Shown one piece after another: positions 1 through 64,000 of a stretch of 64,000 nt of DNA (the stretch's first letter is position 1; each line of letters starts with the position of its first letter). Made by a program: the position numbers and the translations under genes. The notes beneath the pieces are model-generated. The model did no database searches. It was not told the origin of the DNA and worked only from the letters and a program-made list of their open reading frames with translations. This stretch comes from Phoronis australis (lineage: Eukaryota > Animalia > Phoronida): the NCBI GenBank assembly GCA_002633005.1, contig NMRA01000196.1, forward strand, positions 145,632 to 209,631, in the 5' to 3' direction.

Positions 1-793
1 TGTCTTGCCGCCACAATGAACCATTTGCCACAAGTCAAATTTCATCAAAAGGGAACTTAACAAACAAAAAAAAGTTGAAAACTTACCCCAGTTCCAAACA
101 TTCAATTGTAAATACTCTTACCTATTCTTAATTTGAAAAGGTGTCATTTATGATAAATAATCTTTAGTTGAGGTCACAGAAAAAAATATTTTGCTTGATA
201 AATTTGTAGTAATAGTGGTTTCAATCTCAAATGTACTGGCAGTAGTTTTTACCTATATGTGAGTGATCAGCACAGTGCTTTTTATGGACTCCTAAGCCTA
301 TTTTGAGATCCTTTTATCAATATAAAATCACGAGTAGTGATTGGAATTTGAGAAATATGAAAGTGGAATAATTGCCTGTGTTCTGTAATTTATTTATCCT
401 GAAAAATCAAATGTTGCGCGGAATTCAGTATCTCACATTTTGAAGATTCTTGAATTGGAGTTTTTAGCTGAGGAAAATTTTTACTCGTCAAGTTATGTGC
501 TATTTGAAACAGGAAGCGTCAAATGAAATTTTAGCTCTACAGTAAAGAAGACGCTTTTCAATTTCAAACAAAGCTATTGCCAACATCACCATTCCTATAT
601 TTTCAAAGGCTGAACTTCTGTATTAAGGATGATAAAAATGTTTCTATGTTTTAAATTGTTTGAAGGCAGCTGCACAGTGCAATCAATGCTACTAATGATG
701 CTCATTTCTCTTAATGCTTATTTTTGCTGAGTACTTAGACAAAATGAAATTTCACTTGTTGTCCATACTGTGTGCTAAACTGAAGATTATTTT

Positions 794-949
794 CATGCGC
801 GCACCCAGGGGGTTCGGAGGGCTCGAACAAGCCCCCCATTTGGCGAAGTGGGCAAAAAGCTCCGTCTGAGAGAAACAAAAAGTCCGAGAAAATGAGACAA
901 AAGTCCACTAAAGAAGCGTTTCTCATATTGAAGGCTGGGTGCGCGCATG
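794..949. mobile_element. MITE with CATGCGCGCACCCAG TIRs and 5-bp TSD
   Basis: CATGCGCGCACCCAG...CTGGGTGCGCGCATG, flanked by ATTTT on both sides; related copy at 14623-14876. Confidence 0.75.
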
Positions 950-1133
950 ATTTTGGCTATCCATTTCAGTTAAATAGGATTACTGTAACAAGGACTTTGG
1001 TGTTTAGATAAAACGGTATTCAGGTTGTTGAAACTTTTTTATTTTGGGTAAGGTGCAGGCTTGCAGAGATATTTTTATAACTTTGTCTTTGCCATTAAAG
1101 TTGGGCTCAAAATTTGTGTTTCCTGGTTAACTC

Positions 1134-1416
1134 ATGGAAGACATTGAACCGTTTGCATGCAAGCTGTACGGCGAGTCATCAACAGTTAACAAAGCACGCT
1201 ACCACATATTCAGGTTGAAATCTGTGATCTGCCTCCTCATCATGATTGTTTGCTACTACATGCTAAAAGAGCAAATTACCAGTGTGCCATTTAAAAACGA
1301 GCCTTCCAACACCATGTCAGTGCACCATCTCCGGTTGCTAGTGGGTGGCTTTTGGAGCGGGGTAGTCTGATGCTCCTCTGGATGACTCTGCCTTTAGCCC
1401 CAGAAAATGCCATGAA
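1134..1416 (+). pseudogene. Academ transposase C-terminal (XPG-like) remnant
   Basis: Across a frameshift reads FACKLYGESSTVNKARYHIF..DLPPHHDCLLLHAKRANYQCAI*KRA..APSPVASGW..LLWMTLPLAPE, the pattern that precedes the Cys-rich zinc finger in Academ-type transposases. Confidence 0.7.
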
Positions 1417-1576
1417 AAGTCATAGGCGGATTTAGGTTGGCCCAGCCCCCCCTGTTAGCTGCCACAAAAAAATAAAACAGCAAGAGCGTAGTTAAATGTG
1501 GAATTTATTAATTAACCCCGGTAATTAACACGGCTGAAACAAGATTTAAATGTGTTCAGTTTTAGTGTGTTTGGGG

Positions 1577-1949
1577 NNNNNNNNNNNNNNNNNNNNNNNN
1601 NNNNNNNNNNNNNNNNNNNNNNNNNNNNNNNNNNNNNNNNNNNNNNNNNNNNNNNNNNNNNNNNNNNNNNNNNNNNNNNNNNNNNNNNNNNNNNNNNNNN
1701 NNNNNNNNNNNNNNNNNNNNNNNNNNNNNNNNNNNNNNNNNNNNNNNNNNNNNNNNNNNNNNNNNNNNNNNNNNNNNNNNNNNNNNNNNNNNNNNNNNNN
1801 NNNNNNNNNNNNNNNNNNNNNNNNNNNNNNNNNNNNNNNNNNNNNNNNNNNNNNNNNNNNNNNNNNNNNNNNNNNNNNNNNNNNNNNNNNNNNNNNNNNN
1901 NNNNNNNNNNNNNNNNNNNNNNNNNNNNNNNNNNNNNNNNNNNNNNNNN
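1577..1949. other. Assembly gap (N run)
   Basis: 373 consecutive N. Confidence 1.
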
Positions 1950-2059
1950 AAATTTACCAACATACGAGATTAGCACAGCATTAGAATGCCAGAAACAAAT
2001 TTCTACTTGGAACTTTTTCTTCATAGTCACGAAGTAACACAAAGTATACACCTGACGAC

Positions 2060-2766
2060 CTATGAAAATACAGAGATCAATGTAAAATATTTAAATTGCC
2101 ACTAGAGGCATACCGGTAGTCAGAATCATCCTAAAGTCGTCATCGTCCGTTGTCAACATCACACAAATACACTTGCTAAATTTAGTAAAGATCCTGCAAA
2201 CGGTTTGGGAGATAAGCCATGGCGCAAAAAAACTGCCACTAGGAGGCGCCACAGTAATCAAAGTCATGGGAAATTCAGCGTCAACCGTCCTCTTCATAGT
2301 AAGAACATACATGCCAATTTTCACAATCATACTTATAGCGGTTTGGTTGATAGAGGGGTGGACGCCAAAAAAACAGACTCGAAAACACTAAAAATGGCCA
2401 CTAGGTGGCGCAAACTATAACGAATCCATCTGAAACCGGCAGGATAGCGTCATATCACTAATAGGTGCCTTCATACCAAATTTCATGAAAATCCGCTCAG
2501 GACTTTTGAAGATACAAAGGTAAGCGTAAAAAACTAAAATTGCCACTAGGGGGCACACCGGTAGTCGGATCCGTCCGAAAGTTCGCATATGCCGTCCCAT
2601 TTATGAATGGAACATATGTGCCAAATTTTATGAACGTATGTCAAAGGGTTTTGGAGATAAAGCAGCGGACGCCGGACGGACGCCGCCCGGATGGACGGAC
2701 GGACGGACGGACGGACGGAGATGACGGCATAATGCGTCCACATATAAATATGTGGGCGCATAAAAA
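2060..2766 (+). mobile_element. Pearl/HINE-like (Helentron-associated) non-autonomous element
   Basis: Four ~140-160-bp core repeats, each with GCCACTAG(G/A)..GC (~2098, 2235, 2398, 2542), a (GACG)n microsatellite at ~2667-2719, a 3' hairpin ATGCGTCCACATAT-AA-ATATGTGGGCGCAT at 2732-2761 and an A-run end. The 5' boundary is approximate. Confidence 0.65.
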
Positions 2767-2940
2767 CGGATTTGGTCTTTTGGGCAATTGAAGACTATTT
2801 TAAATACAACAAATTTGTTACAAACTGATTGCACAAAATATAAAATGTGTAATAAACATCACAACAAGAAGTAGGTTTTGCGCGCAAACGATGTGGACCA
2901 TAAACAAGTAGGTCTCTTAAAATCAAAGTACGAGTAAAAT

Positions 2941-3002
2941 CGTGGTGGTGCAGCGGTAAAGCACGTGCCCTCTATCCTCCAGGTCGTGAGTTCGTGTCTG
3001 TG
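2941..3002 (+). mobile_element. tRNA-derived SINE head fragment
   Basis: A-box-like TGGTGCAGCGG and degenerate B-box GAGTTCGTGTC at tRNA-like spacing; no intact cloverleaf. Confidence 0.4.
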
Positions 3003-6000
3003 GTACTTGCAGTTTTTAAAGTTTGACACGTTCTCCGTGTGTCTTTTTTCTTGGATAATATTTCAGGAATCAAGGAAAATGCTCTATTTTTAGAGGAAAA
3101 AACAGAAAAAATTTCCTGGTGGGAGGGGAGGAAACCCCCCTCCAGACCTCCCCCCACTCCGTGCTATGCGCATATACAATCGTACTGTGCGCAAATGTTT
3201 CCAGACAAAATGTTGCCCCCCTTGTGATATCCTAGATCCGCCACTGAAAATGTTAATGGCAAGTGTAAAAGAAGTGGTTGTCGTGAAAAATGTGCTCTTG
3301 TTTGAAGTCGGGCATGCCATGTTCTAGGCTGTGTGACTGTCCAGGTTGTGTGAACATGGTGTCTCAATCAAAAAACAACTTTCGATGACAATAATGATGA
3401 TATTAATGATGATATAAATGATGATGTAGTGCATGAAAAAACATAATAAGTGTATGCTATGTTGAATTTTCAACCTAATGCAAAACATGGACAACATTTT
3501 ATCATGCTCATGACTGACACTGCTCGGTGTGTCGTTCCCTGTGACAGTTGACAGTGAACTGCATTGTAGGATAATGTTAATTAATTATGACAATTAATGA
3601 AATTGATGACAGAAAATTTGTTGCAGAAGCATTGGAAATGTGCACCTGTATGGTGTTCACATGTAGGTTGTGATGATGTCAAATCATTATCAAGTTCCAA
3701 ATAGTTAACAGAAAAGTTCTTTTTGTAGGAGTTCAGAATATATTAGTATGTTTTCTGCCCAACAGTAGGCGCTGCTACAATTTTACTTTTTCTCTTTATG
3801 AGCAATTTTCTTTCTAATGTCATATTAGTTATCACTTTCCTTGTTCAATAACTTCAATTGAACAACATCCAATTAGTTTATTCAGTTTTTGTTTAGTGTT
3901 TTTGGTTTTTGAATATTGGTTTTCTGTGTCAAATTTTGCAAAAAGTCAGATATTTGAGGTCAAATTTCTCCAAAACGTGCAAGTTAAACCTTGGGAACGT
4001 TTTACATTCTTAAAATATACTACTTAATGACCTTAAAAATGCCAACATTATCTTGCCCCCAAAAAGTGGCCACCTAGGCTCTAGGCTTCCTCGTCGTTTG
4101 GACTATGGCCTACAGCGGTTGGAGTGCGAAATAGGCGACGATCAGATGGAGATTATAATAATGGGGAAGAAACTCGAGCCAATGAAATTGACGAAGTCGA
4201 ATCTTGTTTACCTTCCAATTCCTACGCTTCTGAGTGTACTACCTGGATAGAGTTGATTAACGTTAAGACCACATTAAAATCAAGCCAAAATCACGTGGTT
4301 CTCACTTAATCTCACGAAGTCTTGCTTTTAGCGAGGTTGTAGCGTTAGGGAATCCTAGCCAGGCCTTCATTCTGTAGAACAAGGAATTGGTGCACGCAAC
4401 TCTTCGCGAGTATCACCGTGTACGGAACACAGTCCTGTCGTGAGGGTACTTTGATGCAAGGTCCTCACGGAAACGCAGGTATTGCCTGTGAAGCCCGGGT
4501 GACACTATCTTGTTTCACGAGATCACTGCGGGTACAGAACTCAGCCTTCTTTGAATCGATAACATATTTGAATGAAGGCTTAGGATGTCTATAGTTTGCT
4601 GTAGTCTTTGAATGTGGTCAAAGACAGGAATGCCCCGATGGGTGCAACAGTTCTAGATTAATCCAAGACTTCCTAAGGTATTTGGGCTCTATAAGGGAAC
4701 AGTTTCAGTACCAATCAAAAAACAAAGTGATGATTAATCTGTAGCTGACAGCTTAGTACATGGACGCTATACTATATTGGCAATGCCAGATAAGATTACT
4801 CGATATCCATGAGCCGAGTGTAGGGGGATGCCAATCGCTTCAACCTTCAACCACCCAGTCGCCACGATTTTTTTCACCTTCAGTCACCGTACAGTAATCT
4901 CCACACACCAAGGTCGCCCCTGTGCTGGAGCTATCCCACAGTTTTTGTCCTTTTAGTGGCTGTTTTTTTTTCGTGCTACCCCGTTAGCTAAGATATATGT
5001 ACCCGGTGAGATTTATTTGTTTGTGGTGGATACTACCCACTTTTACTATTTTTCCTGGAAAGAATTTACGTGAAAAATCAACCAGCATTGGTGTTCGCTA
5101 AGTTTACTGAGTGGTGATCTCATAAGAACACTTTATTATAATGTTTTCTTCGGAAACCCTTCTTAAAGTAGAATTAATGTATCAATCTTTATTATGTGGT
5201 AATTATTAATGTTACCTAATAACAAATACCAAAGGACGTATATCCAAATTGGATTTGAGACTACCTGCGGTTTGAGTTAGGTGGTATGACTATCCCTTGA
5301 GCCAGTCTTGGGAGTATCGCACGAGGTTGATATGGAAATAACCTCCGCAAACAGCTGCATATGAGCTGGATGAGTGGGCCTTCCCCACATTCCAGCTATT
5401 GTGAATAAGCCTATCACCTAGATGCAGGAGTGCACAAATGATGGACTTTTGAGTACTCCCGAGCTCATCTTGAGACTACACTGTGAGCTTGCTTGATCTT
5501 GGAGTACCCCAGTTTGAACTTTTCGTTACAATTGTAATGAAGCAAACCGATGATAAATTAGTAATTTGCCACTGCATATGCTGGCTTTGCACGTGTTGGA
5601 CCGACCGCCTTTGTCGGAACTAAACATTTGCCACCCTCACCTTGGCAATAGATAAGTCAGTATTGCTCCGTTATCGATGATTTCGCGTAACTTGAAATTC
5701 GACTTGACCTTCGGACTTGCTTTCCGACTTGTAAATTGCGAACTTATTTTGGTTTAACGAACACCCTTACATCATTGTTGCACTGTTTTGGGAACCTCGG
5801 GCACGGGGACCTTTTACGAATACCTGCATTTCTCGGATTTACGAAACTTTGGATTTCCGAACTTTCGTGATGCCCGTTGATGACATGCAATGCTTTACAA
5901 TTCGATAACAACTTTTTGGGAGGTTAGTTATAGTTTCGTATTCAGGAGAAAAATGAGCCGTGCGTAAGAAAATATTCGGTTACTGAAAAAATAACTAAGA

Positions 6001-6219
6001 TCAGGAAGAATAGGATTTTGATTACCAAAAATATTCTTTCCACGAAAAATGTGTAAAAGATTGCCAGACAGTGGACGCTGACCTGTAAAAGAACTATTCG
6101 TGAGTACTTTCACCTGGCAGTGTACTTGTACATTTTTCTTTTTTGACTAAGTAAAGTAGCCTGTAACTATTTCTTCGCAAAATGTTCCCACATTTTAGGT
6201 TGTGCATTTTCTGTAACGT

Positions 6220-6405
6220 CAAAATGAGATTGCCGGGTAGAACTATTCAAGGAGTCTGCAGCTCAGATACACTTGCTAAGCGATATTGCGTAAAAAAATA
6301 AAAACTGCCCACCAAAATGAGATTGCTGGGTAGAAGTATTCACGGAGCCTACAGCTCAGATACACCTGCTAAGCGATATTGCGTGAAAAAAGAAAACTGC
6401 CAACC
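6220..6405. repeat. Tandem dimer, 93-bp unit
   Basis: CAAAATGAGATTGC(C/T)GGGTAGAA...GCTAAGCGATATTGCGT..AAAACTGCC at 6220 and 6313. Confidence 0.85.
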
Positions 6406-6740
6406 TTAACGTAGTGATTGGCTTCCGCACTCTATGAAACAAACTAGATGGCGTTGCTGGCTGGATTTTTGCGGGGCTTTACCGACATTGAGCATGCAAC
6501 ATACGCACAGTCATAGTTTAAAACTCACCAATGAATACTCCGGTTCGAGTCCCAGATATTTGTTCGTTGGTAATGCCGGCGTCTTCTAGGGCCATGTGTA
6601 CACATTCTAGCGCCAGGCGGTGCTGAGGGTCAACAGATGCTGCCTCGATGTTGTTGATACCGAAAAATTTATTGTCCCATGCTGAACCACTGGAAATATC
6701 AGGCGTGCGTTCAGTAGACGATATGACCTACGCTAGGACC

Positions 6741-7440
6741 TAGCTAAAACNCCTCGATTGTGTTAAGTCCGGTCGTCGTTTGTTTTTGGTTACTACTATA
6801 GGAGTCAGCCGACATGCCACACTGTTGCTGCGTACCGGGATGCAGTCATTATGGCCCAAAGCCTGTAAGCAGCCCTGCTGCGATGTTGAGTAGTGGGAGT
6901 GAATACAGGCCCAGTGAAGAGTACAGTTCGTCATTCAATGAACAGATCGGTGACCCAAACTTTGATAAGTTTATTGTGGACTTGTCTAAAGTATTGGAGC
7001 TATTTAAAAGGTGTCAGTTGTGTGGCGAGGGAGTCACACGGCGGGGTTTAAGTAGTTTGTGTGCTCAGGTCACTATCCAGTGAGATTGTGTCGCAGGACA
7101 CCGTGGCAAGTGAGACAGTTGTTCCTCTGTCCGTGAGACGACAATGAGTACATCCCGGTACGCAGCAATAGTGTGGCATGTTGACTGACCCGTAAACAAA
7201 TGCAAGGAAAGACCGAACTTATCACAACTGAGATAGAAAAAGGACTGACTCGGCAGCTCTCTCGGTCAGAATATATGAAAAAAATTGGCGCGAAATTCTT
7301 GCCTCCCATAACGTCACTTCCAGAGTAGAGAACGAATAATTAATTAAATTACGAAAAGCTGTAATTAAGTGGAAGACATGTCTGGGATAGCCAACGAACC
7401 TTTTTCGCTAAAAAAACATGAAAAAATGTTGCCTTCGCCT
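6741..7440. mobile_element. Rearranged Kolobok copy (right TIR plus inverted internal transposase fragment)
   Basis: 7280-7440 matches the TIR at 55780-55941 and is followed by TTAA (7441-7444). The THAP start (MPHCCCVPGCS) is present on + at 6814 and again on - at ~7149-7180. Confidence 0.8.
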
Positions 7441-7655
7441 TTAAGGCCATTTTTCCCTCGTGGGAGACATGTAGTTGTTACAACCAGTTTCGGGTGAAGT
7501 CACAAAAATAGGATCTACAATCGCTTAAAGAAAGCAGATGAATCACCACATGTGTTAATTTCCTAGCGTTTATACAAAACTGACGTAAAAGTTACTGCAG
7601 CATAAAAACAGTAGAAGAAACAGGTCTGATTAATGATTGTGCTTGTGAGCGTTAC

Positions 7656-7864
7656 CTGCTTATCAAGCCGGCCTTGTTACAGTAGTACTTTCCCACTCCG
7701 CCTTCTGGAGTAAAGAATGCGTCAATGTTCCATCGGTCGTTTGGTATTTCTGTTATGTGGTTTTCTCCGTTGAGTAACGTCTCCCAGAACTCATCGACGT
7801 CGTCGCTTCCAGGAAAGCGGCATCCAACACCGACGATAGCGACGTGGTTGTCGTCGGTGTTCAT
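7656..7864 (-). CDS. Animal type I polyketide synthase, first coding exon (N-terminal ketosynthase domain)
   Basis: MNTDDNHVAIVGVGCRFPGSDDVDEFWETLLNGENHITEIPNDRWNIDAFF...CNKAGLI is the canonical KS N-terminus. It ends at donor AG|GTAAC (phase 2). The next exon (DPQQR motif) was not found in 1-7655. Confidence 0.9.
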
Positions 7865-10061
7865 ACTAACACCACCTTGTTATAACAAGATTCAGGAACA
7901 TTTGCGGATGTGCAACAACCCCGCCTATGGAAAAATCCAGAAAAGGACTATAATTTTCTTTCCAACGGATTTTTTGCTTTAATGCCTGTTTCTGTAAATT
8001 GCAACCGTTGTAAGCTCAGATGTCAAACGAAGGTGAGCTTCGAGAAATAGGTGCTAGAAATTTCTTTTTAGCAATCACGTATGTACACTGTATGTGATCG
8101 AGACACAATTTTGTTAAATGTTAGCGACGAGCAGTGTTCACAGTTATGATTTGTGCAATAGGTAAAAGATAAGAATGACAGGTCCAAGTCGAGTAGAAAC
8201 AGCAACGCATAGAATCCGGGTTGGAAAGAATACACAGTGGAAATTACAAAAACAAATTATTACATTATATTACACATGCAACCGTTAGTAAATTAGTATT
8301 TGCAGGCTCTCCGGCACCGGCTAACAATTCCATGGAACTAAATTTGATTTTTTTCCAAATCAAAACCTTGCCTTTGGTAGCCCCAATGCCTAGTGAAGCA
8401 AAACGTTGCGTGGAAGTAATTGATTTACATAGTCCGTTCACAGTTTTTATCGACGATTCTGCTTATTCGCAACTCATTCCTGACATGCGTTCTGTCTACA
8501 TGACTCAGCATTGCTACGATGACATACTTTTCAATTCGGGAAACTACCACAAATTACGTCAGCGATTGCTCATTGCCTCAGCTGTGTGGAATAGTTGAAT
8601 GGAAATAATTTGATTACAAGAAATATGTACAATGTAGGTCAGGGAGACGATAAAGGATAATAAGCGTTTTTACTGAACGACATTATTTTAGAAATTTAAT
8701 TTTTTACATAGCCGCTTTGAAATGAAACTTAAATAATTTTTCAATATTTATATAGTAGTAAGTTTCTGTTGCTAAACAGAATTAATTGAATTCCATGGTG
8801 ACGATTTGATGCAGGATCATTTAGAAATAAAACATGCGCTTATGATACAAACAAATGGTTTCCTTGCGTATTGGATTATTTACATTGAGCAAATGACAGT
8901 AAGTTTTACAAATGAATTCAAAACACATGGTATCACCATCGACGAAGAAAACTATTTATTTCCAAATGATAAATGAAAGAGCAAAATGAAGAACCGTATG
9001 CATTAATACTTTTCAAATTAAAATCTTGCAATAACTCACTTTTCTTCACTGGTTACGAGAATTTGCCGTTGCTGAACGTTATTCCCACGGCCCACTGAAA
9101 GTCTGTGAGACCAGACGACGCTGATGTTTTTTATAAGGAGCATAGCGTCCGGCCGATAATGATAACACTTCCTTGAACACGGGTGTCAGGTTTTTCCTTG
9201 TTTGAGCGGTAGCTAATTGTTGCTTCAACTGTCTTTGACGTATCTGAATTTTGAAATCGAATTAAATTACATGTGAACATATGCCTTTATCCAAGAGGGC
9301 AAGAGGAGTAAGGTACGGTCCGCCCAAAAAATGCCCATGGGCATTTGAAACCCAACTCCGCTTGAACAAGAGTCTACAGGTATAGTGTAAACGGCTGTCG
9401 AACAGGGGTAGTAAAACTGTCGCTCATTCTTAATGTGTTACTGTCTGTTCGTCACGTCCACACTTTCCTAAACCACAGACAGGGCGTCATTCATACTGTA
9501 GTTTAAAAAGCACACAGGCAAACACAGATATTTTGTAAAGCAAATTCCCTACAAATTAAAACTATATTTGTATCGGATTGATTTCAATGGTTGAAAAACA
9601 AAATATTGTAAAAACCTGGCGAAGTTAGAAAGGGTTAAGGCTTTTGATAACACATTAAGCGACTCACAGTGCATTAAAAGGACTTGACGTCATCAAACCT
9701 CCCGTAAATCAAATATTCATTTAGACCACTTAGTACCTTTAAGACATTGGCCTCAAATTCATGCTAAATGAAATTAGAGGCCATTTTAGGGCTTCAAAAA
9801 TCTGACAGTTCTTTGATGATTGTAACTGATATTGAAAACGCTCAGCTCATGCATCATCTTGTGAATTGCGCATCATTGAAAATTGAAGAGGAAAAATGGA
9901 AATTAATGTTAACAAACCGAATGATGTGTTTTTATTAGTGTCGCCATTGCACACTTTTTGTTATCTCATTAATTTTTAATTCAATTATCTGGGTAAAAAA
10001 GTATCTGTATCTAGGACCAAACATCCCTTGTTTCTGTTGTGTATTAAAGTCCTGGTCTCAC

Positions 10062-12088
10062 ACGTTGTTAACCCTTATTAGTTGGTTACAGGGTGTTAAG
10101 AGGATCCAAGAAGTACCTACCCCATAACTAATACACAATCGGTAATCGAATAAAGCTTAAATAAACGCACCACTCACGATTCGCACCCGAAGAACACATT
10201 GCCATTTTTAATTTGCCGCGAACCCGGAAGTACAATTCATTCAGGAACCCAGGCTAAGAAAACGCCGTTAGTGCAACTGGAGCAGTGCCTGTTACAAGCC
10301 TGCAAACGGGGATATAACAATCGACAGCGCGCATTCATTTTAATCAAAATACATACAATTTTATCGAATTTGCTGAAGAAATGTGGCGAATCAATTTTGA
10401 CTGAAATTATTTTGCCGGACTCGGGACCGTAGGCTATCGGACCCGTTGCGGATCTAGCCTCCTGGCGAACAGTAAAGGCATTTTGCAAGTTTTTTTGTCC
10501 AAGTAAAATGTTCAAATCATACATGCCGTATATATTCAAAGGTAGGTTCAGACACTTGCATAAAATTACGGGCTGGTTAGTCGTGTGTCACACTGCCACG
10601 GTAGCCCTTGGCTAAGCCAGCCTCATCGCCAGCTACCAGTATGAAGACTACATGTATCTTCAAAGTACAGCTTGTTAGTAGGCCTATACAGCTTTGCGCC
10701 AAGGCTACCCTTAGGCGTACACTGTACCTGGTCGCTGGCCACAGCGCTCGCTCAAACGAGGTTTATTTAGAATTTGGGGTCTTCTGGCGACCTGTGCAAA
10801 GTTGTTGGCTTTCAACAGAGATTTTCCCAGACTTTGTTTGAGCGCACCAAGCCTAAAAATGGGGGGGCTGGAATTTTTGGGAATGTCTACCTTTTACTAT
10901 AAGATTTCCTGGGTATGTTCAGAGCTATGAATTGCAGACGCTAAATTTTGGTACTTCCTGTCTTCTAGTGGAATATTGCCTCGTTTTTCTACTTTTTTCG
11001 GAGTTCGTGCTTCTCTGACTGAGGCAGACCTTTTCCATTTCTCCAAATAGGGGGCTCGTTCGAGCACATCAGTATGACAAGTCCAATACAAAATTTTATC
11101 ATTTTTATTCATTAAGCCAAAATGATTCAACCTTTTACCATAATAAGTAACTTAAAATGCACAATACTATACAACATTTAACATTACAAACACAATCCAA
11201 CAGCAAAAGTTTCCATGATATGAAAGTGTACATACAGTCATGCAACTACATTGTATTACCATGGTGATCGAATAGTGCTTCCCTACACCAGAATTTGACA
11301 AGCATGATTTAAAAAATATGAAGTTGCACGGAACAAGAATTGGAAGCTTGAAGCTTCACAACCTAATATTGCTTATTTCTCATTTTCAAATTCTTCATAT
11401 TGTTGACTTGATAACCTGAATTAAGAAGCATTAAGTTTTAAAACATGACTTGAAAGCACTTTAGACTTAAAATTTAGAAAAATATGAATCATTTTGTGAC
11501 ACCTAATCAAGCCTTGAACAGCAGTTGACAGACAAACAAAAAACATTTCAAAATTATTTCAACTATTTTTTTAGCTTAGTGTAAGATCAACTGAATAGGA
11601 AATTCACAGTAAAGTAATTCGAATATACATGTATCTTATATTTTTGCACCAAAACACGAAAATTGTCCAAAGTTCCTTTTTGTAGCAACGTCTGTCAAAA
11701 TGTATCAACGTTAAATCTTCACAAATTACAAAGTAACTGGTCGAACACGCCTTCCACTTCAGCAAAAGTCGCCATGTTGTTGGTGCCGCCAACGGGAATT
11801 GTGAATACATTTATCACTTAATAAGTAACAACTGCGGGGCTGAAATTTGGTGAAAACTGTTGAATCGTGCAGAATAGTAAGTAAAGATATGTTTCACCAA
11901 ATTTCACCATAAATTGTTGGCGAAAACAATTTACACAAAGTTTTAAACTCGTAACTTATCCCGTTGTCTTCCAATATGGCCGACACGATCCAAACAAAGT
12001 GACCCAAATTTCGCCACAAAAATTGCAATAACATTACACTGCTTGCCTCGATTTTGATACTTTTTCGATTTTTTACTGAGTAGAATGT
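10062..12088 (+). repeat. Interspersed repeat family (unclassified), copy 1
   Basis: Collinear high similarity to 41567-42033 plus 44124-45628; embeds a fragment of the CATG-terminus MITE at ~10840-11070. Confidence 0.85.
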
Positions 12089-12619
12089 TTGAAATTTAAC
12101 CAATCCGTACAGTCCCTGTCATTGCTTTGCGTGGTGCAAACTCCTCCAGAGAATGCATAAAACCCAGGGTAATAGTGATGCATTGTTGTCATGCCCCTCA
12201 AGACTTACACTATTTCAGTTGTGACAATCGCCGATGCTTACTACATGTACTTCGTGTTTCTAGACGCATATTCGTTATCATGGCTTATGAAACATAACAC
12301 GACGGTTTTGTGCACCCAGGTGTGAAGACATAGATATAAAACAGTTTGTATATCAACTTGAAATCTTAGCTGCTGTACATTTCTGGCAGCTTCCGATTCG
12401 GAATCAGAAAGAATAAAAATTGAAATTTCTAGCACCCTACAAATAAATAAATGCATTTTTGAAGTTACAATCGCTATAAATAACATAAAGAATAAGACGA
12501 TCACAACCTTAGTCTATAAAATAAACGTCGATGTATCTTTCCATAGAGGTGACAAGTCTCGACATTTCCCTCGCCAATGCTTTCTCAGTTTTCTTCTCAA
12601 CACTTCTCAAACTTTGCAG

Positions 12620-13162
12620 TTATCGCAAAAGTTCGCAAAACAGGTCTTAAATATCATACAACTTTCTGGACCATTAGCTGTCACTCCAAAACAGTCCTAC
12701 AGTGAGGCTCTGTTGGATAGATTCTTCGTAGATAATGTCACTTCCGAACAAGAAGTGCTTCTTCGACACCATTTTTGGGAAAACTTACTAGCAAACCCCA
12801 TTCTGGAGGTACATATTAAACGAATGTTCGGAGAGATGCTATACCATTTTGGATGCATAAAGCAACCGCAGAATACTGAAAATCTGGGCACACTGAAAGC
12901 TTTTGTGGTGCTGGAAAAAGAGCCACCTGATGTAGCAAATGTTGTAGATGCAGTAAGAACAGAAAGACACCTAGGCGGCTTGGAGTCGATAGAGATATGC
13001 ACGTTTACCTGGCAGATTTTGTGTGGTCAGGATTGTAAGCCACCAGCACATGTTGTCCTTGGTAAGATGTACGAGATGGTAAGCGAAAAGCAATCACTTC
13101 CTTACCATTTTTGTGACTGTGCAAAATCTTGTGTGCACAAAAGTCACACACTCAACGAATAA
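12620..13162 (+). other. Unassigned ~180-codon open frame (possible exon or TE protein remnant)
   Basis: Preceded by a pyrimidine tract and CAG (12617-12619); protein-like composition; no family recognised and no ATG start. Confidence 0.3.
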
Positions 13163-13928
13163 CTAGGTAAACCACAGCGTTTGTACACACCCCGGCCAAC
13201 CCGCGATCGAGAACGCCCGGAAGGCTATCGAGAACTAGACCTTCCACCAAAAATGGCAGACGGTAGTCACGTACCCGGTGAGTTTGTCATTTTCTGCTTA
13301 AATAGAGGCCATTTGGTACGAATGTTACACACAGAAAAGCGTCAGATCGGTGTAACCTAATACTAGGCTTTTGCATATTTTTAAAATAAAGAGCTCAGAC
13401 AGTAATGGCTTTCGGTAAAATGCATTGTGCCTCGTAAAATCGAAAATTTCTATTTGTTGTTAGCAATTCCAGGGTTCTTAAGAAGAGACGTGTCACGTTT
13501 ATAGTTTAATCGTCCCTGGTGACACCTTTGTTAGTTATGATTTGTGAAACAATTTGAGATATTTACCAATACAAGCAGGTCCTTGTGTGAGACGGCGATC
13601 GGGAACGAAGTCGTTTCGTTAATTCTCTATGGCGAGAGTGAACGCAAAAAAGCGATCGTGAACGTACATTTTTCCCCTGCATTGGCCTGAATTGTCTTTT
13701 AATCAACGGTAATATGTCAATAATTTTAGAACAATACGGAGCCTGAATTAGTTGATGGGTTAAATGACATTCCATCGTTTTTTATTATTTCTAAGTGAGA
13801 ATTAGTCTAACAAACATAACTGAATGCGTTTGATTTTTTTCAGTTGAACTGTAGCCACACGACGAGTCCTTCAGGGTGTTAACGCCTTCGCCTTCAAAAA
13901 GAGTAGTACAACTGCTGCATGTCACAAT

Positions 13929-15653
13929 TAGGCCATAGTCTATTGGACTCTAGGAAGCCTAGAAAGTCATTTCTGTGGCCACTTTTTAGGGGAAAGATAA
14001 TTTTGGTGTTTTTAAGGTCATTAAGTACCATACTTTAAGAATCTAAAAAGTTCCCATGGTTTGACTCGCACGTTTTCTATTTTTACATTTCTCAAAATTC
14101 CAAGCATTGCGCATTTTACATGAAAGAGTCTCAAAATAGGCTTAGAAATTCATAAAAAACAGTGCTTGTCACTCACATGTAGGTAAAAACTATTGCCAGT
14201 ACATTTGAGAGTGAGACCACTATTACTAGAAATTTATTAAGCAAAATATTTTTTGTAGTGTGACCTAAACTACACATTATTTACCATAAATGACACCTTT
14301 TCAAATTTAGAATAGGTAGGCCTATTTACAATTGAATGTTTGGAATTGGGATAGGTTTTCAACTTTTCTTTTGTTTGTGAAGTTCCCGTGTGATGAAATT
14401 TGATTTGTGGAAAATGGTTCATTGTGGTGGCAAGACATATACGGTTTATTTCTTTGAGTACTGTTAAATGTACATGTACATGTAACCGACAGTGACAATC
14501 TCCTTAATTTTCTAGTCCGCAATATTATTTCCATCACCAGCTTGGTCTCTTTTTCTTTTTTAAGAGCTCTTTCAATCTTTGTTACATCTGTTAAGTGTAT
14601 GTAACACTGCTTGTGATAAAAGCATGCGCGCAACAAGCCTAAAAATGGGGGGCTCGAATTTTTGAGAATGTGTACATTTATAAAGATTCGCGGGGTACTT
14701 CAGAGCTAAAAATTATGCGTTCGCTGAATTTTGTTAGTTCCTGCCTTTTTAGTGAACTTTTGTCTCGTTTTCTACTGTTTCGGAGTTTTTGTTTCTCCGA
14801 GGCTGACATTTTCACTTTACCAAATGGGGGAGGCTCTTTCAAGCCACAGAGCCCCTCACCCCTGGGTGTGCGCATGACAAGAGCTCTGTTTTTTTCCCAA
14901 AAACTTCAAAACTTATCAGCAATGATACTTCTCTTGCACTCAATGTTCATACGTTTGTTTGCAGTAGCCTTGCACAAGGTAATATCTGAAAATTCCAGCT
15001 TAAAAACCTGACACATGAATGCTTCAAGGGGTAGACATCTTGCAGTCTATTGTGAAGCCGAGCACTCGTTCAATAATTCATGGTTTCAGCAGAGTCTTAG
15101 CTGTCCCAAAACTGCTCTTTGCGAAACAGGAATGTGCCAAGAGTTGTTTCAACTTTCAGTCCGATGACACTCGTGGCCACTTGATTTGGTTTTCCACAAT
15201 TCCTAACTGCTGTCAGCTGGTTTTTGAGCCTTGGTCCTTGGTAATTGCCTATTACTTGCACACCCATCCAAGAATTGATACTATCCAATGTAGTCAGTAG
15301 CAGTAAACAAGTTAACTAAGCCAGCAGGATAACATCAGCCGACTGTCCTCTAATGAATGTTTTCATGCCAAGCAGACGACTTTTGAAGGGGAAAAGTATG
15401 GACACAACATTTTTCTGAAAGTTGATTGGTTGTGTGAAACATTTTGCACTGACACCCGTTGGCTAACACATTAATTGAGGTTATATTTTTCCAACTTTTA
15501 AATTGAAATTCTAACTAAGCGTGCTAGTGTATTCTTGGGAACTTCTTTGAAATTGACTTTTGAACATCTGTAGATGGGTTTAATGCAAAGTTCCCGTTGC
15601 CCCCAGAAAGTGGCCACAGAGGTGAAAGATAGGAGAGCTGGGACTATGGCCAA
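13929..15653 (-). mobile_element. Academ non-autonomous copy
   Basis: Termini TAGGCCATAGTC...GACTATGGCC(A)A, subterminal CTGTGGCCACTTT inverted repeats, flanks AAT/AAC (3-bp TSD, one mismatch); homologous to 1-4112. Confidence 0.75.
14623..14876. mobile_element. CATG-terminus MITE nested in Academ
   Basis: CATGCGCGCA...TGTGCGCATG; flanks AAAAG/ACAAG; internal homology to 794-949 and 10840-11070. Confidence 0.7.
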
Positions 15654-18600
15654 AACGGAGTATGTGTGTGTGTTGTGGAGCCTCGTTCAGGAACTAAGAA
15701 ATCGACTTAGTATGACCGCATGGCAATTTAATACAGTGACTCTACAACAAAGCAAGACCTTTACCAGCCCTGTGACTGACGCGTTGCATGCTTCAAGAGT
15801 TTTTTCACCAATTTATTAAAACACAGCATGAAGCATCGTGCTCTGGAACCAGGTCGATTCAGTGTCCTACATGTATCTGTGACCAACGTTGCACGGAAAG
15901 AGTGAGCCTGATATGAGGCGACACTGCGTCACAGCACGAGGACACTCCTTTTTGGGGTGAATATGGCATGCAATGCAAACAGTATGCCCCCTTCTACAGG
16001 CATAGCAAGCAGAAACGTCATGAATGAAATCATTAAGTCCAGTGCTGAAGGTTGTTAAGTCATTTTAGTTTTTTCAGATTTACAAAGTCTGTGGTTGGTA
16101 GTTGTCTGATCTGATAATATTTTGGCGTTTTGTTTTGAACCTTTTTTACTCAAGTTTCTTTCTATATTTGTGTTATTTCAAAAAGATCTTTAACAGAACC
16201 AGTACATTTTTGTAGGGTTTAGGTAGATTTAAATGGCCATACTAAGTGTCATTGGGTAATACTTACATGTACATACAATTGTTCTAACCAATAAGTATTT
16301 TAAATGAAAATATATGTCTGTGATTATTGTAGAAATTGCTTTTATATTGTTGTTGATTTCCTGTGAGAGACTGTTATACTATCAATCAGTCTTAAATACA
16401 TGTACATAGTTTATGATTCAGTGATGATTTAGTCTAATACATTCCAAAAGTAATTCGTTGGAAATGTTCAATGGATTTGTTTTGTCGATTTCCCTATAAA
16501 TAAATCTATATATTTTTGTAAGACCAATTTTGAAGTGCGTGTGATAAAAGATTAATATTATAACAGAAATGCTATATTATTGTTGATTTCCTGTATAAAT
16601 CACTACATGGTATAGTTGAAGTGACGTTAATGACAACATGTTGTCAATCTTTTTCAACGTCACATTAAACTCGAGATCATGAACTGATGATGCGGGTGAA
16701 CTTAAGACCAATACTACAGAACAAAAGAGTCAAACGCAACGTACATTCAAGCCACACGGTGCCACAAGTCAATCTGTTCATCTCTGTATCGATGTTATCA
16801 GTAAAACATCAAGTAAAACCCCACCCGTTTTATCAGCACATCAGTTTACACAACTTCTGGCCAATTTTTGATCCCAGACGTTAAATGAGTGGGAATCTTT
16901 GAATCATCTCGTTAAGTGTTTACCGCACTCCCCTCTCTCCCCATGGACAAGCTCATCATCATTCTTTGACTTCACTGCCTGGCTATTTTTTTTCCTTTTG
17001 CTGTCGCAATTCCACAACAAGATTCTACACTCGCTTTCATCTCGGTGCTGCAACAATTTGTTTACCAATGGCTGACAGGCCACATGGAACAACTGCTGGG
17101 TGAGTCTTCAGTTTAGAAACCCTTGTTCTCAGTGGTTTGGTCTAAAAGTAGATGCCTGGCCTGTACTTTTCAAAACCCTGGTCGAGTGTACCTTCACATC
17201 GTGGGTAACATGTTCGTTAAAGCTCGCCTCACATCAACAATGAACTTGTTTCCTGAAATGAGAATAAATTCGTTTGTGAAACTAAAATTATGCATGATGC
17301 ACATGTAGTGCTCATGGCAATTTAATGGAAAAATGCTAGGTTGTTGTTCAATTTGATATGAAAGTAACGCAGTAACGACAAAATGTGATTAATTCATTGC
17401 ACCACACTTATTTTGTAACCTTTTCCCCGTTTTTTAAGTAAAAAGTTCATTGTTCGACACACCACAATGCGTTCCCGATCGCATAAACAAACAGAAATTT
17501 GCCTTCCCGATCGCTTATCGTTGCGTTCTCGATCGCATCTTTCAACAAAAAAGCGTCGAAAAATCAGAGATCTTGACAAAACTACAAGAACAAGCGTTGC
17601 GTTATATTTTCACACGTCATTTCTTCATAACTCCATGGTCAATTTATTGATTTAGTGCCAAAAATAACGGCAATTTGCCAAAATGATATACAAGTCACCT
17701 TCGGCTTAGCGATGCCTCGGTCAAAGTAACTTTTCTCCTATAATTGGGAGAGGCGCTAGCCTAAACCTCTACCTGCCCTTCCTAAATGTGTTACGCCTTG
17801 AAGTCATGTCTCTCTCTGTTTTCACATTGGAAGTAAAAGCAACGGAAATTCATCAAGTTTACTCACCTTGCCTGGCTTCGCTTTTCGCGTCAAATTTCGT
17901 TCTCGCTCGCTTTCCGGTCGTTCTCGATCGCGGGTTGGCCGGGGAGGTACACAAACGCGCTGGTGAACCCATACTCGAAACCCTAAAACTTTGTGACGAA
18001 AAAGTTTGAACAGGGTTTGTGAAGAAGGGATAGAACAAGTGTTTCTCGATCTCTGGTCCCATCCTAACCACGTGACTGATTTATCTCTTGCTGACAGATA
18101 CAGTGGGACAGCGTTACAACAAAACCTGTTGATAACGTTCATTCGGTTATAACGTACAAATATGCAAGTCCCAACTTTTCTCTAGTACATAGACACCTTT
18201 TCTTTCAACGAAACCGGATTCATCGTTCACGTACCAGCTGCTATATCCCAGTGGGCATCTGTAAAAGATCGACCGTGGTCTCAACTGATCAGAAAGTGTC
18301 ACTTTTTGGCAATCTGAGACATTTGAACTCAGACCAAATCATGGCAGTAATTGATCTAGATTAAGCATTCGCTTCCTTGACGGTTTTATTGGTTTCTCGG
18401 CCACACGTGTGATTACTTCATATGTCATCAATACAAATAACAGTTTCCTCCCCAAGTTTAGTGTTACAAACTAAAAAATACAATGTAAAGAATATAATGT
18501 ATAGAATATAATGTAAAGAATACAATGGTGATCAGATCAACAAATTTCGTTACCAATGATCAAATTTCTTGAATACAGACCTTCGTAAAATACGAATGTT

Positions 18601-18656
18601 TTTGCTTGTTTTGATAAAAGCACGATTTTCCCAAGGACTGAAATCTGCGTCACTTA

Positions 18657-18897
18657 AAAAAAAAACAATTGCAGGCGGTCTGATACACGTTGTATCAGAC
18701 GTGCGCAGGCCTCGCATGTGGGCCCATTGCACTGATCACCTGGAAATATTTTTGTGCTTTATTGATATATGGTTAAAACCGAGCTGAGGAGCTAGAAACC
18801 TGGCTCAAGGGTTTAGCAGTGTGACCTGGTGGGACTTGAACCCATGACCTCGAGTAAAGAAAGCGGGCACTTATCAACCAGGCCACACTGCCTCGCC
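18657..18897 (-). mobile_element. tRNA-derived SINE, copy 1
   Basis: Minus strand starts GGCGAGGCAGTG, with A-box TGGCCTGGTTG, B-box GGTTCAAGTCC, body and a T-run tail. Confidence 0.7.
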
Positions 18898-19704
18898 TTT
18901 TTTGATTTCTGACGGGCCTTTTCTCAGAGTGAAAGTATTTTTAACGGATTATTAAGTGCTAAACGTGGCACTTTTCTTCATTTTAAATCAGGTTTCTACG
19001 GTACCTCGAATATCCAACAGTATTCTGTAGTTGAAATGTTTGGGGGTTTCTGCGTCACTTACACAGACATGACTTTGGCTCACGAAATTTATACAGACTG
19101 CCACTTTATCTACAATTTTTATTAAGTGTACTAGACGGACGATTTGACAGTAGTGAAGAATTTCAGACTTCTCTGGAGACATTCAAAATTTCAGCAAATC
19201 CTTACGTAAATGTACCAATCCTCTTCGTCGACCAAAATTGTACTGTATTGCATTTTTAAGACTGCATCTTTAGTTACGAAGTGTGTATGCTTAAAGGTGT
19301 CCGCGTGTTTAACGAGGTTTCATTTACCTGCTATTTACATTTTTGAATAATTATGTGACCAAGTCTTTCCTGCTTCTTAACTGCACGGCTTGAAAGTCTA
19401 GAATGACATTATTCTGTCACCGTGGGCTCTGACTGAATTTGTTCCAGATAGCAATGTCAAATGAGTTCCGGGTATATTGATGATACTAATCACCAATGAA
19501 ACATTTTATCGTTTTTTTGTGATATTTTTATTGATATACATTTTGGGAATTTCTACCGGCGCTCAACCGGAACAAAATTTCAACAGCCCAACACCGAGTG
19601 TTTTTCAATTACAAACTATTTTGGTGTCATTTATCACATCGAATTGTTTTTGTCGTCCCTCGAATGCTAGCCTAATTTTGGGCGTCTTTTTTAATAATTG
19701 AAAT

Positions 19705-19935
19705 AATTGCAGCCGGTCTGACACACGTTGTACCAGACATGCGCAGGCCTCACATGTGGGCCCATTGCACTGATCACCTGGAAATATTTTTATGCTTTAT
19801 TAATATATGGTTAAAACCGAGCTGAAGAGCTAGAAACCTGGCTCCAGGGTTTAGCCTTGTGACCTGGTGGGACTTGAACCCACGACCTCGAGTAAAGAAA
19901 GCGGGCACTTATCAACCAGGCCACACTGCCTCGCC
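19705..19935 (-). mobile_element. tRNA-derived SINE, copy 2
   Basis: Same sequence as copy 1 at offset +1038, with about a dozen substitutions. Confidence 0.7.
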
Positions 19936-20501
19936 TTTTTTGATTTCTGACGGACCTTTTCTCAGAGTGAAAGTATTTTTAACGGATTATTAAGTGCTAA
20001 ACGTGGCACTTTTCTTCATTTTAAATCAGGTTTCTACGGTACCTCGAATATCCAACAGTATTCTGTAGTTGAAATGTTTGGGGGTTTCTGGAGGATTAAC
20101 GCCAGAGTGTACATTCACATGTATTTCGTCTGTAACAGGCTATCTAGTAATCAGTGGCATTTACTGAATAATATGGAATTGTTTTTTTGTTGCCTTGAAT
20201 GTTTGAGTTTTTTGAAGGGACCTTTTCAGAGTGCAATTTGTCTTATTTGGGTCATTCTGTATTCAGTGCGGCATGATACATGTAGTTAATTTTAAATCAG
20301 TTCTGACAGGTACACTGAAAAACAGATCTACAGATCGAATCTCGACGTTGGCCCCTGAGGATGGTCCCACTCGTCACACCCATAATGCACAGACCGACAG
20401 ACATTCAATACTGGATATGCCTGTAGCCAAATGTTGGTATGCTAAGTGGTTTACGCTTCCGGTCTTTATCTTTGACCGACATTATTTCAGATTTTAACTA
20501 C

Positions 20502-20894
20502 TAGTCCACGAGAGCACCAACCATGAGCGGCAAGGTGGGGGTCAGCCGATTTTCACCAAATTTGGCACATATGTAGTCCTATGGGATCTATAAACAGCGG
20601 TAAAATATTTCCTCAAAATATTATGTTTTTCTANCAGAAACAATTCTGTTTGAAACAGAAACTGGAGTAGAAAATATGGTCAAAAATGACTCACTCCACA
20701 CCAAGAAATTGCCTCATTTTGCCCCCAAGAACACTTCCCTTGTATCTCCTAAACCACCAAACTTTGTGGTGTCATACTTCACCCAATTTCTCTCATTCCT
20801 AATGTGATTGATCAGACTAAACATAGATCTGAATGACTGACCCCCCACCTTGCCTCTTGTTGGCTGTACAGTGGTCGGTGGATCCGTGGACTGA
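20502..20894. mobile_element. Academ-like MITE
   Basis: TAGTCCACG...CGTGGACT(G)A termini, internal IR GGCAAGGTGGGGGTCAG / CTGACCCCCCACCTTGCC, and a 3-bp TSD TAC. Confidence 0.65.
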
Positions 20895-21691
20895 TACTTA
20901 ACTTCCTTTGATAGGCAAGTCAAATGTCTACTATGCCGTGTAAGAGTCTTTCACGCATTACTTCAGCATATCGTGCGGCACGGGATGCCTGGGTGCCAAG
21001 CGTGCAGTTTTAAGCAATCATTATCTAGAATACCTGCCGAATACCAAGCCTACCTATGTACAGTGTACAAAAGTTTTTGCAGTTTAACCCACGTCTCTGA
21101 AAGGAGAGGTGGATACTGTGGGTTACGCTGCACTTTACTTTCACCAATTTAGAACGCAGGAAGAATTTGGTCAATCGAAAGGTGTCGCTAAAATATGATC
21201 ACTTCATAACTTTCAGCCATGATTGTGCTTACCATATTCTATTATTATTTTGTATTTTTATAAAGTGTGCGGGGATTCCACGGAACCATCAATACATGCG
21301 GCGGCAGGTGACTGGGTAACACTGCTGACAATCACTACGGCGGCCATTTTATGTGGTGGTGCACCACCAAAAATAAAATTAAACTAAGCATTCATATTAA
21401 GTTCAGTGAAATAGAAAAATATTTATTGTTGCGATCGAGTTTTATTTAAGCATATGTTTCGGCTGAACGAAAATGTGTTCAAACCCGTTTAACGAAGATT
21501 TTTTTAAGTGAAGAGGCAATAATGTGTATAAAATATTAGGCGTTTTCCCTCGTTCTATCGCCATTTCTCAAAGATAGGCAGGTCAGCACGTAAGTCAGCA
21601 CAGAAATGTTGCTTGTTTTTTTCTGCCCTAGTTCTTCCATCGCTGCTCTGAGATGAATAAGGAGGTCGGAAACTACAGTACATGTATATTA

Positions 21692-21868
21692 CATTTTCAA
21701 TCTTTCTTGTGTAGGCGCACACATTTTCTATGTTTTATTGTGTAAGGGCAATATTTTCCATGTTTTATTGTGTAGTCGTGCTCATTTTCCGTCTTTTATT
21801 GTGTAGGGGAACTCATTTTCAGGGTGTAGACGCATTCATTTTCCATTTTTTATTGTGCGAGCGCATTT
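21692..21868. repeat. Degenerate minisatellite, ~30-bp unit, about 6 copies
   Basis: CATTTTC..T.TTTTATTGTGTAG recurring. Confidence 0.75.
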
Positions 21869-22966
21869 ATTCTCGACGCAACAACAATTTGGAATTTCCA
21901 ACTGGAAAAATACATTTTCAAATATGAAATAACTAAATTTTGCGTAGTACATGAATTTTACAGCCTATCAAGCCACGGAGACAAACTTAATTTTAATTTA
22001 ATTACGCCTGTACTCTTTTTTTTTCAACGTTTCATTGTCGCAGTGTAGTCATTCAATTTTTTAAACAATATGTATTTGTGTAATTCAAAATGTTTCATTC
22101 GAGAACAAACAAAGTGTTATAGATGTAAGTTGCGCACATAATTATTTTGTACGAAGGAAAGCGTAAATTCGGCCCCATCAGATTGTAAACCCTATGATCG
22201 TTGACTTAGGGAACTAGTCCCAATTGACGTTGATCGCACGTAACATTGCTTGTAGAAGCAAAATATATACAGAAGAAATGAATGAGAAGATTCGATATTC
22301 TGATTAAAATTGGTAGGACACCACCGCTTCCTTGTTTTCTTGCTCTTCGGTATTGTTGAACTTTTTAAAGTTAAAACTGCTCGTATTACACGGTAGTTAA
22401 CTGGGACAAGTCTACCGAGTTTTCAGTTTCTAATGGATGTGACGCTGTTGAACAGTTATCCGGGACGTGTGTGGATAAGGCGTGGCGTTCTACACAAAGA
22501 TTATCATTATTTTAAAGTGCTTATCGGCTTCAATTTGCCCAACATACATTGTACTTCCTGGATCTCTTGAAAAAGTGGAAAGGAATGCTTTAGGACTCTT
22601 GACATTGTTGCAAAGTGTGTAACAGTATGCTGGGAGGTGGAGCATTGTTATGTTCATACAGAAAAGAGCCGTCAGGCTCGTGCCGACTTTCTACGGCCAC
22701 GAAACCATTCAACCCTGAACACTCTCCAGTCCCGGACCTGCAAGAATTAAGACTTCGAAACAAATGTACCCTGTACTGTATGTCCTGCGTCGAAACTCCG
22801 CACAGTCACGCTGTCAGACATTCTTTGCTTCGGGTTATGACATCACGGGAGGGAATGAACATTCTTCAGCCCATCCTGAATTTAAACTCTAAGAATGGCA
22901 CCATGAGAAGGCCAGAAAATGACACTGTTTGATATAAAAATAATAAAACGCACATAACACAGGCTT

Positions 22967-24150
22967 TTTATTTCCTCGCAAACAAAATGGGCATCAACAT
23001 AAAACATTGAATAATAAAATTCAGACTCTCAAAATCCAGAAAAAGACGATGAACACCTTCTCATTTGAAGTGAGCTTTTCTCAAATAAATGAGCTTCGAA
23101 AGATGGACTTAAATTGAATACTTAATATGCTATTGCCCAGACAACACCACACTTGCAAATTCATTAATCGGTCTATCCTATATATATAGAGGATATACCA
23201 CTCAAAAGAATAATATCAGTGGTATGTCCTATATATATATAGGATACGCTGACGTAAAACAATCAGTAAACCGGGAAATAAAGTTGAAACCCTTAAAACA
23301 TAAAATTGGCATCGTGCAGTGAATTTAATCCATTCTTATTGAGATTGACTTGCAACCACTCAGTTGATTAGTCGTGGCTGTTAAAGGACCCAGGTAAATT
23401 TGACATTTTGGCCACAGTTGCCACTGTTTAGGCGGTTGTAACGGAAAACGTAATTTGGTGAACCCCAATTCGCTTTGTAGATTCGCTGAAGTCAAAATCG
23501 ACATACATGTACAAACTATCAAAATTTTCAACGACAAATAAAATGTAACCCCTATTGTTATTTTTGATTATATAAGTAAGTGAAGGGATCAAGAATCAAT
23601 TGAATTAAAGCTGCATTTTGTCCCAGTTCAGCTGCCGACGTTTTGAATTGTTAACCGAAACGCTTCGGGGTTTAAAAACAATGCCGCACTCATTAATCTA
23701 GAGCTGTGTGAAGTACATGTATGCCGGCAACCGAAACCGCAAGCAATGCTTACATGCGCAATTTTCAAATCCGCAATGTAAGAGTTTGTCAAATCCAAGA
23801 AACTCTTGATCGTCGCAAATAACAGAAACAAATCCAGAACCATATCATAACAAGAAATATAATGAGAGTGATTTCAATGAGATTAAAACGTCGAATTTGG
23901 TATTCGTTTTTAGCCAAGTAACCGGGGCGAAATATAGCTTTACTAAATTAAAACCAAGACATAGAAGCAAGTTAAACAAGTTTTATAGAAAACATCATGG
24001 TCCTATTTCGAAATAAATAGTAAAAATGTGTAAACCTGATGAGATCACTGGTTGCTACACAAACGAACCTAAAGGAAAAAATAAATAATCATCTACTGTA
24101 CAGAATATATTGCGAAACAGGTTGTTGGCCACTATTTGACTCCCTAACGG
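22967..24150 (-). promoter_or_regulatory. Putative 3' UTR of the secreted cytokine-like gene, with AU-rich elements and poly(A) signal
   Basis: TTATTTATT nonamer at 24080-24088, TATTTATT at 24012-24019, ATTTATT at 23084-23090 and AATAAA at 22967-22972 (all minus strand). Confidence 0.5.
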
Positions 24151-24495
24151 TTAATGTAAGCCAACCGATTGGTTCAAAACGCAGTAACAGCGAAAGACTT
24201 CTTTGAACTCGTATAAAAAGTTGGCAAATTCGTCTAGTAATTTAGCGAAACAGAAATCATGGTAATTTCTTGTAACAGAGACCACTGCATATGTACTTTG
24301 CGGAAACGGTCGCTCATGAGCGCTTAGTGCTAGCTGAATACGGCATAACAGCGAAACGCCCACTCTCGATTCCAATGCTTGCTTCACCCGACGAAAGGTG
24401 TCACTGTTGTAGTCTGGTTCGCGCATCATTGCCGAGTCCATCCGACGGGCAAAATTAACTAAAATTTGGGTGGTCCCTTCCAGCGCTGACACCCG
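24151..24495 (-). CDS. Secreted Unpaired/IL-6-like helical cytokine candidate, coding exon 4 (last)
   Basis: Acceptor TCTCTTTTCTTTTAG|CGG, phase 0. RVSALEGTTQILVNFARRMDSAMM...VSLLCRIQLAL...RNYHDFCFAKLLDEFANFLYEFKEVFRCYC...GLH*; amphipathic helices. Confidence 0.85.
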   Translation of the reverse strand, partial: RVSALEGTTQILVNFARRMDSAMMREPDYNSDTFRRVKQALESRVGVSLLCRIQLALSAHERPFPQSTYAVVSVTRNYHDFCFAKLLDEFANFLYEFKEVFRCYCVLNQSVGLH

Positions 24496-26464
24496 CTAAA
24501 AGAAAAGAGACCGCTTTATCAGATTGGGAGAAGAAATGCAAATTACTGGCCCTGAATAAGAACCAGTTAGTTTCAAACAATGGTCGCTGAATCAAAAACA
24601 AACAGTTTGTACATTTACATGTGTCAGTGAGGAGCCTGTGGAGTGAAATTATCGGTTTGACGTCCTAAAACACATTTTGGCCGGTGATTTTTTATGGGAT
24701 AGACTGTTTGAAGTTATTTGCAATGACCAGAGTTAAATGTATATACATAAAACACGCTAGACGCGAGAGAGAAACGTAGCAAGCTGTGTTTTAAAGTCAA
24801 TGAATTTCATTACATTCCATTAATTACATGTATTTACAACTACCGTAAAGCATATGTCTGCGTCATAAAAAAGCCTGTGACAAGCCTATCCACAAGTGAG
24901 TAAACATTTGCAACATGATCGACATTTTCTCCAAAAGGATCTTCCAATTCATTAAACATTCGGCGATAGAAGGCGTAAGATCCGTATTGAATGTCAGTGC
25001 TACGTTCTGATTAAGCTTTACCGTATGAAGGGACCTAGACAAATATCCAAATTAAATGGCTGACTTCGGAAAATCGTAGCACGAAACAGCTTCAAAATAT
25101 TGTAAGGAATAGTGTTTGAAATAAGGGGCTATCCAAATATGACTTTTATCAATTTAAAAAAAATCAAAAGTTGCATAAAACTAAGTGATTCTTATGTCAA
25201 AAGAAATTTAGGTTCTTTGTCCTCCTATGAATGTACCTTTTCGCTAAACTGCACTAAAGTGCATGGTCACGTGACCAGATTAATGGCAAATGGTACAAAG
25301 TCAAGCATCAAATTCTGCAAGATTTCAAGTTTTAATACACTTTTACTCATTTAAGTTTATAGTTTTGAAGATTTTGTTCTAATACACAGATACATGTCCA
25401 CTATAATCTTAAACGACTATTTTACATAAGCGCTTAGTAATAAGTGTTCAATTAATGTCGTGTGGCTCCTCGCATCGGTTTATCCAACTGTCTTCAAAAG
25501 TCACACATCTCAGCAATCAGTCCTGTCGAACAACTTCAAGTATATTGTGTCATTACCTATTTCTCTAATGAACTGCATTAGGTGGCGATTAAAGTACCCA
25601 GGTCCACACTAAAAGTCGTCTTGCAACCCATCGCATTGCAATTATTGAAATACGTTGTTAAGTAGGAGACGGGGCTCCTTGGTACTCCTATGTCGCCTGC
25701 TAAATATTGCTCTCATCAAAATACTTATCGGTAAAGTAAGTTCAATATCCGAAGTCTAACATCCCTTTCTTGTGACTAGATGCACGACTTGGCCCTGTAC
25801 CCACATTTTGTTGTTGGCGCTTTACATCTGCTATCCGGAATTTCACGACCAGTAAAATAGTCTCACTGGTTCAAAGGCTTAGACAGCGATTTTGGGTATA
25901 TCTGACTCAAGTGACTGAGAGAAAGTTGAGTCCAGGTGCCAAAAAACAGTCCTGTTTCACCAATCTTACTGTACAAACTTTAGGCCATGGTAACAGAATA
26001 ATAAAGCATATATACTGTATGTGAATGGGAAACTTTCAACGAGGCGAATGATCACGTGGTACCGAATACTAGTGTCCTCTATAGGACGAGGAGGCGTTGA
26101 ACGTATCACGTCTAATCACATGCGCTACAAAAGGGTCTTTTCACCAAGTCGACATGTTCCCCTGTGCCACTACTAGAAAGTGGTACCTCCTGGTACAGCC
26201 CAAGTTGGTAATAAGCTTTCATTGCTTCCCGAAAGTCTTCCGACGGGGACTCCCAAAGTGTCGGCTCTTACCGCCATACACGATAACGATCTACTCTTGG
26301 TCCATCCACATCCAAAATACATGTACTGACAACAAGAACTACTTTTTCGACTTTACTAGGACAGGCGTTTTACTTCCCCAGTACAATTGAAAACAGTTTT
26401 TTCAGAAGTTCGTCTTAAGAGCGAGTGATGTGATGTTAAGCTTTCTACATGTACATGTACTTAC

Positions 26465-26560
26465 TTGTTGACTCCTTAGTTGGTTAAACGTTGACCTCCA
26501 GTTATAAGAAAGAGGACAGCGATGTTGAACACTTCGAAGAGACATGGGCGTCCGGCACTC
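26465..26560 (-). CDS. Cytokine candidate, coding exon 3
   Basis: TATTTTACAG|GAG...CAA|GTAAGT; 96 nt, phase 0/0; ECRTPMSLRSVQHRCPLSYNWRSTFNQLRSQQ. Confidence 0.8.
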
Positions 26561-28968
26561 CTGTAAAATAATTAAAAATTGTGAACTTGTGAAGGGTTCC
26601 TGTCGGTCACATACATGGATATGGTATGGCCATGTTAAGCTTCAAACACCGCTCCAGTGAGTTTCTCCGGCAAACAGGCCATGCTGGCCGACCGCGGTCA
26701 GACGTACATGTATATCGGGAGTGCAGACCGCGAATCGCATCAAAAATCACTAATCAATGCAAATTCGGCAAAATTAAAATTGTAGGAGGGCAGATCATGC
26801 AGTGATGATGTTCCGTAGCCGGTGGGCCTCAGTTGGCAGCGGCTAACGGCAGCAGTCATTGCACCACGTGCGCTCGGTGACTGACTGATGCACCAAGCGT
26901 CGGAATAGGACGGGATTTACATCTCTTAAGTGTGATCGTTATTCCCAATCCAGCAATAGGCATATAAAACCAATAACAAGTCAGCAAATTGTATCAGCCG
27001 ATTGCTAGCCAATGACCAAAGACTTCCCTTGATGAACTGGCGATGTACATTGGACCACGTAAAAAATCGACTGGGTGATGGAAATGTTTAACTTGGTAAG
27101 GATTAGGTTTTCCCGACTGATAAAATGTACAAAAAATACCGGTACATGTAGTAAATAGGGTTTTCACGGCGTCAACTACGTGCCACAATGCTCAGTTTTA
27201 TTGATTCACAGCAATCTTCGTCTGTGGACCATTGAACTTTTACATGTTGAGTCGTATTTTAAAAATTGCGGCACGTGGTTATGTACGGTATAAAAACACG
27301 GTGTACTCTGATGTTTGGAAACAAAACGTATTGGCTTTTACAATGGGTGTTATGCACGAAGCATCATGCATTATGAATTGCGCATTTTTTGAAAAAACAT
27401 GGCTCACTTCGGGTCAATGGGCGTGTTAAACCTGTTTGTGTCATGCTATATTTTGTTTTGAATAATAAGTATTGCATTCAGAGCTTTCAAAACATTATAA
27501 TAATGCAGAGCAAACAAAACTGATGTCAGAGATCAAAACAACTGTGTTAGCGATATTTAGTGAACATACATTTACAGATCCCAAATGTGCATTTATGTGT
27601 TAGATTATACTGAAAGGATTTANAGTGACCCGCCGATGACAATGCTGTAAAACGCGGTTTTGGACGCCTGCCGTCATCGGACGAAAAATAAATTAAAACG
27701 AATGGCATCTTCCAACAATACAGCGTATGATACCCGGCAACAGACATGTATGTTAAGGTACACAAATTGATCGATCAAGTGAAAAATACAACCACGACCA
27801 ATGTATTAGCCCATTATTCAAAGTTGGCCTGACTCTAACTAAATTAATGGAGCGAGGAGAAGTTTTAAACCGCAATACACAAATTTCACTGCTTCCGTGT
27901 GTTGTCAGCTATTTGTTCGGATGAAAAGATTTCCAAGGACTGGCAATTTTTACCAATCGGTATTACGGTAGCTGCCTTAAATGAAACACACCGCCACTTG
28001 ATAGACCCGACATGCCATTTAAGAAAATAACTTCCCCAACCAGGACACGGAGCATGTTCGTCTAAGCACATAGTTACATGTAATTTGCCATCTTTGTCAC
28101 ACAAACATTGATTGCAAGAAAAGCGTTTAATGCAACTTAAAATATTGTCTAAAACCACCGATATACGTAGAACAAGCTGGAAAAAAGTGCATGTCTGCCT
28201 GTCGAAGCATACATGTACAAATGAATATATGCTTAGATAAATGTCAGAGTACGAGTATCGATAGAAAAGCAGTGGAAAAATGAAGAAAGCACAGTCATCA
28301 ACTTTTCGCAAATATTTCTATTTCTTTTTTGTTGATAATCTAATCAAAACGGAACAGAGCGTGTGTCAAGTTAATAGCGCCCTCGTTTGTGTGTTGTAGT
28401 GCGCTGTACAAGAGTTACAGTGTAGTTAGTTCTACGTGTTTACATAAAGATACAGTTTACATATCAAATGAACGCAAAACTGTGTTCTCATGTTAGTTTA
28501 ATTTGCAAGTTGACAAGCTGTGTCACTTAGTACATGAGCGTTCTGTGTGTCGTTTCATCAACATTTTTGCGTCATGTTGCGTTATGCTACAAATTAATCT
28601 GCTTGCGATGTGCAGCATTCGCGTGCAGAGAACACTGGGTCATAAGAAGATAATCATAATTTTGTTTTTATTTCTGTTGTCATTATATTAGTAACGACTT
28701 AATTACTGGCGTTCATACTGTTGCGTGTAATGAAATACTTGGGCCCTGACACTAGCGCGTCAGCATTTGTATTGTACGTTGTAGGTTTTTCGTTATTGTA
28801 ACAGTCAAGCACAACCGTGAGCGCCACACGCCGCTACAGTGTGGCTTACAGAAACGTGCCCTCGCTTTCAACCATGGTTCTACTTAATTAAGCCTCAGAC
28901 TAGTCACCATCACTGGACAAATGCAGTCAAATACATAAGAGTTAGCTTACTGAAGCACCCGCACTTAC

Positions 28969-29207
28969 TACGATTCTTTTGATGTCTCTCAACTCCACGA
29001 TGAGATTGTCCACGTTCTGAATAAAAAGCGCTTTCTTTCGCCGAGTGCAAAAATCTGAAACGGAAGGTCCTTGCGCTGAAGCAACTCTTGACACGCTCGC
29101 TGGGATTCCCCTCGCGTAACATGGATTGTTCCAGTTAATGTTCGCTCGTTCATTTGAGTCCACTGTGCTCCAAATGCAAGAACCGGCTGCTGCCAGCAGT
29201 AATAGTC
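28969..29207 (-). CDS. Cytokine candidate, coding exon 2
   Basis: Acceptor ACTTTTATAG|GA (phase 1), donor GTA|GTAAGT (phase 0; in-frame alternative donor at 28950). LLLLAAAGSCIWSTVDS..NINWNNPCYARG...KALFIQNVDNLIVELRDIKRIV. Confidence 0.85.
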
Positions 29208-29290
29208 CTATAAAAGTTAACAAAGTTCTCGTTATTTGCGAGTATCAGTGTGAACTCTGGAGCCCAACTTGAATCAAAAAATAGGCTTAC

Positions 29291-29300
29291 GCAAGCACAT
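29291..29300 (-). CDS. Cytokine candidate, coding exon 1 (ATG TGC TTG C)
   Basis: ATGTGCTTGC|GTAAGC. An 83-nt phase-1 intron restores the frame to give signal peptide MCLRLLLLAAAGSCIWS. Exon 2 has no in-frame ATG of its own (upstream TGA). Confidence 0.75.
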
Positions 29301-31657
29301 TCAATCCTTTGCCATTTGGTTAGATGGATTCTAACAGAGCTGTGTTCAATCTTGTATGCACATAGTAGTGTTTTCTGATGATCGGAAGAATTAAGCACTG
29401 CTTTCAAAATTAACATTGCTTTCCCTCCCCCGACCAACAATACAATTTCAATTGCAATCTAACAACATATTCTTGGTATAAAGCAAAATGTTTTTGCAAC
29501 AAAAATGACAACGAAAGGTATCCAGTGTAAAGGCTTTGCATGCCGACTTATCCTCAAGGACACGGGGGGGTAGGGCGAGGAGATCAGTTTAAAGGTGGGT
29601 TAAATGCATCTGATCATTTTTTCTAAAAATTAACATGAATATTTGGCATTTACACTCCTGAGACGACAGCAACCAATCAATTTTCTTTTTAAGCAAATGA
29701 GTTGTGTTATGTGATTCATTCACCATCTCGACAGCTAAAGTGTGTTCATTTACCAAAAAGGCTACACATCACACTTCAATTGCACTGTACCTTTCAGACC
29801 CATAGTTCCAGACTGCCGATAAGAATTTTGTTAGGTTCAAACAATTCGTTGATAGATGATTAGCAATAAGATGAATAATTTTAACTCACCAATTTATAAC
29901 ACGTCGAATTTCCTGGTTTCTCTGGAAAAAGCACATATCCTTAATGAGTCTTGGAATAGTCAAAAACACAAATTTTGATTAATCTAACTTGCCATTGGCC
30001 AAAGTCTGAAGCCAGCAACGTGAACAAAAACAAAAGCGTCGGTGATGTGATTAGCAAAATATCAACCGAAACACCTTTTGAATTACCTTAACAACTTTGA
30101 AGCAGCTTTATACAGAAGTCCTTTCCTCTTCCCCGCCTACGTTTGGCGACTCAGAGGTACAATGTACATGTAGGCGTGCATGGAAATCCAAGGGCCAAAT
30201 TGAGTGGTCGTCCATGGGAGAGTTTAGCACCTTGCTGTTTACTTTCAAAGCTACATGTACATGTACTGTTACCCGAAGCAGCTAACTTATCGATGCGACA
30301 AGACAACTGTACAAGCATCGCGTTTCTACAGGTATTTTCTGGTCATCCCAACAATTATTTTCATCAGGAAACTACCTTTCCTCGCCAATTTCCCATTAAT
30401 GTTATTGTTTTAGACCGTACATGGCTACTTATGTCGTCATAAAGGTCCACTAGTGCTTTGACAATTCACTACTATCAACAATGAAAGTGAGTCTACTTTC
30501 GTCGTCATGTTGTTTTGGGAATGAGACAGTGCACACCGTGCACAATGCCCTTGGCTTATTTCATAAACAATTCTCACGCAGACGTATTTATTCAGTGGAT
30601 ACTTGCAACATGGCATGAATGACTGATAACCATCCATCGCTTTCAATTACTGATGTTTTGGTGTAGTACAGGTGTATAGAGAGTAATTGATAAAAGTTCT
30701 TACATTATTGGTCCATGCGGTATTTGGATTATCTGCGTCACGAGCCCAGACCCAAATAAGAAAAGTAATCTTTAAAATTCCCGCTATATGCTCTAAGAAT
30801 GTTTGTTTTAAATAATTGCAATCGGCCAATCGCAACTATATATTGTGTAGATTTTCAGGAGCTACCAGCAAATATCCATTTTATTCAAACCAACGCGGCA
30901 GTTTTGGTTGACTTGAAAAATCCCGAGATTAAATAAGGGATTATGTGGATTTACTGCATGGAACAATCACAAGTTGTGATACGAAAACTGTTTTAAGCCA
31001 CGGACAAAGCATGGCATCCACACTAAATTTAACACGATGAAGTATGGCGATCTTTTTCCTCAGATGTAGGAAACGGGACGGGGGGAGTTTGTCAATCGAT
31101 AAACATCGCTATCATTGGAACATTTCGTAAATTACAGTCTTGCAGGTATTATTTTTTAGTGGCGATTCCCAAAAATGAAGCTTCAAGCTGTTCGAGCAGT
31201 AGCGGTCATTTCGCTGGTGCATCCCCCGGCCAGAAAGATATCTAAAAAAAACACTGAATTCAGTTTGTTTTGAATTCATTTTGAATGAAATCGGTAAGAG
31301 CACGATTTGGGTACAGGCTTTGACTAGATGGTTTTTTGGGTTAATTCGTTTGGTTTTTAATTTGGAAGAAGCGACTGGGGAATCGTTAAAAAGGAAGAGA
31401 ACAAAAATCAAATAATACCAAGAGATGGAGAGAAAGACACTGAGCAGGGGGGAAATCCATTTGTGGTAACTCGAATTACATGCCCTTCATTCACTATCTA
31501 GGCATAGATGTTTGTTCTTTCCAGGTTTTATTATACTCAGAATTACATGCACAGATGGAACAGTTTTTCTCAATCGTTGCGTCTGGAGTCGCGATTGATG
31601 CCGTTGGATGATTCGAACGTTTGTACAGCTGTACTGTCATATAACTCAATGTCAACT

Positions 31658-31799
31658 CATGGGCAGCGCACCATAGGGGCTGCTAGGGGACTATAGCCCT
31701 CCACTTTTTCAGTGATGCACCGCCATGTGACTGTGTGCTCTACAGGAGGGTTGGGGAGGGGGGCTATAGCCCTCCTACTTTTGTTTTGCGCCGCTCATG
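31658..31799. mobile_element. MITE with CATG termini and perfect 5-bp TSD
   Basis: CAACT|CATGGGCAGCGCA...TGCGCCGCTCATG|CAACT. Confidence 0.8.
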
Positions 31800-32074
31800 C
31801 AACTTTCATGGTAAGGGAACCACTGAAAAATCATTATTATTTCATGCCACCCTTGGCGACCAGACGAGAAATTAAAAACCAACGCGTTGAATCTTTCGAC
31901 GTCCAAGTCTAACCAATTAGTCAATGATTTATAAAATAATAAGTTTCACTGGGATCTTCCTAAAGTAAAGAGTTAACAAGGTTTAAAATATACCATCAAA
32001 TTAATGACTTTGTTCTTTCACGAAATATCATAGACAGAATCGACACACTGTTTACACGAGTTTATCAAGTTCAT

Positions 32075-32322
32075 GGGCCCGTTCCAAGAAACTGACTTAA
32101 GTTCATTATTGACTTAAGTCTAAGATTTGTCTTAACTTCCAAACTTTGAAACTTCCATATCTGGTAAATTCATCAAAATTAAGCCAAAACGTACGTCAAA
32201 CATTTAAATCAAGCTTAACATCTCTTTCTTGAAATAATTTTGAGACAAATTGAACTTTTATTTTAAAAGTTAGTAAAATTTAGGAATTGTCTTAGCTAAG
32301 TCAGTTTTGTTGGAACGGGCCC
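32075..32322. mobile_element. PIF/Harbinger-like MITE
   Basis: TIR GGGCCCGTTCCAA.AAACTGACTTA at both ends; 3-bp TSD CAT. Confidence 0.75.
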
Positions 32323-34189
32323 CATGCCTACAGTACACATTGTGAAGTTTCAAATTGTTAAACCTGTTGCTTAGGGTCTCTTTTCTTGTTTCTGAGATTT
32401 ATAAATTCAAAAAGTGTATTTATTATTGCAATCAGTTTCAGAGTTACTGGTTGGCATTGGGTTACTGTGAATTGAACCTTTGGTTCGGGAGAATTTTTGT
32501 GCTTCATAGCGTGAATACTATTAATAACAACAATTCGAAGAAAAACAATGTTCATGTACATGTAATTATCTGGGACAATATTTTGCTGAAGATGCGGTGG
32601 TTCGAGCTAAGTTGGGTATGTTAGAAAAATAGAATGTGGTTGAGATGTTTGTTGTAAGGTAAAGTAATAATGTACAAAACTAAAGTGTAATAGGTACATG
32701 TATATCAAACTATTTTTTGAACACAACAAAGATGGGCGACAAAAAGCGCCAAATGCCAAAAGCACCGCCCATCCGAAGAAACACCGCACCGTGGTTACAG
32801 AAAAGGATAACGAGGTGACTGATAATTCCTGGGATGAAAAAATATGTACAGATACAATTAACTAAGAAAGAAACACCTATACAATAAGCAATAAAGCACC
32901 TGAACTAAGACAAGGTATACAGAATAAAGCAAGTTTACAAGCGAACTTGGGCTACATAGATAATATTTGGAGTTAGCAATCTTGACCCCCACAGGCTTAT
33001 ACATGTATACATGTAGCTAACGTAATGACATAATATCAAAGTATGATAATATTATACACTTTATGCAAGGGGGTTCAACAGACAATGAACTATTACTTAA
33101 ACGACAGCTATGAATAAAGAGATCACAGTGACGATATACACAGAGACAAAAGACAGTAGAATGATGGACGGAGAAAAAATATTTCCTGATAAACAAATTT
33201 CAATGGAATTTAATTTTCTGTGATGCATCTGAATTATTGGTTATCATCAGTGCTACAAAACACTCCATAAAGTAGTTTACATTTTTACTCGTAATATCAA
33301 TGACACGAATGACGAAAATATGCAAATTTTTCATGAAAAAATTGCTATTTTTATTGGTTAAATAACATGAGTTCATGATATTTTTAAAAAAAGTACATGT
33401 ACATGAACGATCATTCAGAATTGTTTTGAAAACAAATAAAAAAGTATCGTTTGTTTCAGAACATTTTGTCAACAACACAATCAAACTTGTGGGTAAATTA
33501 TGAAATCCATATATCAAATTAATTACCTCAAGTGATTTTTCATTCCAACATACTATGCGTATTAAATTAGTTTCCGTTCAAGACTGATGACATTGGGCTC
33601 TCACAGTAGACTTTGGCTATATGCATAACATGAAACCTTTCAGCACAAGTACCCATTATACCCTCATGCCTTTTGTTGACTACTGTATTTCTGAATTACG
33701 TTACGTACATCTTTAACCACACCGAGTTTCAGGGCCGTAGGAAGCGGGGGGGTGGCAGGGAGCACGGTTCAACCATGTCAACCGACATGCGGGNGCCGGG
33801 GGGGCAGGGGGCACGGTTCAACCATGTCAACCGACATGCGGGTGGGGCGGGGACAGTTGAGAAAAGAAAGACTGCTAAATGCGGATAAGAGAGAAAACTC
33901 AAGAGAACATTTAACAACTCTGTATCAGCGCATGGTTTACCTTTTGAGGACCCTGGCCAGGACATTGTTGTTGAGGTCTCCGCTTTTGAAGCACGGATCG
34001 TCTAAATACACTTGGAAACGTGCACGTAACGATTCATGCACGTATTTCGAAAAATCGACAAAATTTGTAAAGAGAAGCTTTTAAGGAGCGTATTAATTTA
34101 CTGTATTTTTAAATTCAGTAAGTCAATTTTGCGACTGCAAGACCATAAGATAATATCAGTCGCTTTTATTACGAAAACAATTAGTAAAA

Positions 34190-34620
34190 GAACTCGAAAC
34201 TTCTCTCATTAATGAGCTAGCCCTTATCCATGACTGGGTGATTCAAAATAATCTCACTCTTACCATTAATAAAACCAAGTCGATGCGGTTGGGAATCCAC
34301 CAAAATTAAAACAACAAAAACTGTCCCTTTGTATCAACGGTTCTCCCATCGAGAATGTTGAAAAGTTCAAGTATTTGGGCCTTATTTTAGATCCTAATCT
34401 AAATTTAATATGTATATAGATCACATTACAAATAAATTATCAAAGATAATCGGTGCACCTAAACGTCTAGGCAAATTTCTTAATGTCAGTACTCTTAAGA
34501 CAGTTCACCATTCTATTAATATTGATTATTATTTACGGGTTTTGTTGCATACCAGTGACAAACTTGTCAGCAAAGTCCCAGTATTGTAATCCAAAATAGA
34601 GCCGCCATGGCTATCCTGGG
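34190..34620 (+). pseudogene. L2/CR1-clade LINE reverse-transcriptase C-terminal fragment
   Basis: ELETSLINELALIHDWVIQNNLTLTINKTKSM...INGSPIENVEKFKYLGLILDPNL...IDHITNKLSKIIG, with frameshifts. Confidence 0.85.
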
Positions 34621-36619
34621 TACTACGTGTACAATAGCGAATGTGCAAATCTCAATGCGCATGCCCCACACCAGTTCCTCTCTATTTCATTCTGGGATAG
34701 TTTGAATGCCTAGCTGCAGCGTGAGAGTTTCTATAGAGAAGAGATTAATATTATATTTAGCTGTTGTCTTCAATTATTAAGACTAGAAAAAATATGTTAC
34801 ACATTTTCAGTATCTTGGTTATGATTTATATGTTTGTGCATCTACGAAAATCGACTGATTGAAGATTTTTTAACAACTAGAAGCTAATCTTTTAAAACGT
34901 GACGATGCTTCACTGAAATAAATTGCAGGATGACATTGGGAAAACTCAAACTATCATCAGATCCCCAAATAGCATAGTACACTAAACGTTTTTTGTGTAT
35001 CTGAAATATGTCTCAAGGATATTGATCGGACATCTCTAGAAAGTGTCCTAAAATGTTCGCACAATTCAAATGACAGTAAATTGTTCATTGAACTAGATTA
35101 GTGGTTTAAATTCAGGAACAGTATATCGAAAAACAAGTTTAAGTCCTTAGATAAATAAAATTAAGCTCATTGCTCATTAACTTGGAAAGTCTTCGCACTT
35201 CCTTGATGTTTTTAGAGTCCAATGGTATTGCTTAATGAATTTTTGTTCTTCAAAACTGAATCCTTTGCTTACCATTCCCGTGCATACTGATCAGACGGAG
35301 CAGGTTATGACTGAAGCACCTACGTTAAAATGGTGTAACTATGCAGTACGTCCGCGCAGAATCTCAGTGATCCACGGGAACTGAATTAGGTGTTGAAATG
35401 TGTATATTTTTCCAACAACCAGAAACTGGACTACCGACCGTGTTTTAATAAGAGATTTTAAAACAGACCCAAAGGCACTCTACCGTATGCAGGGACTTCG
35501 GGACCTCACCTTTTCAAAAAATTCCTTCATAAATGACCACAATTAATAAAATTAGCTTTTCCTGAAACTGGATCATAATAAAACGAATCTTGACCGTAGA
35601 GCTAGCGCAAATGGATATTTACGAGCTAATCTGTCTCTCTCAAGTGAATCATAGCTAAGCTGACCAGCGACTAGGTTTAGTTCATCGAATTTCATATTTT
35701 CACAGTGTTATATGTCAGGTGCAAGGATATCCGTCAGTGCACTGGCCCTAGGCCCTATCTTACTCTCAGTGAATTTATGTTGGTTCGCGGTTGCTCCTTT
35801 CCTGATTGCTGTATGTTGAGGATTGCCCCTAAACCCCCTACTAGGACGGACGTGGGGGGTTCGGTATAAATATGGCCGCCTCCGCAGAACGGGGGTTGGG
35901 GGAGGGGGGCGGAGATGGTGGCGATAGGAAGGAGGTAGTCGAATTGGTTTGTGCCCCCCAATAATTTTTGCCTTCCAACGGGCCTGTATGCATGTCACGC
36001 ATACATGAATCGCAATGATGATTGTCTGTCGTTGGCACCCTGCACTTCTGTACAAGCTTCCCGTTTGCATTCCACCATGTAATTTCATCATTCGTAGCCC
36101 TCCAATTCCAAGCTGTGACCCGTCTTCAGGCCTCAAAGAAGCATGGAACGAGAAAGATTGTCAAAAATATCAGTCTTGTAAACTATTTCTGACGAAAGTA
36201 CCTTGTCGCAACGTCTAGGACAGTGTAATTCACTTTCCGCTCTGATGGAATTGCCACAAAAATCACAAAATTTACGATTTTAGAAATTTGTGCTAAGGAA
36301 AAATTCTGTAATTATCCCAGAGTTTCTAATCTCCTTCCCTGTTATGATAAATGCTGCCATACGCTCACAGTCATTCGTAAAATAGTTGACTGATGAGTTG
36401 GATATTGATAGTAGATTATCATATGTCACTGCCCTCCGAATCTGAAGTCAACATCACAGTATGAGGCAAGTCAATGAAGCAAGCGATTCCAAAAAGAATT
36501 CCAAGTGCATTTTAGGATATATTTGGATACTACGATACATGTACCTTTATATCTAATTTTAAACAATCAGGGCTTACACCATTTGAATCTTAACCGGAAT
36601 GGCTGTTGCTTGAAATCGC

Positions 36620-36910
36620 CACTGTTTCGTTTATTTCAAAGGTTGAAGGCCACACTCTTCATACATGTATAAGGGAAATGTGCTACGTGTATGCGATACT
36701 CAAGAAGGAGGCGTGCTTTACCTTGTGGGAGAAAGTCGACGGAGTGGTAAGCAGTTAACATATCGTTTTTCGAAATTTGAAACTAAAAGAAAAATGCTTT
36801 GGTATCAACAGAAATTCAAAATCTTTACGAGCAAACCTGGTTAGCAGGTTGAATCCTATTTCAGTAGTTGAGAACCACTTTGAATGGTGCAATTTAATCT
36901 GTTTTTCACG
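36620..36910. repeat. Old interspersed repeat; inverted homologue at ~49200-49630
   Basis: For example GGTTAGCAGGTTGAATCCTATTTCAGT vs ACTGAAACAGAATTCAACCTGCTAAC, and TTTGAAACTAAAAGAAA vs TTTCTTTTAGTTTCAAA. Confidence 0.7.
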
Positions 36911-37112
36911 TACATGTACATGTACTAGGCCTCTTTAAGCAGTGTGTTAGTAAGCTTAAAGAGGAATTCAGGTCTCGATTAGCTCACGCGATATCTGTGA
37001 CTGAGCATGCGTACATATAGTACTCTGTTACTCGAACGGAACATGTAAAGCTACGCACTTAGATATCTGAAGACAGTAATTAGTTTTATTTTCTTCATGT
37101 TGAGTCTGAGCA

Positions 37113-38084
37113 TCAATTCGGCGGTGGTACTACATTGATAGTGATGATCGAACGAAGTACAGTGAGGCGTAAAATTCTGAATAACCCAAACAAAACTGAC
37201 ACTATGTTTTTAGTCATGAAGAAAAGTCCTGAATAAGGAATGACACCAAAGAAAATGATTGCAGAAACACGCAAAACGGCGAACGGCAGATTCATTAAGA
37301 AGATGGACGATAATATTAAAATAACTTCACTGGTTATGTTTTCCGATGGAGGATTAGAAGCTTGCGGTTCTACGTATCCCGGTGAGAAAATAGACGTGGA
37401 CGCTTTCCTTTGAAGGTCAGGGTCATCTTGCTTGAATTCTACTCTGTCCGAGCCAATGATAAAAGTAAACTGCAGCATACTTAGTGAAAAAAATCCCAAA
37501 ACTGCATTGACGAATCTTGCATCGGTAACGGAACCTTTGTAGTTAAGTAAATCCAACAGTTCCAATATATCTGCGCATGTAAACGCTTGCAATAGCCATA
37601 GATTCGATAACTGCCGGTCGCTAAGGTGACGCGTAGGTAACAGCCATCTAGCGAAGACCACCAACAAAAGCGTTGAACTCTCGAGAATGATTGCCCATCG
37701 CCGCAAAGGCATGGTAACTATTCCCTCAGCACCAAATACATGGACTCGATGCGAAGATTTAAAATTGAAATTTCCAGAAATCTGGGCTTGTTCTTCCACT
37801 TTGGTCAGCTCCACGAGCCAAATAGAAGGCAATACAGCTAGCAGATACAATAGGAAATTGGGACAAAACCAACTTTTCCACTCTCGTCCGTGAAACGCGA
37901 ATATGACGACTAGCAATTCAAATATGAGTCCAGGAAGTGGAAACAAAGTCAACGACCACCATCTTGATGCAATGTGGTGTCCTTCATAAAACATTAACAG
38001 AACTATGCCACCGTGAAGAATAAAAAGGGTTCGGGTAAAGAGAGTTCCAAATAAGACAAATCCTTTCGTGTCACGTACACCCAT
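37113..38084 (-). CDS. TMEM26: TMEM26-family multi-pass membrane protein, single coding exon, 323 aa
   Basis: Family motifs TRTLFILHG, GREWKSWFCPNFLLYLLAVLPSIWLVEL, ARWLLP, LSNLWL..ADILE, SLSMLQF, PFAVLR and FFMTKN; intact ATG-to-stop ORF. Orthologue vs paralogue is unresolved. Confidence 0.9.
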   Translation of the reverse strand: MGVRDTKGFVLFGTLFTRTLFILHGGIVLLMFYEGHHIASRWWSLTLFPLPGLIFELLVVIFAFHGREWKSWFCPNFLLYLLAVLPSIWLVELTKVEEQAQISGNFNFKSSHRVHVFGAEGIVTMPLRRWAIILESSTLLLVVFARWLLPTRHLSDRQLSNLWLLQAFTCADILELLDLLNYKGSVTDARFVNAVLGFFSLSMLQFTFIIGSDRVEFKQDDPDLQRKASTSIFSPGYVEPQASNPPSENITSEVILILSSIFLMNLPFAVLRVSAIIFFGVIPYSGLFFMTKNIVSVLFGLFRILRLTVLRSIITINVVPPPN

Positions 38085-40287
38085 TGCGGTAGTTTGTTTA
38101 TCACCGAATATCCGTAAAATACGTTTTGAATTTCATTTTCTTTTTCTTCAGTATTTAATGACAAATCTTGAATAAAATGTTTCGTCAAGCTTGAATGGCT
38201 AAAATAAAGGGATGACGTTATAGAGCGATTGTGAAATCACGTAATAAATTGTAATATTTGACATTGCTAAATCTTCAAGTTTAAAGTTGGATTTGCATCC
38301 CGTGTGCACATTAAAGTCAAAACAGTGTATATAGGCTTTGTTTTCGACAGGTAATAATTGCTGACTTAAAGCATCATATCTCAGAAATGACTGATCGGAG
38401 TGAAATACTTGTATAATATTACTATTGATTACATGTATGTGTTTCATGCTCTCGACTCCAAAACTGTTTGAAATTGAACCACAGTTGTGATAGTGGCTAT
38501 CAAAATTATGTCTATAATGATTTTTAGGAGAAAATCAAACGTTGCGTGAAACGATAAAAACGAAGTGACAATTTAGAAAATTGTAACTGCGTTTCTGATA
38601 TGTCGTCTTGAACATTCATATCAAGCAAAATATGGTCATGTTATTGTTGAGGATTCATATCAATCAAAATATGGTCATGTTATTATCGTCCATGTGTTGC
38701 CATACATGTACATGTACATGTTCCTTTCTTATTTGGAACAGTTGTACTTTTACAAAGACGTGGTCACGTAACCCACACACTGCAGATTGAAAAAAATCAA
38801 AAAATAAATACCAAAGGATTTCGACTCTCAGAGAATGTATACTTAACCTACGTTGAGGTTATCTCAAACTTTGTTTATTGGCCTCCACTCGTATATAAAA
38901 AACTAAGCCGACTAGAAAAGTATATATTTTCTGAAAGAAAAAGACCAGGGAATATGAAAATAGGTTTTGTACTTAATATATACCATGATTATTATTATTT
39001 CGTTACCATCTTTTTAAGCCAAAATTCCATTTTAAAAAAGGTGCATTCAAAGAAAAGTAACCCTCAATTTTAATGAATCCCCTTTTAAATAAAAATTTCA
39101 CCATTTACCTCCAAAACTCTGTTAGGACTTTTCGATTAGTCTTTTCTTTTGGTTTCTATGACAAATCAACTCGCAAAACGTATGGTATTTTTGCAAAAAT
39201 AAAAGTCGTGTTTGTCTTGGTTACATTCGTAAAAACTAGGCCTTTATAATGAAAATAGTACCGTCGTTTTTTGCGATGAATACACATTAAGTTTAAAAAA
39301 ATTCAGCGACATCCACCAAGCCGTTTAGGAGCACTCGTGTTCTTAAATTCAAATAAAGCAGACTTGCCGAAGTAGAAAAAAGCCGATTAAACTGGGACGA
39401 GTGAAAATCTCAAAGTCTTCGGTTAATTATTCGATGAAAACTTCTTTTCCTTCAATGTAATCTAAACATGACCTAACCATGTTTGCTATTTCGACATTCA
39501 CTCGCAATGTCAACAGAATTCGCATTGCGTAATTAACTTAAATATTATGATTAAAACGCACCGTCTACAGCCACGAGTTGGGATCAACAGTTCATTGATG
39601 TACATATACGCTGTAGTCTGTACACATCACGTGCCGGGAGACTGATATGAAACCAAGTAGAAAATGGATAACCAAAACCTAGTCGGTGGTTAAAGCATAT
39701 CGTTAGTATGAGATCAGAACAGCGAAATACCAATTTACTTATTAAATTAATGAATTTGGGTGAGAATTTATCTCTTTTCACAACTTGCTTTGTTCATGAC
39801 TACAAAAGCGTGAGCACAACTCTCTCAAGATCGAAACTACACTTTTTATTTTTCCCGGCACGTTCTATCATAAGTACAGTACACCTCGTTGACTCAATAT
39901 TATGGCGACTCTGTGAATGAAAGGATTGAGGGTGCATACGAAGCTCTTCTGTACGTGGCGGGAAATTCGGTTTTGAGTAACAGCCCTGTAACCTTTGACC
40001 TCAGCTAAGACGTAAAGAAATATCCACACGGTTGTGTGGTTCCAAGGTGGTTCTGCAACATCCTTTATCGCGCTACACGGTATACATTTTGTATTTGATG
40101 TTCCCCGAGAATCAAGAAGAGGTATTTTTGCTAGACACATGTGAAATACTGTAAAAATGGCCAATTCTGTGAATAAGGTTTGAAACAACCTTAAATTGTA
40201 CGGTTTTGTACACCTTTGGCCGTTGTCCAGATTTGGCAGTATGGTCCAACCATAACCTTGAACAGAAAGTTTCATTTCTAGCACAAA

Positions 40288-40370
40288 TACACACAGAAAC
40301 ACGTGCGGGCGCGCACACACACACACACGTACGCACACACGCACGCATGCACGCCTGCACGCACAGATAC
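40288..40370. repeat. (CA)n-rich microsatellite
   Basis: CACACACA/CACG runs. Confidence 0.85.
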
Positions 40371-42033
40371 ATAAAACAATACACCGTTACTACTTGAAAA
40401 AGCAACGTTTCATAATTCTACTGACAAGTAGGCGATAATCGGATTTAAAGGAAGGCCCGAGAGTCCTTTTTTAGGGGCACTTGCATCATTTTCCTTCAAA
40501 ACCGGTAGTTGCTCTCCCTTGCAACAACCTAGATCCATCGTCAAGGATTACAGATCTGAAAGCTTAAGGTGAACGTTTACTATTAACTAATCTCACTGTT
40601 ATACCCACTCCAGACAACATTTTCAACACCTATACCAACACAAATGTAAAAAGCTGTCCTTGTTTGCACTAAACATTGGCAAGTGACTACATTGTACATC
40701 GTGTTCCTTCCCACAGCGCGTGACACAGCAGAACAAAAATCGCATTCTGATTGCGTCAGGCATTTTCGTAGCCTCACGTTCCTCTCGAAGGTGAGCGTTA
40801 TCTGCGCATGGGCAAACTTCAGTAAAACTGTCAATCATTCTATAGTTTGAAAGTCACATGACTTACAGTGCACTGTCAGACTGAACTTCCGTACATACTC
40901 GAATAACGCATCGTTCAACTCTGTCAGGAGTATACCGACACTGTTCTTAATTTAATTATTTGTTTTATTGTTCTGTTTGTGTTCTAGCAGTGAGGTATTG
41001 ATTGGCATGACCCTTGAGGTCAGGACAGCGATGATATAATTTGTTTACCAAACAACAGTGTGAGACATTCTAGAATATTCCAGCATGTACATGTAAGTGA
41101 TTAAGAGGGTGTATACACTGGTCAAATATCCAGAAAAAAAGTTTTTATTGTAGTTCGTTTTTTAAAATATCGTATTTTTTAATTTTCAAAAAATCTAATT
41201 TTACATCACATTTTTTAAAATGCACAGGGATTATCATCATCTGTTTTCTTACGCAATATTCTACTTATCCATACCAAATATATGTACAAAATCATAAGGA
41301 TCTTGATTTTGTGGCATTTTTGCTAGTGAATTGGGGCAAGCACGCCACTTTCTCTCATTTGGTCACTTTCCGTCTAATAACTAAAAATCTGATCCATGTA
41401 TCAAAAAACCCTGGCAGGAGATTTTACTTCAGTTCTATAGGATTTCAAATTTGAAAATTTTTGTAAAAATTGACCCCCGTGTTGCGGAAAAATAGGCCCG
41501 AGAATCTTGTCACTACCCTGAAATCACGAGCCAAGAAAAACGGCGTTGAACTTAAAGTCCTTCTCTCACGCGTTATTAACCCTTATTACATGGTTAGAGG
41601 ATGTTATAAGGATCCAAGTAGTACCTACCCCATAACTANCGTATTAAACAACATTCTACAGTGCTAACTTTCGTTTAGCACTGTGATAGAGTGTAGAACC
41701 CAGGCGGAGAAAAGGCCATCAGTGCGACTGGAGCAGTGCCTGTGGTGTTACCAGCCAGCAAACGGGGATAAAATAATCGACAACGCAACTTAATTTTAAT
41801 AAAATCAAACTACGGACAATTTTATCGAATTTGTTGAAGAAATATGACGAAAAAATTTTGACAGAAATTATTTTGCCAGACTCGGGACCGCAGCCTATCG
41901 GACCCGGTGCGGATCGAGACCAGACTCTGGGAACGGTAAATGCATGCTGTTGCAAGCTGTTTTGTTGAAGTAAAATGGTTAAATCATAAATGCCGCATAT
42001 ATTCAAGGGTAGTTCCAGACACTTGCATGAAAT

Positions 42034-44123
42034 TGACCTATCGCCAGGATTATGACGGACGGCTTAATTGACTAATCAGAACGCAGCATTCTTGGCACAC
42101 CTTCGTCTGTGTTTCCAAGTCGCCATTTTAACCGACAAACCACACGTAGTCGAGTAAAACTTACTTTAGTCTTTAGCTCAAGAAATTGTCCGCTAAGAAT
42201 GGGGAAACGGTGATAAGGCGTGTATAGCACCGACAGCCGTTATGCTGCTCCAGAATAATATCCCGTCATTTTTTGGCATGTCCTAAGACGAAAATGATGT
42301 TGAAAAATGTAAACTATGGATCAAACTGTACGGCCACACGAGCAGCTGAACTTAGCGATGTTGCTTGCTAACTCGAAGGCTATAATAAACACAAATATAT
42401 TAGTTCAAAGATACGCACTTTTCAGCTTGGTGGTCATGGTGCAGGGCTATCTCAGATTTTGACTCCCAAGATTCCTACGTCTGGCCGCCTTTGTCTCGGC
42501 GCCTGATGGATCTCAGCACTCTAGCGGTAGTCCCCGGAAATTGTTGTTTTCAAGGACATTTCTATTTCATGTTTTTTTATTTATTTCAACCTAATGGACA
42601 TTATTTTGTTTCGTATCAGAGGTACATTTTTGTTATTCATAAACAGTAGGCTGGTGTTCAACTGAACTTCTCTCCCGGTCAAAATTCATAGATTCGATCG
42701 GCACAGGGAAGGGCACTGGATTACTGCCGGAACTCAAAGCCTTGGTCGAGCTGTTGTCACTAAAAATAAACTGTTGAATTACTTTTTGACGTGTACCTCT
42801 AGTATACACTATGTCTGTAAAGTTAGAGAGAGCTCATTTTGAAGTTGTTCAAATATGATATTTAGATTTATGAAGCATTAAAAAAGAATTTGAGTTATTT
42901 TTGTAAATACCCTATTTTTGCAACTACCACACCAGACTTGTAATCTTTTGTAACAATACCACGACTTAGTGATCATGCTACCTTCAAAATTAAATGGAAG
43001 CTACATGTACCTTTATGGAATAAAACTACAAAAAATGCCAAGTTCATAAGAAGGTACGCCTAATTTAAATGTCTTAATTGTGCAAACAGACAATTCCATA
43101 GGCGGATCTGGGGGGGGGCAGGGACCCCAGCCCCCCCTTTTTGGCTGCCGCAAGCAAAATGAAACAAGAAGAGCGGGAAGCGTGAGGAAATATTGAGTTC
43201 AGTAACTAGGACCGGTAGCGGAAGAGGGGGGCTCAGACCCCAGATCGCGGCGGAATCGTGTTCCTGTTGTTTTAGTCCACCGATAGATTTTCTGAACAGA
43301 AGGTCCAAAGGTCTACATCCCTGGCCCCTGCAACTTTCGGGCCGCCTGTGCGCATACAATCGCATTTTGCTCAATTCCACGAGGCAACATATGTTGGGCC
43401 CCCCTGTGGTGTTCTAGATCCGCAACTGAATTCCAGGCATTAATTTGACTTAGACACAGCCCTAGACCTACCGGAGCTAACTGTTTGCCTAGGACGAGAC
43501 GAGTGTGTACCTGAGCTATGAACTTGAATTTTTTATCAAAATATTTCGTTACAAGATTAGAAAAGCGTAAACAGTGCTATCGATTCGACCTAGTCAGAGA
43601 CTATAGTGCATGTGTTGTCTGTAATCTATGACTTACTTTACTCCAGGAGTCCCACCAGAGTTGTGACCTACTTTTCATTTGGCGAATTTTAGCAGACGAC
43701 AGAATAATAATATCGGTGAATCTTCACTGATTTTATTCGAAAGATCATGAAATCTATGGAATCGTACAGATAATTCGACTTTAAGGTACATACCCAGCTT
43801 TACATGAACATATCGTATCAGTGGCCTTGTCATTTGTCAGGTGAAGGTTGCCCCGAGGCCAAGGGTTTCTTCGGATTTTCGCTGGCTCATCGAGCACGTA
43901 TTTTTTCATAGTCACCTTTACAAATTCCCATATCATGAACTTACGATTCTCTGTTGAAAAGCATCGCCTCTTGCCTCTGTCGAAGCGTTTTCAAATAGTG
44001 CAAAAACACTCATCGATACCTCCAGGAACGTCGTTTAGCGACAGTGTATTTGCCTCTGACATCTCGTTCGATTGTCGGGTATCACGTGAATTTTAGCATA
44101 GGAGCGGAGCTTGCGATAGGTCA
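42034..44123 (+). mobile_element. ISL2EU-like DNA transposon derivative
   Basis: TIR TGACCTATCGC/GCGATAGGTCA with an AT (or AATT) TSD shown by the empty paralogous site. Decayed THAP N-terminus at ~42199-42410 (MGKR..STDSRY...EKCKLWIKL..RPHEQLNL..KHKYI). Possible convergent second-ORF start near 44060 on the minus strand. Confidence 0.7.
43097..43428. mobile_element. MITE with CA-terminus GCGGATCT TIRs and 5-bp TSD, nested in the ISL2EU-like element
   Basis: AATTC|CATAGGCGGATCT...AGATCCGCAACTG|AATTC; relatives at ~1421 and ~3110-3246. Confidence 0.75.
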
Positions 44124-46866
44124 ATTACGGGCTGGTTAGTCCTGTGTCACACTGCCGCCGCAGACCTTAGTTAGCCTCAGTCAGCAGCTACATGTACCAG
44201 TGAAGACTATCGTCAAAATACAGCTTGTTAGTAGGCCTATACAGCTTTGCGCCAAGGCTACCCTTACAGGTAGGCCTAACTGGTCGCTGGCCACAGCGCT
44301 CGCTCAAACGAGGTTTACTTAGAACTTGGGTACTTCTGGCGAACTGTGCAAAGTTGTTGGCTTTCAATAGAGATTTTCCCAGACTTTGTATGAGCGCACC
44401 AAGCCTAAAAGAATGGGGGGGGGGCTGGAATTTTTGGGAATGTCTATATTTTACTGTAAGATTCAGTGGGTCTGTTCAGAGCTATGAATTGCAGACTCTA
44501 AATTTTGGTACTTCCTGTCTTCTAGTGGAATATTGTCACATTTTCTACTTTTTTTCGGAAATCGTGCTTCTGTGACTGAGGCAGACCTTTTTCCAGTTCT
44601 CCAAAAAGGGGGCTCGTTCGAGCACATAAGTATGACAAGTCCAATACAATATGTTATCATTTTTTATTCATTAACCCAAAATGATTCAAACTTTTAACAT
44701 AATAAGTAACTTAAAATGCACAATACTTTACAACATTTAGCATTACAGCACTATTCAACAGCAACAGTTTCCATGATATGAAAGTGGACATACATGTAAC
44801 TATTACCATGGTGACGGAATAGTGTTTCCTTACACCAGAATTTGACAAGCATTATGAAGTTGCAAGGAACAAGAATTAGAGGCTTTAAGCTTCACAATCC
44901 AACATAGCTTATTTCCCAAATTCATATTATTCATATTGTATGTTGACTTGATAACCTGAATTAAGAAGCAATAACTTACAAAACATGACTTGAAAGCAAT
45001 TCAGACTTAAAATTTAGACAATATATGAATCACTTTGTGACACCGAATCAAGACATGAACAGCAGTTCACAGTCAAACAAAAAACCGTTTCAAAATTATT
45101 TCAACTATTGTTTAGCCTAGTGTAAGATCACCTGAATGGGAAATTTACAGTAAAATAATTCGAATACATCTTATATTGTTGCACAAAAAACACGTAAATT
45201 GAACAAATTTTCTTTTTGTAGCAACGTTTGTCAAAATGTATCACAATAAATCTTCACAAATTACAAAGTAGCCGATTGAACATGCCTTTCAGTTCAGCAA
45301 AAGTCGCCATGTTGTCGGTGCCGCCAGAAATGAAACGAAGTCCAATGGGAATTGTGATCACATTTATCACTTAATGAGTAACTGAAATTTGGTGCACACT
45401 GTTACATGTAAATCGTGCAGAATAGTAAGTAAAGATATGTCTAACTAAATTTCACCTTAATTTGTTGGCAATTTACACAAAGTTTTAAACTCGTAATTAA
45501 TCCCGCTGTCCTCCAATATGGCCGACGCCATCCAAACAAAGTGACCCAAATTTCACCACAAAACTTGCAATAACTTTACACTGCTTGCCCCGATTTTGAT
45601 ACTTTTTCGATTTTTACTGAGTAGAATGCACTACCTTTCCGATTATTGCAAAGTACTTTTTTATAACGAGAAAAAATAAAACCAAAAAATAGGTTCGACC
45701 AAAATTGGTTCCTAGGTTCGACCGGCCTACGTAAGGGACTAAACTCCAATGCTATTTTAAAATACTAAGTACGCGTAACATTCCAAAAACATCAACGACC
45801 ACTAACTACGAACTATAAATACACTACATATGCAAACGAATCACGAGATATTACTTACAGAACAAAATAATGAAGACTTTTCGAGCAAACGATAGCACAT
45901 TCAGTTACAAGGAAAAATGGCGGCTTTCAGGACAAGTTCCTGAACTGATGAGCCGGAAATGTGGGTACGGAAATAACCGATGATAACCGGTAATCATATG
46001 CTCAGAGAGAAGGGTCAAATACTGTTCAAAATCGCTTTTGCCTTCCACTAAAATCGAATAATATGAGTTCAAATTCAGGGACAAGTTTGAATCTATGCAC
46101 TGGAACAATTTTGTTATGATGAACACTGGGTCATTTCTCTAGTTCTTTGGGTTAAGGCCGGCGGCAAGTTAAAAAGTCCACTGAGTTTGGCAGCCTAGCT
46201 CCTCCACGGCGCGTTCCTAGCAAAGAAGCACGGTTTATTTCAAAAAAACTCTACTCTGACGGCATGTAATTGTCCATGTCTCGCACGCGCGGCGTGTCTT
46301 CACAGTGCGTGCATGCACTCTCATCGAATCGTGCATCACCACCCACGTCGACGCTCAGCGTCCTCTCGCAAGACACCTCACCTTTCCGACTTCTCTTGCA
46401 CGCGCACATTTTTCTGCACTGAATCCTGAAGCTGAGTGTGGTGATGGCTTCGCCTAGGACTTCGCGCACTCAACTTAATTTTTTGCAGATGGACAAACGG
46501 CTCAGTTCACCATTTCACCACCAACTTTCACATGGTCAAACATAGAATTATTTTATTCTTAGTCTCGCTTCAACATCTGTATCAGCTGGTACAGCACTCT
46601 CGATTGCCCGGTTACGCAATGTTTGTTGACAGTGTTAGCGTCCTTGTATAAGCTCCGCCCCAGTTGTCAGTCACTGAGCTGGTGAGCAGTCAAGCCACAT
46701 GACTTACTTAAGCTTGGTCAAATATAATTTAAAAAAAACATCTTTGGATTTTCAGCCAATAATTTTATTTTTCTTCATTATACTGTGCATCAAGAGATAA
46801 AGATTAGGGTGAAATAAAAATGTAAAAGAACAGTCGAAATTATTTTTGTGTATCCACCTACCTTAA

Positions 46867-47368
46867 TGTAATCTGGAACATTCTAGAGCCTATTGTACAT
46901 TTATGTTGGTGGAATGATAGGGTAGAAGCCAGAAAGTTCTAGAATGTGCATGAAGTGGTGAAAAGTTCTAGAACATTGCAATAGATTATAAATACCCAAG
47001 CACGGGTTTGTGATAGTTATTTGAAAGATAGTTACAAAGGGTTACAGCTGAGTTGCACTGAAGAGAATCAGCAGTTACAACGATAGTCGATAGAGAGCCA
47101 GCTATCGAGACAGAAAGTTATTGAATCAGCGTGTGTAGCAGTTGCTGGAAGTGTCTCAGAAATTGATCACAAGTCAAGGCTTCGCAGCACTGGCTGAAGC
47201 ATAGGACAGACATTACGTCGGGCGTTTTGTTTGAGTAGGTTTGTGAACGTATGGATGTAATCAATGAAGTGATTAAGTCGAATCAGTCTTCAGTCTATCG
47301 TCGCACCGAAAGCTATCCACGGGTCAGTAACCACCTGTACCCACTCGCACACGGGGAAAAACGTGACA
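46867..47368 (+). mobile_element. Solo-LTR-like sequence with heat-shock elements
   Basis: TGTAA...TGACA ends, TATAAATA at 46987, and nGAAnnTTCnnGAAn arrays at 46875, 46931 and ~46965. No TSD seen. Confidence 0.5.
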
Positions 47369-47594
47369 AACTCCAAGGACATGTGGAACACCTCAAATTT
47401 TCTCTCTTTTCGTGATGCGACTCCATTTTGGTCATAAAATTAGAAGTTCACACTTCATAGAACGTAGACAGGAAATTCATGCAATACATGTTATTGACCT
47501 ATAGAAAAAGAATTGATCGCGACACATTTATTGATTTCAATGAAATATGAGTTGCTGAATTTTAAATGGTCATAATAAAAGAGCATTTGTTTTC

Positions 47595-47932
47595 TCACTG
47601 AGGCTCAACACGAAACTGTCGCATGGCGAAAATCAGTTTTTGTTCTCTTATAGTGATTGCGGCTTCTACGGAATCTCCGGCCTTGTTGAGACGTTCTTCA
47701 GCGACCTCTGTTGCCCAATAAAAAAGCAACAGCACCCCTAGACTTGCTGCTTCTGCATCGTCCTCGTTGTACTTGCTCAAGATGTCAGTAGCGCGAGATG
47801 CTATTTCTGGTTCCAGCCTCCTGTTGTTAAACGATTTCAGCATTGCAAGAAATCCATGGTGGTCATCGTTTCGAACTGTCTGGCACAGAGCTCGGCACTG
47901 CTCCCATTTCCTTGTAAGGCCTTCGTGGTAGC
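47595..47932 (-). CDS. Type I membrane protein with dynein-MTBD-like C-terminus, exon 3 (last)
   Basis: Acceptor ACTTTTCTTAAG|GC, phase 1. (G)YHEGLTRKWEQCRALC...FLAMLKSFNNRRLEPEIASRATDILSKYNEDDAEAASLGVLLLFYWATEV...PQ*. AATAAA at 47527-47532 (minus). Confidence 0.85.
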
Positions 47933-49334
47933 CTTAAGAAAAGTGTATATGTTACCTACTTAAGACCTAGTTGTTCACAAAAGTATCAAATAGTAAGCAG
48001 CATAGTCTGTTTCCATCAGTAAGCGCACTGTGTGTGGAAAACCTTGTAGCAAAAATACTGAGACCGACGGCTTATTTTCTACGTTGAAAATACTTTCACT
48101 GAAAATGTTGTGATGTCCTAGACAATAGGCAAGTATTTCATTACTAAGGAACATCTAATATTTTGTACGAAGACAACATCCAAACCCGCTAACGGATATG
48201 CAAATGTCTGGTGTTAGTGGTAATTATTCCTTATGAACGGAGTGGAAATATAATATCAAAATACATGCATGTACTACTCTGAACACAGACTTTCAAAATT
48301 CGTTTGTTGGTGGTTTTAAAAGATAGATAATCATCACAATTAGTGAATATTGCTTAAAGCATAGAAGTCACATTCTGTATAAAATGAGTCGTGGACAGAT
48401 TATGACGAACTCCCCAGCGGTCAGCCTTTCATAGTCAATAACTGACCGCTCAATTGACTACCGCGCACCTCATAGACTAAGAACTGTACTGTACAAAAGA
48501 AAGACCAAAAGCAGTCGGTTCTGGAATGTTTTTAAAAATCAAGGCGGTGCAGCGTTATTTGTATTTGGTCGCTCACTTTTTCAAAAATGAAAATCAATCT
48601 GAAATGAGCACAACTGGTACGAGATTAAACAGTGTTAACCGTGATGTTTGCTGGGGGTAGACAGCCAAATGACGTCGTATGGAAGTTGCAAGCTATTGTA
48701 TAACTTGTGAGATCCAAGCGACTGTCGTAAGCGCGTACCATGGTTATGGCCTATGGGAAGCTACCATTGTTTCCTTTGTTGCGTCTTTGTTGGATATACT
48801 GTAATAATACAGGTTGCACAGATATCGTACATTGGGCGCACATCAGCCGGTTACCGAAAAATCCTTACCAAGTAAGAAAGAAAAGCAAAGTGAATAATGG
48901 ATTCGCCTATCTACCGATATCTACATGTATGCGACGAGCTTGCGACCTTGTTTCCCGTGGGAAAGCCCAAACATTTGGAGGTCGATTGCTGATGGCAATG
49001 CGTTCTGTTTCTCAATATTGAACTTGAATTTGCTCTAGCAAATCATGTATCTTATAATTCTAATGAATGTGATCAGGCTATATCGACACTATCCCAGTGT
49101 AATGCTACAAACAGCTAAAATGTCATTTTGACAAGATTGAAATTAACCGCAGTATTTTCAGATTTTACTCCTAATTTGTGTTTCACGATACAATTTAAAG
49201 TGGCTTGGGACGCTAAAAGCAGACTAAAGTGCACTATTCAAAGTCACTCTCTATCACTGAAACAGAATTCAACCTGCTAACTAGGTATTTCTTACGGTTT
49301 GCTCATAAAGACTTTTAATTTCGGTTGATATTAA

Positions 49335-49436
49335 AGGCGAAGGCAACCTTTTTCCATGTCATTTTGAGCTAAAATAAGGTTGGTTGGCTATCCTAGACAT
49401 ATTTTCCACTTAATTACAGCTTCTCGTAATTTTGTT
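49335..49436. mobile_element. Solo Kolobok TIR fragment
   Basis: TTAA|AGGCGAAGGCAACC...CGTAATTTTGT, then TNTAA; ~100 bp nearly identical to the TIRs of 54258-55941. Confidence 0.8.
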
Positions 49437-50459
49437 NTAAAGCACCTTTCTTTTAGTTTCAAATTTTAACAAACGATCTGTCAACTGCTCGTCACTTCGT
49501 CGATGTTTTTCCGTCAAGGCAAATCACGTCTCCTAATTTGGTATGGCAAGAAATACATATAGACATAGGACATTTCACACACAAGGAAAATGTGACCTTT
49601 AACCTTTAATTTCAAAAAACGATGGCGACTTAAAGACATACGGTCCGAGCTATAAAGGAAAAAAACTCTTAACGCCGATTTAGCCGTTTTTTGTATGACA
49701 TCAAGTTCAAAAAGTTATTAACTTTGCACGCGCGCAAAAAATGATCAGTGGATTCCTGGTTTTATTTTCAAGATTGACGCAAAAGGCTATATTAGCAGGC
49801 GACAGAACAATGATTGATTGAAATCTCCAAGATAGGGTTTAGTATCCATTTATATATCATTGAAATATATACCTTCCGGTCAATGCAAAAATTCACCAAG
49901 GCATCTAAGTCCCCCAGCACTCAGTTAAAGAGAATGTGTTTTCAAAGACCAACATGTTCACTGACTTTCAATACAAGTTATTTACGCGGAATTAATCACA
50001 AGCGCGCTGAGAGTGCTGGCACGCAACGTGCTATCAACGGCAGTGATAGACAACCTATTTATGACTGGAAAACAAGGTTTCTTTCCACAATGAAATCGAT
50101 TGTTCCTTCAACTATTCCCAACAACTCCTAGAATTTTCTCCATGACGTGAAAACTGATAGCTGACTGATCGGACGAGAGATTGATATAAACATGCACCTT
50201 CAAAAGCCCAAATATAGTCAGCTTCGTGAATTACATAAAGGATGGTGACTTTCACAATCTGTCAATATGTTGGTTTTCAGAGCGTTGCCTCCAGATCGGT
50301 GATTACCATATTTTTGAGGTCTGAAAACCAAAATAAGGACCTTGTCGTATAATATTCAACTTTACATTTTCACTATGATAATTGCTTGCAAAGACTTTAG
50401 AAACCTGTTTGTGGCATATCTTTATTGGCCAATTTCAAACCTTTCATGGTACTGATATT

Positions 50460-52182
50460 TTGGCAGTTTCTAATATTATTTTTCTTCAGTGCCAGGACAC
50501 ATGCGCACGAAAAATATTGCACTTAGTTTACGGATTGTGACAAAGAGAACTTGGAGAGGTTTCAGTTTTGATTCACAAGCAATCAATAGAAATGTCAAAT
50601 ATCAATAAAGACATTTTGGGGCATTTGTTTAACATGTACCCAAAATACACTCAAATATGAGAACCGTGAAATGTTTTGTTGGGAGATGAAAACAGGTTTT
50701 GGTTCTTATTCTAGAAATACCGCAATTCGTTTGAAAACCCAATATACTCTAAATAGTGACACAATAGAAATTATTCAGAATGCCAAAATTCTTGTTTTGG
50801 AACTAAATGCACTGGAACGATGTACAGGCAGCGAGACTGCTTCGATTTTTTACGGTGTGTGGAAAGTGAATTCAATTTGAACGTCCATGCATAAGGCATA
50901 CATGTATTCAGAAGATTAAGTCCTAACTCCGAGCTTGCGAAGTTAGTAAGTCTGGATCACGTGCGCATTGTGCAGAGTCTGAGAAATCCATTTGCCGTTT
51001 GTCATCAACTAGAGACAACTATGACAGTTTTNNNNNNNNNNNNNNNNNNNNNNNNNNNNNNNNNNNNNNNNNNNNNNNNNNNNNNNNNNNNNNNNNNNNN
51101 NNNNNNNNNNNNNNNNNNNNNNNNNNNNNNNNNNNNNNNNNNNNNNNNNNNNNNNNNNNNNNNNNNNNNNNNNNNNNNNNNNNNNNNNNNNNNNNNNNNN
51201 NNNNNNNNNNNNNNNNNNNNNNNNNNNNNNNNNNNNNNNNNNNNNNNNNNNNNNNNNNNNNNNNNNNNNNNNNNNNNNNNNNNNNNNNNNNNNNNNNNNN
51301 NNNNNNNNNNNNNNNNNNNNNNNNNNNNNNNNNNNNNNNNNNNNNNNNNNNNNNNNNNNNNNNNNNNNNNNNNNNNNNNNNNNNNNNNNNNNNNNNNNNN
51401 NNNNNNNNNNNNNNNNNNNNNNNNNNNNNNNNNNNNNNNNNNNNNNNNNNNNNNNNNNNNNNNNNNNNNNNNNNNNNNNNNNNNNNNNNNNNNNNNNNNN
51501 NNNNNNNNNTTGGCAGTTTCTAATATTATTTTTCTTCAGTGCCAGGACACATGCGCACGAAAAACATTGCACTTAGTTTACGGATTGTGACAAAGAGAAC
51601 TTGGAGAGGTTTCAGTTTTGATTCACAAGCAATCAATAGAAATGTCAAATATCAATAAAGACATTTTGGGGCATTTGTTTTAAAAATGTGATTATAAAAG
51701 CTATGTTTTATAGCAAACGATTTGAAAAGTTGCGAACTACTTTGAACCTTTATTGGACGTGTACACAGCAAAAGATGTGTTAACATGTACCCAAAATACA
51801 CTCAAATATGAGAACCGTGAAATGTTTTGTTGGGAGATGATAACAGGTTTTGGTTCTTATTCTAGAAATACCGCAATTCGTTTGAAAACCGAATATACTC
51901 TAAATAGTGACACAATAGAAATTATTCAGAATGCCAAAATTCTTGTTTTGGAACTAAATGCACTGGAACGATGTACAGGCAGCGAGACTGCTTCGATTTT
52001 TTGCGGTGTGTGGAAAGTGAATTCAATTTGAACGTTCATGCATAAGGCATACATGTATTCAGAAGATTAAGTCCTAACTCCGAGCTTGCGAAGTTAGGAA
52101 GTCTGGATCACGTGCGCATTGTGCAGAGTCTGAGAAATCCATTTGCCGTTTTTCATCAACTAGAGACAACTATGACAGTTTT
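50460..52182. repeat. Near-identical direct duplication flanking an assembly gap (N 51032-51509); probable haplotype artefact
   Basis: 50460-51031 is repeated at 51510-52182 with a few SNPs and ~100 extra bases in the second copy. Confidence 0.85.
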
Positions 52183-52775
52183 CACCTGTCTTGAGAAACT
52201 ACATGTATGAGATTCCTAGAATTCAAAATGTACCTGATGTTCCCAATAAACCATATGCTGATGACTAAACCTCACAGCGTTTTCGTGTACATGTACATGT
52301 ACATGAAAGTTCCGAGACTCCTGAAAGGCGCATAGGTCCGATACTAAATGGTCTGTGATTGTATTTTGTTTTACAAATTCACGTTCAAAGCAAGATGTGG
52401 CGGCCTCGTAATTTCGAGTAATGATTTGTCGTTTTGGGACATGGATTCGTGTATCTACCAACCGAGAATTTAAAAAATCACATGCGTTCATCCACTTCAA
52501 CGCTCCGTACGAAAGCATTAGCATCTTAAGTTAAACAAAAGTGACTAATTGCCAAGAACCGCCACTCCAACGGTAGATAAACCTGTATAATGCGTTCATG
52601 TATGTTAGAAATTTAGAGATTTCTCACGTGTCACGTAAGGAAAACTATTAAGGATCATGCATTAGTATATCGGTTGTATTAATTCATTATTTTATGATTT
52701 TATTTCTTATTTTATTCTCTTACTTTTAAAGTAAACTTAAAGCTACAACAAAAATTGTTGAACTGAAAAACGTAC

Positions 52776-52989
52776 CAAGTATAAGAAGTGTTGCTTTCAT
52801 GACGTCATGAACGACTTTCTTTGGCTTTTCATATTTTCTAATTTCCAAGATCATGTTTGTAGTTAATTCTGCCGCTGCAAGTTTCATTCTTTCCACCCTC
52901 GCAATAGACTGTAGGCGGGCCTCCGCGGCAACCACGTCGGCTCTCAACAACTTCCGCACATCACGAATTTGCTTGATTTCTTTCAAAAC
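52776..52989 (-). CDS. Type I membrane protein with dynein-MTBD-like C-terminus, exon 2
   Basis: TTTTATTGTACATGTAG|GTT (phase 0) ... CTTG|GTACGT (phase 1). VLKEIKQIRDVRKLLRADVVAAEARLQSIARVERMKLAAAELTTNMILEIRKYEKPKKVVHDVMKATLLILG. Confidence 0.85.
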
Positions 52990-54591
52990 CTACATGTACA
53001 ATAAAATGCAAGTAAAGAGATTAGTAACAGGATGCAATTGTATGCCTGCAGCCTTTTTATAATTCAATGCTTCCCAGAATACCGGCAGGGCTTCACCTCA
53101 GTAAGCTGTATCAGGGTTTTCGAAAGAGTCAGCTACTTGAAAAAGTTCCCATAATGGCTCTTTCAGTCCCCATGTACGTATTACGGGACTGTTTTGCATG
53201 CCAAGAACATTTGAAAAATTCCAACAAGATGTTTAGTTTTGTCTTAATAACCCGGCAGTTCAGAGCACTTAGAATAGATGAACGAGGTACCAACATCTAA
53301 CTATAGGGGCACTTGGAGTCGTAACGGTCAAATCGCGCAATAAGCGAGTGATTCTGGGAGACATGACTGGCAGCAAAGGGGCATGGCATCAACGGAATAC
53401 GTGACGTGAGACAGCGGCCTGTTTGGTAAAAATGTCTGAAGCGCAGTGTCGGATTAAGGTGTTGCGTGACTGTATTCTAATCTATTTTTATACAACCACC
53501 GAGTCTTTTAACCAATTCTAATGATCTGCTGGATGAAGATATTGACGGATGAGAGACTCTTTCACCAATTCTCCACCCTCTCATAGCTACATGTAATCAA
53601 TGTCACTATCGCTTGTTGTCAGTCATGGAAAATCTCCGACACCGTTATAGGCGTATCAAACTTTGACTGGTGTGGCTGTTCGAGGGGGTCACATTAAAAA
53701 CTTTCACTAAATGAAGGGTTACGCCAATTTTGCCCTCTCATGGGATTGCCACAAAATTCCCCCAGGTCGACACCAGCTTTGAGGCCAATGCTGCCGAAAA
53801 TACCCCTCCCGTTAAAGAAGTTTTGAGAACATGCCCAGTAATCGCTTTTGCATTATATCCGGGTTTTCATTCCCTTCCATTCACTCACCAGGAAAACCGA
53901 GTTCGGAGGAGTAGGAGACCCCTGTATGCAATGCTCGTTTGTTTGCCATTAAGGCCAAGACACGAATACGGGTCTTCCAAACGGGAGTCTGAGGCCTACA
54001 GTGTCATTCAGGTCGCTACCGATTTCACCCCCTTCTTTGTCTTTCCAGAATTTTCAGTTCGATGCTCAGCTGCCTGATTTTTCATGGTATACCCAAAATG
54101 TCCTAACTTTTTGACCGAATATGAGGACCCAATTGCCCAAGCAAATGCGCCTACAGCCGTATGGTCACCGCGGTTTATAACTAACCTATATTTTCACACA
54201 GGTCTACGCGATGACATGAAACGGGCTTCCGACAACTTCAGTTGACTTGCGTCTTAAAGGCGAAGGCAACCCTTTTCCATGTCATTTTGAGCTAAAATAA
54301 GGTTGGTTGGTTATCCTAGACGTATTTTCCACTTAATTTCAGCTTTTCGTAATTTTATAAATTACTCGATAGCTACGCCGGAAGTGACGTTTTAGGAGGC
54401 AAGCGTTTCCCGCTTCTTGGATTTGCGTTGACTTTACCGTGCGAATCTGTTCAATTCTACTTTTGTTTTGTGCTGTTTTTCAAGAATTGTCGCCACCACT
54501 TTTCATTGGCGAGTATTCTGCGGCAAGATAGGTTAGTAGAGAACTCAACTACGTTGGATTTAGGGATTGTTTAGTGTGTTGTAAGCTGAAA

Positions 54592-54893
54592 ATGGCTGGA
54601 GTCGGTGACCCGTATCACAGTAACACTAGTGTGACTGACGGAGACCTTGTTCAAAGCAGTGGTGACGAGGAATTTTTTCACGGACATTCAGTGGGTGGGT
54701 ACATGTTTGAGCCGAGTATAACGAGGCAGAGTACGCACAGGCACAGGCAACTGTTGAGAGAAACGAGGCGGCTACTGAGGACAGACGTGGTGACACATCT
54801 TGGTGGAAATGCACTGTGTGCGTTGTTATGCCTACGTCAATGGAATGCTGGTGCTGTTCAGAGTTCGACGAGTCCAAGCAACTACTGGACATG
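54592..54893 (+). pseudogene. Kolobok KolX (P2X7 C-terminal-like Cys-rich protein) 5' fragment
   Basis: GYMFEP, then a 1-nt frameshift, then EAEYAQ...RRGDTSWWKCTVCVVMPTSMECWCCSEFDE; truncated at the deletion junction. Confidence 0.8.
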
Positions 54894-55676
54894 GTTAAGT
54901 GGACCTCCGGCATACCACGGACAGAGGAACAACTCTCCCACTTGCCAGAATGTCCCGCGACACACTCCCACTGGATGGTGACCTGAGCACCCAACTGCTT
55001 ACATCGTGTCGTGTGACTCCCTCGCCACACACCTGTCACCTTCTAAATAGCTCCAATACAAGTCCACAATAAACTTATCAAAGTTTGGCTCACCGATCTG
55101 TTTACTGGACGACGAACTGTCCTCTTCACTGGGTGTCGAACTGAGCCTGTAATCACTCCCACTACTCAATATCGCTGCAGGGCTGCTTAGAGGCTCTGGG
55201 CTGGAGAAAACAGCACAGGGCGAATCACTACTGGTTCCAGGAATTGCACGCTCTGGGGTACGTTCGGAGGCACGGGTGACAGTAGATGAAGTGCCTCCAC
55301 TGGCTCCAGTCACTGTACTGGCCACAGCTCGCGAGGCTTCTCGCTTCAAAAACGCACTTCTCGGGGGTGGCGACGGGGCACTGCCGGGAATCAACACAGA
55401 CGGAATGGCATCCTTCTTCAAGCGTTGTTTCGCGGGGACCTTCATCAGTTCAGCGTACAAATCCCTTTCGTAATCGGACGGCAGAAAGTGCTTGCCACAC
55501 ACACGGTAATTCTCCACTGCTTTGTACGTTGCGTGGACGGGTAACGCTGCGTTCTTCACACGAACGAGCCAAGTACGGCGAAGTGTGTCATCCATCGGAA
55601 AGCGATGCAAAGGCACTCCCAAAGCGCGCGTGAGCCGATAATTACTACATCCCGGTACGCAGCAACAGTGTGGCAT
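54894..55676 (-). pseudogene. Kolobok THAP-domain transposase 5' fragment
   Basis: THAP C2CH motif MPHCCCVPGCSN...LHRFP...W...RVCGKHF...LKKDAIPS, then KFIVDL, a frameshift, and LGAQVTIQWECVAGHSGKWES..VRGMPEV. The DDE core is deleted. Confidence 0.85.
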
Positions 55677-56911
55677 GTTGACTGACTAGTAAATGAAAGC
55701 GAACGACGACGGAACTTAACACAACCGAGGTAGAACAATGACTGACTCGGCAGCTCTCACAGTCAGACTACATGAAAAGAAATTGGCGCGAAATGCTTGC
55801 CTCCTAAAACGTCACTTCCGGAGTAGCGGACGAGTAATTAATAAAATTACGAAAAGCTGTAATTAAGTGCAAAATATGTCTAGGATAACCAACCAACCTT
55901 ATTTTAGCTCAAAATGACATGGAAAAAGGTTGCCTTCGCCTTTAAAGTTCGTCAAAGTTCTGGACTAGATCAAACACCTTCTGGTTATTTTACATATTTG
56001 TAACCCGAGGCAACCGATAAATTTGAGGGCAAGGGAGACGTGTCGCGGAGATTAGGTGCATTTCTCAATTTTCTAGTGACGATTTCGATAAAAATTTGAT
56101 GTTTCAATTCAGATGAAGTAGGCAAAAAAATAGGATAAGGGATCTTTATTTTGTTCAACGCAAATTTTGGCGTGCCATTAAAATGTCGCCAAATAGAGCG
56201 ACTTCAGCTAGCCACAAATAATGAAACTTAACTTCATCAGATTTGTAGATCATAACTAAGACGAGATTCAAAGGGTGTGTCATATTTTAATGCCTTTCTT
56301 TGTAGGTGTAGACATGGAGCACAGCTCAAGTTCTTGGTGAAAAGTTTATGCTCAGTTTGGCCTGTTGTATATTTCGTCCAAGATTTGGGCGCCCACGTGG
56401 ACTCCTTATCCTAAAAGGATGATTGACCCCGGGTTTGCTAATTGAGGATTTTTTTAAAGTACTAGTTCAGTATCAAAATGACAACTGTGCTGTTCACTAC
56501 CACTAGCACTTATCTAAACGCTTATTTTATGTGCCAAATATGCAAAATTTTTCTTCAACAAAGGGCAAACTTTTATCGCCGTTTTCGATGACTCTGTCAA
56601 TTTAAAACACATTATTTTTATGCCTGTGTAGATTTTGAAACAAAACTGTATACCTATTAAATAGTCCATACCCAAGGGAAAGCGTGCCTTGGGTATTTTT
56701 TACAATCAACCTACGGGTTATCAGCTATCTGTATAATCACTTACTTAAAGAAGTTACTTAAGAAATGATTGTCATTGTTTCAGGGTAAATCAAACCTGTA
56801 AAATAATTGACGCAACATTAATCAAAGGCCAAGTGGCAGTCATTTTGTCTGGCGTGCAGCCATGCAACGCTTCTGATCAGTTAACCGACACTCAAATTTG
56901 ACTACACGATA

Positions 56912-59900
56912 TAGTCGGTGGGCCAGATTTTGTAGGGCCTCTAGAAAATGGTTTTTGTGAGTACTTTAGGGGGGCAATTTTATTTTGGTGTTTTTTAATT
57001 CATTTTTAGAGTGTTTTCAAAATCTAAAAAGTTGCCACATATAAACTTGCACATTTTTGAGAAATTTGAGTATGAAGTTACCTAATAATCACCAAAGAGC
57101 TTAGTAAACTTATATTTGTAAAAACAACAGTTTTGGTGACTTTTTTGTAAAACAAGTAATATGGTCCCATCAGTGCCATTGTATTGAACAATATTACACT
57201 CACATTGCATGTTTTATTATTGTAAATTAATTGTAAACAGTAAAATTTAAAAAACGTAAAGAGACACCTAGTGGCAAAAATGCAAACTAAGTCTGAATGT
57301 TACTTGGAAGTTATTCTGGCATTGTCAGGCAACAAAAATAACACAAAACACTTGAGACTGGGCAAAATTTGTGCCTCAATGACTAAAACATTGACTAATG
57401 GTGTAAAATACAGCTTGTTTGCATAATACACCAGAAATACGTTATAGTACAAAAACAATGTAGTTGAATGATCTCTGTGAATGTGCACAAAGACTGTATG
57501 AAAATAATAGATTATTCTGACAGCGTTTATCAAGCAGTATGAGACAAATACATGACAATGATCAAAGTATGTACTTTCTATGACTTAATCAACAAATAAA
57601 ATTAACTTTTTAATACAAAAAAGGAAATAACGGGGTTGGAGGTCTATTTAGGGTTGACTTGTCAAAGAACTATCCAATGTTATGCAGTCAGTGTTGCTGA
57701 TGTTACTACAGTTGTCACAGCTGCACATTTCTGTACAGTTTGACCCAGCATTGCAGCACAAACTCAGTTTCCCAGCACACATGTTCTTTTTGCACTTGCA
57801 GCGTTCATCGTTTAGTACTGTCAATGGAGATGCGGTCATTGCCATACATATTAACTGCAAAGCTCCACCGCCAAGGAGCCAACTATGGTCGATTAGAGAG
57901 GGTACAGCACTGCACACTGGTGATTAGCCCACAGGCAATGAAGGGTCAAACACAAAGTCATTGTTTGGAGGCGGGCACTATTTGGGCAAACGTTTGATTC
58001 AAAATATGTTACAATGGGCTGTGTTAATTAGAGTCAGCAAGTGAATTATTGAACACTAGCCTCAATTCACTTTCGTATCTCTTGGTCAGGCACAAACTAC
58101 AACAGTGAGTAGCTTCAACAATATTTCTTAAAATTGCCTGTCCAAATAACTTCATGCACACCAGCTTTCTGAAGAACAGCTTCAAAGTCTTGCTTTAGTT
58201 TTGAAAGGCAAATGATATCTCCTTGTGTTAGAAGCTTCGATTCAATGAACTCCAAACAAAACTGCTGAAAACTGTGAATTCGTCACTCTTCACAATCGTT
58301 GTCTTTCTATTTTTATAGATCTGTGGTACTTGGCTTCTGAGACACAAGGTCTTTATCTTTGAATTGCATTTGCATATTCAGGGCTCTGGACTGAGCTGTT
58401 GCTTGCGATACAAGTCCAACTGAAAAAAAACCCTAACTGTTAACACTAATTTAACATTCAACTATGAGTGAGTTGGCATGCAACTTTTTCAGACGGACTT
58501 ATCAGGAACTGATCCACCACCAGTCTAACAAATTTACATGCCGTCTGATCTGTAGCCTAATAATGTTGATAGTCTAATAATTAGATCAGTAGATGCAACT
58601 GAAAATAAATCAGCTGATATACCTGCGCAGTGATTGAAATTTAATTTTTTAAATCAGATGCTCCAACCATAGTCAATCGATTTACACTTAAGGTAATCGA
58701 CGTTTGACGAAATGGACAGTGGCTTCCATCGTACTCAAATTTAGACAGAGACGATGGACACTTGGGCACTTTAATTTAATTATCATTGCAGCTACCTAAG
58801 TAATCAATGTTTACAAAAAATTGAGACTACGGCAAGGGACGACGGCCACTTGGGTATGTTGTTTGCAACCATCTACTCCATTTAACCTTCTCAAAAATTT
58901 TTGACTTTAAAATCACACCCACAGCATAACGCCATAGGATTATCCCTTAGCGCAAGCAGTGTCGATGTGGCAACTGAATGGAGTGTTCGAAAAACAGGAT
59001 TGCAGGAGTACTTTTTTAAACTGGGAACAAATGAAAACATTAACGACCTCCTCAGAGGCATCTCTCTACGCGGTACTTTTAAACTTATAGGAACATAATT
59101 TGCCGAAAAGTATCCGGCATATGAAGTACCTATGGTATGATCATCGTCTCTACTGGGTCAGCAGTATTGCCTAAGGCCTAGGCAGCCAAGGGGCTGAACA
59201 AGTTAAAAAACAACTGGTGATAATACTGAAACACACATGGAAAACACCAAGATGTATTTTTAAAAAACACGTACCTGTTTTTGAAAGGTACTTCTTTCTC
59301 TTTCTTGAAATGTGGCCCATAATGTACTTTTCCTGCTAACAAATGATGCAATGATGTTTCAGAATGTTCCTATCTTGTTCAGGTTAATTGGGTGTTTCAG
59401 ATTTTGGAAGTATAATTGATTTTCTTCGGAAATCTTGGATAGTATCTGTATCACTTTCACCAACTTCAGCTTTAGTACTACTGTTGTTGCCTTGAAACGT
59501 TGCTATGCCGTTCTATGTCCTTTCAATTTTTTGGTCTGACACTTGGTCTTCTAGTCTACAGTACAGCACTCAGCAGTATACTGTGACTGTGTAGGCTACC
59601 AGGACATGCAGCTGTTTTCTGCACAAACGTTTGTGACACCTCTTCTTCTTTTCGATCTACTGATCTACAGAGTTCCACAGTCAATCAGCTTTCGTCAGGA
59701 AGCTTTCCTAAGCTTCTTTAGGCTCTGACATCACAATTTTGTGCTGTTTGATAAACCTTGAATTATACAGGCATCGCACTCCATGGGAGTAGCCATATTG
59801 AAGTAACTAAGCACAACAATACAATCTGGCTCTCTGATTGGTTAATTCACTAGAAAAGCGCCATCAAGTGGCAGGAATGTGCATCATATTTTGTGCAACA

Positions 59901-60054
59901 AAAACGCCTTTTTTTAAAAAAATGTGCAAGTGTAGACGTGGGAACTTTTTGGAATTTGATTTATAGGTATATTATCTAGCCACATAGAAAAAAACTAGGT
60001 TGCCCCCCAAAGAACTCACAAGGATGAACGTTATGAGATCTGGCCCACCGACTA
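56912..60054 (-). mobile_element. Academ non-autonomous element (second family)
   Basis: Perfect 17-bp TIR TAGTCGGTGGGCCAGAT/ATCTGGCCCACCGACTA with a 3-bp TSD ATA. Remnant Cys-rich C-terminus at 57648-57917 on - (RCKCKKNMCAGKLSLCCNAGSNCTEMCSCDNCSN). Confidence 0.85.
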
Positions 60055-60846
60055 ATAGTGTATCTTGTCTTCAAATAAAATCAAAGTAACAAAGAAAAAA
60101 CACGTTCATGTCTAGAGTACAACGTGTGATCACTGCCTCGCCTGTTCAGTTTTTAGAGTTCATGAATAACATCTAATGCAGGTCCAGTAAAGTCCACCCG
60201 TAAAATACATTTTAACGGATAAAAACAACTTCTTCACAGCGTTTAAAAAGCCTAGTACGAGAAGTTAGGTATCGACTATACAAAATGTACTTTCGGTCAA
60301 CGGAACCCTCTGATTTTCCAAAGAAACGTTTATTGAGGGCACTGTGACTGCAAGACACGTAAAGAATGATCCTGCAATCACCAATCGCAAAATGCACACG
60401 TATTTTTCGACTGACGGCTGCATCCAGGCTCACAAGAAAAATGGGATCAACCAACCCAGTAGTCAACAGAATTACACAGAAACTTCGCCATACAATTTGG
60501 AATTCATACAATCAAAGAAAACAATACTCCTACTGTGATCACGTGACATATGCATTTATGTCTAGACTTGATTGAATTCAACCGGTTAAGACATCTCATT
60601 GTTTCTCGATGACGACTTCCTGTTTACAGACCAATCAAATATCTTAGCCGGTTGACCCGGCGAAGGCAGTCAAGTGCAGCCATTGTCACACGCTCTCACG
60701 CCCACATTTTGGGCTTCAGGGCTTGTGCGTTATGAATGTGAAAAGACTCTTGCACATTTCTTGGTTAAAAATTTAAAGCATTCTTCGACTCAAACATAAG
60801 TTGTATTCATCTTCTCAAAAATTGATGTCAAATGTTTGCAACTTAC

Positions 60847-62160
60847 TTGTGTTATCTTCTTTATGTCTTTGTCTTCCAAAGCTTCGTTAAGCTCTTCTTT
60901 TAGTTCATAACCAAACAGCAAATCTTTTCCCCTTTGCAAGAGTCCTTCTTCAAAGCTTACCGAGTAAAATTTCACTTTGTTTATAAAGTTTTCGTATTTT
61001 GCTACTGCTCTCTCTAATTGAAACTGATTCTTCTCTGGATTATTTTTCACAGCCTCAAACAGGTCTCCCGCCAACTTTTCATTTTCCCTCTCATACTCGT
61101 CTAAAATATCAGGGCTAACATCAATCGTCATGAGATGGTCGTCTGGAGGTTCTTCAAAATTCGCTAACGAGGCAATCTCGTGAACGTTGAATACACTCTC
61201 GTCTGTGTGCGAAAAATATTTTTTGTAATCTTGTATGGTAGACACTGTTAAGGTTTTATTCATCGATTTGGTGCCACTTGCAGTTGGATTTTTCTTGTTC
61301 AAATCTAACGACTTGTTATCATTTTCGGAAAGACTGTATCTAGGCGAGGAGCTGTTTGGTGTGAAGCGTTCTTGTAGTGGGTTGCATTGGGGTCTACTGT
61401 AAGTACTTACATAATCGTTTATTGGACCCTGATTTGGTAAATCAGCAGACTCGTTATCTGTTGATTTCATCTTTCTATTAGACGGTGGAAAACCATTCCA
61501 CGAATCAGGGTTTTCATGATTCTCATTTTTCATGTTATTCGTTGGTTCACATTTCTTCTCCGAATTGATTTCACAACTTGAATTTTCTGCACAGCTTACT
61601 GATATATTGGGGTATTTAGGCCTAGGAATAACTTGTGTGTTACCCGATCCGTCAGAGGACCCGACTTTTTTCTGCATTGTACCAGCATGAGGAGATTTTG
61701 AAGGCACTTGTATGCTTGAAATTTTGTTTGCTGAAGGTTTGTTTTCAACAGCATATGTTGTTTTCTTCTTAGTCCAGTAAAAAGCACCAAGGACGGCTAG
61801 GCAGACAACACAGACGCCAGAAATTACCCCCACAGCAATGGTTGTAGGGGAGTTACCTGAGCCCTTTTCAGCAGGATTAGGAGCGACCAATCCCAGAGAT
61901 AGAGACGAATTGCCACCTGGACAAATTAAACCTTTGCAACTGAAAAGTTTCATGTGAACCGTGATTTCGTCTTTGCAGGACATCATAACAGCAGAGCCTG
62001 ATACACTGCAGGATATCAGCATCTTCAGTTGTATTATGTCATCGTCATTATTAGTGCAATGCAACTGTTCGCGAGTGGTTTCTGAGCAATCGAGAGAATT
62101 ATTCCGCGACAATACATATGGTCGTTGGAGGATGAAAATAAGAATCAGAGCTAAGTCCAT
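60847..62160 (-). CDS. Type I membrane protein with dynein-MTBD-like C-terminus, exon 1 (signal peptide, Cys-rich ectodomain, TM, cytoplasmic tail)
   Basis: 438 open codons from ATG 62160: MDLALILIFILQRPYVLS signal-like, a 6-Cys ~90-aa ectodomain, TM IAVGVISGVCVVCLAVLGAFYW followed by TKKK, an S/N/P-rich linker and helical repeats. Donor CAA|GTAAGT, phase 0. Confidence 0.85.
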
Positions 62161-63231
62161 GAATTTGTTCACGAGATACAGTAGGGTTCATGTATCACAC
62201 GTATTAATTAGGGCAAAGCTCCGGTATTGTGACGTGCAACTTGAATCATACAAACATTTCGTCAAGTGTAATTCAAATTTAAACAAGAAAAAAACTAAAA
62301 GACAGGAATAAAAACGATGACAAAAAATCACATTTGTAGACAAATTGTAAAATCATCAATGTAGCTCACTATTGTACTGTTCGATGGGAATACACTCTAA
62401 GGAAAGGGTTTATGAGAATCGCATCCTGTTTTTAGCCAAAGCGGCAACAAAATCCTGCAGAACATAGAATTTATTTCACTCGCTTCTTTAGACTGCTTGT
62501 GCAAAGATCACGTTTAATTTGTTAACGATGTAGAATTAGTTTCAGAAATGTATTGTTTTACTTGGACCTCCCCTTTCGTAAAAAGCTGGATCTGCTTATG
62601 AACGTGCATATTCTCGTTTCCAACTGCGTGGTTGTAAGTGTGACGTTCAAGCAAAGCAACACGTACTGTATGCTGTGACATGTGCACTTGTAGAACGATT
62701 TGCCAAGATGAGTTAAGCTGTCAAAATCAGGGCCCGGGTTCTAAGCTTTTACTCGAAATGGAACTCTAAATTATGTTTGGCATTTTCTACTCTATTTTCG
62801 TGCGAACTCAAGATAACTGTCTATTATTATATGCTCGAGTACATGATGGCTTACGTGGATATTTTTTAGTCCTAGTTTGCAGTTGATAAACCCATCAATA
62901 GGGCTAAAAGTTGGAGATTGAACTCGAAATTTCCAGGTTTTACTCGAGTTTGTAGTACGGATAAGGGTCATCAAACTAGGACCTGAAACTCATATGACTA
63001 AACTATAAGGTATTCGAGCACAGTCTAATAACCACTTACACGTATCTTGAGTTCGCACAAAAGTAGCAGAGAAATAACCAAAGAAAATTTATAGTTCGTT
63101 TGGAAGAAAAGATTTTAGATTCCAGGCTCAGATCAAAGAATTGGTGGCAAACAAATACGACGTCAAGTTACATTGTATGTTTTATTTTTTCCTATAAAAA
63201 CGTTATCACGATCGAAAGTGTTCTACATCGC

Positions 63232-63382
63232 CTATGACAAAACCGCATATCCAGCGTAGTACATGTCCAGGGCGTCGCCAATGTCCAGCAGAAATGCAGC
63301 AACAAAACCGCCAATATACATCGAAGGGACGGCAATGAACGACAACCAAGCCAACACTGCCATACCGGATAGGAAATTACCA
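63232..63382 (-). CDS. Probable terminal exon of a gene extending beyond the window (hydrophobic C-terminus)
   Basis: Acceptor TTTTGTATCTTTACAG|T; GNFLSGMAVLAWLSFIAVPSMYIGGFVAAFLLDIGDALDMYYAGYAVLS*; AATAAA at 63181-63186 (minus). Confidence 0.5.
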
Positions 63383-64000
63383 CTGTAAAGATACAAAAAT
63401 GCCTAAAACCAGTAGGTGTACCGAGGTACTCAGTTTCTTTGGGCGTAGCCTTTCCTTTTTCTTGTGTATTGAATGTGTTTCAAATTCTTTTAAGATTACT
63501 ATGCAATATTTTTCATTTCTTAAAATGAAGAACGCTCCTAATCCCCCCAGTTATACACAGAACCCAAGACCCGGGGCCAAAAAAGAATCACTTTCCAAGA
63601 TATCCATGTATATGTACATGCATTTCGGGGCAACAAGGTAAAAGTTGAGAGTTTTCTTGAGTTTTACTCGCGCTACTAAACACAGCATGCCCGTTGATTC
63701 TGATCCGGAAGTGATGCCAAATGGCTTGAAGTACAATCTGAATTTTGTCCAAAACAACTACATTTACCTCAACGTGTTGTTGTATGTAACACAGGAGAGG
63801 GTCACGCGAGCTTTGCTAGATCATTTTTTGTAAAAGAGCCATCCACACACTTATTCATTTTATAAATTCATTATTTATTCAATTTTTGACTAAATGTTTG
63901 TAAAGAGTCCTGTTGCGTGACACGTAGGAGGTGTAAACAGGCTGAAATAGAATGAAATCGTTGATAAACTTTAATGCAGGGCACACCTTACAGCCTCAAC

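What the first reader, a model, noticed from the sequence alone, without database searches (positions are those of the whole stretch)
24151..29300. Hidden 4-exon secreted protein that looks like an Unpaired/IL-6-type class I helical cytokine in an invertebrate
SEEN: four minus-strand exons (29300-29291, 29207-28969, 26560-26465, 24495-24151) join via canonical GT-AG sites into one 690-nt frame (229 aa). The ORF track shows only pieces. Protein: MCLRLLLLAAAGSCIWSTVDSNERANINWNNPCYARG...KALFIQNVDNLIVELRDIKRIV/ECRTP...NWRSTFNQLRSQQ/RVSALEGTTQILVNFARRMDSAM...FRRVKQALESRVGVSLLCRIQLAL...NYHDFCFAKLLDEFANFLYEFKEVF. It has a signal peptide, no TM, and four long amphipathic helices with long loops after the first and third. 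KNOWN (recalled): WxNPC near the N-terminus, LCxI/E at the end of helix C and a D-x-x-F-x-K start of helix D are the few conserved features of Drosophila Unpaired-type JAK/STAT ligands. A tiny first exon with a phase-1 intron followed by phase-0 introns is the gene architecture of IL-6/IL-11/LIF/GH-type cytokines. INFERENCE: this is a ligand for a Domeless/gp130-like receptor; such ligands are poorly characterised outside insects and vertebrates.
Basis: partly seen in the sequence, partly recalled or inferred. Interest (0 to 1): 0.88.

Follow-up and report, generated by a model that had tools for sequence, protein, structure and literature searches.

The report
Candidate invertebrate IL-6/Unpaired-type cytokine gene
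This is a spliced, weakly expressed invertebrate gene with no detectable relatives, whose protein is predicted to be a secreted four-helix signal of the IL-6/Unpaired type and would be a candidate for the missing trigger of JAK-STAT signalling, although its fold is untested and its start exon is unsettled.

Summary
The gene is real. The four exons join at GT-AG sites into one 229-codon frame. Seven RNA reads in 2 of 4 runs span intron 3 on the correct strand. One correction: the only two fragments that reach the 5' end carry an unreported 32-nt exon (29921-29890) and skip the proposed ATG exon, which has no reads (read from bin depths). That isoform has an in-frame stop just before the signal peptide, so the start is unresolved. 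The cytokine reading rests on anatomy: length, a hydrophobic N-terminus, four predicted long helices with long-short-long loops, introns in the signal peptide, after helix A and before helix B, and recalled Unpaired-like motifs. No search found a homolog, Pfam family or matching fold, but only single exons could be submitted, and the exon-4 model was poor (pLDDT 42). A strict FxxK motif is absent. Verdict: likely (about 60%) a long-chain class I helical cytokine; family membership is unproven. Earlier scan notes report similar candidates in annelid, octopus and ascidian DNA, and this one shows no sequence link to them.

The parts
29890..29921 (-). Unreported 32-nt upstream exon (U2), spliced to exon 2; carries a TAA in the cytokine frame two codons before exon 2; preceded by a further exon (79 nt or more in X1) that was not located
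   Evidence: bin depths decoded (X1 both mates, X2 one mate); AG acceptor and GTGAGT donor in the sequence; no depth at 30028-30500
29301..29315 (-). 4-codon upstream ORF in strong context (A at -3, G at +4) whose TGA abuts the proposed start ATG
29291..29300 (-). Proposed ATG exon E1 (10 coding nt, phase 1, GTAAGC donor, 83-nt intron); plausible in DNA, no RNA support
   Evidence: nearest of 13 such mini-exons in 34.8 kb; depth 0 in 3 of 3 runs
28969..29207 (-). Exon 2: hydrophobic core of the likely signal peptide, N-terminal extension with WNNPC, predicted helix A ending at the exon end
   Evidence: reads; AF2 fragment, pLDDT 79, helix at residues 40-82
26465..26560 (-). Exon 3: predicted A-B loop with Cys85, Cys98, two prolines and a short amphipathic stretch
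24151..24495 (-). Exon 4 coding part: predicted helices B (119-140), C (147-174), an 18-residue C-D loop, helix D (192-226), stop; one N-glycosylation sequon (N223)
   Evidence: intron-3 joint, 7 reads; AF2 fragment, pLDDT 42
22967..24150 (-). 3' UTR of about 1.2 kb with one AU-rich nonamer (24088-24080) and AATAAA at 22972-22967
   Evidence: read depth down to about 23250; (1 nonamer, 0.13 expected from the window's density)

Best explanation
The locus is a transcribed, spliced animal gene whose product is likely a secreted long-chain class I helical cytokine of the Unpaired/IL-6/LIF kind that would activate JAK-STAT through a Domeless/gp130-like receptor. Inferred steps: an ATG first exon (E1, or the unlocated upstream exon) or a non-AUG codon opens the frame; the N-terminal 20 or so residues are removed as a signal peptide; helices A (exon 2) and B, C, D (exon 4) fold up-up-down-down, with exon 3 as the long A-B crossover; disulfides likely tie the WNNPC extension to the end of helix C (C33-C166) and the A-B loop to the start of helix D (C85 or C98 to C197); the basic protein (pI about 9.6) would stick to matrix and act locally. 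Output is likely kept low by 5' exon choice, an upstream ORF and an AU-rich 3' UTR.
For: Shown: open 229-aa frame over canonical junctions; intron 3 spliced in 7 reads, minus-strand RNA; low and uneven expression (about 21 and 17 reads in X1 and X2, none on exons in X3). Predicted: one long helix ending exactly at the end of exon 2 and three long helices in exon 4, giving loops of about 32, 6 and 18 residues; 8 of 8 prolines lie outside segments 58-83, 116-140, 147-174 and 193-220. Length 229 is within the 150-280 aa filter used to find lamprey IL-6, which BLAST also missed (PMC13081863, passages). [quoted passage not shown] WNNPC arose in the first 45 mature residues of 8 of 200,000 shuffles and LCx[IL][QE] in place in 474, both together in 0 (patterns recalled and chosen after seeing the sequence). 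CpG o/e 0.87 fits an invertebrate. Precedent for AUG-less alternative first exons that still yield secreted protein: human LIF-M (PMC538256, passages).
Against: No homolog or family support: 0 hits spurious repeat protein among 1.84 billion, no cytokine Pfam hit on any exon, none in PDB sequences. The amphipathicity test is weak (46 of 1000 shuffles reach the observed score) and helix C has a low hydrophobic moment (0.12). AF2 runs the exon-2 helix from residue 40 through Pro51, longer than a usual helix A. There is no FxxK and no intron between helices C and D. E1 has no reads, a weak exon-side donor (-0.3 bits on an approximate matrix, against 4.3 for U2), poor start context and an abutting strong uORF. 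The observed U2 isoform, read from its first in-frame AUG (Met89), would lack the signal peptide and helix A.
Confidence: 0.6

Rival explanations
1. It is a real secreted, cysteine-bearing, mostly helical lineage-specific protein (matrix, gamete-recognition, pheromone or defence type) that is unrelated to class I cytokines; the motif likeness is coincidence picked out afterwards.
For: No sequence, profile or fold link to any cytokine; weak amphipathicity statistic; no FxxK; a phase-1 intron in a signal peptide is common among secreted proteins (general knowledge).
Against: Helix order, long-short-long loops, exon boundaries at the end of helix A and the start of helix B, and cysteine placement all fit one known architecture at once. 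Class I cytokines are routinely invisible to sequence search (PMC13081863).
Confidence: 0.25
2. The gene is a cytokine-derived or other coding locus whose normal transcript is non-productive or non-secreted: the U2 isoform is decay-prone or makes only a 141-aa intracellular product from Met89, and E1 is not a real exon.
For: 2 of 2 informative 5' fragments use U2 and skip E1; U2 has an in-frame stop; exon 2 has no in-frame ATG. Human LIF-T is an intracellular precedent (PMC538256).
Against: Exon 2 keeps a 79-codon open frame with an intact hydrophobic leader core and coding-like GC; two fragments from probably uninduced tissue cannot exclude an inducible first exon.
Confidence: 0.1
3. It is a helical cytokine of another class (short-chain class I, or class II interferon/IL-10 type).
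For: All-helical secreted protein of about 200 aa; interferon homologs were recently reported in lancelets (10.64898/2026.05.30.728932, passages).
Against: That preprint defines interferons by five helices, five exons and phases 0-0-0-0; this gene has phases 1-0-0. Predicted helices of 22-35 residues are too long for short-chain cytokines (general knowledge).
Confidence: 0.05

Closest known systems
Drosophila Unpaired 1-3 and Aedes Upd-like (Domeless ligands)
   Same: Likely secreted, one sequon, basic; WxNPC near the N-terminus, LCxI[QE] closing helix C and an RNxxD[FW] entry into helix D are recalled as Upd features and occur here in that order. Upd is secreted, glycosylated and matrix-associated (PMC3772116, passages); Upd-like ligands share only about 30% similarity even within Diptera (10.1101/2025.09.21.677592, passages).
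   Different: No Pfam Unpaired hit on any single exon; no alignment to an Upd could be made; at 229 aa it is shorter than fly Upds as recalled; the host looks like a non-insect invertebrate (inference).
Vertebrate gp130-family long-chain cytokines (IL-6, IL-11, LIF, OSM, CT-1) and G-CSF/GH
   Same: Length, leader, four long predicted helices with long A-B and C-D loops (topology described in PMC7378365, passages); intron in the signal peptide, after helix A and before helix B; an N-terminal cysteine with a partner at the end of helix C recalls LIF/OSM (recalled).
   Different: Three coding introns rather than four (PMC13081863); no FXXK, which is over 95% conserved in LIF/OSM/m17/CT-1 (PMC9601804, section 14 part 1); no sequence similarity to solved structures.
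Human LIF alternative first exons D, M, T
   Same: Alternative 5' exons without an in-frame AUG spliced onto a common exon 2 that holds most of the signal peptide (PMC538256, passages).
   Different: Only an analogy; translation of the U2 isoform here is untested.

Membership tests
Long-chain class I helical cytokines (IL-6 type) | Length 150-280 aa (PMC13081863) | tested here: met
   229 aa
Long-chain class I helical cytokines (IL-6 type) | N-terminal signal peptide, no TM segment | tested here: inconclusive
   Hydropathy peak at the N-terminus only; no SignalP run; the start codon is unresolved because E1 has no reads
Long-chain class I helical cytokines (IL-6 type) | Four long helices in up-up-down-down topology | tested here: inconclusive
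   Helices predicted on separate exons; the spliced chain could not be folded, so topology was not seen
[not shown]
   Only a pLDDT-42 three-helix fragment could be searched
IL-6 gene proper | [quoted passage not shown] | tested here: not met
   One in the leader and two in the domain; none between helices C and D
LIFR-binding subgroup (LIF, OSM, CT-1, m17) | FXXK at the N-terminus of helix D | tested here: not met
   No F..K match in the protein; F196 and F198 stand 4 and 2 residues before K200
Unpaired family | Match to the Pfam Unpaired profile | tested here: inconclusive
   No hit, but only single exons of 20-114 aa were scanned
Unpaired family | WxNPC, LCxI[QE] and helix-D motifs in order | tested here: inconclusive
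   Present in the sequence, but their status as Upd hallmarks is recalled and no Upd sequence could be fetched
Unpaired / gp130 ligands | Binds a Domeless/gp130-type receptor and activates JAK-STAT | not testable with these tools
   No genome held, so the receptor was not found; needs experiment
Interferons (class II) | Five helices, five exons, phases 0-0-0-0 | tested here: not met
   Four coding exons, phases 1-0-0 (definition)

The most novel reading that the evidence does not exclude
It is the JAK-STAT ligand of a non-arthropod invertebrate lineage that joins Unpaired-type motifs, a LIF-like disulfide tether and an IL-6-like exon plan, a bridge showing that Upd and vertebrate gp130 cytokines are one ancestral family, and its output is gated as in LIF by AUG-less alternative 5' exons.
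Probability: 0.3. Interest if true: 0.8.

Novelty: new member of a known kind. Interest (0 to 1): 0.55.

Why it matters
Dome/gp130-like receptors and JAK-STAT are widespread in animals, yet their ligands are known mainly from insects and vertebrates. A 2025 paper states that leptin and IL-6-family cytokines had not been identified outside jawed vertebrates (PMC12284397, passages), and lamprey IL-6 was found only by structure in 2026 (PMC13081863). A concrete, expressed candidate with mapped exons makes the missing-ligand question testable in this animal by expression, receptor binding and STAT phosphorylation. The unexpected 5' exon also warns that the obvious gene model may not be the basal transcript.

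Full report
Observation. On the minus strand they measure 10, 239, 96 and 345 nt, each intron starts GTAAG and ends in a pyrimidine tract plus AG, the phases are 1, 0, 0, and the joined frame is 690 nt or 229 aa with one stop. The protein has its only strong hydrophobic window at the N-terminus, eight cysteines in the presumed mature part (33, 57, 85, 98, 166, 197, 218, 220), one sequon (N223) and a pI near 9.6. Exons 2-4 are 46-48% GC against 39-40% for introns 2 and 3. The window has CpG o/e 0.87, 48 copies of TACATGTA against 1.9 expected, and a TMEM26 and a THAP ORF. This points to an invertebrate animal; the phylum was not determined, and a marine lineage is only my recalled association with that repeat.

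RNA evidence. Three raw RNA runs carrying the same species label and one contig run were laid on 23000-30500, reading about 18-19% of each raw run. Intron 3 is spliced exactly as predicted in 2 reads of X1 and 5 of X2, from 7 distinct starts, with first mates on the plus strand, which means minus-strand RNA in a usual stranded library. Exon 4 and about 0.9 kb of 3' UTR have depth 2-3 in X1 and X2; X3 has no reads on the exons and X4 laid nothing. The UTR holds an AU-rich nonamer at 24088 and AATAAA at 22972. Intron 2 did not reach the 3-read threshold; one X1 read appears to stop at the exon-3 acceptor (47.7 nt in a bin that holds 47 exon bases), which is suggestive only.

A finer lay on 28901-30100 found 4 reads, apparently 2 fragments. 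The tool listed no joint (below threshold), so the following is my arithmetic on 40-nt bin depths. Both X1 mates cover exon 2 up to 29206 and then 29889-29922; one X2 mate covers 29889-29921 and the other lies inside exon 2. Allowing for one ambiguous G, this is a 32-nt exon U2 (29921-29890, AG acceptor, GTGAGT donor) spliced to 29207. All three U2 reads run on for 20 or more unlike letters, so a further exon lies upstream; 30028-30500 has no depth. The proposed ATG exon has depth 0 in 3 of 3 runs. U2 carries a TAA in the cytokine frame two codons before exon 2, exon 2 has no in-frame ATG, and the next in-frame ATG is Met89. E1 remains plausible: it is the nearest of 13 ATG-plus-GTRAG phase-1 mini-exons in 34.8 kb, and the chance of one within 100 nt is about 4% (post hoc). 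Against it are a weak exon-side donor, poor start context and a 4-codon uORF in strong context that ends on the base before its ATG. Three readings stay open and can coexist: E1 is an inducible first exon; the unlocated exon holds the ATG and U2 is a frame-shifting cassette (in that frame translation would stop inside exon 2); or the U2 isoform starts at a non-AUG codon. Human LIF offers a precedent: LIF-M lacks an in-frame AUG yet yields secreted and intracellular protein, and LIF-T yields an intracellular one (PMC538256, passages).

What the protein is. The spliced chain could not be submitted to the folding or profile tools, so exons were tested singly. Exon 2 from residue 22 gave a short extended start and one long helix at residues 40-82, ending at the exon boundary (pLDDT 79; an isolated helix is easy to predict and runs through Pro51). 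Exon 4 gave helices at 119-140, 147-174 and 192-226 at low confidence (pLDDT 42). This is a long-short-long loop pattern (about 32, 6 and 18 residues), with all 8 prolines outside the four core segments I chose. Long loops between helices are what the up-up-down-down bundle requires (PMC7378365, passages). Support from amphipathicity is weak: 46 of 1000 shuffles match it, and helix C scores low. The motifs WNNPC, LLCRIQ and RNYHDF occur in the order recalled for Unpaired proteins, and the first two together arose in 0 of 200,000 shuffles, but the patterns are recalled and post hoc. [quoted passage not shown] An earlier scan note describes a four-exon annelid candidate, which I could not check.

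Searches. No relative was found: searches were blank or gave chance hits, and fold searches with the poor exon-4 model were uninformative. This neither supports nor harms the cytokine reading, since lamprey IL-6 escaped BLAST and mosquito Upd-like is only about 30% similar to fly Upds (10.1101/2025.09.21.677592, passages). It does leave the fold and the family untested.

Mechanism. Shown: transcription, strand, intron 3, low and uneven expression, and an AUG-less 5' isoform. Predicted: helix layout. Inferred: secretion, four-helix fold, a C33-C166 tether and an A-B-loop-to-helix-D disulfide, matrix binding through basic charge as for Upd (PMC3772116, passages), signalling through a Dome/gp130-like receptor, and inducible control. 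I give this 0.6, an unrelated secreted helical orphan 0.25, a non-productive or intracellular product 0.1 and another cytokine class 0.05.

Novelty. If right, it is a new member of a known kind. Papers read state that IL-6-family ligands were not found outside vertebrates (PMC12284397; PMC8226699; passages only), and nine searches listed no paper on such a ligand in a non-arthropod invertebrate (listings only). This scan has already noted candidates in annelid, octopus and ascidian genomes (unchecked AI notes), with no look-alike stretch to this gene. The finding deserves moderate interest: a testable candidate with a corrected gene model, not a demonstrated cytokine.

Noticed in passing
window 37113-38084 (-): Single-exon TMEM26-family ORF (Pfam PF09772, E 1e-45), the nearest recognisable upstream gene on the same strand; divergent (0 of 6507 candidates at E<=1e-20).
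   Followed up: partly
window 54999-55685 (-), with related stretches at about 6750-7450, 49330-49440 and 54250-54410: THAP-domain ORF (E 2e-15) with 80-96% similar dispersed pieces; likely relics of a THAP-bearing DNA transposon.
   Followed up: partly
window 60790-62187 (-): 465-codon open frame with a cysteine-bearing N-terminal part, one TM-like stretch and a long Ser/Asn-rich tail ending in a helical, charged region; no Pfam hit. Possibly part of a receptor-like gene.
   Followed up: no
window 12362-13162 (+): 266-codon open frame with no Pfam hit, next to a 1.5-kb dispersed repeat (10564-12087, 85% like 44123-45628).
   Followed up: no
window 18663-19052 and 19701-20090: 390-nt near-identical duplicate (96%) containing a stretch that looks like a tRNA-derived SINE head by eye; ARAGORN and Rfam found nothing.
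   Followed up: partly
window 57651-57923 (-): Cysteine-rich stretch with a weak Tesmin/CXC match (E 0.001, below cut-off), perhaps a transposon-associated fragment.
   Followed up: no
window 28951: A second in-frame GTAAGC donor 18 nt past the exon-2 donor would add six residues after helix A; no reads cover it.
   Followed up: no
window 23052-23190 and 26129-26162: Short repeats that attract many partly fitting RNA reads from elsewhere in the genome.
   Followed up: no

Follow-up and report, generated by a model that had tools for sequence, protein, structure and literature searches.

In this study, we analysed a 64,000-nucleotide stretch of Phoronis australis DNA (the window) and found that one of its genes encodes a real membrane-anchored version of a widespread, motor-less module with the fold of the dynein microtubule-binding domain (MTBD), an arrangement that is apparently undescribed. 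Textbook accounts assign the MTBD to the dynein motor alone and have its affinity set by sliding of the stalk. Here the fold appears as a portable, stalk-less module of invertebrate animals, placed behind KY/hillarin-like sequence, EF-hands or a membrane anchor. If the protein binds microtubules, it would represent a new way of tying microtubules to membranes, and would show in nature what an MTBD does in fixed registry; if it does not, the MTBD fold would have been reused for another partner. Either outcome would open the hillarin/KY-like proteins, which are poorly understood, to experimental testing.

The gene comprises three minus-strand exons (62160-60847, 52989-52776 and 47932-47595) with GT-AG introns in phases 0 and 1, and the spliced frame is intact, 1,866 nt coding for 621 aa and a stop. 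All features given below lie on the minus strand. Coding exon 1 (60847..62160, residues 1-438), an open frame ending in a GT donor, holds the signal-like N-terminus, the Cys-rich ectodomain, the transmembrane segment, the linker and the first helical hairpin of the module. Exon 2 (52776..52989, residues 439-509) contributes the end of the second hairpin, a short CC1-like helix, and H1 (with E487 and R489) and H2 of the MTBD-like head, and exon 3 (47595..47932, residues 510-621 and the stop) contributes H3-H6, the CC2-like helix and a short tail; a candidate polyadenylation signal, AATAAA (47527..47532), lies about 60 nt past the stop. RNA evidence came from four raw-read runs (X1-X4; 151-nt reads, about 18-19% of each run covered). 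The joint over intron 52990-60846 (7,857 nt skipped) was crossed by 11 reads with 9 different starts in X1 and by 7 with 7 starts in X2, the joint over intron 47933-52775 (4,843 nt skipped) by 7 with 7 and 7 with 4, respectively, and neither joint was found in the covered parts of X3 and X4. The first mate fell on the plus strand in every joint read, as expected for minus-strand RNA in the usual stranded library, and minus-strand cover of exon 1 was even (17.6 and 19.6 in X1, 13.4 and 12.9 in X2, 0 in X3). The gene is spliced as modelled and expressed in two of the four runs, in agreement with a preliminary description of this DNA that had joined the same three exons into 621 aa. With reads of only 151 nt, the membrane segment and exon 3 are not joined on any one molecule. 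The module begins inside exon 1, so the membrane segment and the module share one exon. An origin of the exons from separate transcripts was ruled out by the RNA joints and by this early start of the module. No paralogue was found within the 64-kb window. Intron 1 contains transposon-like elements.

The membrane-side half begins with a signal peptide predicted by eye at residues 1-18 (62107..62160), which has a short hydrophobic core and no 19-residue hydropathy window above 1.3. It is followed by a predicted extracellular or luminal domain (61849..62106, residues 19-104) with two N-x-S sequons and six cysteines, at residues 25, 35, 51, 62, 75 and 80; no Pfam family matched this domain at E<=0.5, and a PDB search gave one chance-level match (E 1.4). 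Hydropathy places a single transmembrane helix at about residues 105-128 (61777..61848), where the best 19-residue Kyte-Doolittle window reaches 2.64 at residue 108. The 12 relatives described below, two of them fragments, reach at most 1.79, and none has a comparable hydrophobic segment. A KKK stop-transfer lies at residues 131-133 (61762..61770), and net charge is 0 before the helix and +3 after it, which predicts a cytosolic C-terminus; a single helix followed by positive charges agrees with a type I single-pass membrane protein. Residues 134-345 (61126..61761) form a low-complexity linker, predicted to be disordered, with six Tyr and S, N and P contents of 15, 12 and 9%, and an SxIP motif is absent from the entire 621-aa protein. 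The six-Cys region, the single helix with its KKK and the S/N/P-rich linker of about 200 aa had all been proposed before and were recovered here. The N-terminal 340 residues had no relative in any search of databases that are mostly prokaryotic; with exon 1, the protein word-index search at near length gave no homologue, and none of 113 metagenome-contig pattern matches was confirmed.

The module spans residues ~375-594 and consists of two helical hairpins and a dynein-MTBD-like head, scoring 137.5 bits against a profile built from 11 relatives with the window protein left out. By this profile it starts with the helical hairpin repeat at residues 375-438 (60847..61038). Residues 340-438 scored 9.6 bits, a value that none of 1,000 shuffles attained (maximum 8.4), and exons 2 and 3 scored 46.6 and 57.2 bits. 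The window protein carries the family layout, two hairpins and then a head marked by EI-x-x-Y, LLLG, W and W. The unit proved larger than the MTBD-like end of the preliminary description, taking in what had been called helical repeats.

The likeness to dynein is above chance and was established through the relatives. The closest of them, P0002 (Ridgeia fragment KAK2168167.1), is 34% identical to the window protein over 190 aa, and all 24 of its PDB sequence matches were dynein heavy chains or MTBD constructs, judged by name or length. The family profile matched the yeast MTBD at E 1.5e-8. The P0002 model (pLDDT 93.4) superimposed on the dynein stalk/MTBD with Z 15.0 and rmsd 3.5 over 144 residues, the top five rows being all dynein (Z 15.0 and 14.9 to 5AYH and 3ERR), at 15-21% identity in the structural alignments. 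With P0002 as a stand-in, to whose layout of a head preceded by hairpins the window protein aligns, the CC1-H1..H6-CC2 fold is predicted in the window protein too, and its sequence pattern is homologous to that of the dynein stalk tip (middle of PF12777; 5AYH, 3ERR, 6RZB, 6KJN, 8I3J). The stalk-tip pattern given in the preliminary description held by way of the relatives but not for single exons: no exon matched PF12777, against which the best relatives reached 19.8 and 19.3 bits with a gathering score of 24 bits; Pfam gave nothing for exons 1 and 3 and three chance-level matches for exon 2; and the PDB sequence search gave none for exon 3 and one unrelated match for exon 2 (E 1.4). Folded alone with AlphaFold (pLDDT 71.8), the exon-3 half, which lacks CC1, H1 and H2, gave nothing in Foldseek that reached E<=0.001, the dynein rows lying at E 3.0-6.2, and in VIA its best Z was 6.8, to unrelated membrane proteins, with no dynein among 50 rows.

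Unlike dynein, the protein has neither an AAA+ ring nor a long stalk. No Pfam AAA family was found on any exon and the 621-aa frame stops in exon 3; in place of a long antiparallel coiled coil, the P0002 model has a helix of about 25 residues and short hairpin helices before the head. A dynein heavy-chain fragment or pseudogene was ruled out by the lack of AAA sequence, the nearer motor-less kin and the intact, expressed frame. The top matches include both axonemal DNAH6 and the cytoplasmic dynein of yeast, so the donor cannot be assigned to a dynein class.

The motor-less relatives number 12, comprising seven KY/hillarin-like proteins, one EF-hand protein and four orphans or fragments, and all eight named ones come from invertebrates. 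The link to KY/hillarin-like proteins that had been proposed earlier was supported. Proteins of this type, with a PF01841 transglutaminase-like core and/or PF23265 KY Ig domains (XP_013404637.1 of Lingula, XP_041360404.1 of Gigantopelta, and UniRef A0A8B8DXZ0 of Crassostrea, named 'hillarin-like'), share the whole C-terminal module, their heads being 24-36% identical to the window head. In contrast, the window protein is predicted to carry a signal peptide, a Cys ectodomain and a membrane helix; as had been stated from the sequence, transglutaminase and AAA+ sequence were absent from its exons by Pfam, as was PF23265, and tblastn of the relatives against the window matched exons 2 and 3 only. 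In the other carriers, namely the EF-hand/coiled-coil protein P0010, the orphan P0015, Ridgeia KAK2168167.1, sponge KAI6649563.1 and mostly molluscan Atlas clusters, the module is likewise C-terminal and follows unrelated N-termini, which shows that it is a shuffled unit. The search with exon 3 gave nine matches, relatives among them. Four (P0003, P0004, P0005, P0009) were rejected as repeat artefacts, because each had matched in 7-10 short stretches and BLASTP did not align any of them with the spliced protein. Exon 3 gave nothing in the word-index search of longer proteins, no confirmed case among 286 metagenome-contig pattern matches, and only bacterial clusters in the ESM Atlas (0.77-0.81, chance level). 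No orthologue of the same architecture was found in protein word-index and metagenome-contig searches, whose databases are mostly prokaryotic. We found no description of the C-terminal module of KY/hillarin-like proteins in the literature.

The module was probably inherited from this motor-less family rather than directly from dynein, since its nearest kin, motor-less invertebrate proteins, are 24-38% identical to it, compared with the 15-21% between P0002 and dynein MTBDs. In a tree of 14 module rows, built with no dynein outgroup so that no donor is claimed, the window protein grouped with P0006/P0007 (support 86/81, not a starred fork). Its end branch is 1.07 against a median of 0.36, a length that the branches of three relatives match or exceed (1.18-1.35). 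In addition, five of the 12 relatives, all among the seven of KY type, begin with MGxxxS, presumably an N-myristoylation pattern, and given these starts, membrane attachment of the module may be recurrent.

The MTBD-like fold also occurs outside dynein feet, as model comparison suggests. The Chlamydomonas radial-spoke chain 7JTK_C (residues 439-591), which we take to be RSP2, with this domain presumably not seated on the microtubule, resembles the module model at Z 11.0, and the Toxoplasma intraconoidal-microtubule chain 9YA2_L (1207-1457), probably ICMAP2 as judged from its length, does so at Z 8.6, weak for a helical domain. Both are motor-less, and both differ from the window protein in having no membrane anchor and only 9-10% identity, at Z values under the safe level for helical domains. 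According to PMC12819142, ICMAP2 binds between protofilaments, away from the site of dynein. The 'MTBD-like' motif of TTLL11 was set aside, being an unrelated TTLL motif (PMC12366701).

The residues that would face tubulin are less well kept. According to PMC7042235, yeast dynein K3117, R3124, R3152, R3159 and R3201 form salt bridges to tubulin, the wild-type MTBD has a Kd of 6.7 uM, each single contact loss lowers affinity more than twofold, the H1 glutamate (E3122) pairs with alpha-tubulin R402, and Dictyostelium dynein uses mid-H3 basic residues in place of the yeast pair. At the five basic positions, in a yeast register hand-counted on the family-profile alignment, the window protein has T482, R489, E520, Q527 and A571. 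It keeps two of six salt-bridge residues when E3122 is included, and one of the five basic ones (R3124), with one contact now a glutamate; the direct tethering of microtubules proposed earlier is to this extent contradicted. The H1 glutamate (E487) is present in all 14 family rows and the following Arg in 8. The family overall keeps one to three of the five basic contacts, and its conserved function may therefore be something other than lattice binding; DNAH6 keeps three by the same kind of hand count. The window head has a net charge of -1 and its H6 of -3, while H3 is +2 with a mid-helix R523.

On the function, our tentative reading, to which we give not quite an even chance, is that the protein is a passive, low-affinity tether holding microtubules near the membrane. 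The protein would insert in the membrane with its small six-Cys domain outside and its tail inside, and a flexible linker of about 240 residues would act as a leash, letting the head reach away from the bilayer. The two helical hairpins would stand in for the dynein stalk and lock the head in one state, with no release driven by ATP. Tubulin could be contacted through the retained E487 and R489 together with basic K490, K493, K495, K496, R517, K518, R523 and R530; binding per copy would be weak and would count only at membrane sites where many copies gather. Such a gene may have arisen by transfer of the module from a KY/hillarin-like gene, or one related to it, to the N-terminal part of a membrane protein, the transmembrane segment taking the place of the lipid anchor apparently used by several relatives. 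A stronger form, which we regard as unlikely, is a cell-surface receptor with dynein's foot, whose Cys domain, helix, leash and static head pin microtubules with no motor or adaptor; it would then belong, as the integral-membrane member, to a family of invertebrate dynein-foot proteins that has been overlooked and whose members, hillarin-like ones included, attach to membranes by myristoylation or a transmembrane segment. The proposed job, holding microtubules at a membrane, is shared with the linkers CLIMP-63/CKAP4, p180 and kinectin and with the cortical dynein anchors Num1 and NuMA-LGN, which use basic or coiled-coil segments or recruit a whole motor; we know of no MTBD fold in linkers of these types.

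The replaced contacts would suit a different role, that of an adaptor at the membrane or a small receptor, in which the MTBD-fold head no longer binds the lattice and is a platform for another cortical partner such as septins, actin-linked or signalling proteins, which we consider a serious possibility though clearly short of even. Four of five basic contacts are gone, one reversed in charge, the head is neutral with an acidic H6, contact sites are poorly conserved over the 13 relative rows, and a radial-spoke chain has the same fold. Hillarin itself is reported to act with septins and to localise to the axon hillock and the cleavage furrow (PMC3081291, PMC3718969), in passages on hillarin that do not mention the C-terminal module. 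The tubulin-facing H1 glutamate, invariant in the family, and the frequent Arg after it are hard to square with this unless the partner is tubulin-like, although the glutamate may have a structural role. Much less probable is a young, lineage-restricted chimera, in which KY/hillarin-like 3' exons were captured by an unrelated membrane-protein exon and the expressed product is drifting with little or no selected function. The N-terminus without relatives, the long end branch, the lost contact residues and the transposon-like elements in intron 1 would fit such an event. However, the frame is intact and has its signal, Cys domain, membrane helix and stop-transfer in proper order, splicing is precise and expression run-specific, core residues are kept at only 24-38% identity, implying long conservation, three relatives have branches at least as long, and a missing orthologue is weak evidence in mostly prokaryotic databases.

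Least probable, with a slim chance, is a different N-terminus, in which upstream exons replace or skip the signal peptide and give a signal-anchored protein, an ER/Golgi/vesicle protein or a longer isoform, the head remaining cytosolic. The predicted signal peptide has little length and low hydrophobicity, the start is overlapped by an ATG at 62191 in another frame, and a probable non-coding upstream exon (63768..64000, GT donor at 63767) would belong to the gene by its strand and run pattern (depth 6.5, 4.65 and 0 in X1, X2 and X3, equal to ~206-224 nt at exon-1 depth); it may run beyond the window end, and its joint to exon 1 was absent among the rows listed. This exon, however, has stops in all three frames. 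Depth arithmetic, which is suggestive, has RNA reaching ~62196-62214, i.e., ~119-137 nt above 62077; since this exceeds the 74 nt expected for a splice at 62150, the mRNA probably includes the ATG at 62160. An in-frame stop lies nine codons upstream of that ATG.

Three minus-strand exons (62160-60847, 52989-52776 and 47932-47595) form a spliced frame of 1,866 nt with GT-AG introns in phases 0 and 1, encoding 621 residues and a stop. That they constitute one gene, as proposed in the preliminary description, was confirmed by RNA reads crossing both introns exactly in X1 and X2, two sequencing runs under the same species label. Four runs with that label were placed on positions 44500-64000: three were raw RNA runs (∼18-19% of each was read), and the fourth was a contig set assumed to be RNA. 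Over the 7,857-nt intron, X1 gave 11 crossing reads from 9 starts and X2 gave 7 from 7; over the 4,843-nt intron, the figures were 7 from 7 and 7 from 4, respectively. All joint reads had the strand expected for minus-strand RNA, and cover over exon 1 was even; reads were 151 nt long, and the membrane segment and the head did not lie on any single sequenced molecule. Neither joint nor exon-1 cover was seen in the runs X3 and X4, so that expression differs between samples, and the mostly 90-99% likeness of the reads indicates that the individuals sequenced were divergent or belonged to a close relative. Depth arithmetic places the end of the RNA at ∼62196-62214, on the 5' side of the ATG at 62160. 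On the same strand, 63768-64000 had RNA cover in X1 and X2, stops in all three frames and a GT donor, and is probably a non-coding exon; no splice joint from it to exon 1 was found among the joints listed. A 30-codon frame (62099-62191, minus strand), which begins at an ATG upstream of the gene and out of frame with it, overlaps the start codon of the gene and could damp translation if it lies within the mRNA.

The protein runs from a short hydrophobic N-terminus through six cysteines (residues 25-80), a hydrophobic segment, KKK and an S/N/P-rich stretch to a helical region. One membrane segment with a KKK stop-transfer had been described, in agreement with our results: the strongest hydrophobic segment reached a 19-residue maximum of 2.64 at residue 108, and KKK occupies residues 131-133, followed by 212 residues of the S/N/P-rich stretch. 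The signal peptide is predicted, judged by eye. Net charge beside the helix is 0 before and +3 after, and a cytosolic C-terminus is therefore predicted with or without a signal peptide. Searches of protein and metagenome-contig databases, which are mostly prokaryotic, found no orthologue of exon 1.

The C-terminal module comprises two helical hairpins and a head resembling the dynein microtubule-binding domain (MTBD, the stalk tip). Single exons matched no Pfam family and no dynein chain in PDB. Exon 3 searched against 1.84 billion representatives gave nine matches, five of them real and four rejected as repeat artefacts; a profile search then returned eight, seven of them new, for 12 motor-less relatives in total. 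A profile from 11 relatives alone matched the spliced protein over residues 375-594 at 137.5 bits, with 46.6 bits for exon 2, 57.2 bits for exon 3 and 9.6 bits for the final 99 exon-1 residues, exceeding 1,000 of 1,000 shuffles (maximum 8.4). The module thus starts inside the membrane-helix exon, and the helical repeats and MTBD-like head noted earlier are both present, not as separate parts but, by profile match, as a single borrowed module. KY Ig-like domains were carried by seven of the 12 relatives (five also with a transglutaminase-like core), as the tie to KY/hillarin-like proteins named in the preliminary description had anticipated, in hosts including pearl oyster, oyster, scallop, snails and Lingula. 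One relative had an EF-hand, and four, including annelid and sponge sequences, were orphans or fragments. The Atlas contained unnamed, mostly molluscan module clusters (six matches at 0.9 or above; the three listed each comprise 56-71 members), along with a 751-aa cluster with TM 0.83 to the module and an EF-hand family on 16% of members, indicating a family much larger than the 12 relatives sampled. The module is C-terminal in the EF-hand/coiled-coil relative P0010, whose family may be a 69-member, mostly molluscan Atlas cluster; a mostly oomycete cluster carried an Impact_N family (33%) and an MT family (14%). Another relative, P0001, has three module copies, possibly from merged tandem genes.

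The link to dynein was carried by the closest relative, the Ridgeia (annelid) fragment KAK2168167.1 (34% identity over 190 residues). It matched PF12777 at E 4.6e-4, under the Pfam cut-off, and each of its 24 PDB sequence matches at E ≤ 1 could be assigned, by name or length, to a dynein heavy chain or an MTBD construct. A 14-row profile, which takes in exons 2 and 3 of the window, matched 45 dynein/MTBD sequences at E ≤ 0.1 (two labelled otherwise and counted as dynein at >4,500 residues), the best being yeast MTBD (1.5e-8) and DNAH6 (2.1e-8). With the AlphaFold model of the fragment (pLDDT 93.4), all 32 rows listed by Foldseek were dynein or axoneme entries, three at E ≤ 0.001, and the top five of 48,161 chains in VIA were dynein stalk/MTBD (Z 15.0, 14.9, 12.6, 12.2 and 10.5; rmsd 3.5 over 144 aligned residues for the first), the first plainly unrelated row standing at Z 7.6. 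The suggested superposition on dynein MTBD thus held for the model of the closest relative, but the exon-3 half of the window protein folded alone, without CC1, H1 and H2 (pLDDT 71.8), gave no significant dynein match by structure search; we infer the MTBD fold of the window domain itself from homology. Its head shares 24-38% identity with the motor-less relatives, against 15-21% between the Ridgeia model and aligned dynein MTBDs, and the module therefore probably came from the motor-less family. An unrooted tree of module rows did not resolve a donor.

Similar folds were also found in non-dynein chains. A Chlamydomonas radial-spoke chain, which we take to be RSP2, was matched at 7jtk_C 439-591 (Z 11.0) and at 7jrj_I 461-534 (Z 6.5). 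On the Toxoplasma intraconoidal microtubule, 9ya2_L 1207-1457 was matched at Z 8.6 (rmsd 3.1, 124 aligned); this value and the Z of 11.0 are under the level safe for helical domains. By its length match with PMC12819142, 9ya2_L is probably ICMAP2, and it may possibly be an unrecognised motor-less MTBD fold on a microtubule; the terms "MTBD" and "microtubule-binding domain" are absent from the main text of that paper, whose Extended Data Fig. 3 may already label the domain. Together, the modelled matches suggest that the MTBD fold can serve on and off microtubules.

Whether the head binds tubulin was assessed against yeast dynein, in which six residues are reported to form salt bridges to tubulin, mutation of each basic contact lowering affinity more than twofold from a wild-type Kd of 6.7 uM (Nishida et al., PMC7042235). 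In a register counted by hand on the PDB-match alignment, where all six contacts land on the expected residue type, the window protein has E487 (kept), T482, R489 (kept), E520, Q527 and A571, so that one of five basic contacts is kept, compared with 1-3 of 5 in 13 relative rows and 3 of 5 in DNAH6 (hand count). It already lacks the residue at two of the four positions reported as changed in the "weak" yeast MTBD mutant (PMC4046564), and net charge is -1 for the head and -3 for H6. Judged from these residues, its predicted tubulin-binding surface is eroded. In favor of binding, all 14 rows have the H1 glutamate, eight further basic residues lie beside H1 and in H3, and Dictyostelium dynein is reported to rely on mid-H3 residues instead of the yeast pair (PMC7042235). 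MTBD affinity is further described as dependent on stalk registry, DNAH7 with its own stalk decorating poorly (Lacey et al., PMC6629372); dynein has a long stalk with registry, whereas the window protein has short hairpins in its place.

Our leading, though tentative, reading is a putative passive, low-affinity membrane-to-microtubule tether. The membrane helix would hold the protein, a flexible leash would link bilayer to head, and the head would be fixed, without an ATP cycle; tethering would depend on clustering. Almost as probable is that the protein acts as a membrane adaptor, its head binding a partner other than microtubules, in line with reports that place hillarin at the cleavage furrow and the axon hillock, working with septins (PMC3081291, PMC3718969). 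A drifting chimera is unlikely, and an N-terminus different from the model somewhat more so. Five of the 12 relatives, all KY-type (P0001, P0011, P0012, P0013 and P0014), start with MGxxxS, an N-myristoylation pattern, which favors a genuine membrane role for tether and adaptor alike. These five hillarin/KY-like proteins are candidate lipid-anchored cytoskeletal enzymes or scaffolds, and the transmembrane helix of the window protein may be a second solution for placing the module at a membrane.

No hydrophobic window above 1.79 was found in the 12 relatives. Uniqueness of the membrane-anchored architecture is weakly tested by these relatives, two of them fragments, and by mostly prokaryotic databases. 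Searches of open-licence literature turned up no motor-less transmembrane dynein-MTBD protein and no hillarin-dynein link. The window protein carries a known fold within a motor-less module that is widespread and apparently undescribed, and its membrane-anchored arrangement did not appear in any of our searches.

Intron 1 also contains two elements. In the DNA-transposon-like one (54254-55945; 160-nt inverted ends, 93%), a frame at 54999-55685 encodes a THAP domain (PF05485, E 2.3e-15); every run had reads from either strand of this element, as a repeat would give. A remnant resembling it, with no Pfam match, starts near 6802. The other (56912-60054) is bounded by 17-nt inverted ends without mismatch and includes a weak CXC frame at 57648-57923 (PF03638, E 0.001). 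Elsewhere in the window, a 266-codon open frame lies on the plus strand (12362-13162; no Pfam match at E ≤ 1), and the nearest recognised neighbour is an intronless TMEM26-family gene on the minus strand (37113-38132; PF09772, E 8.8e-46).
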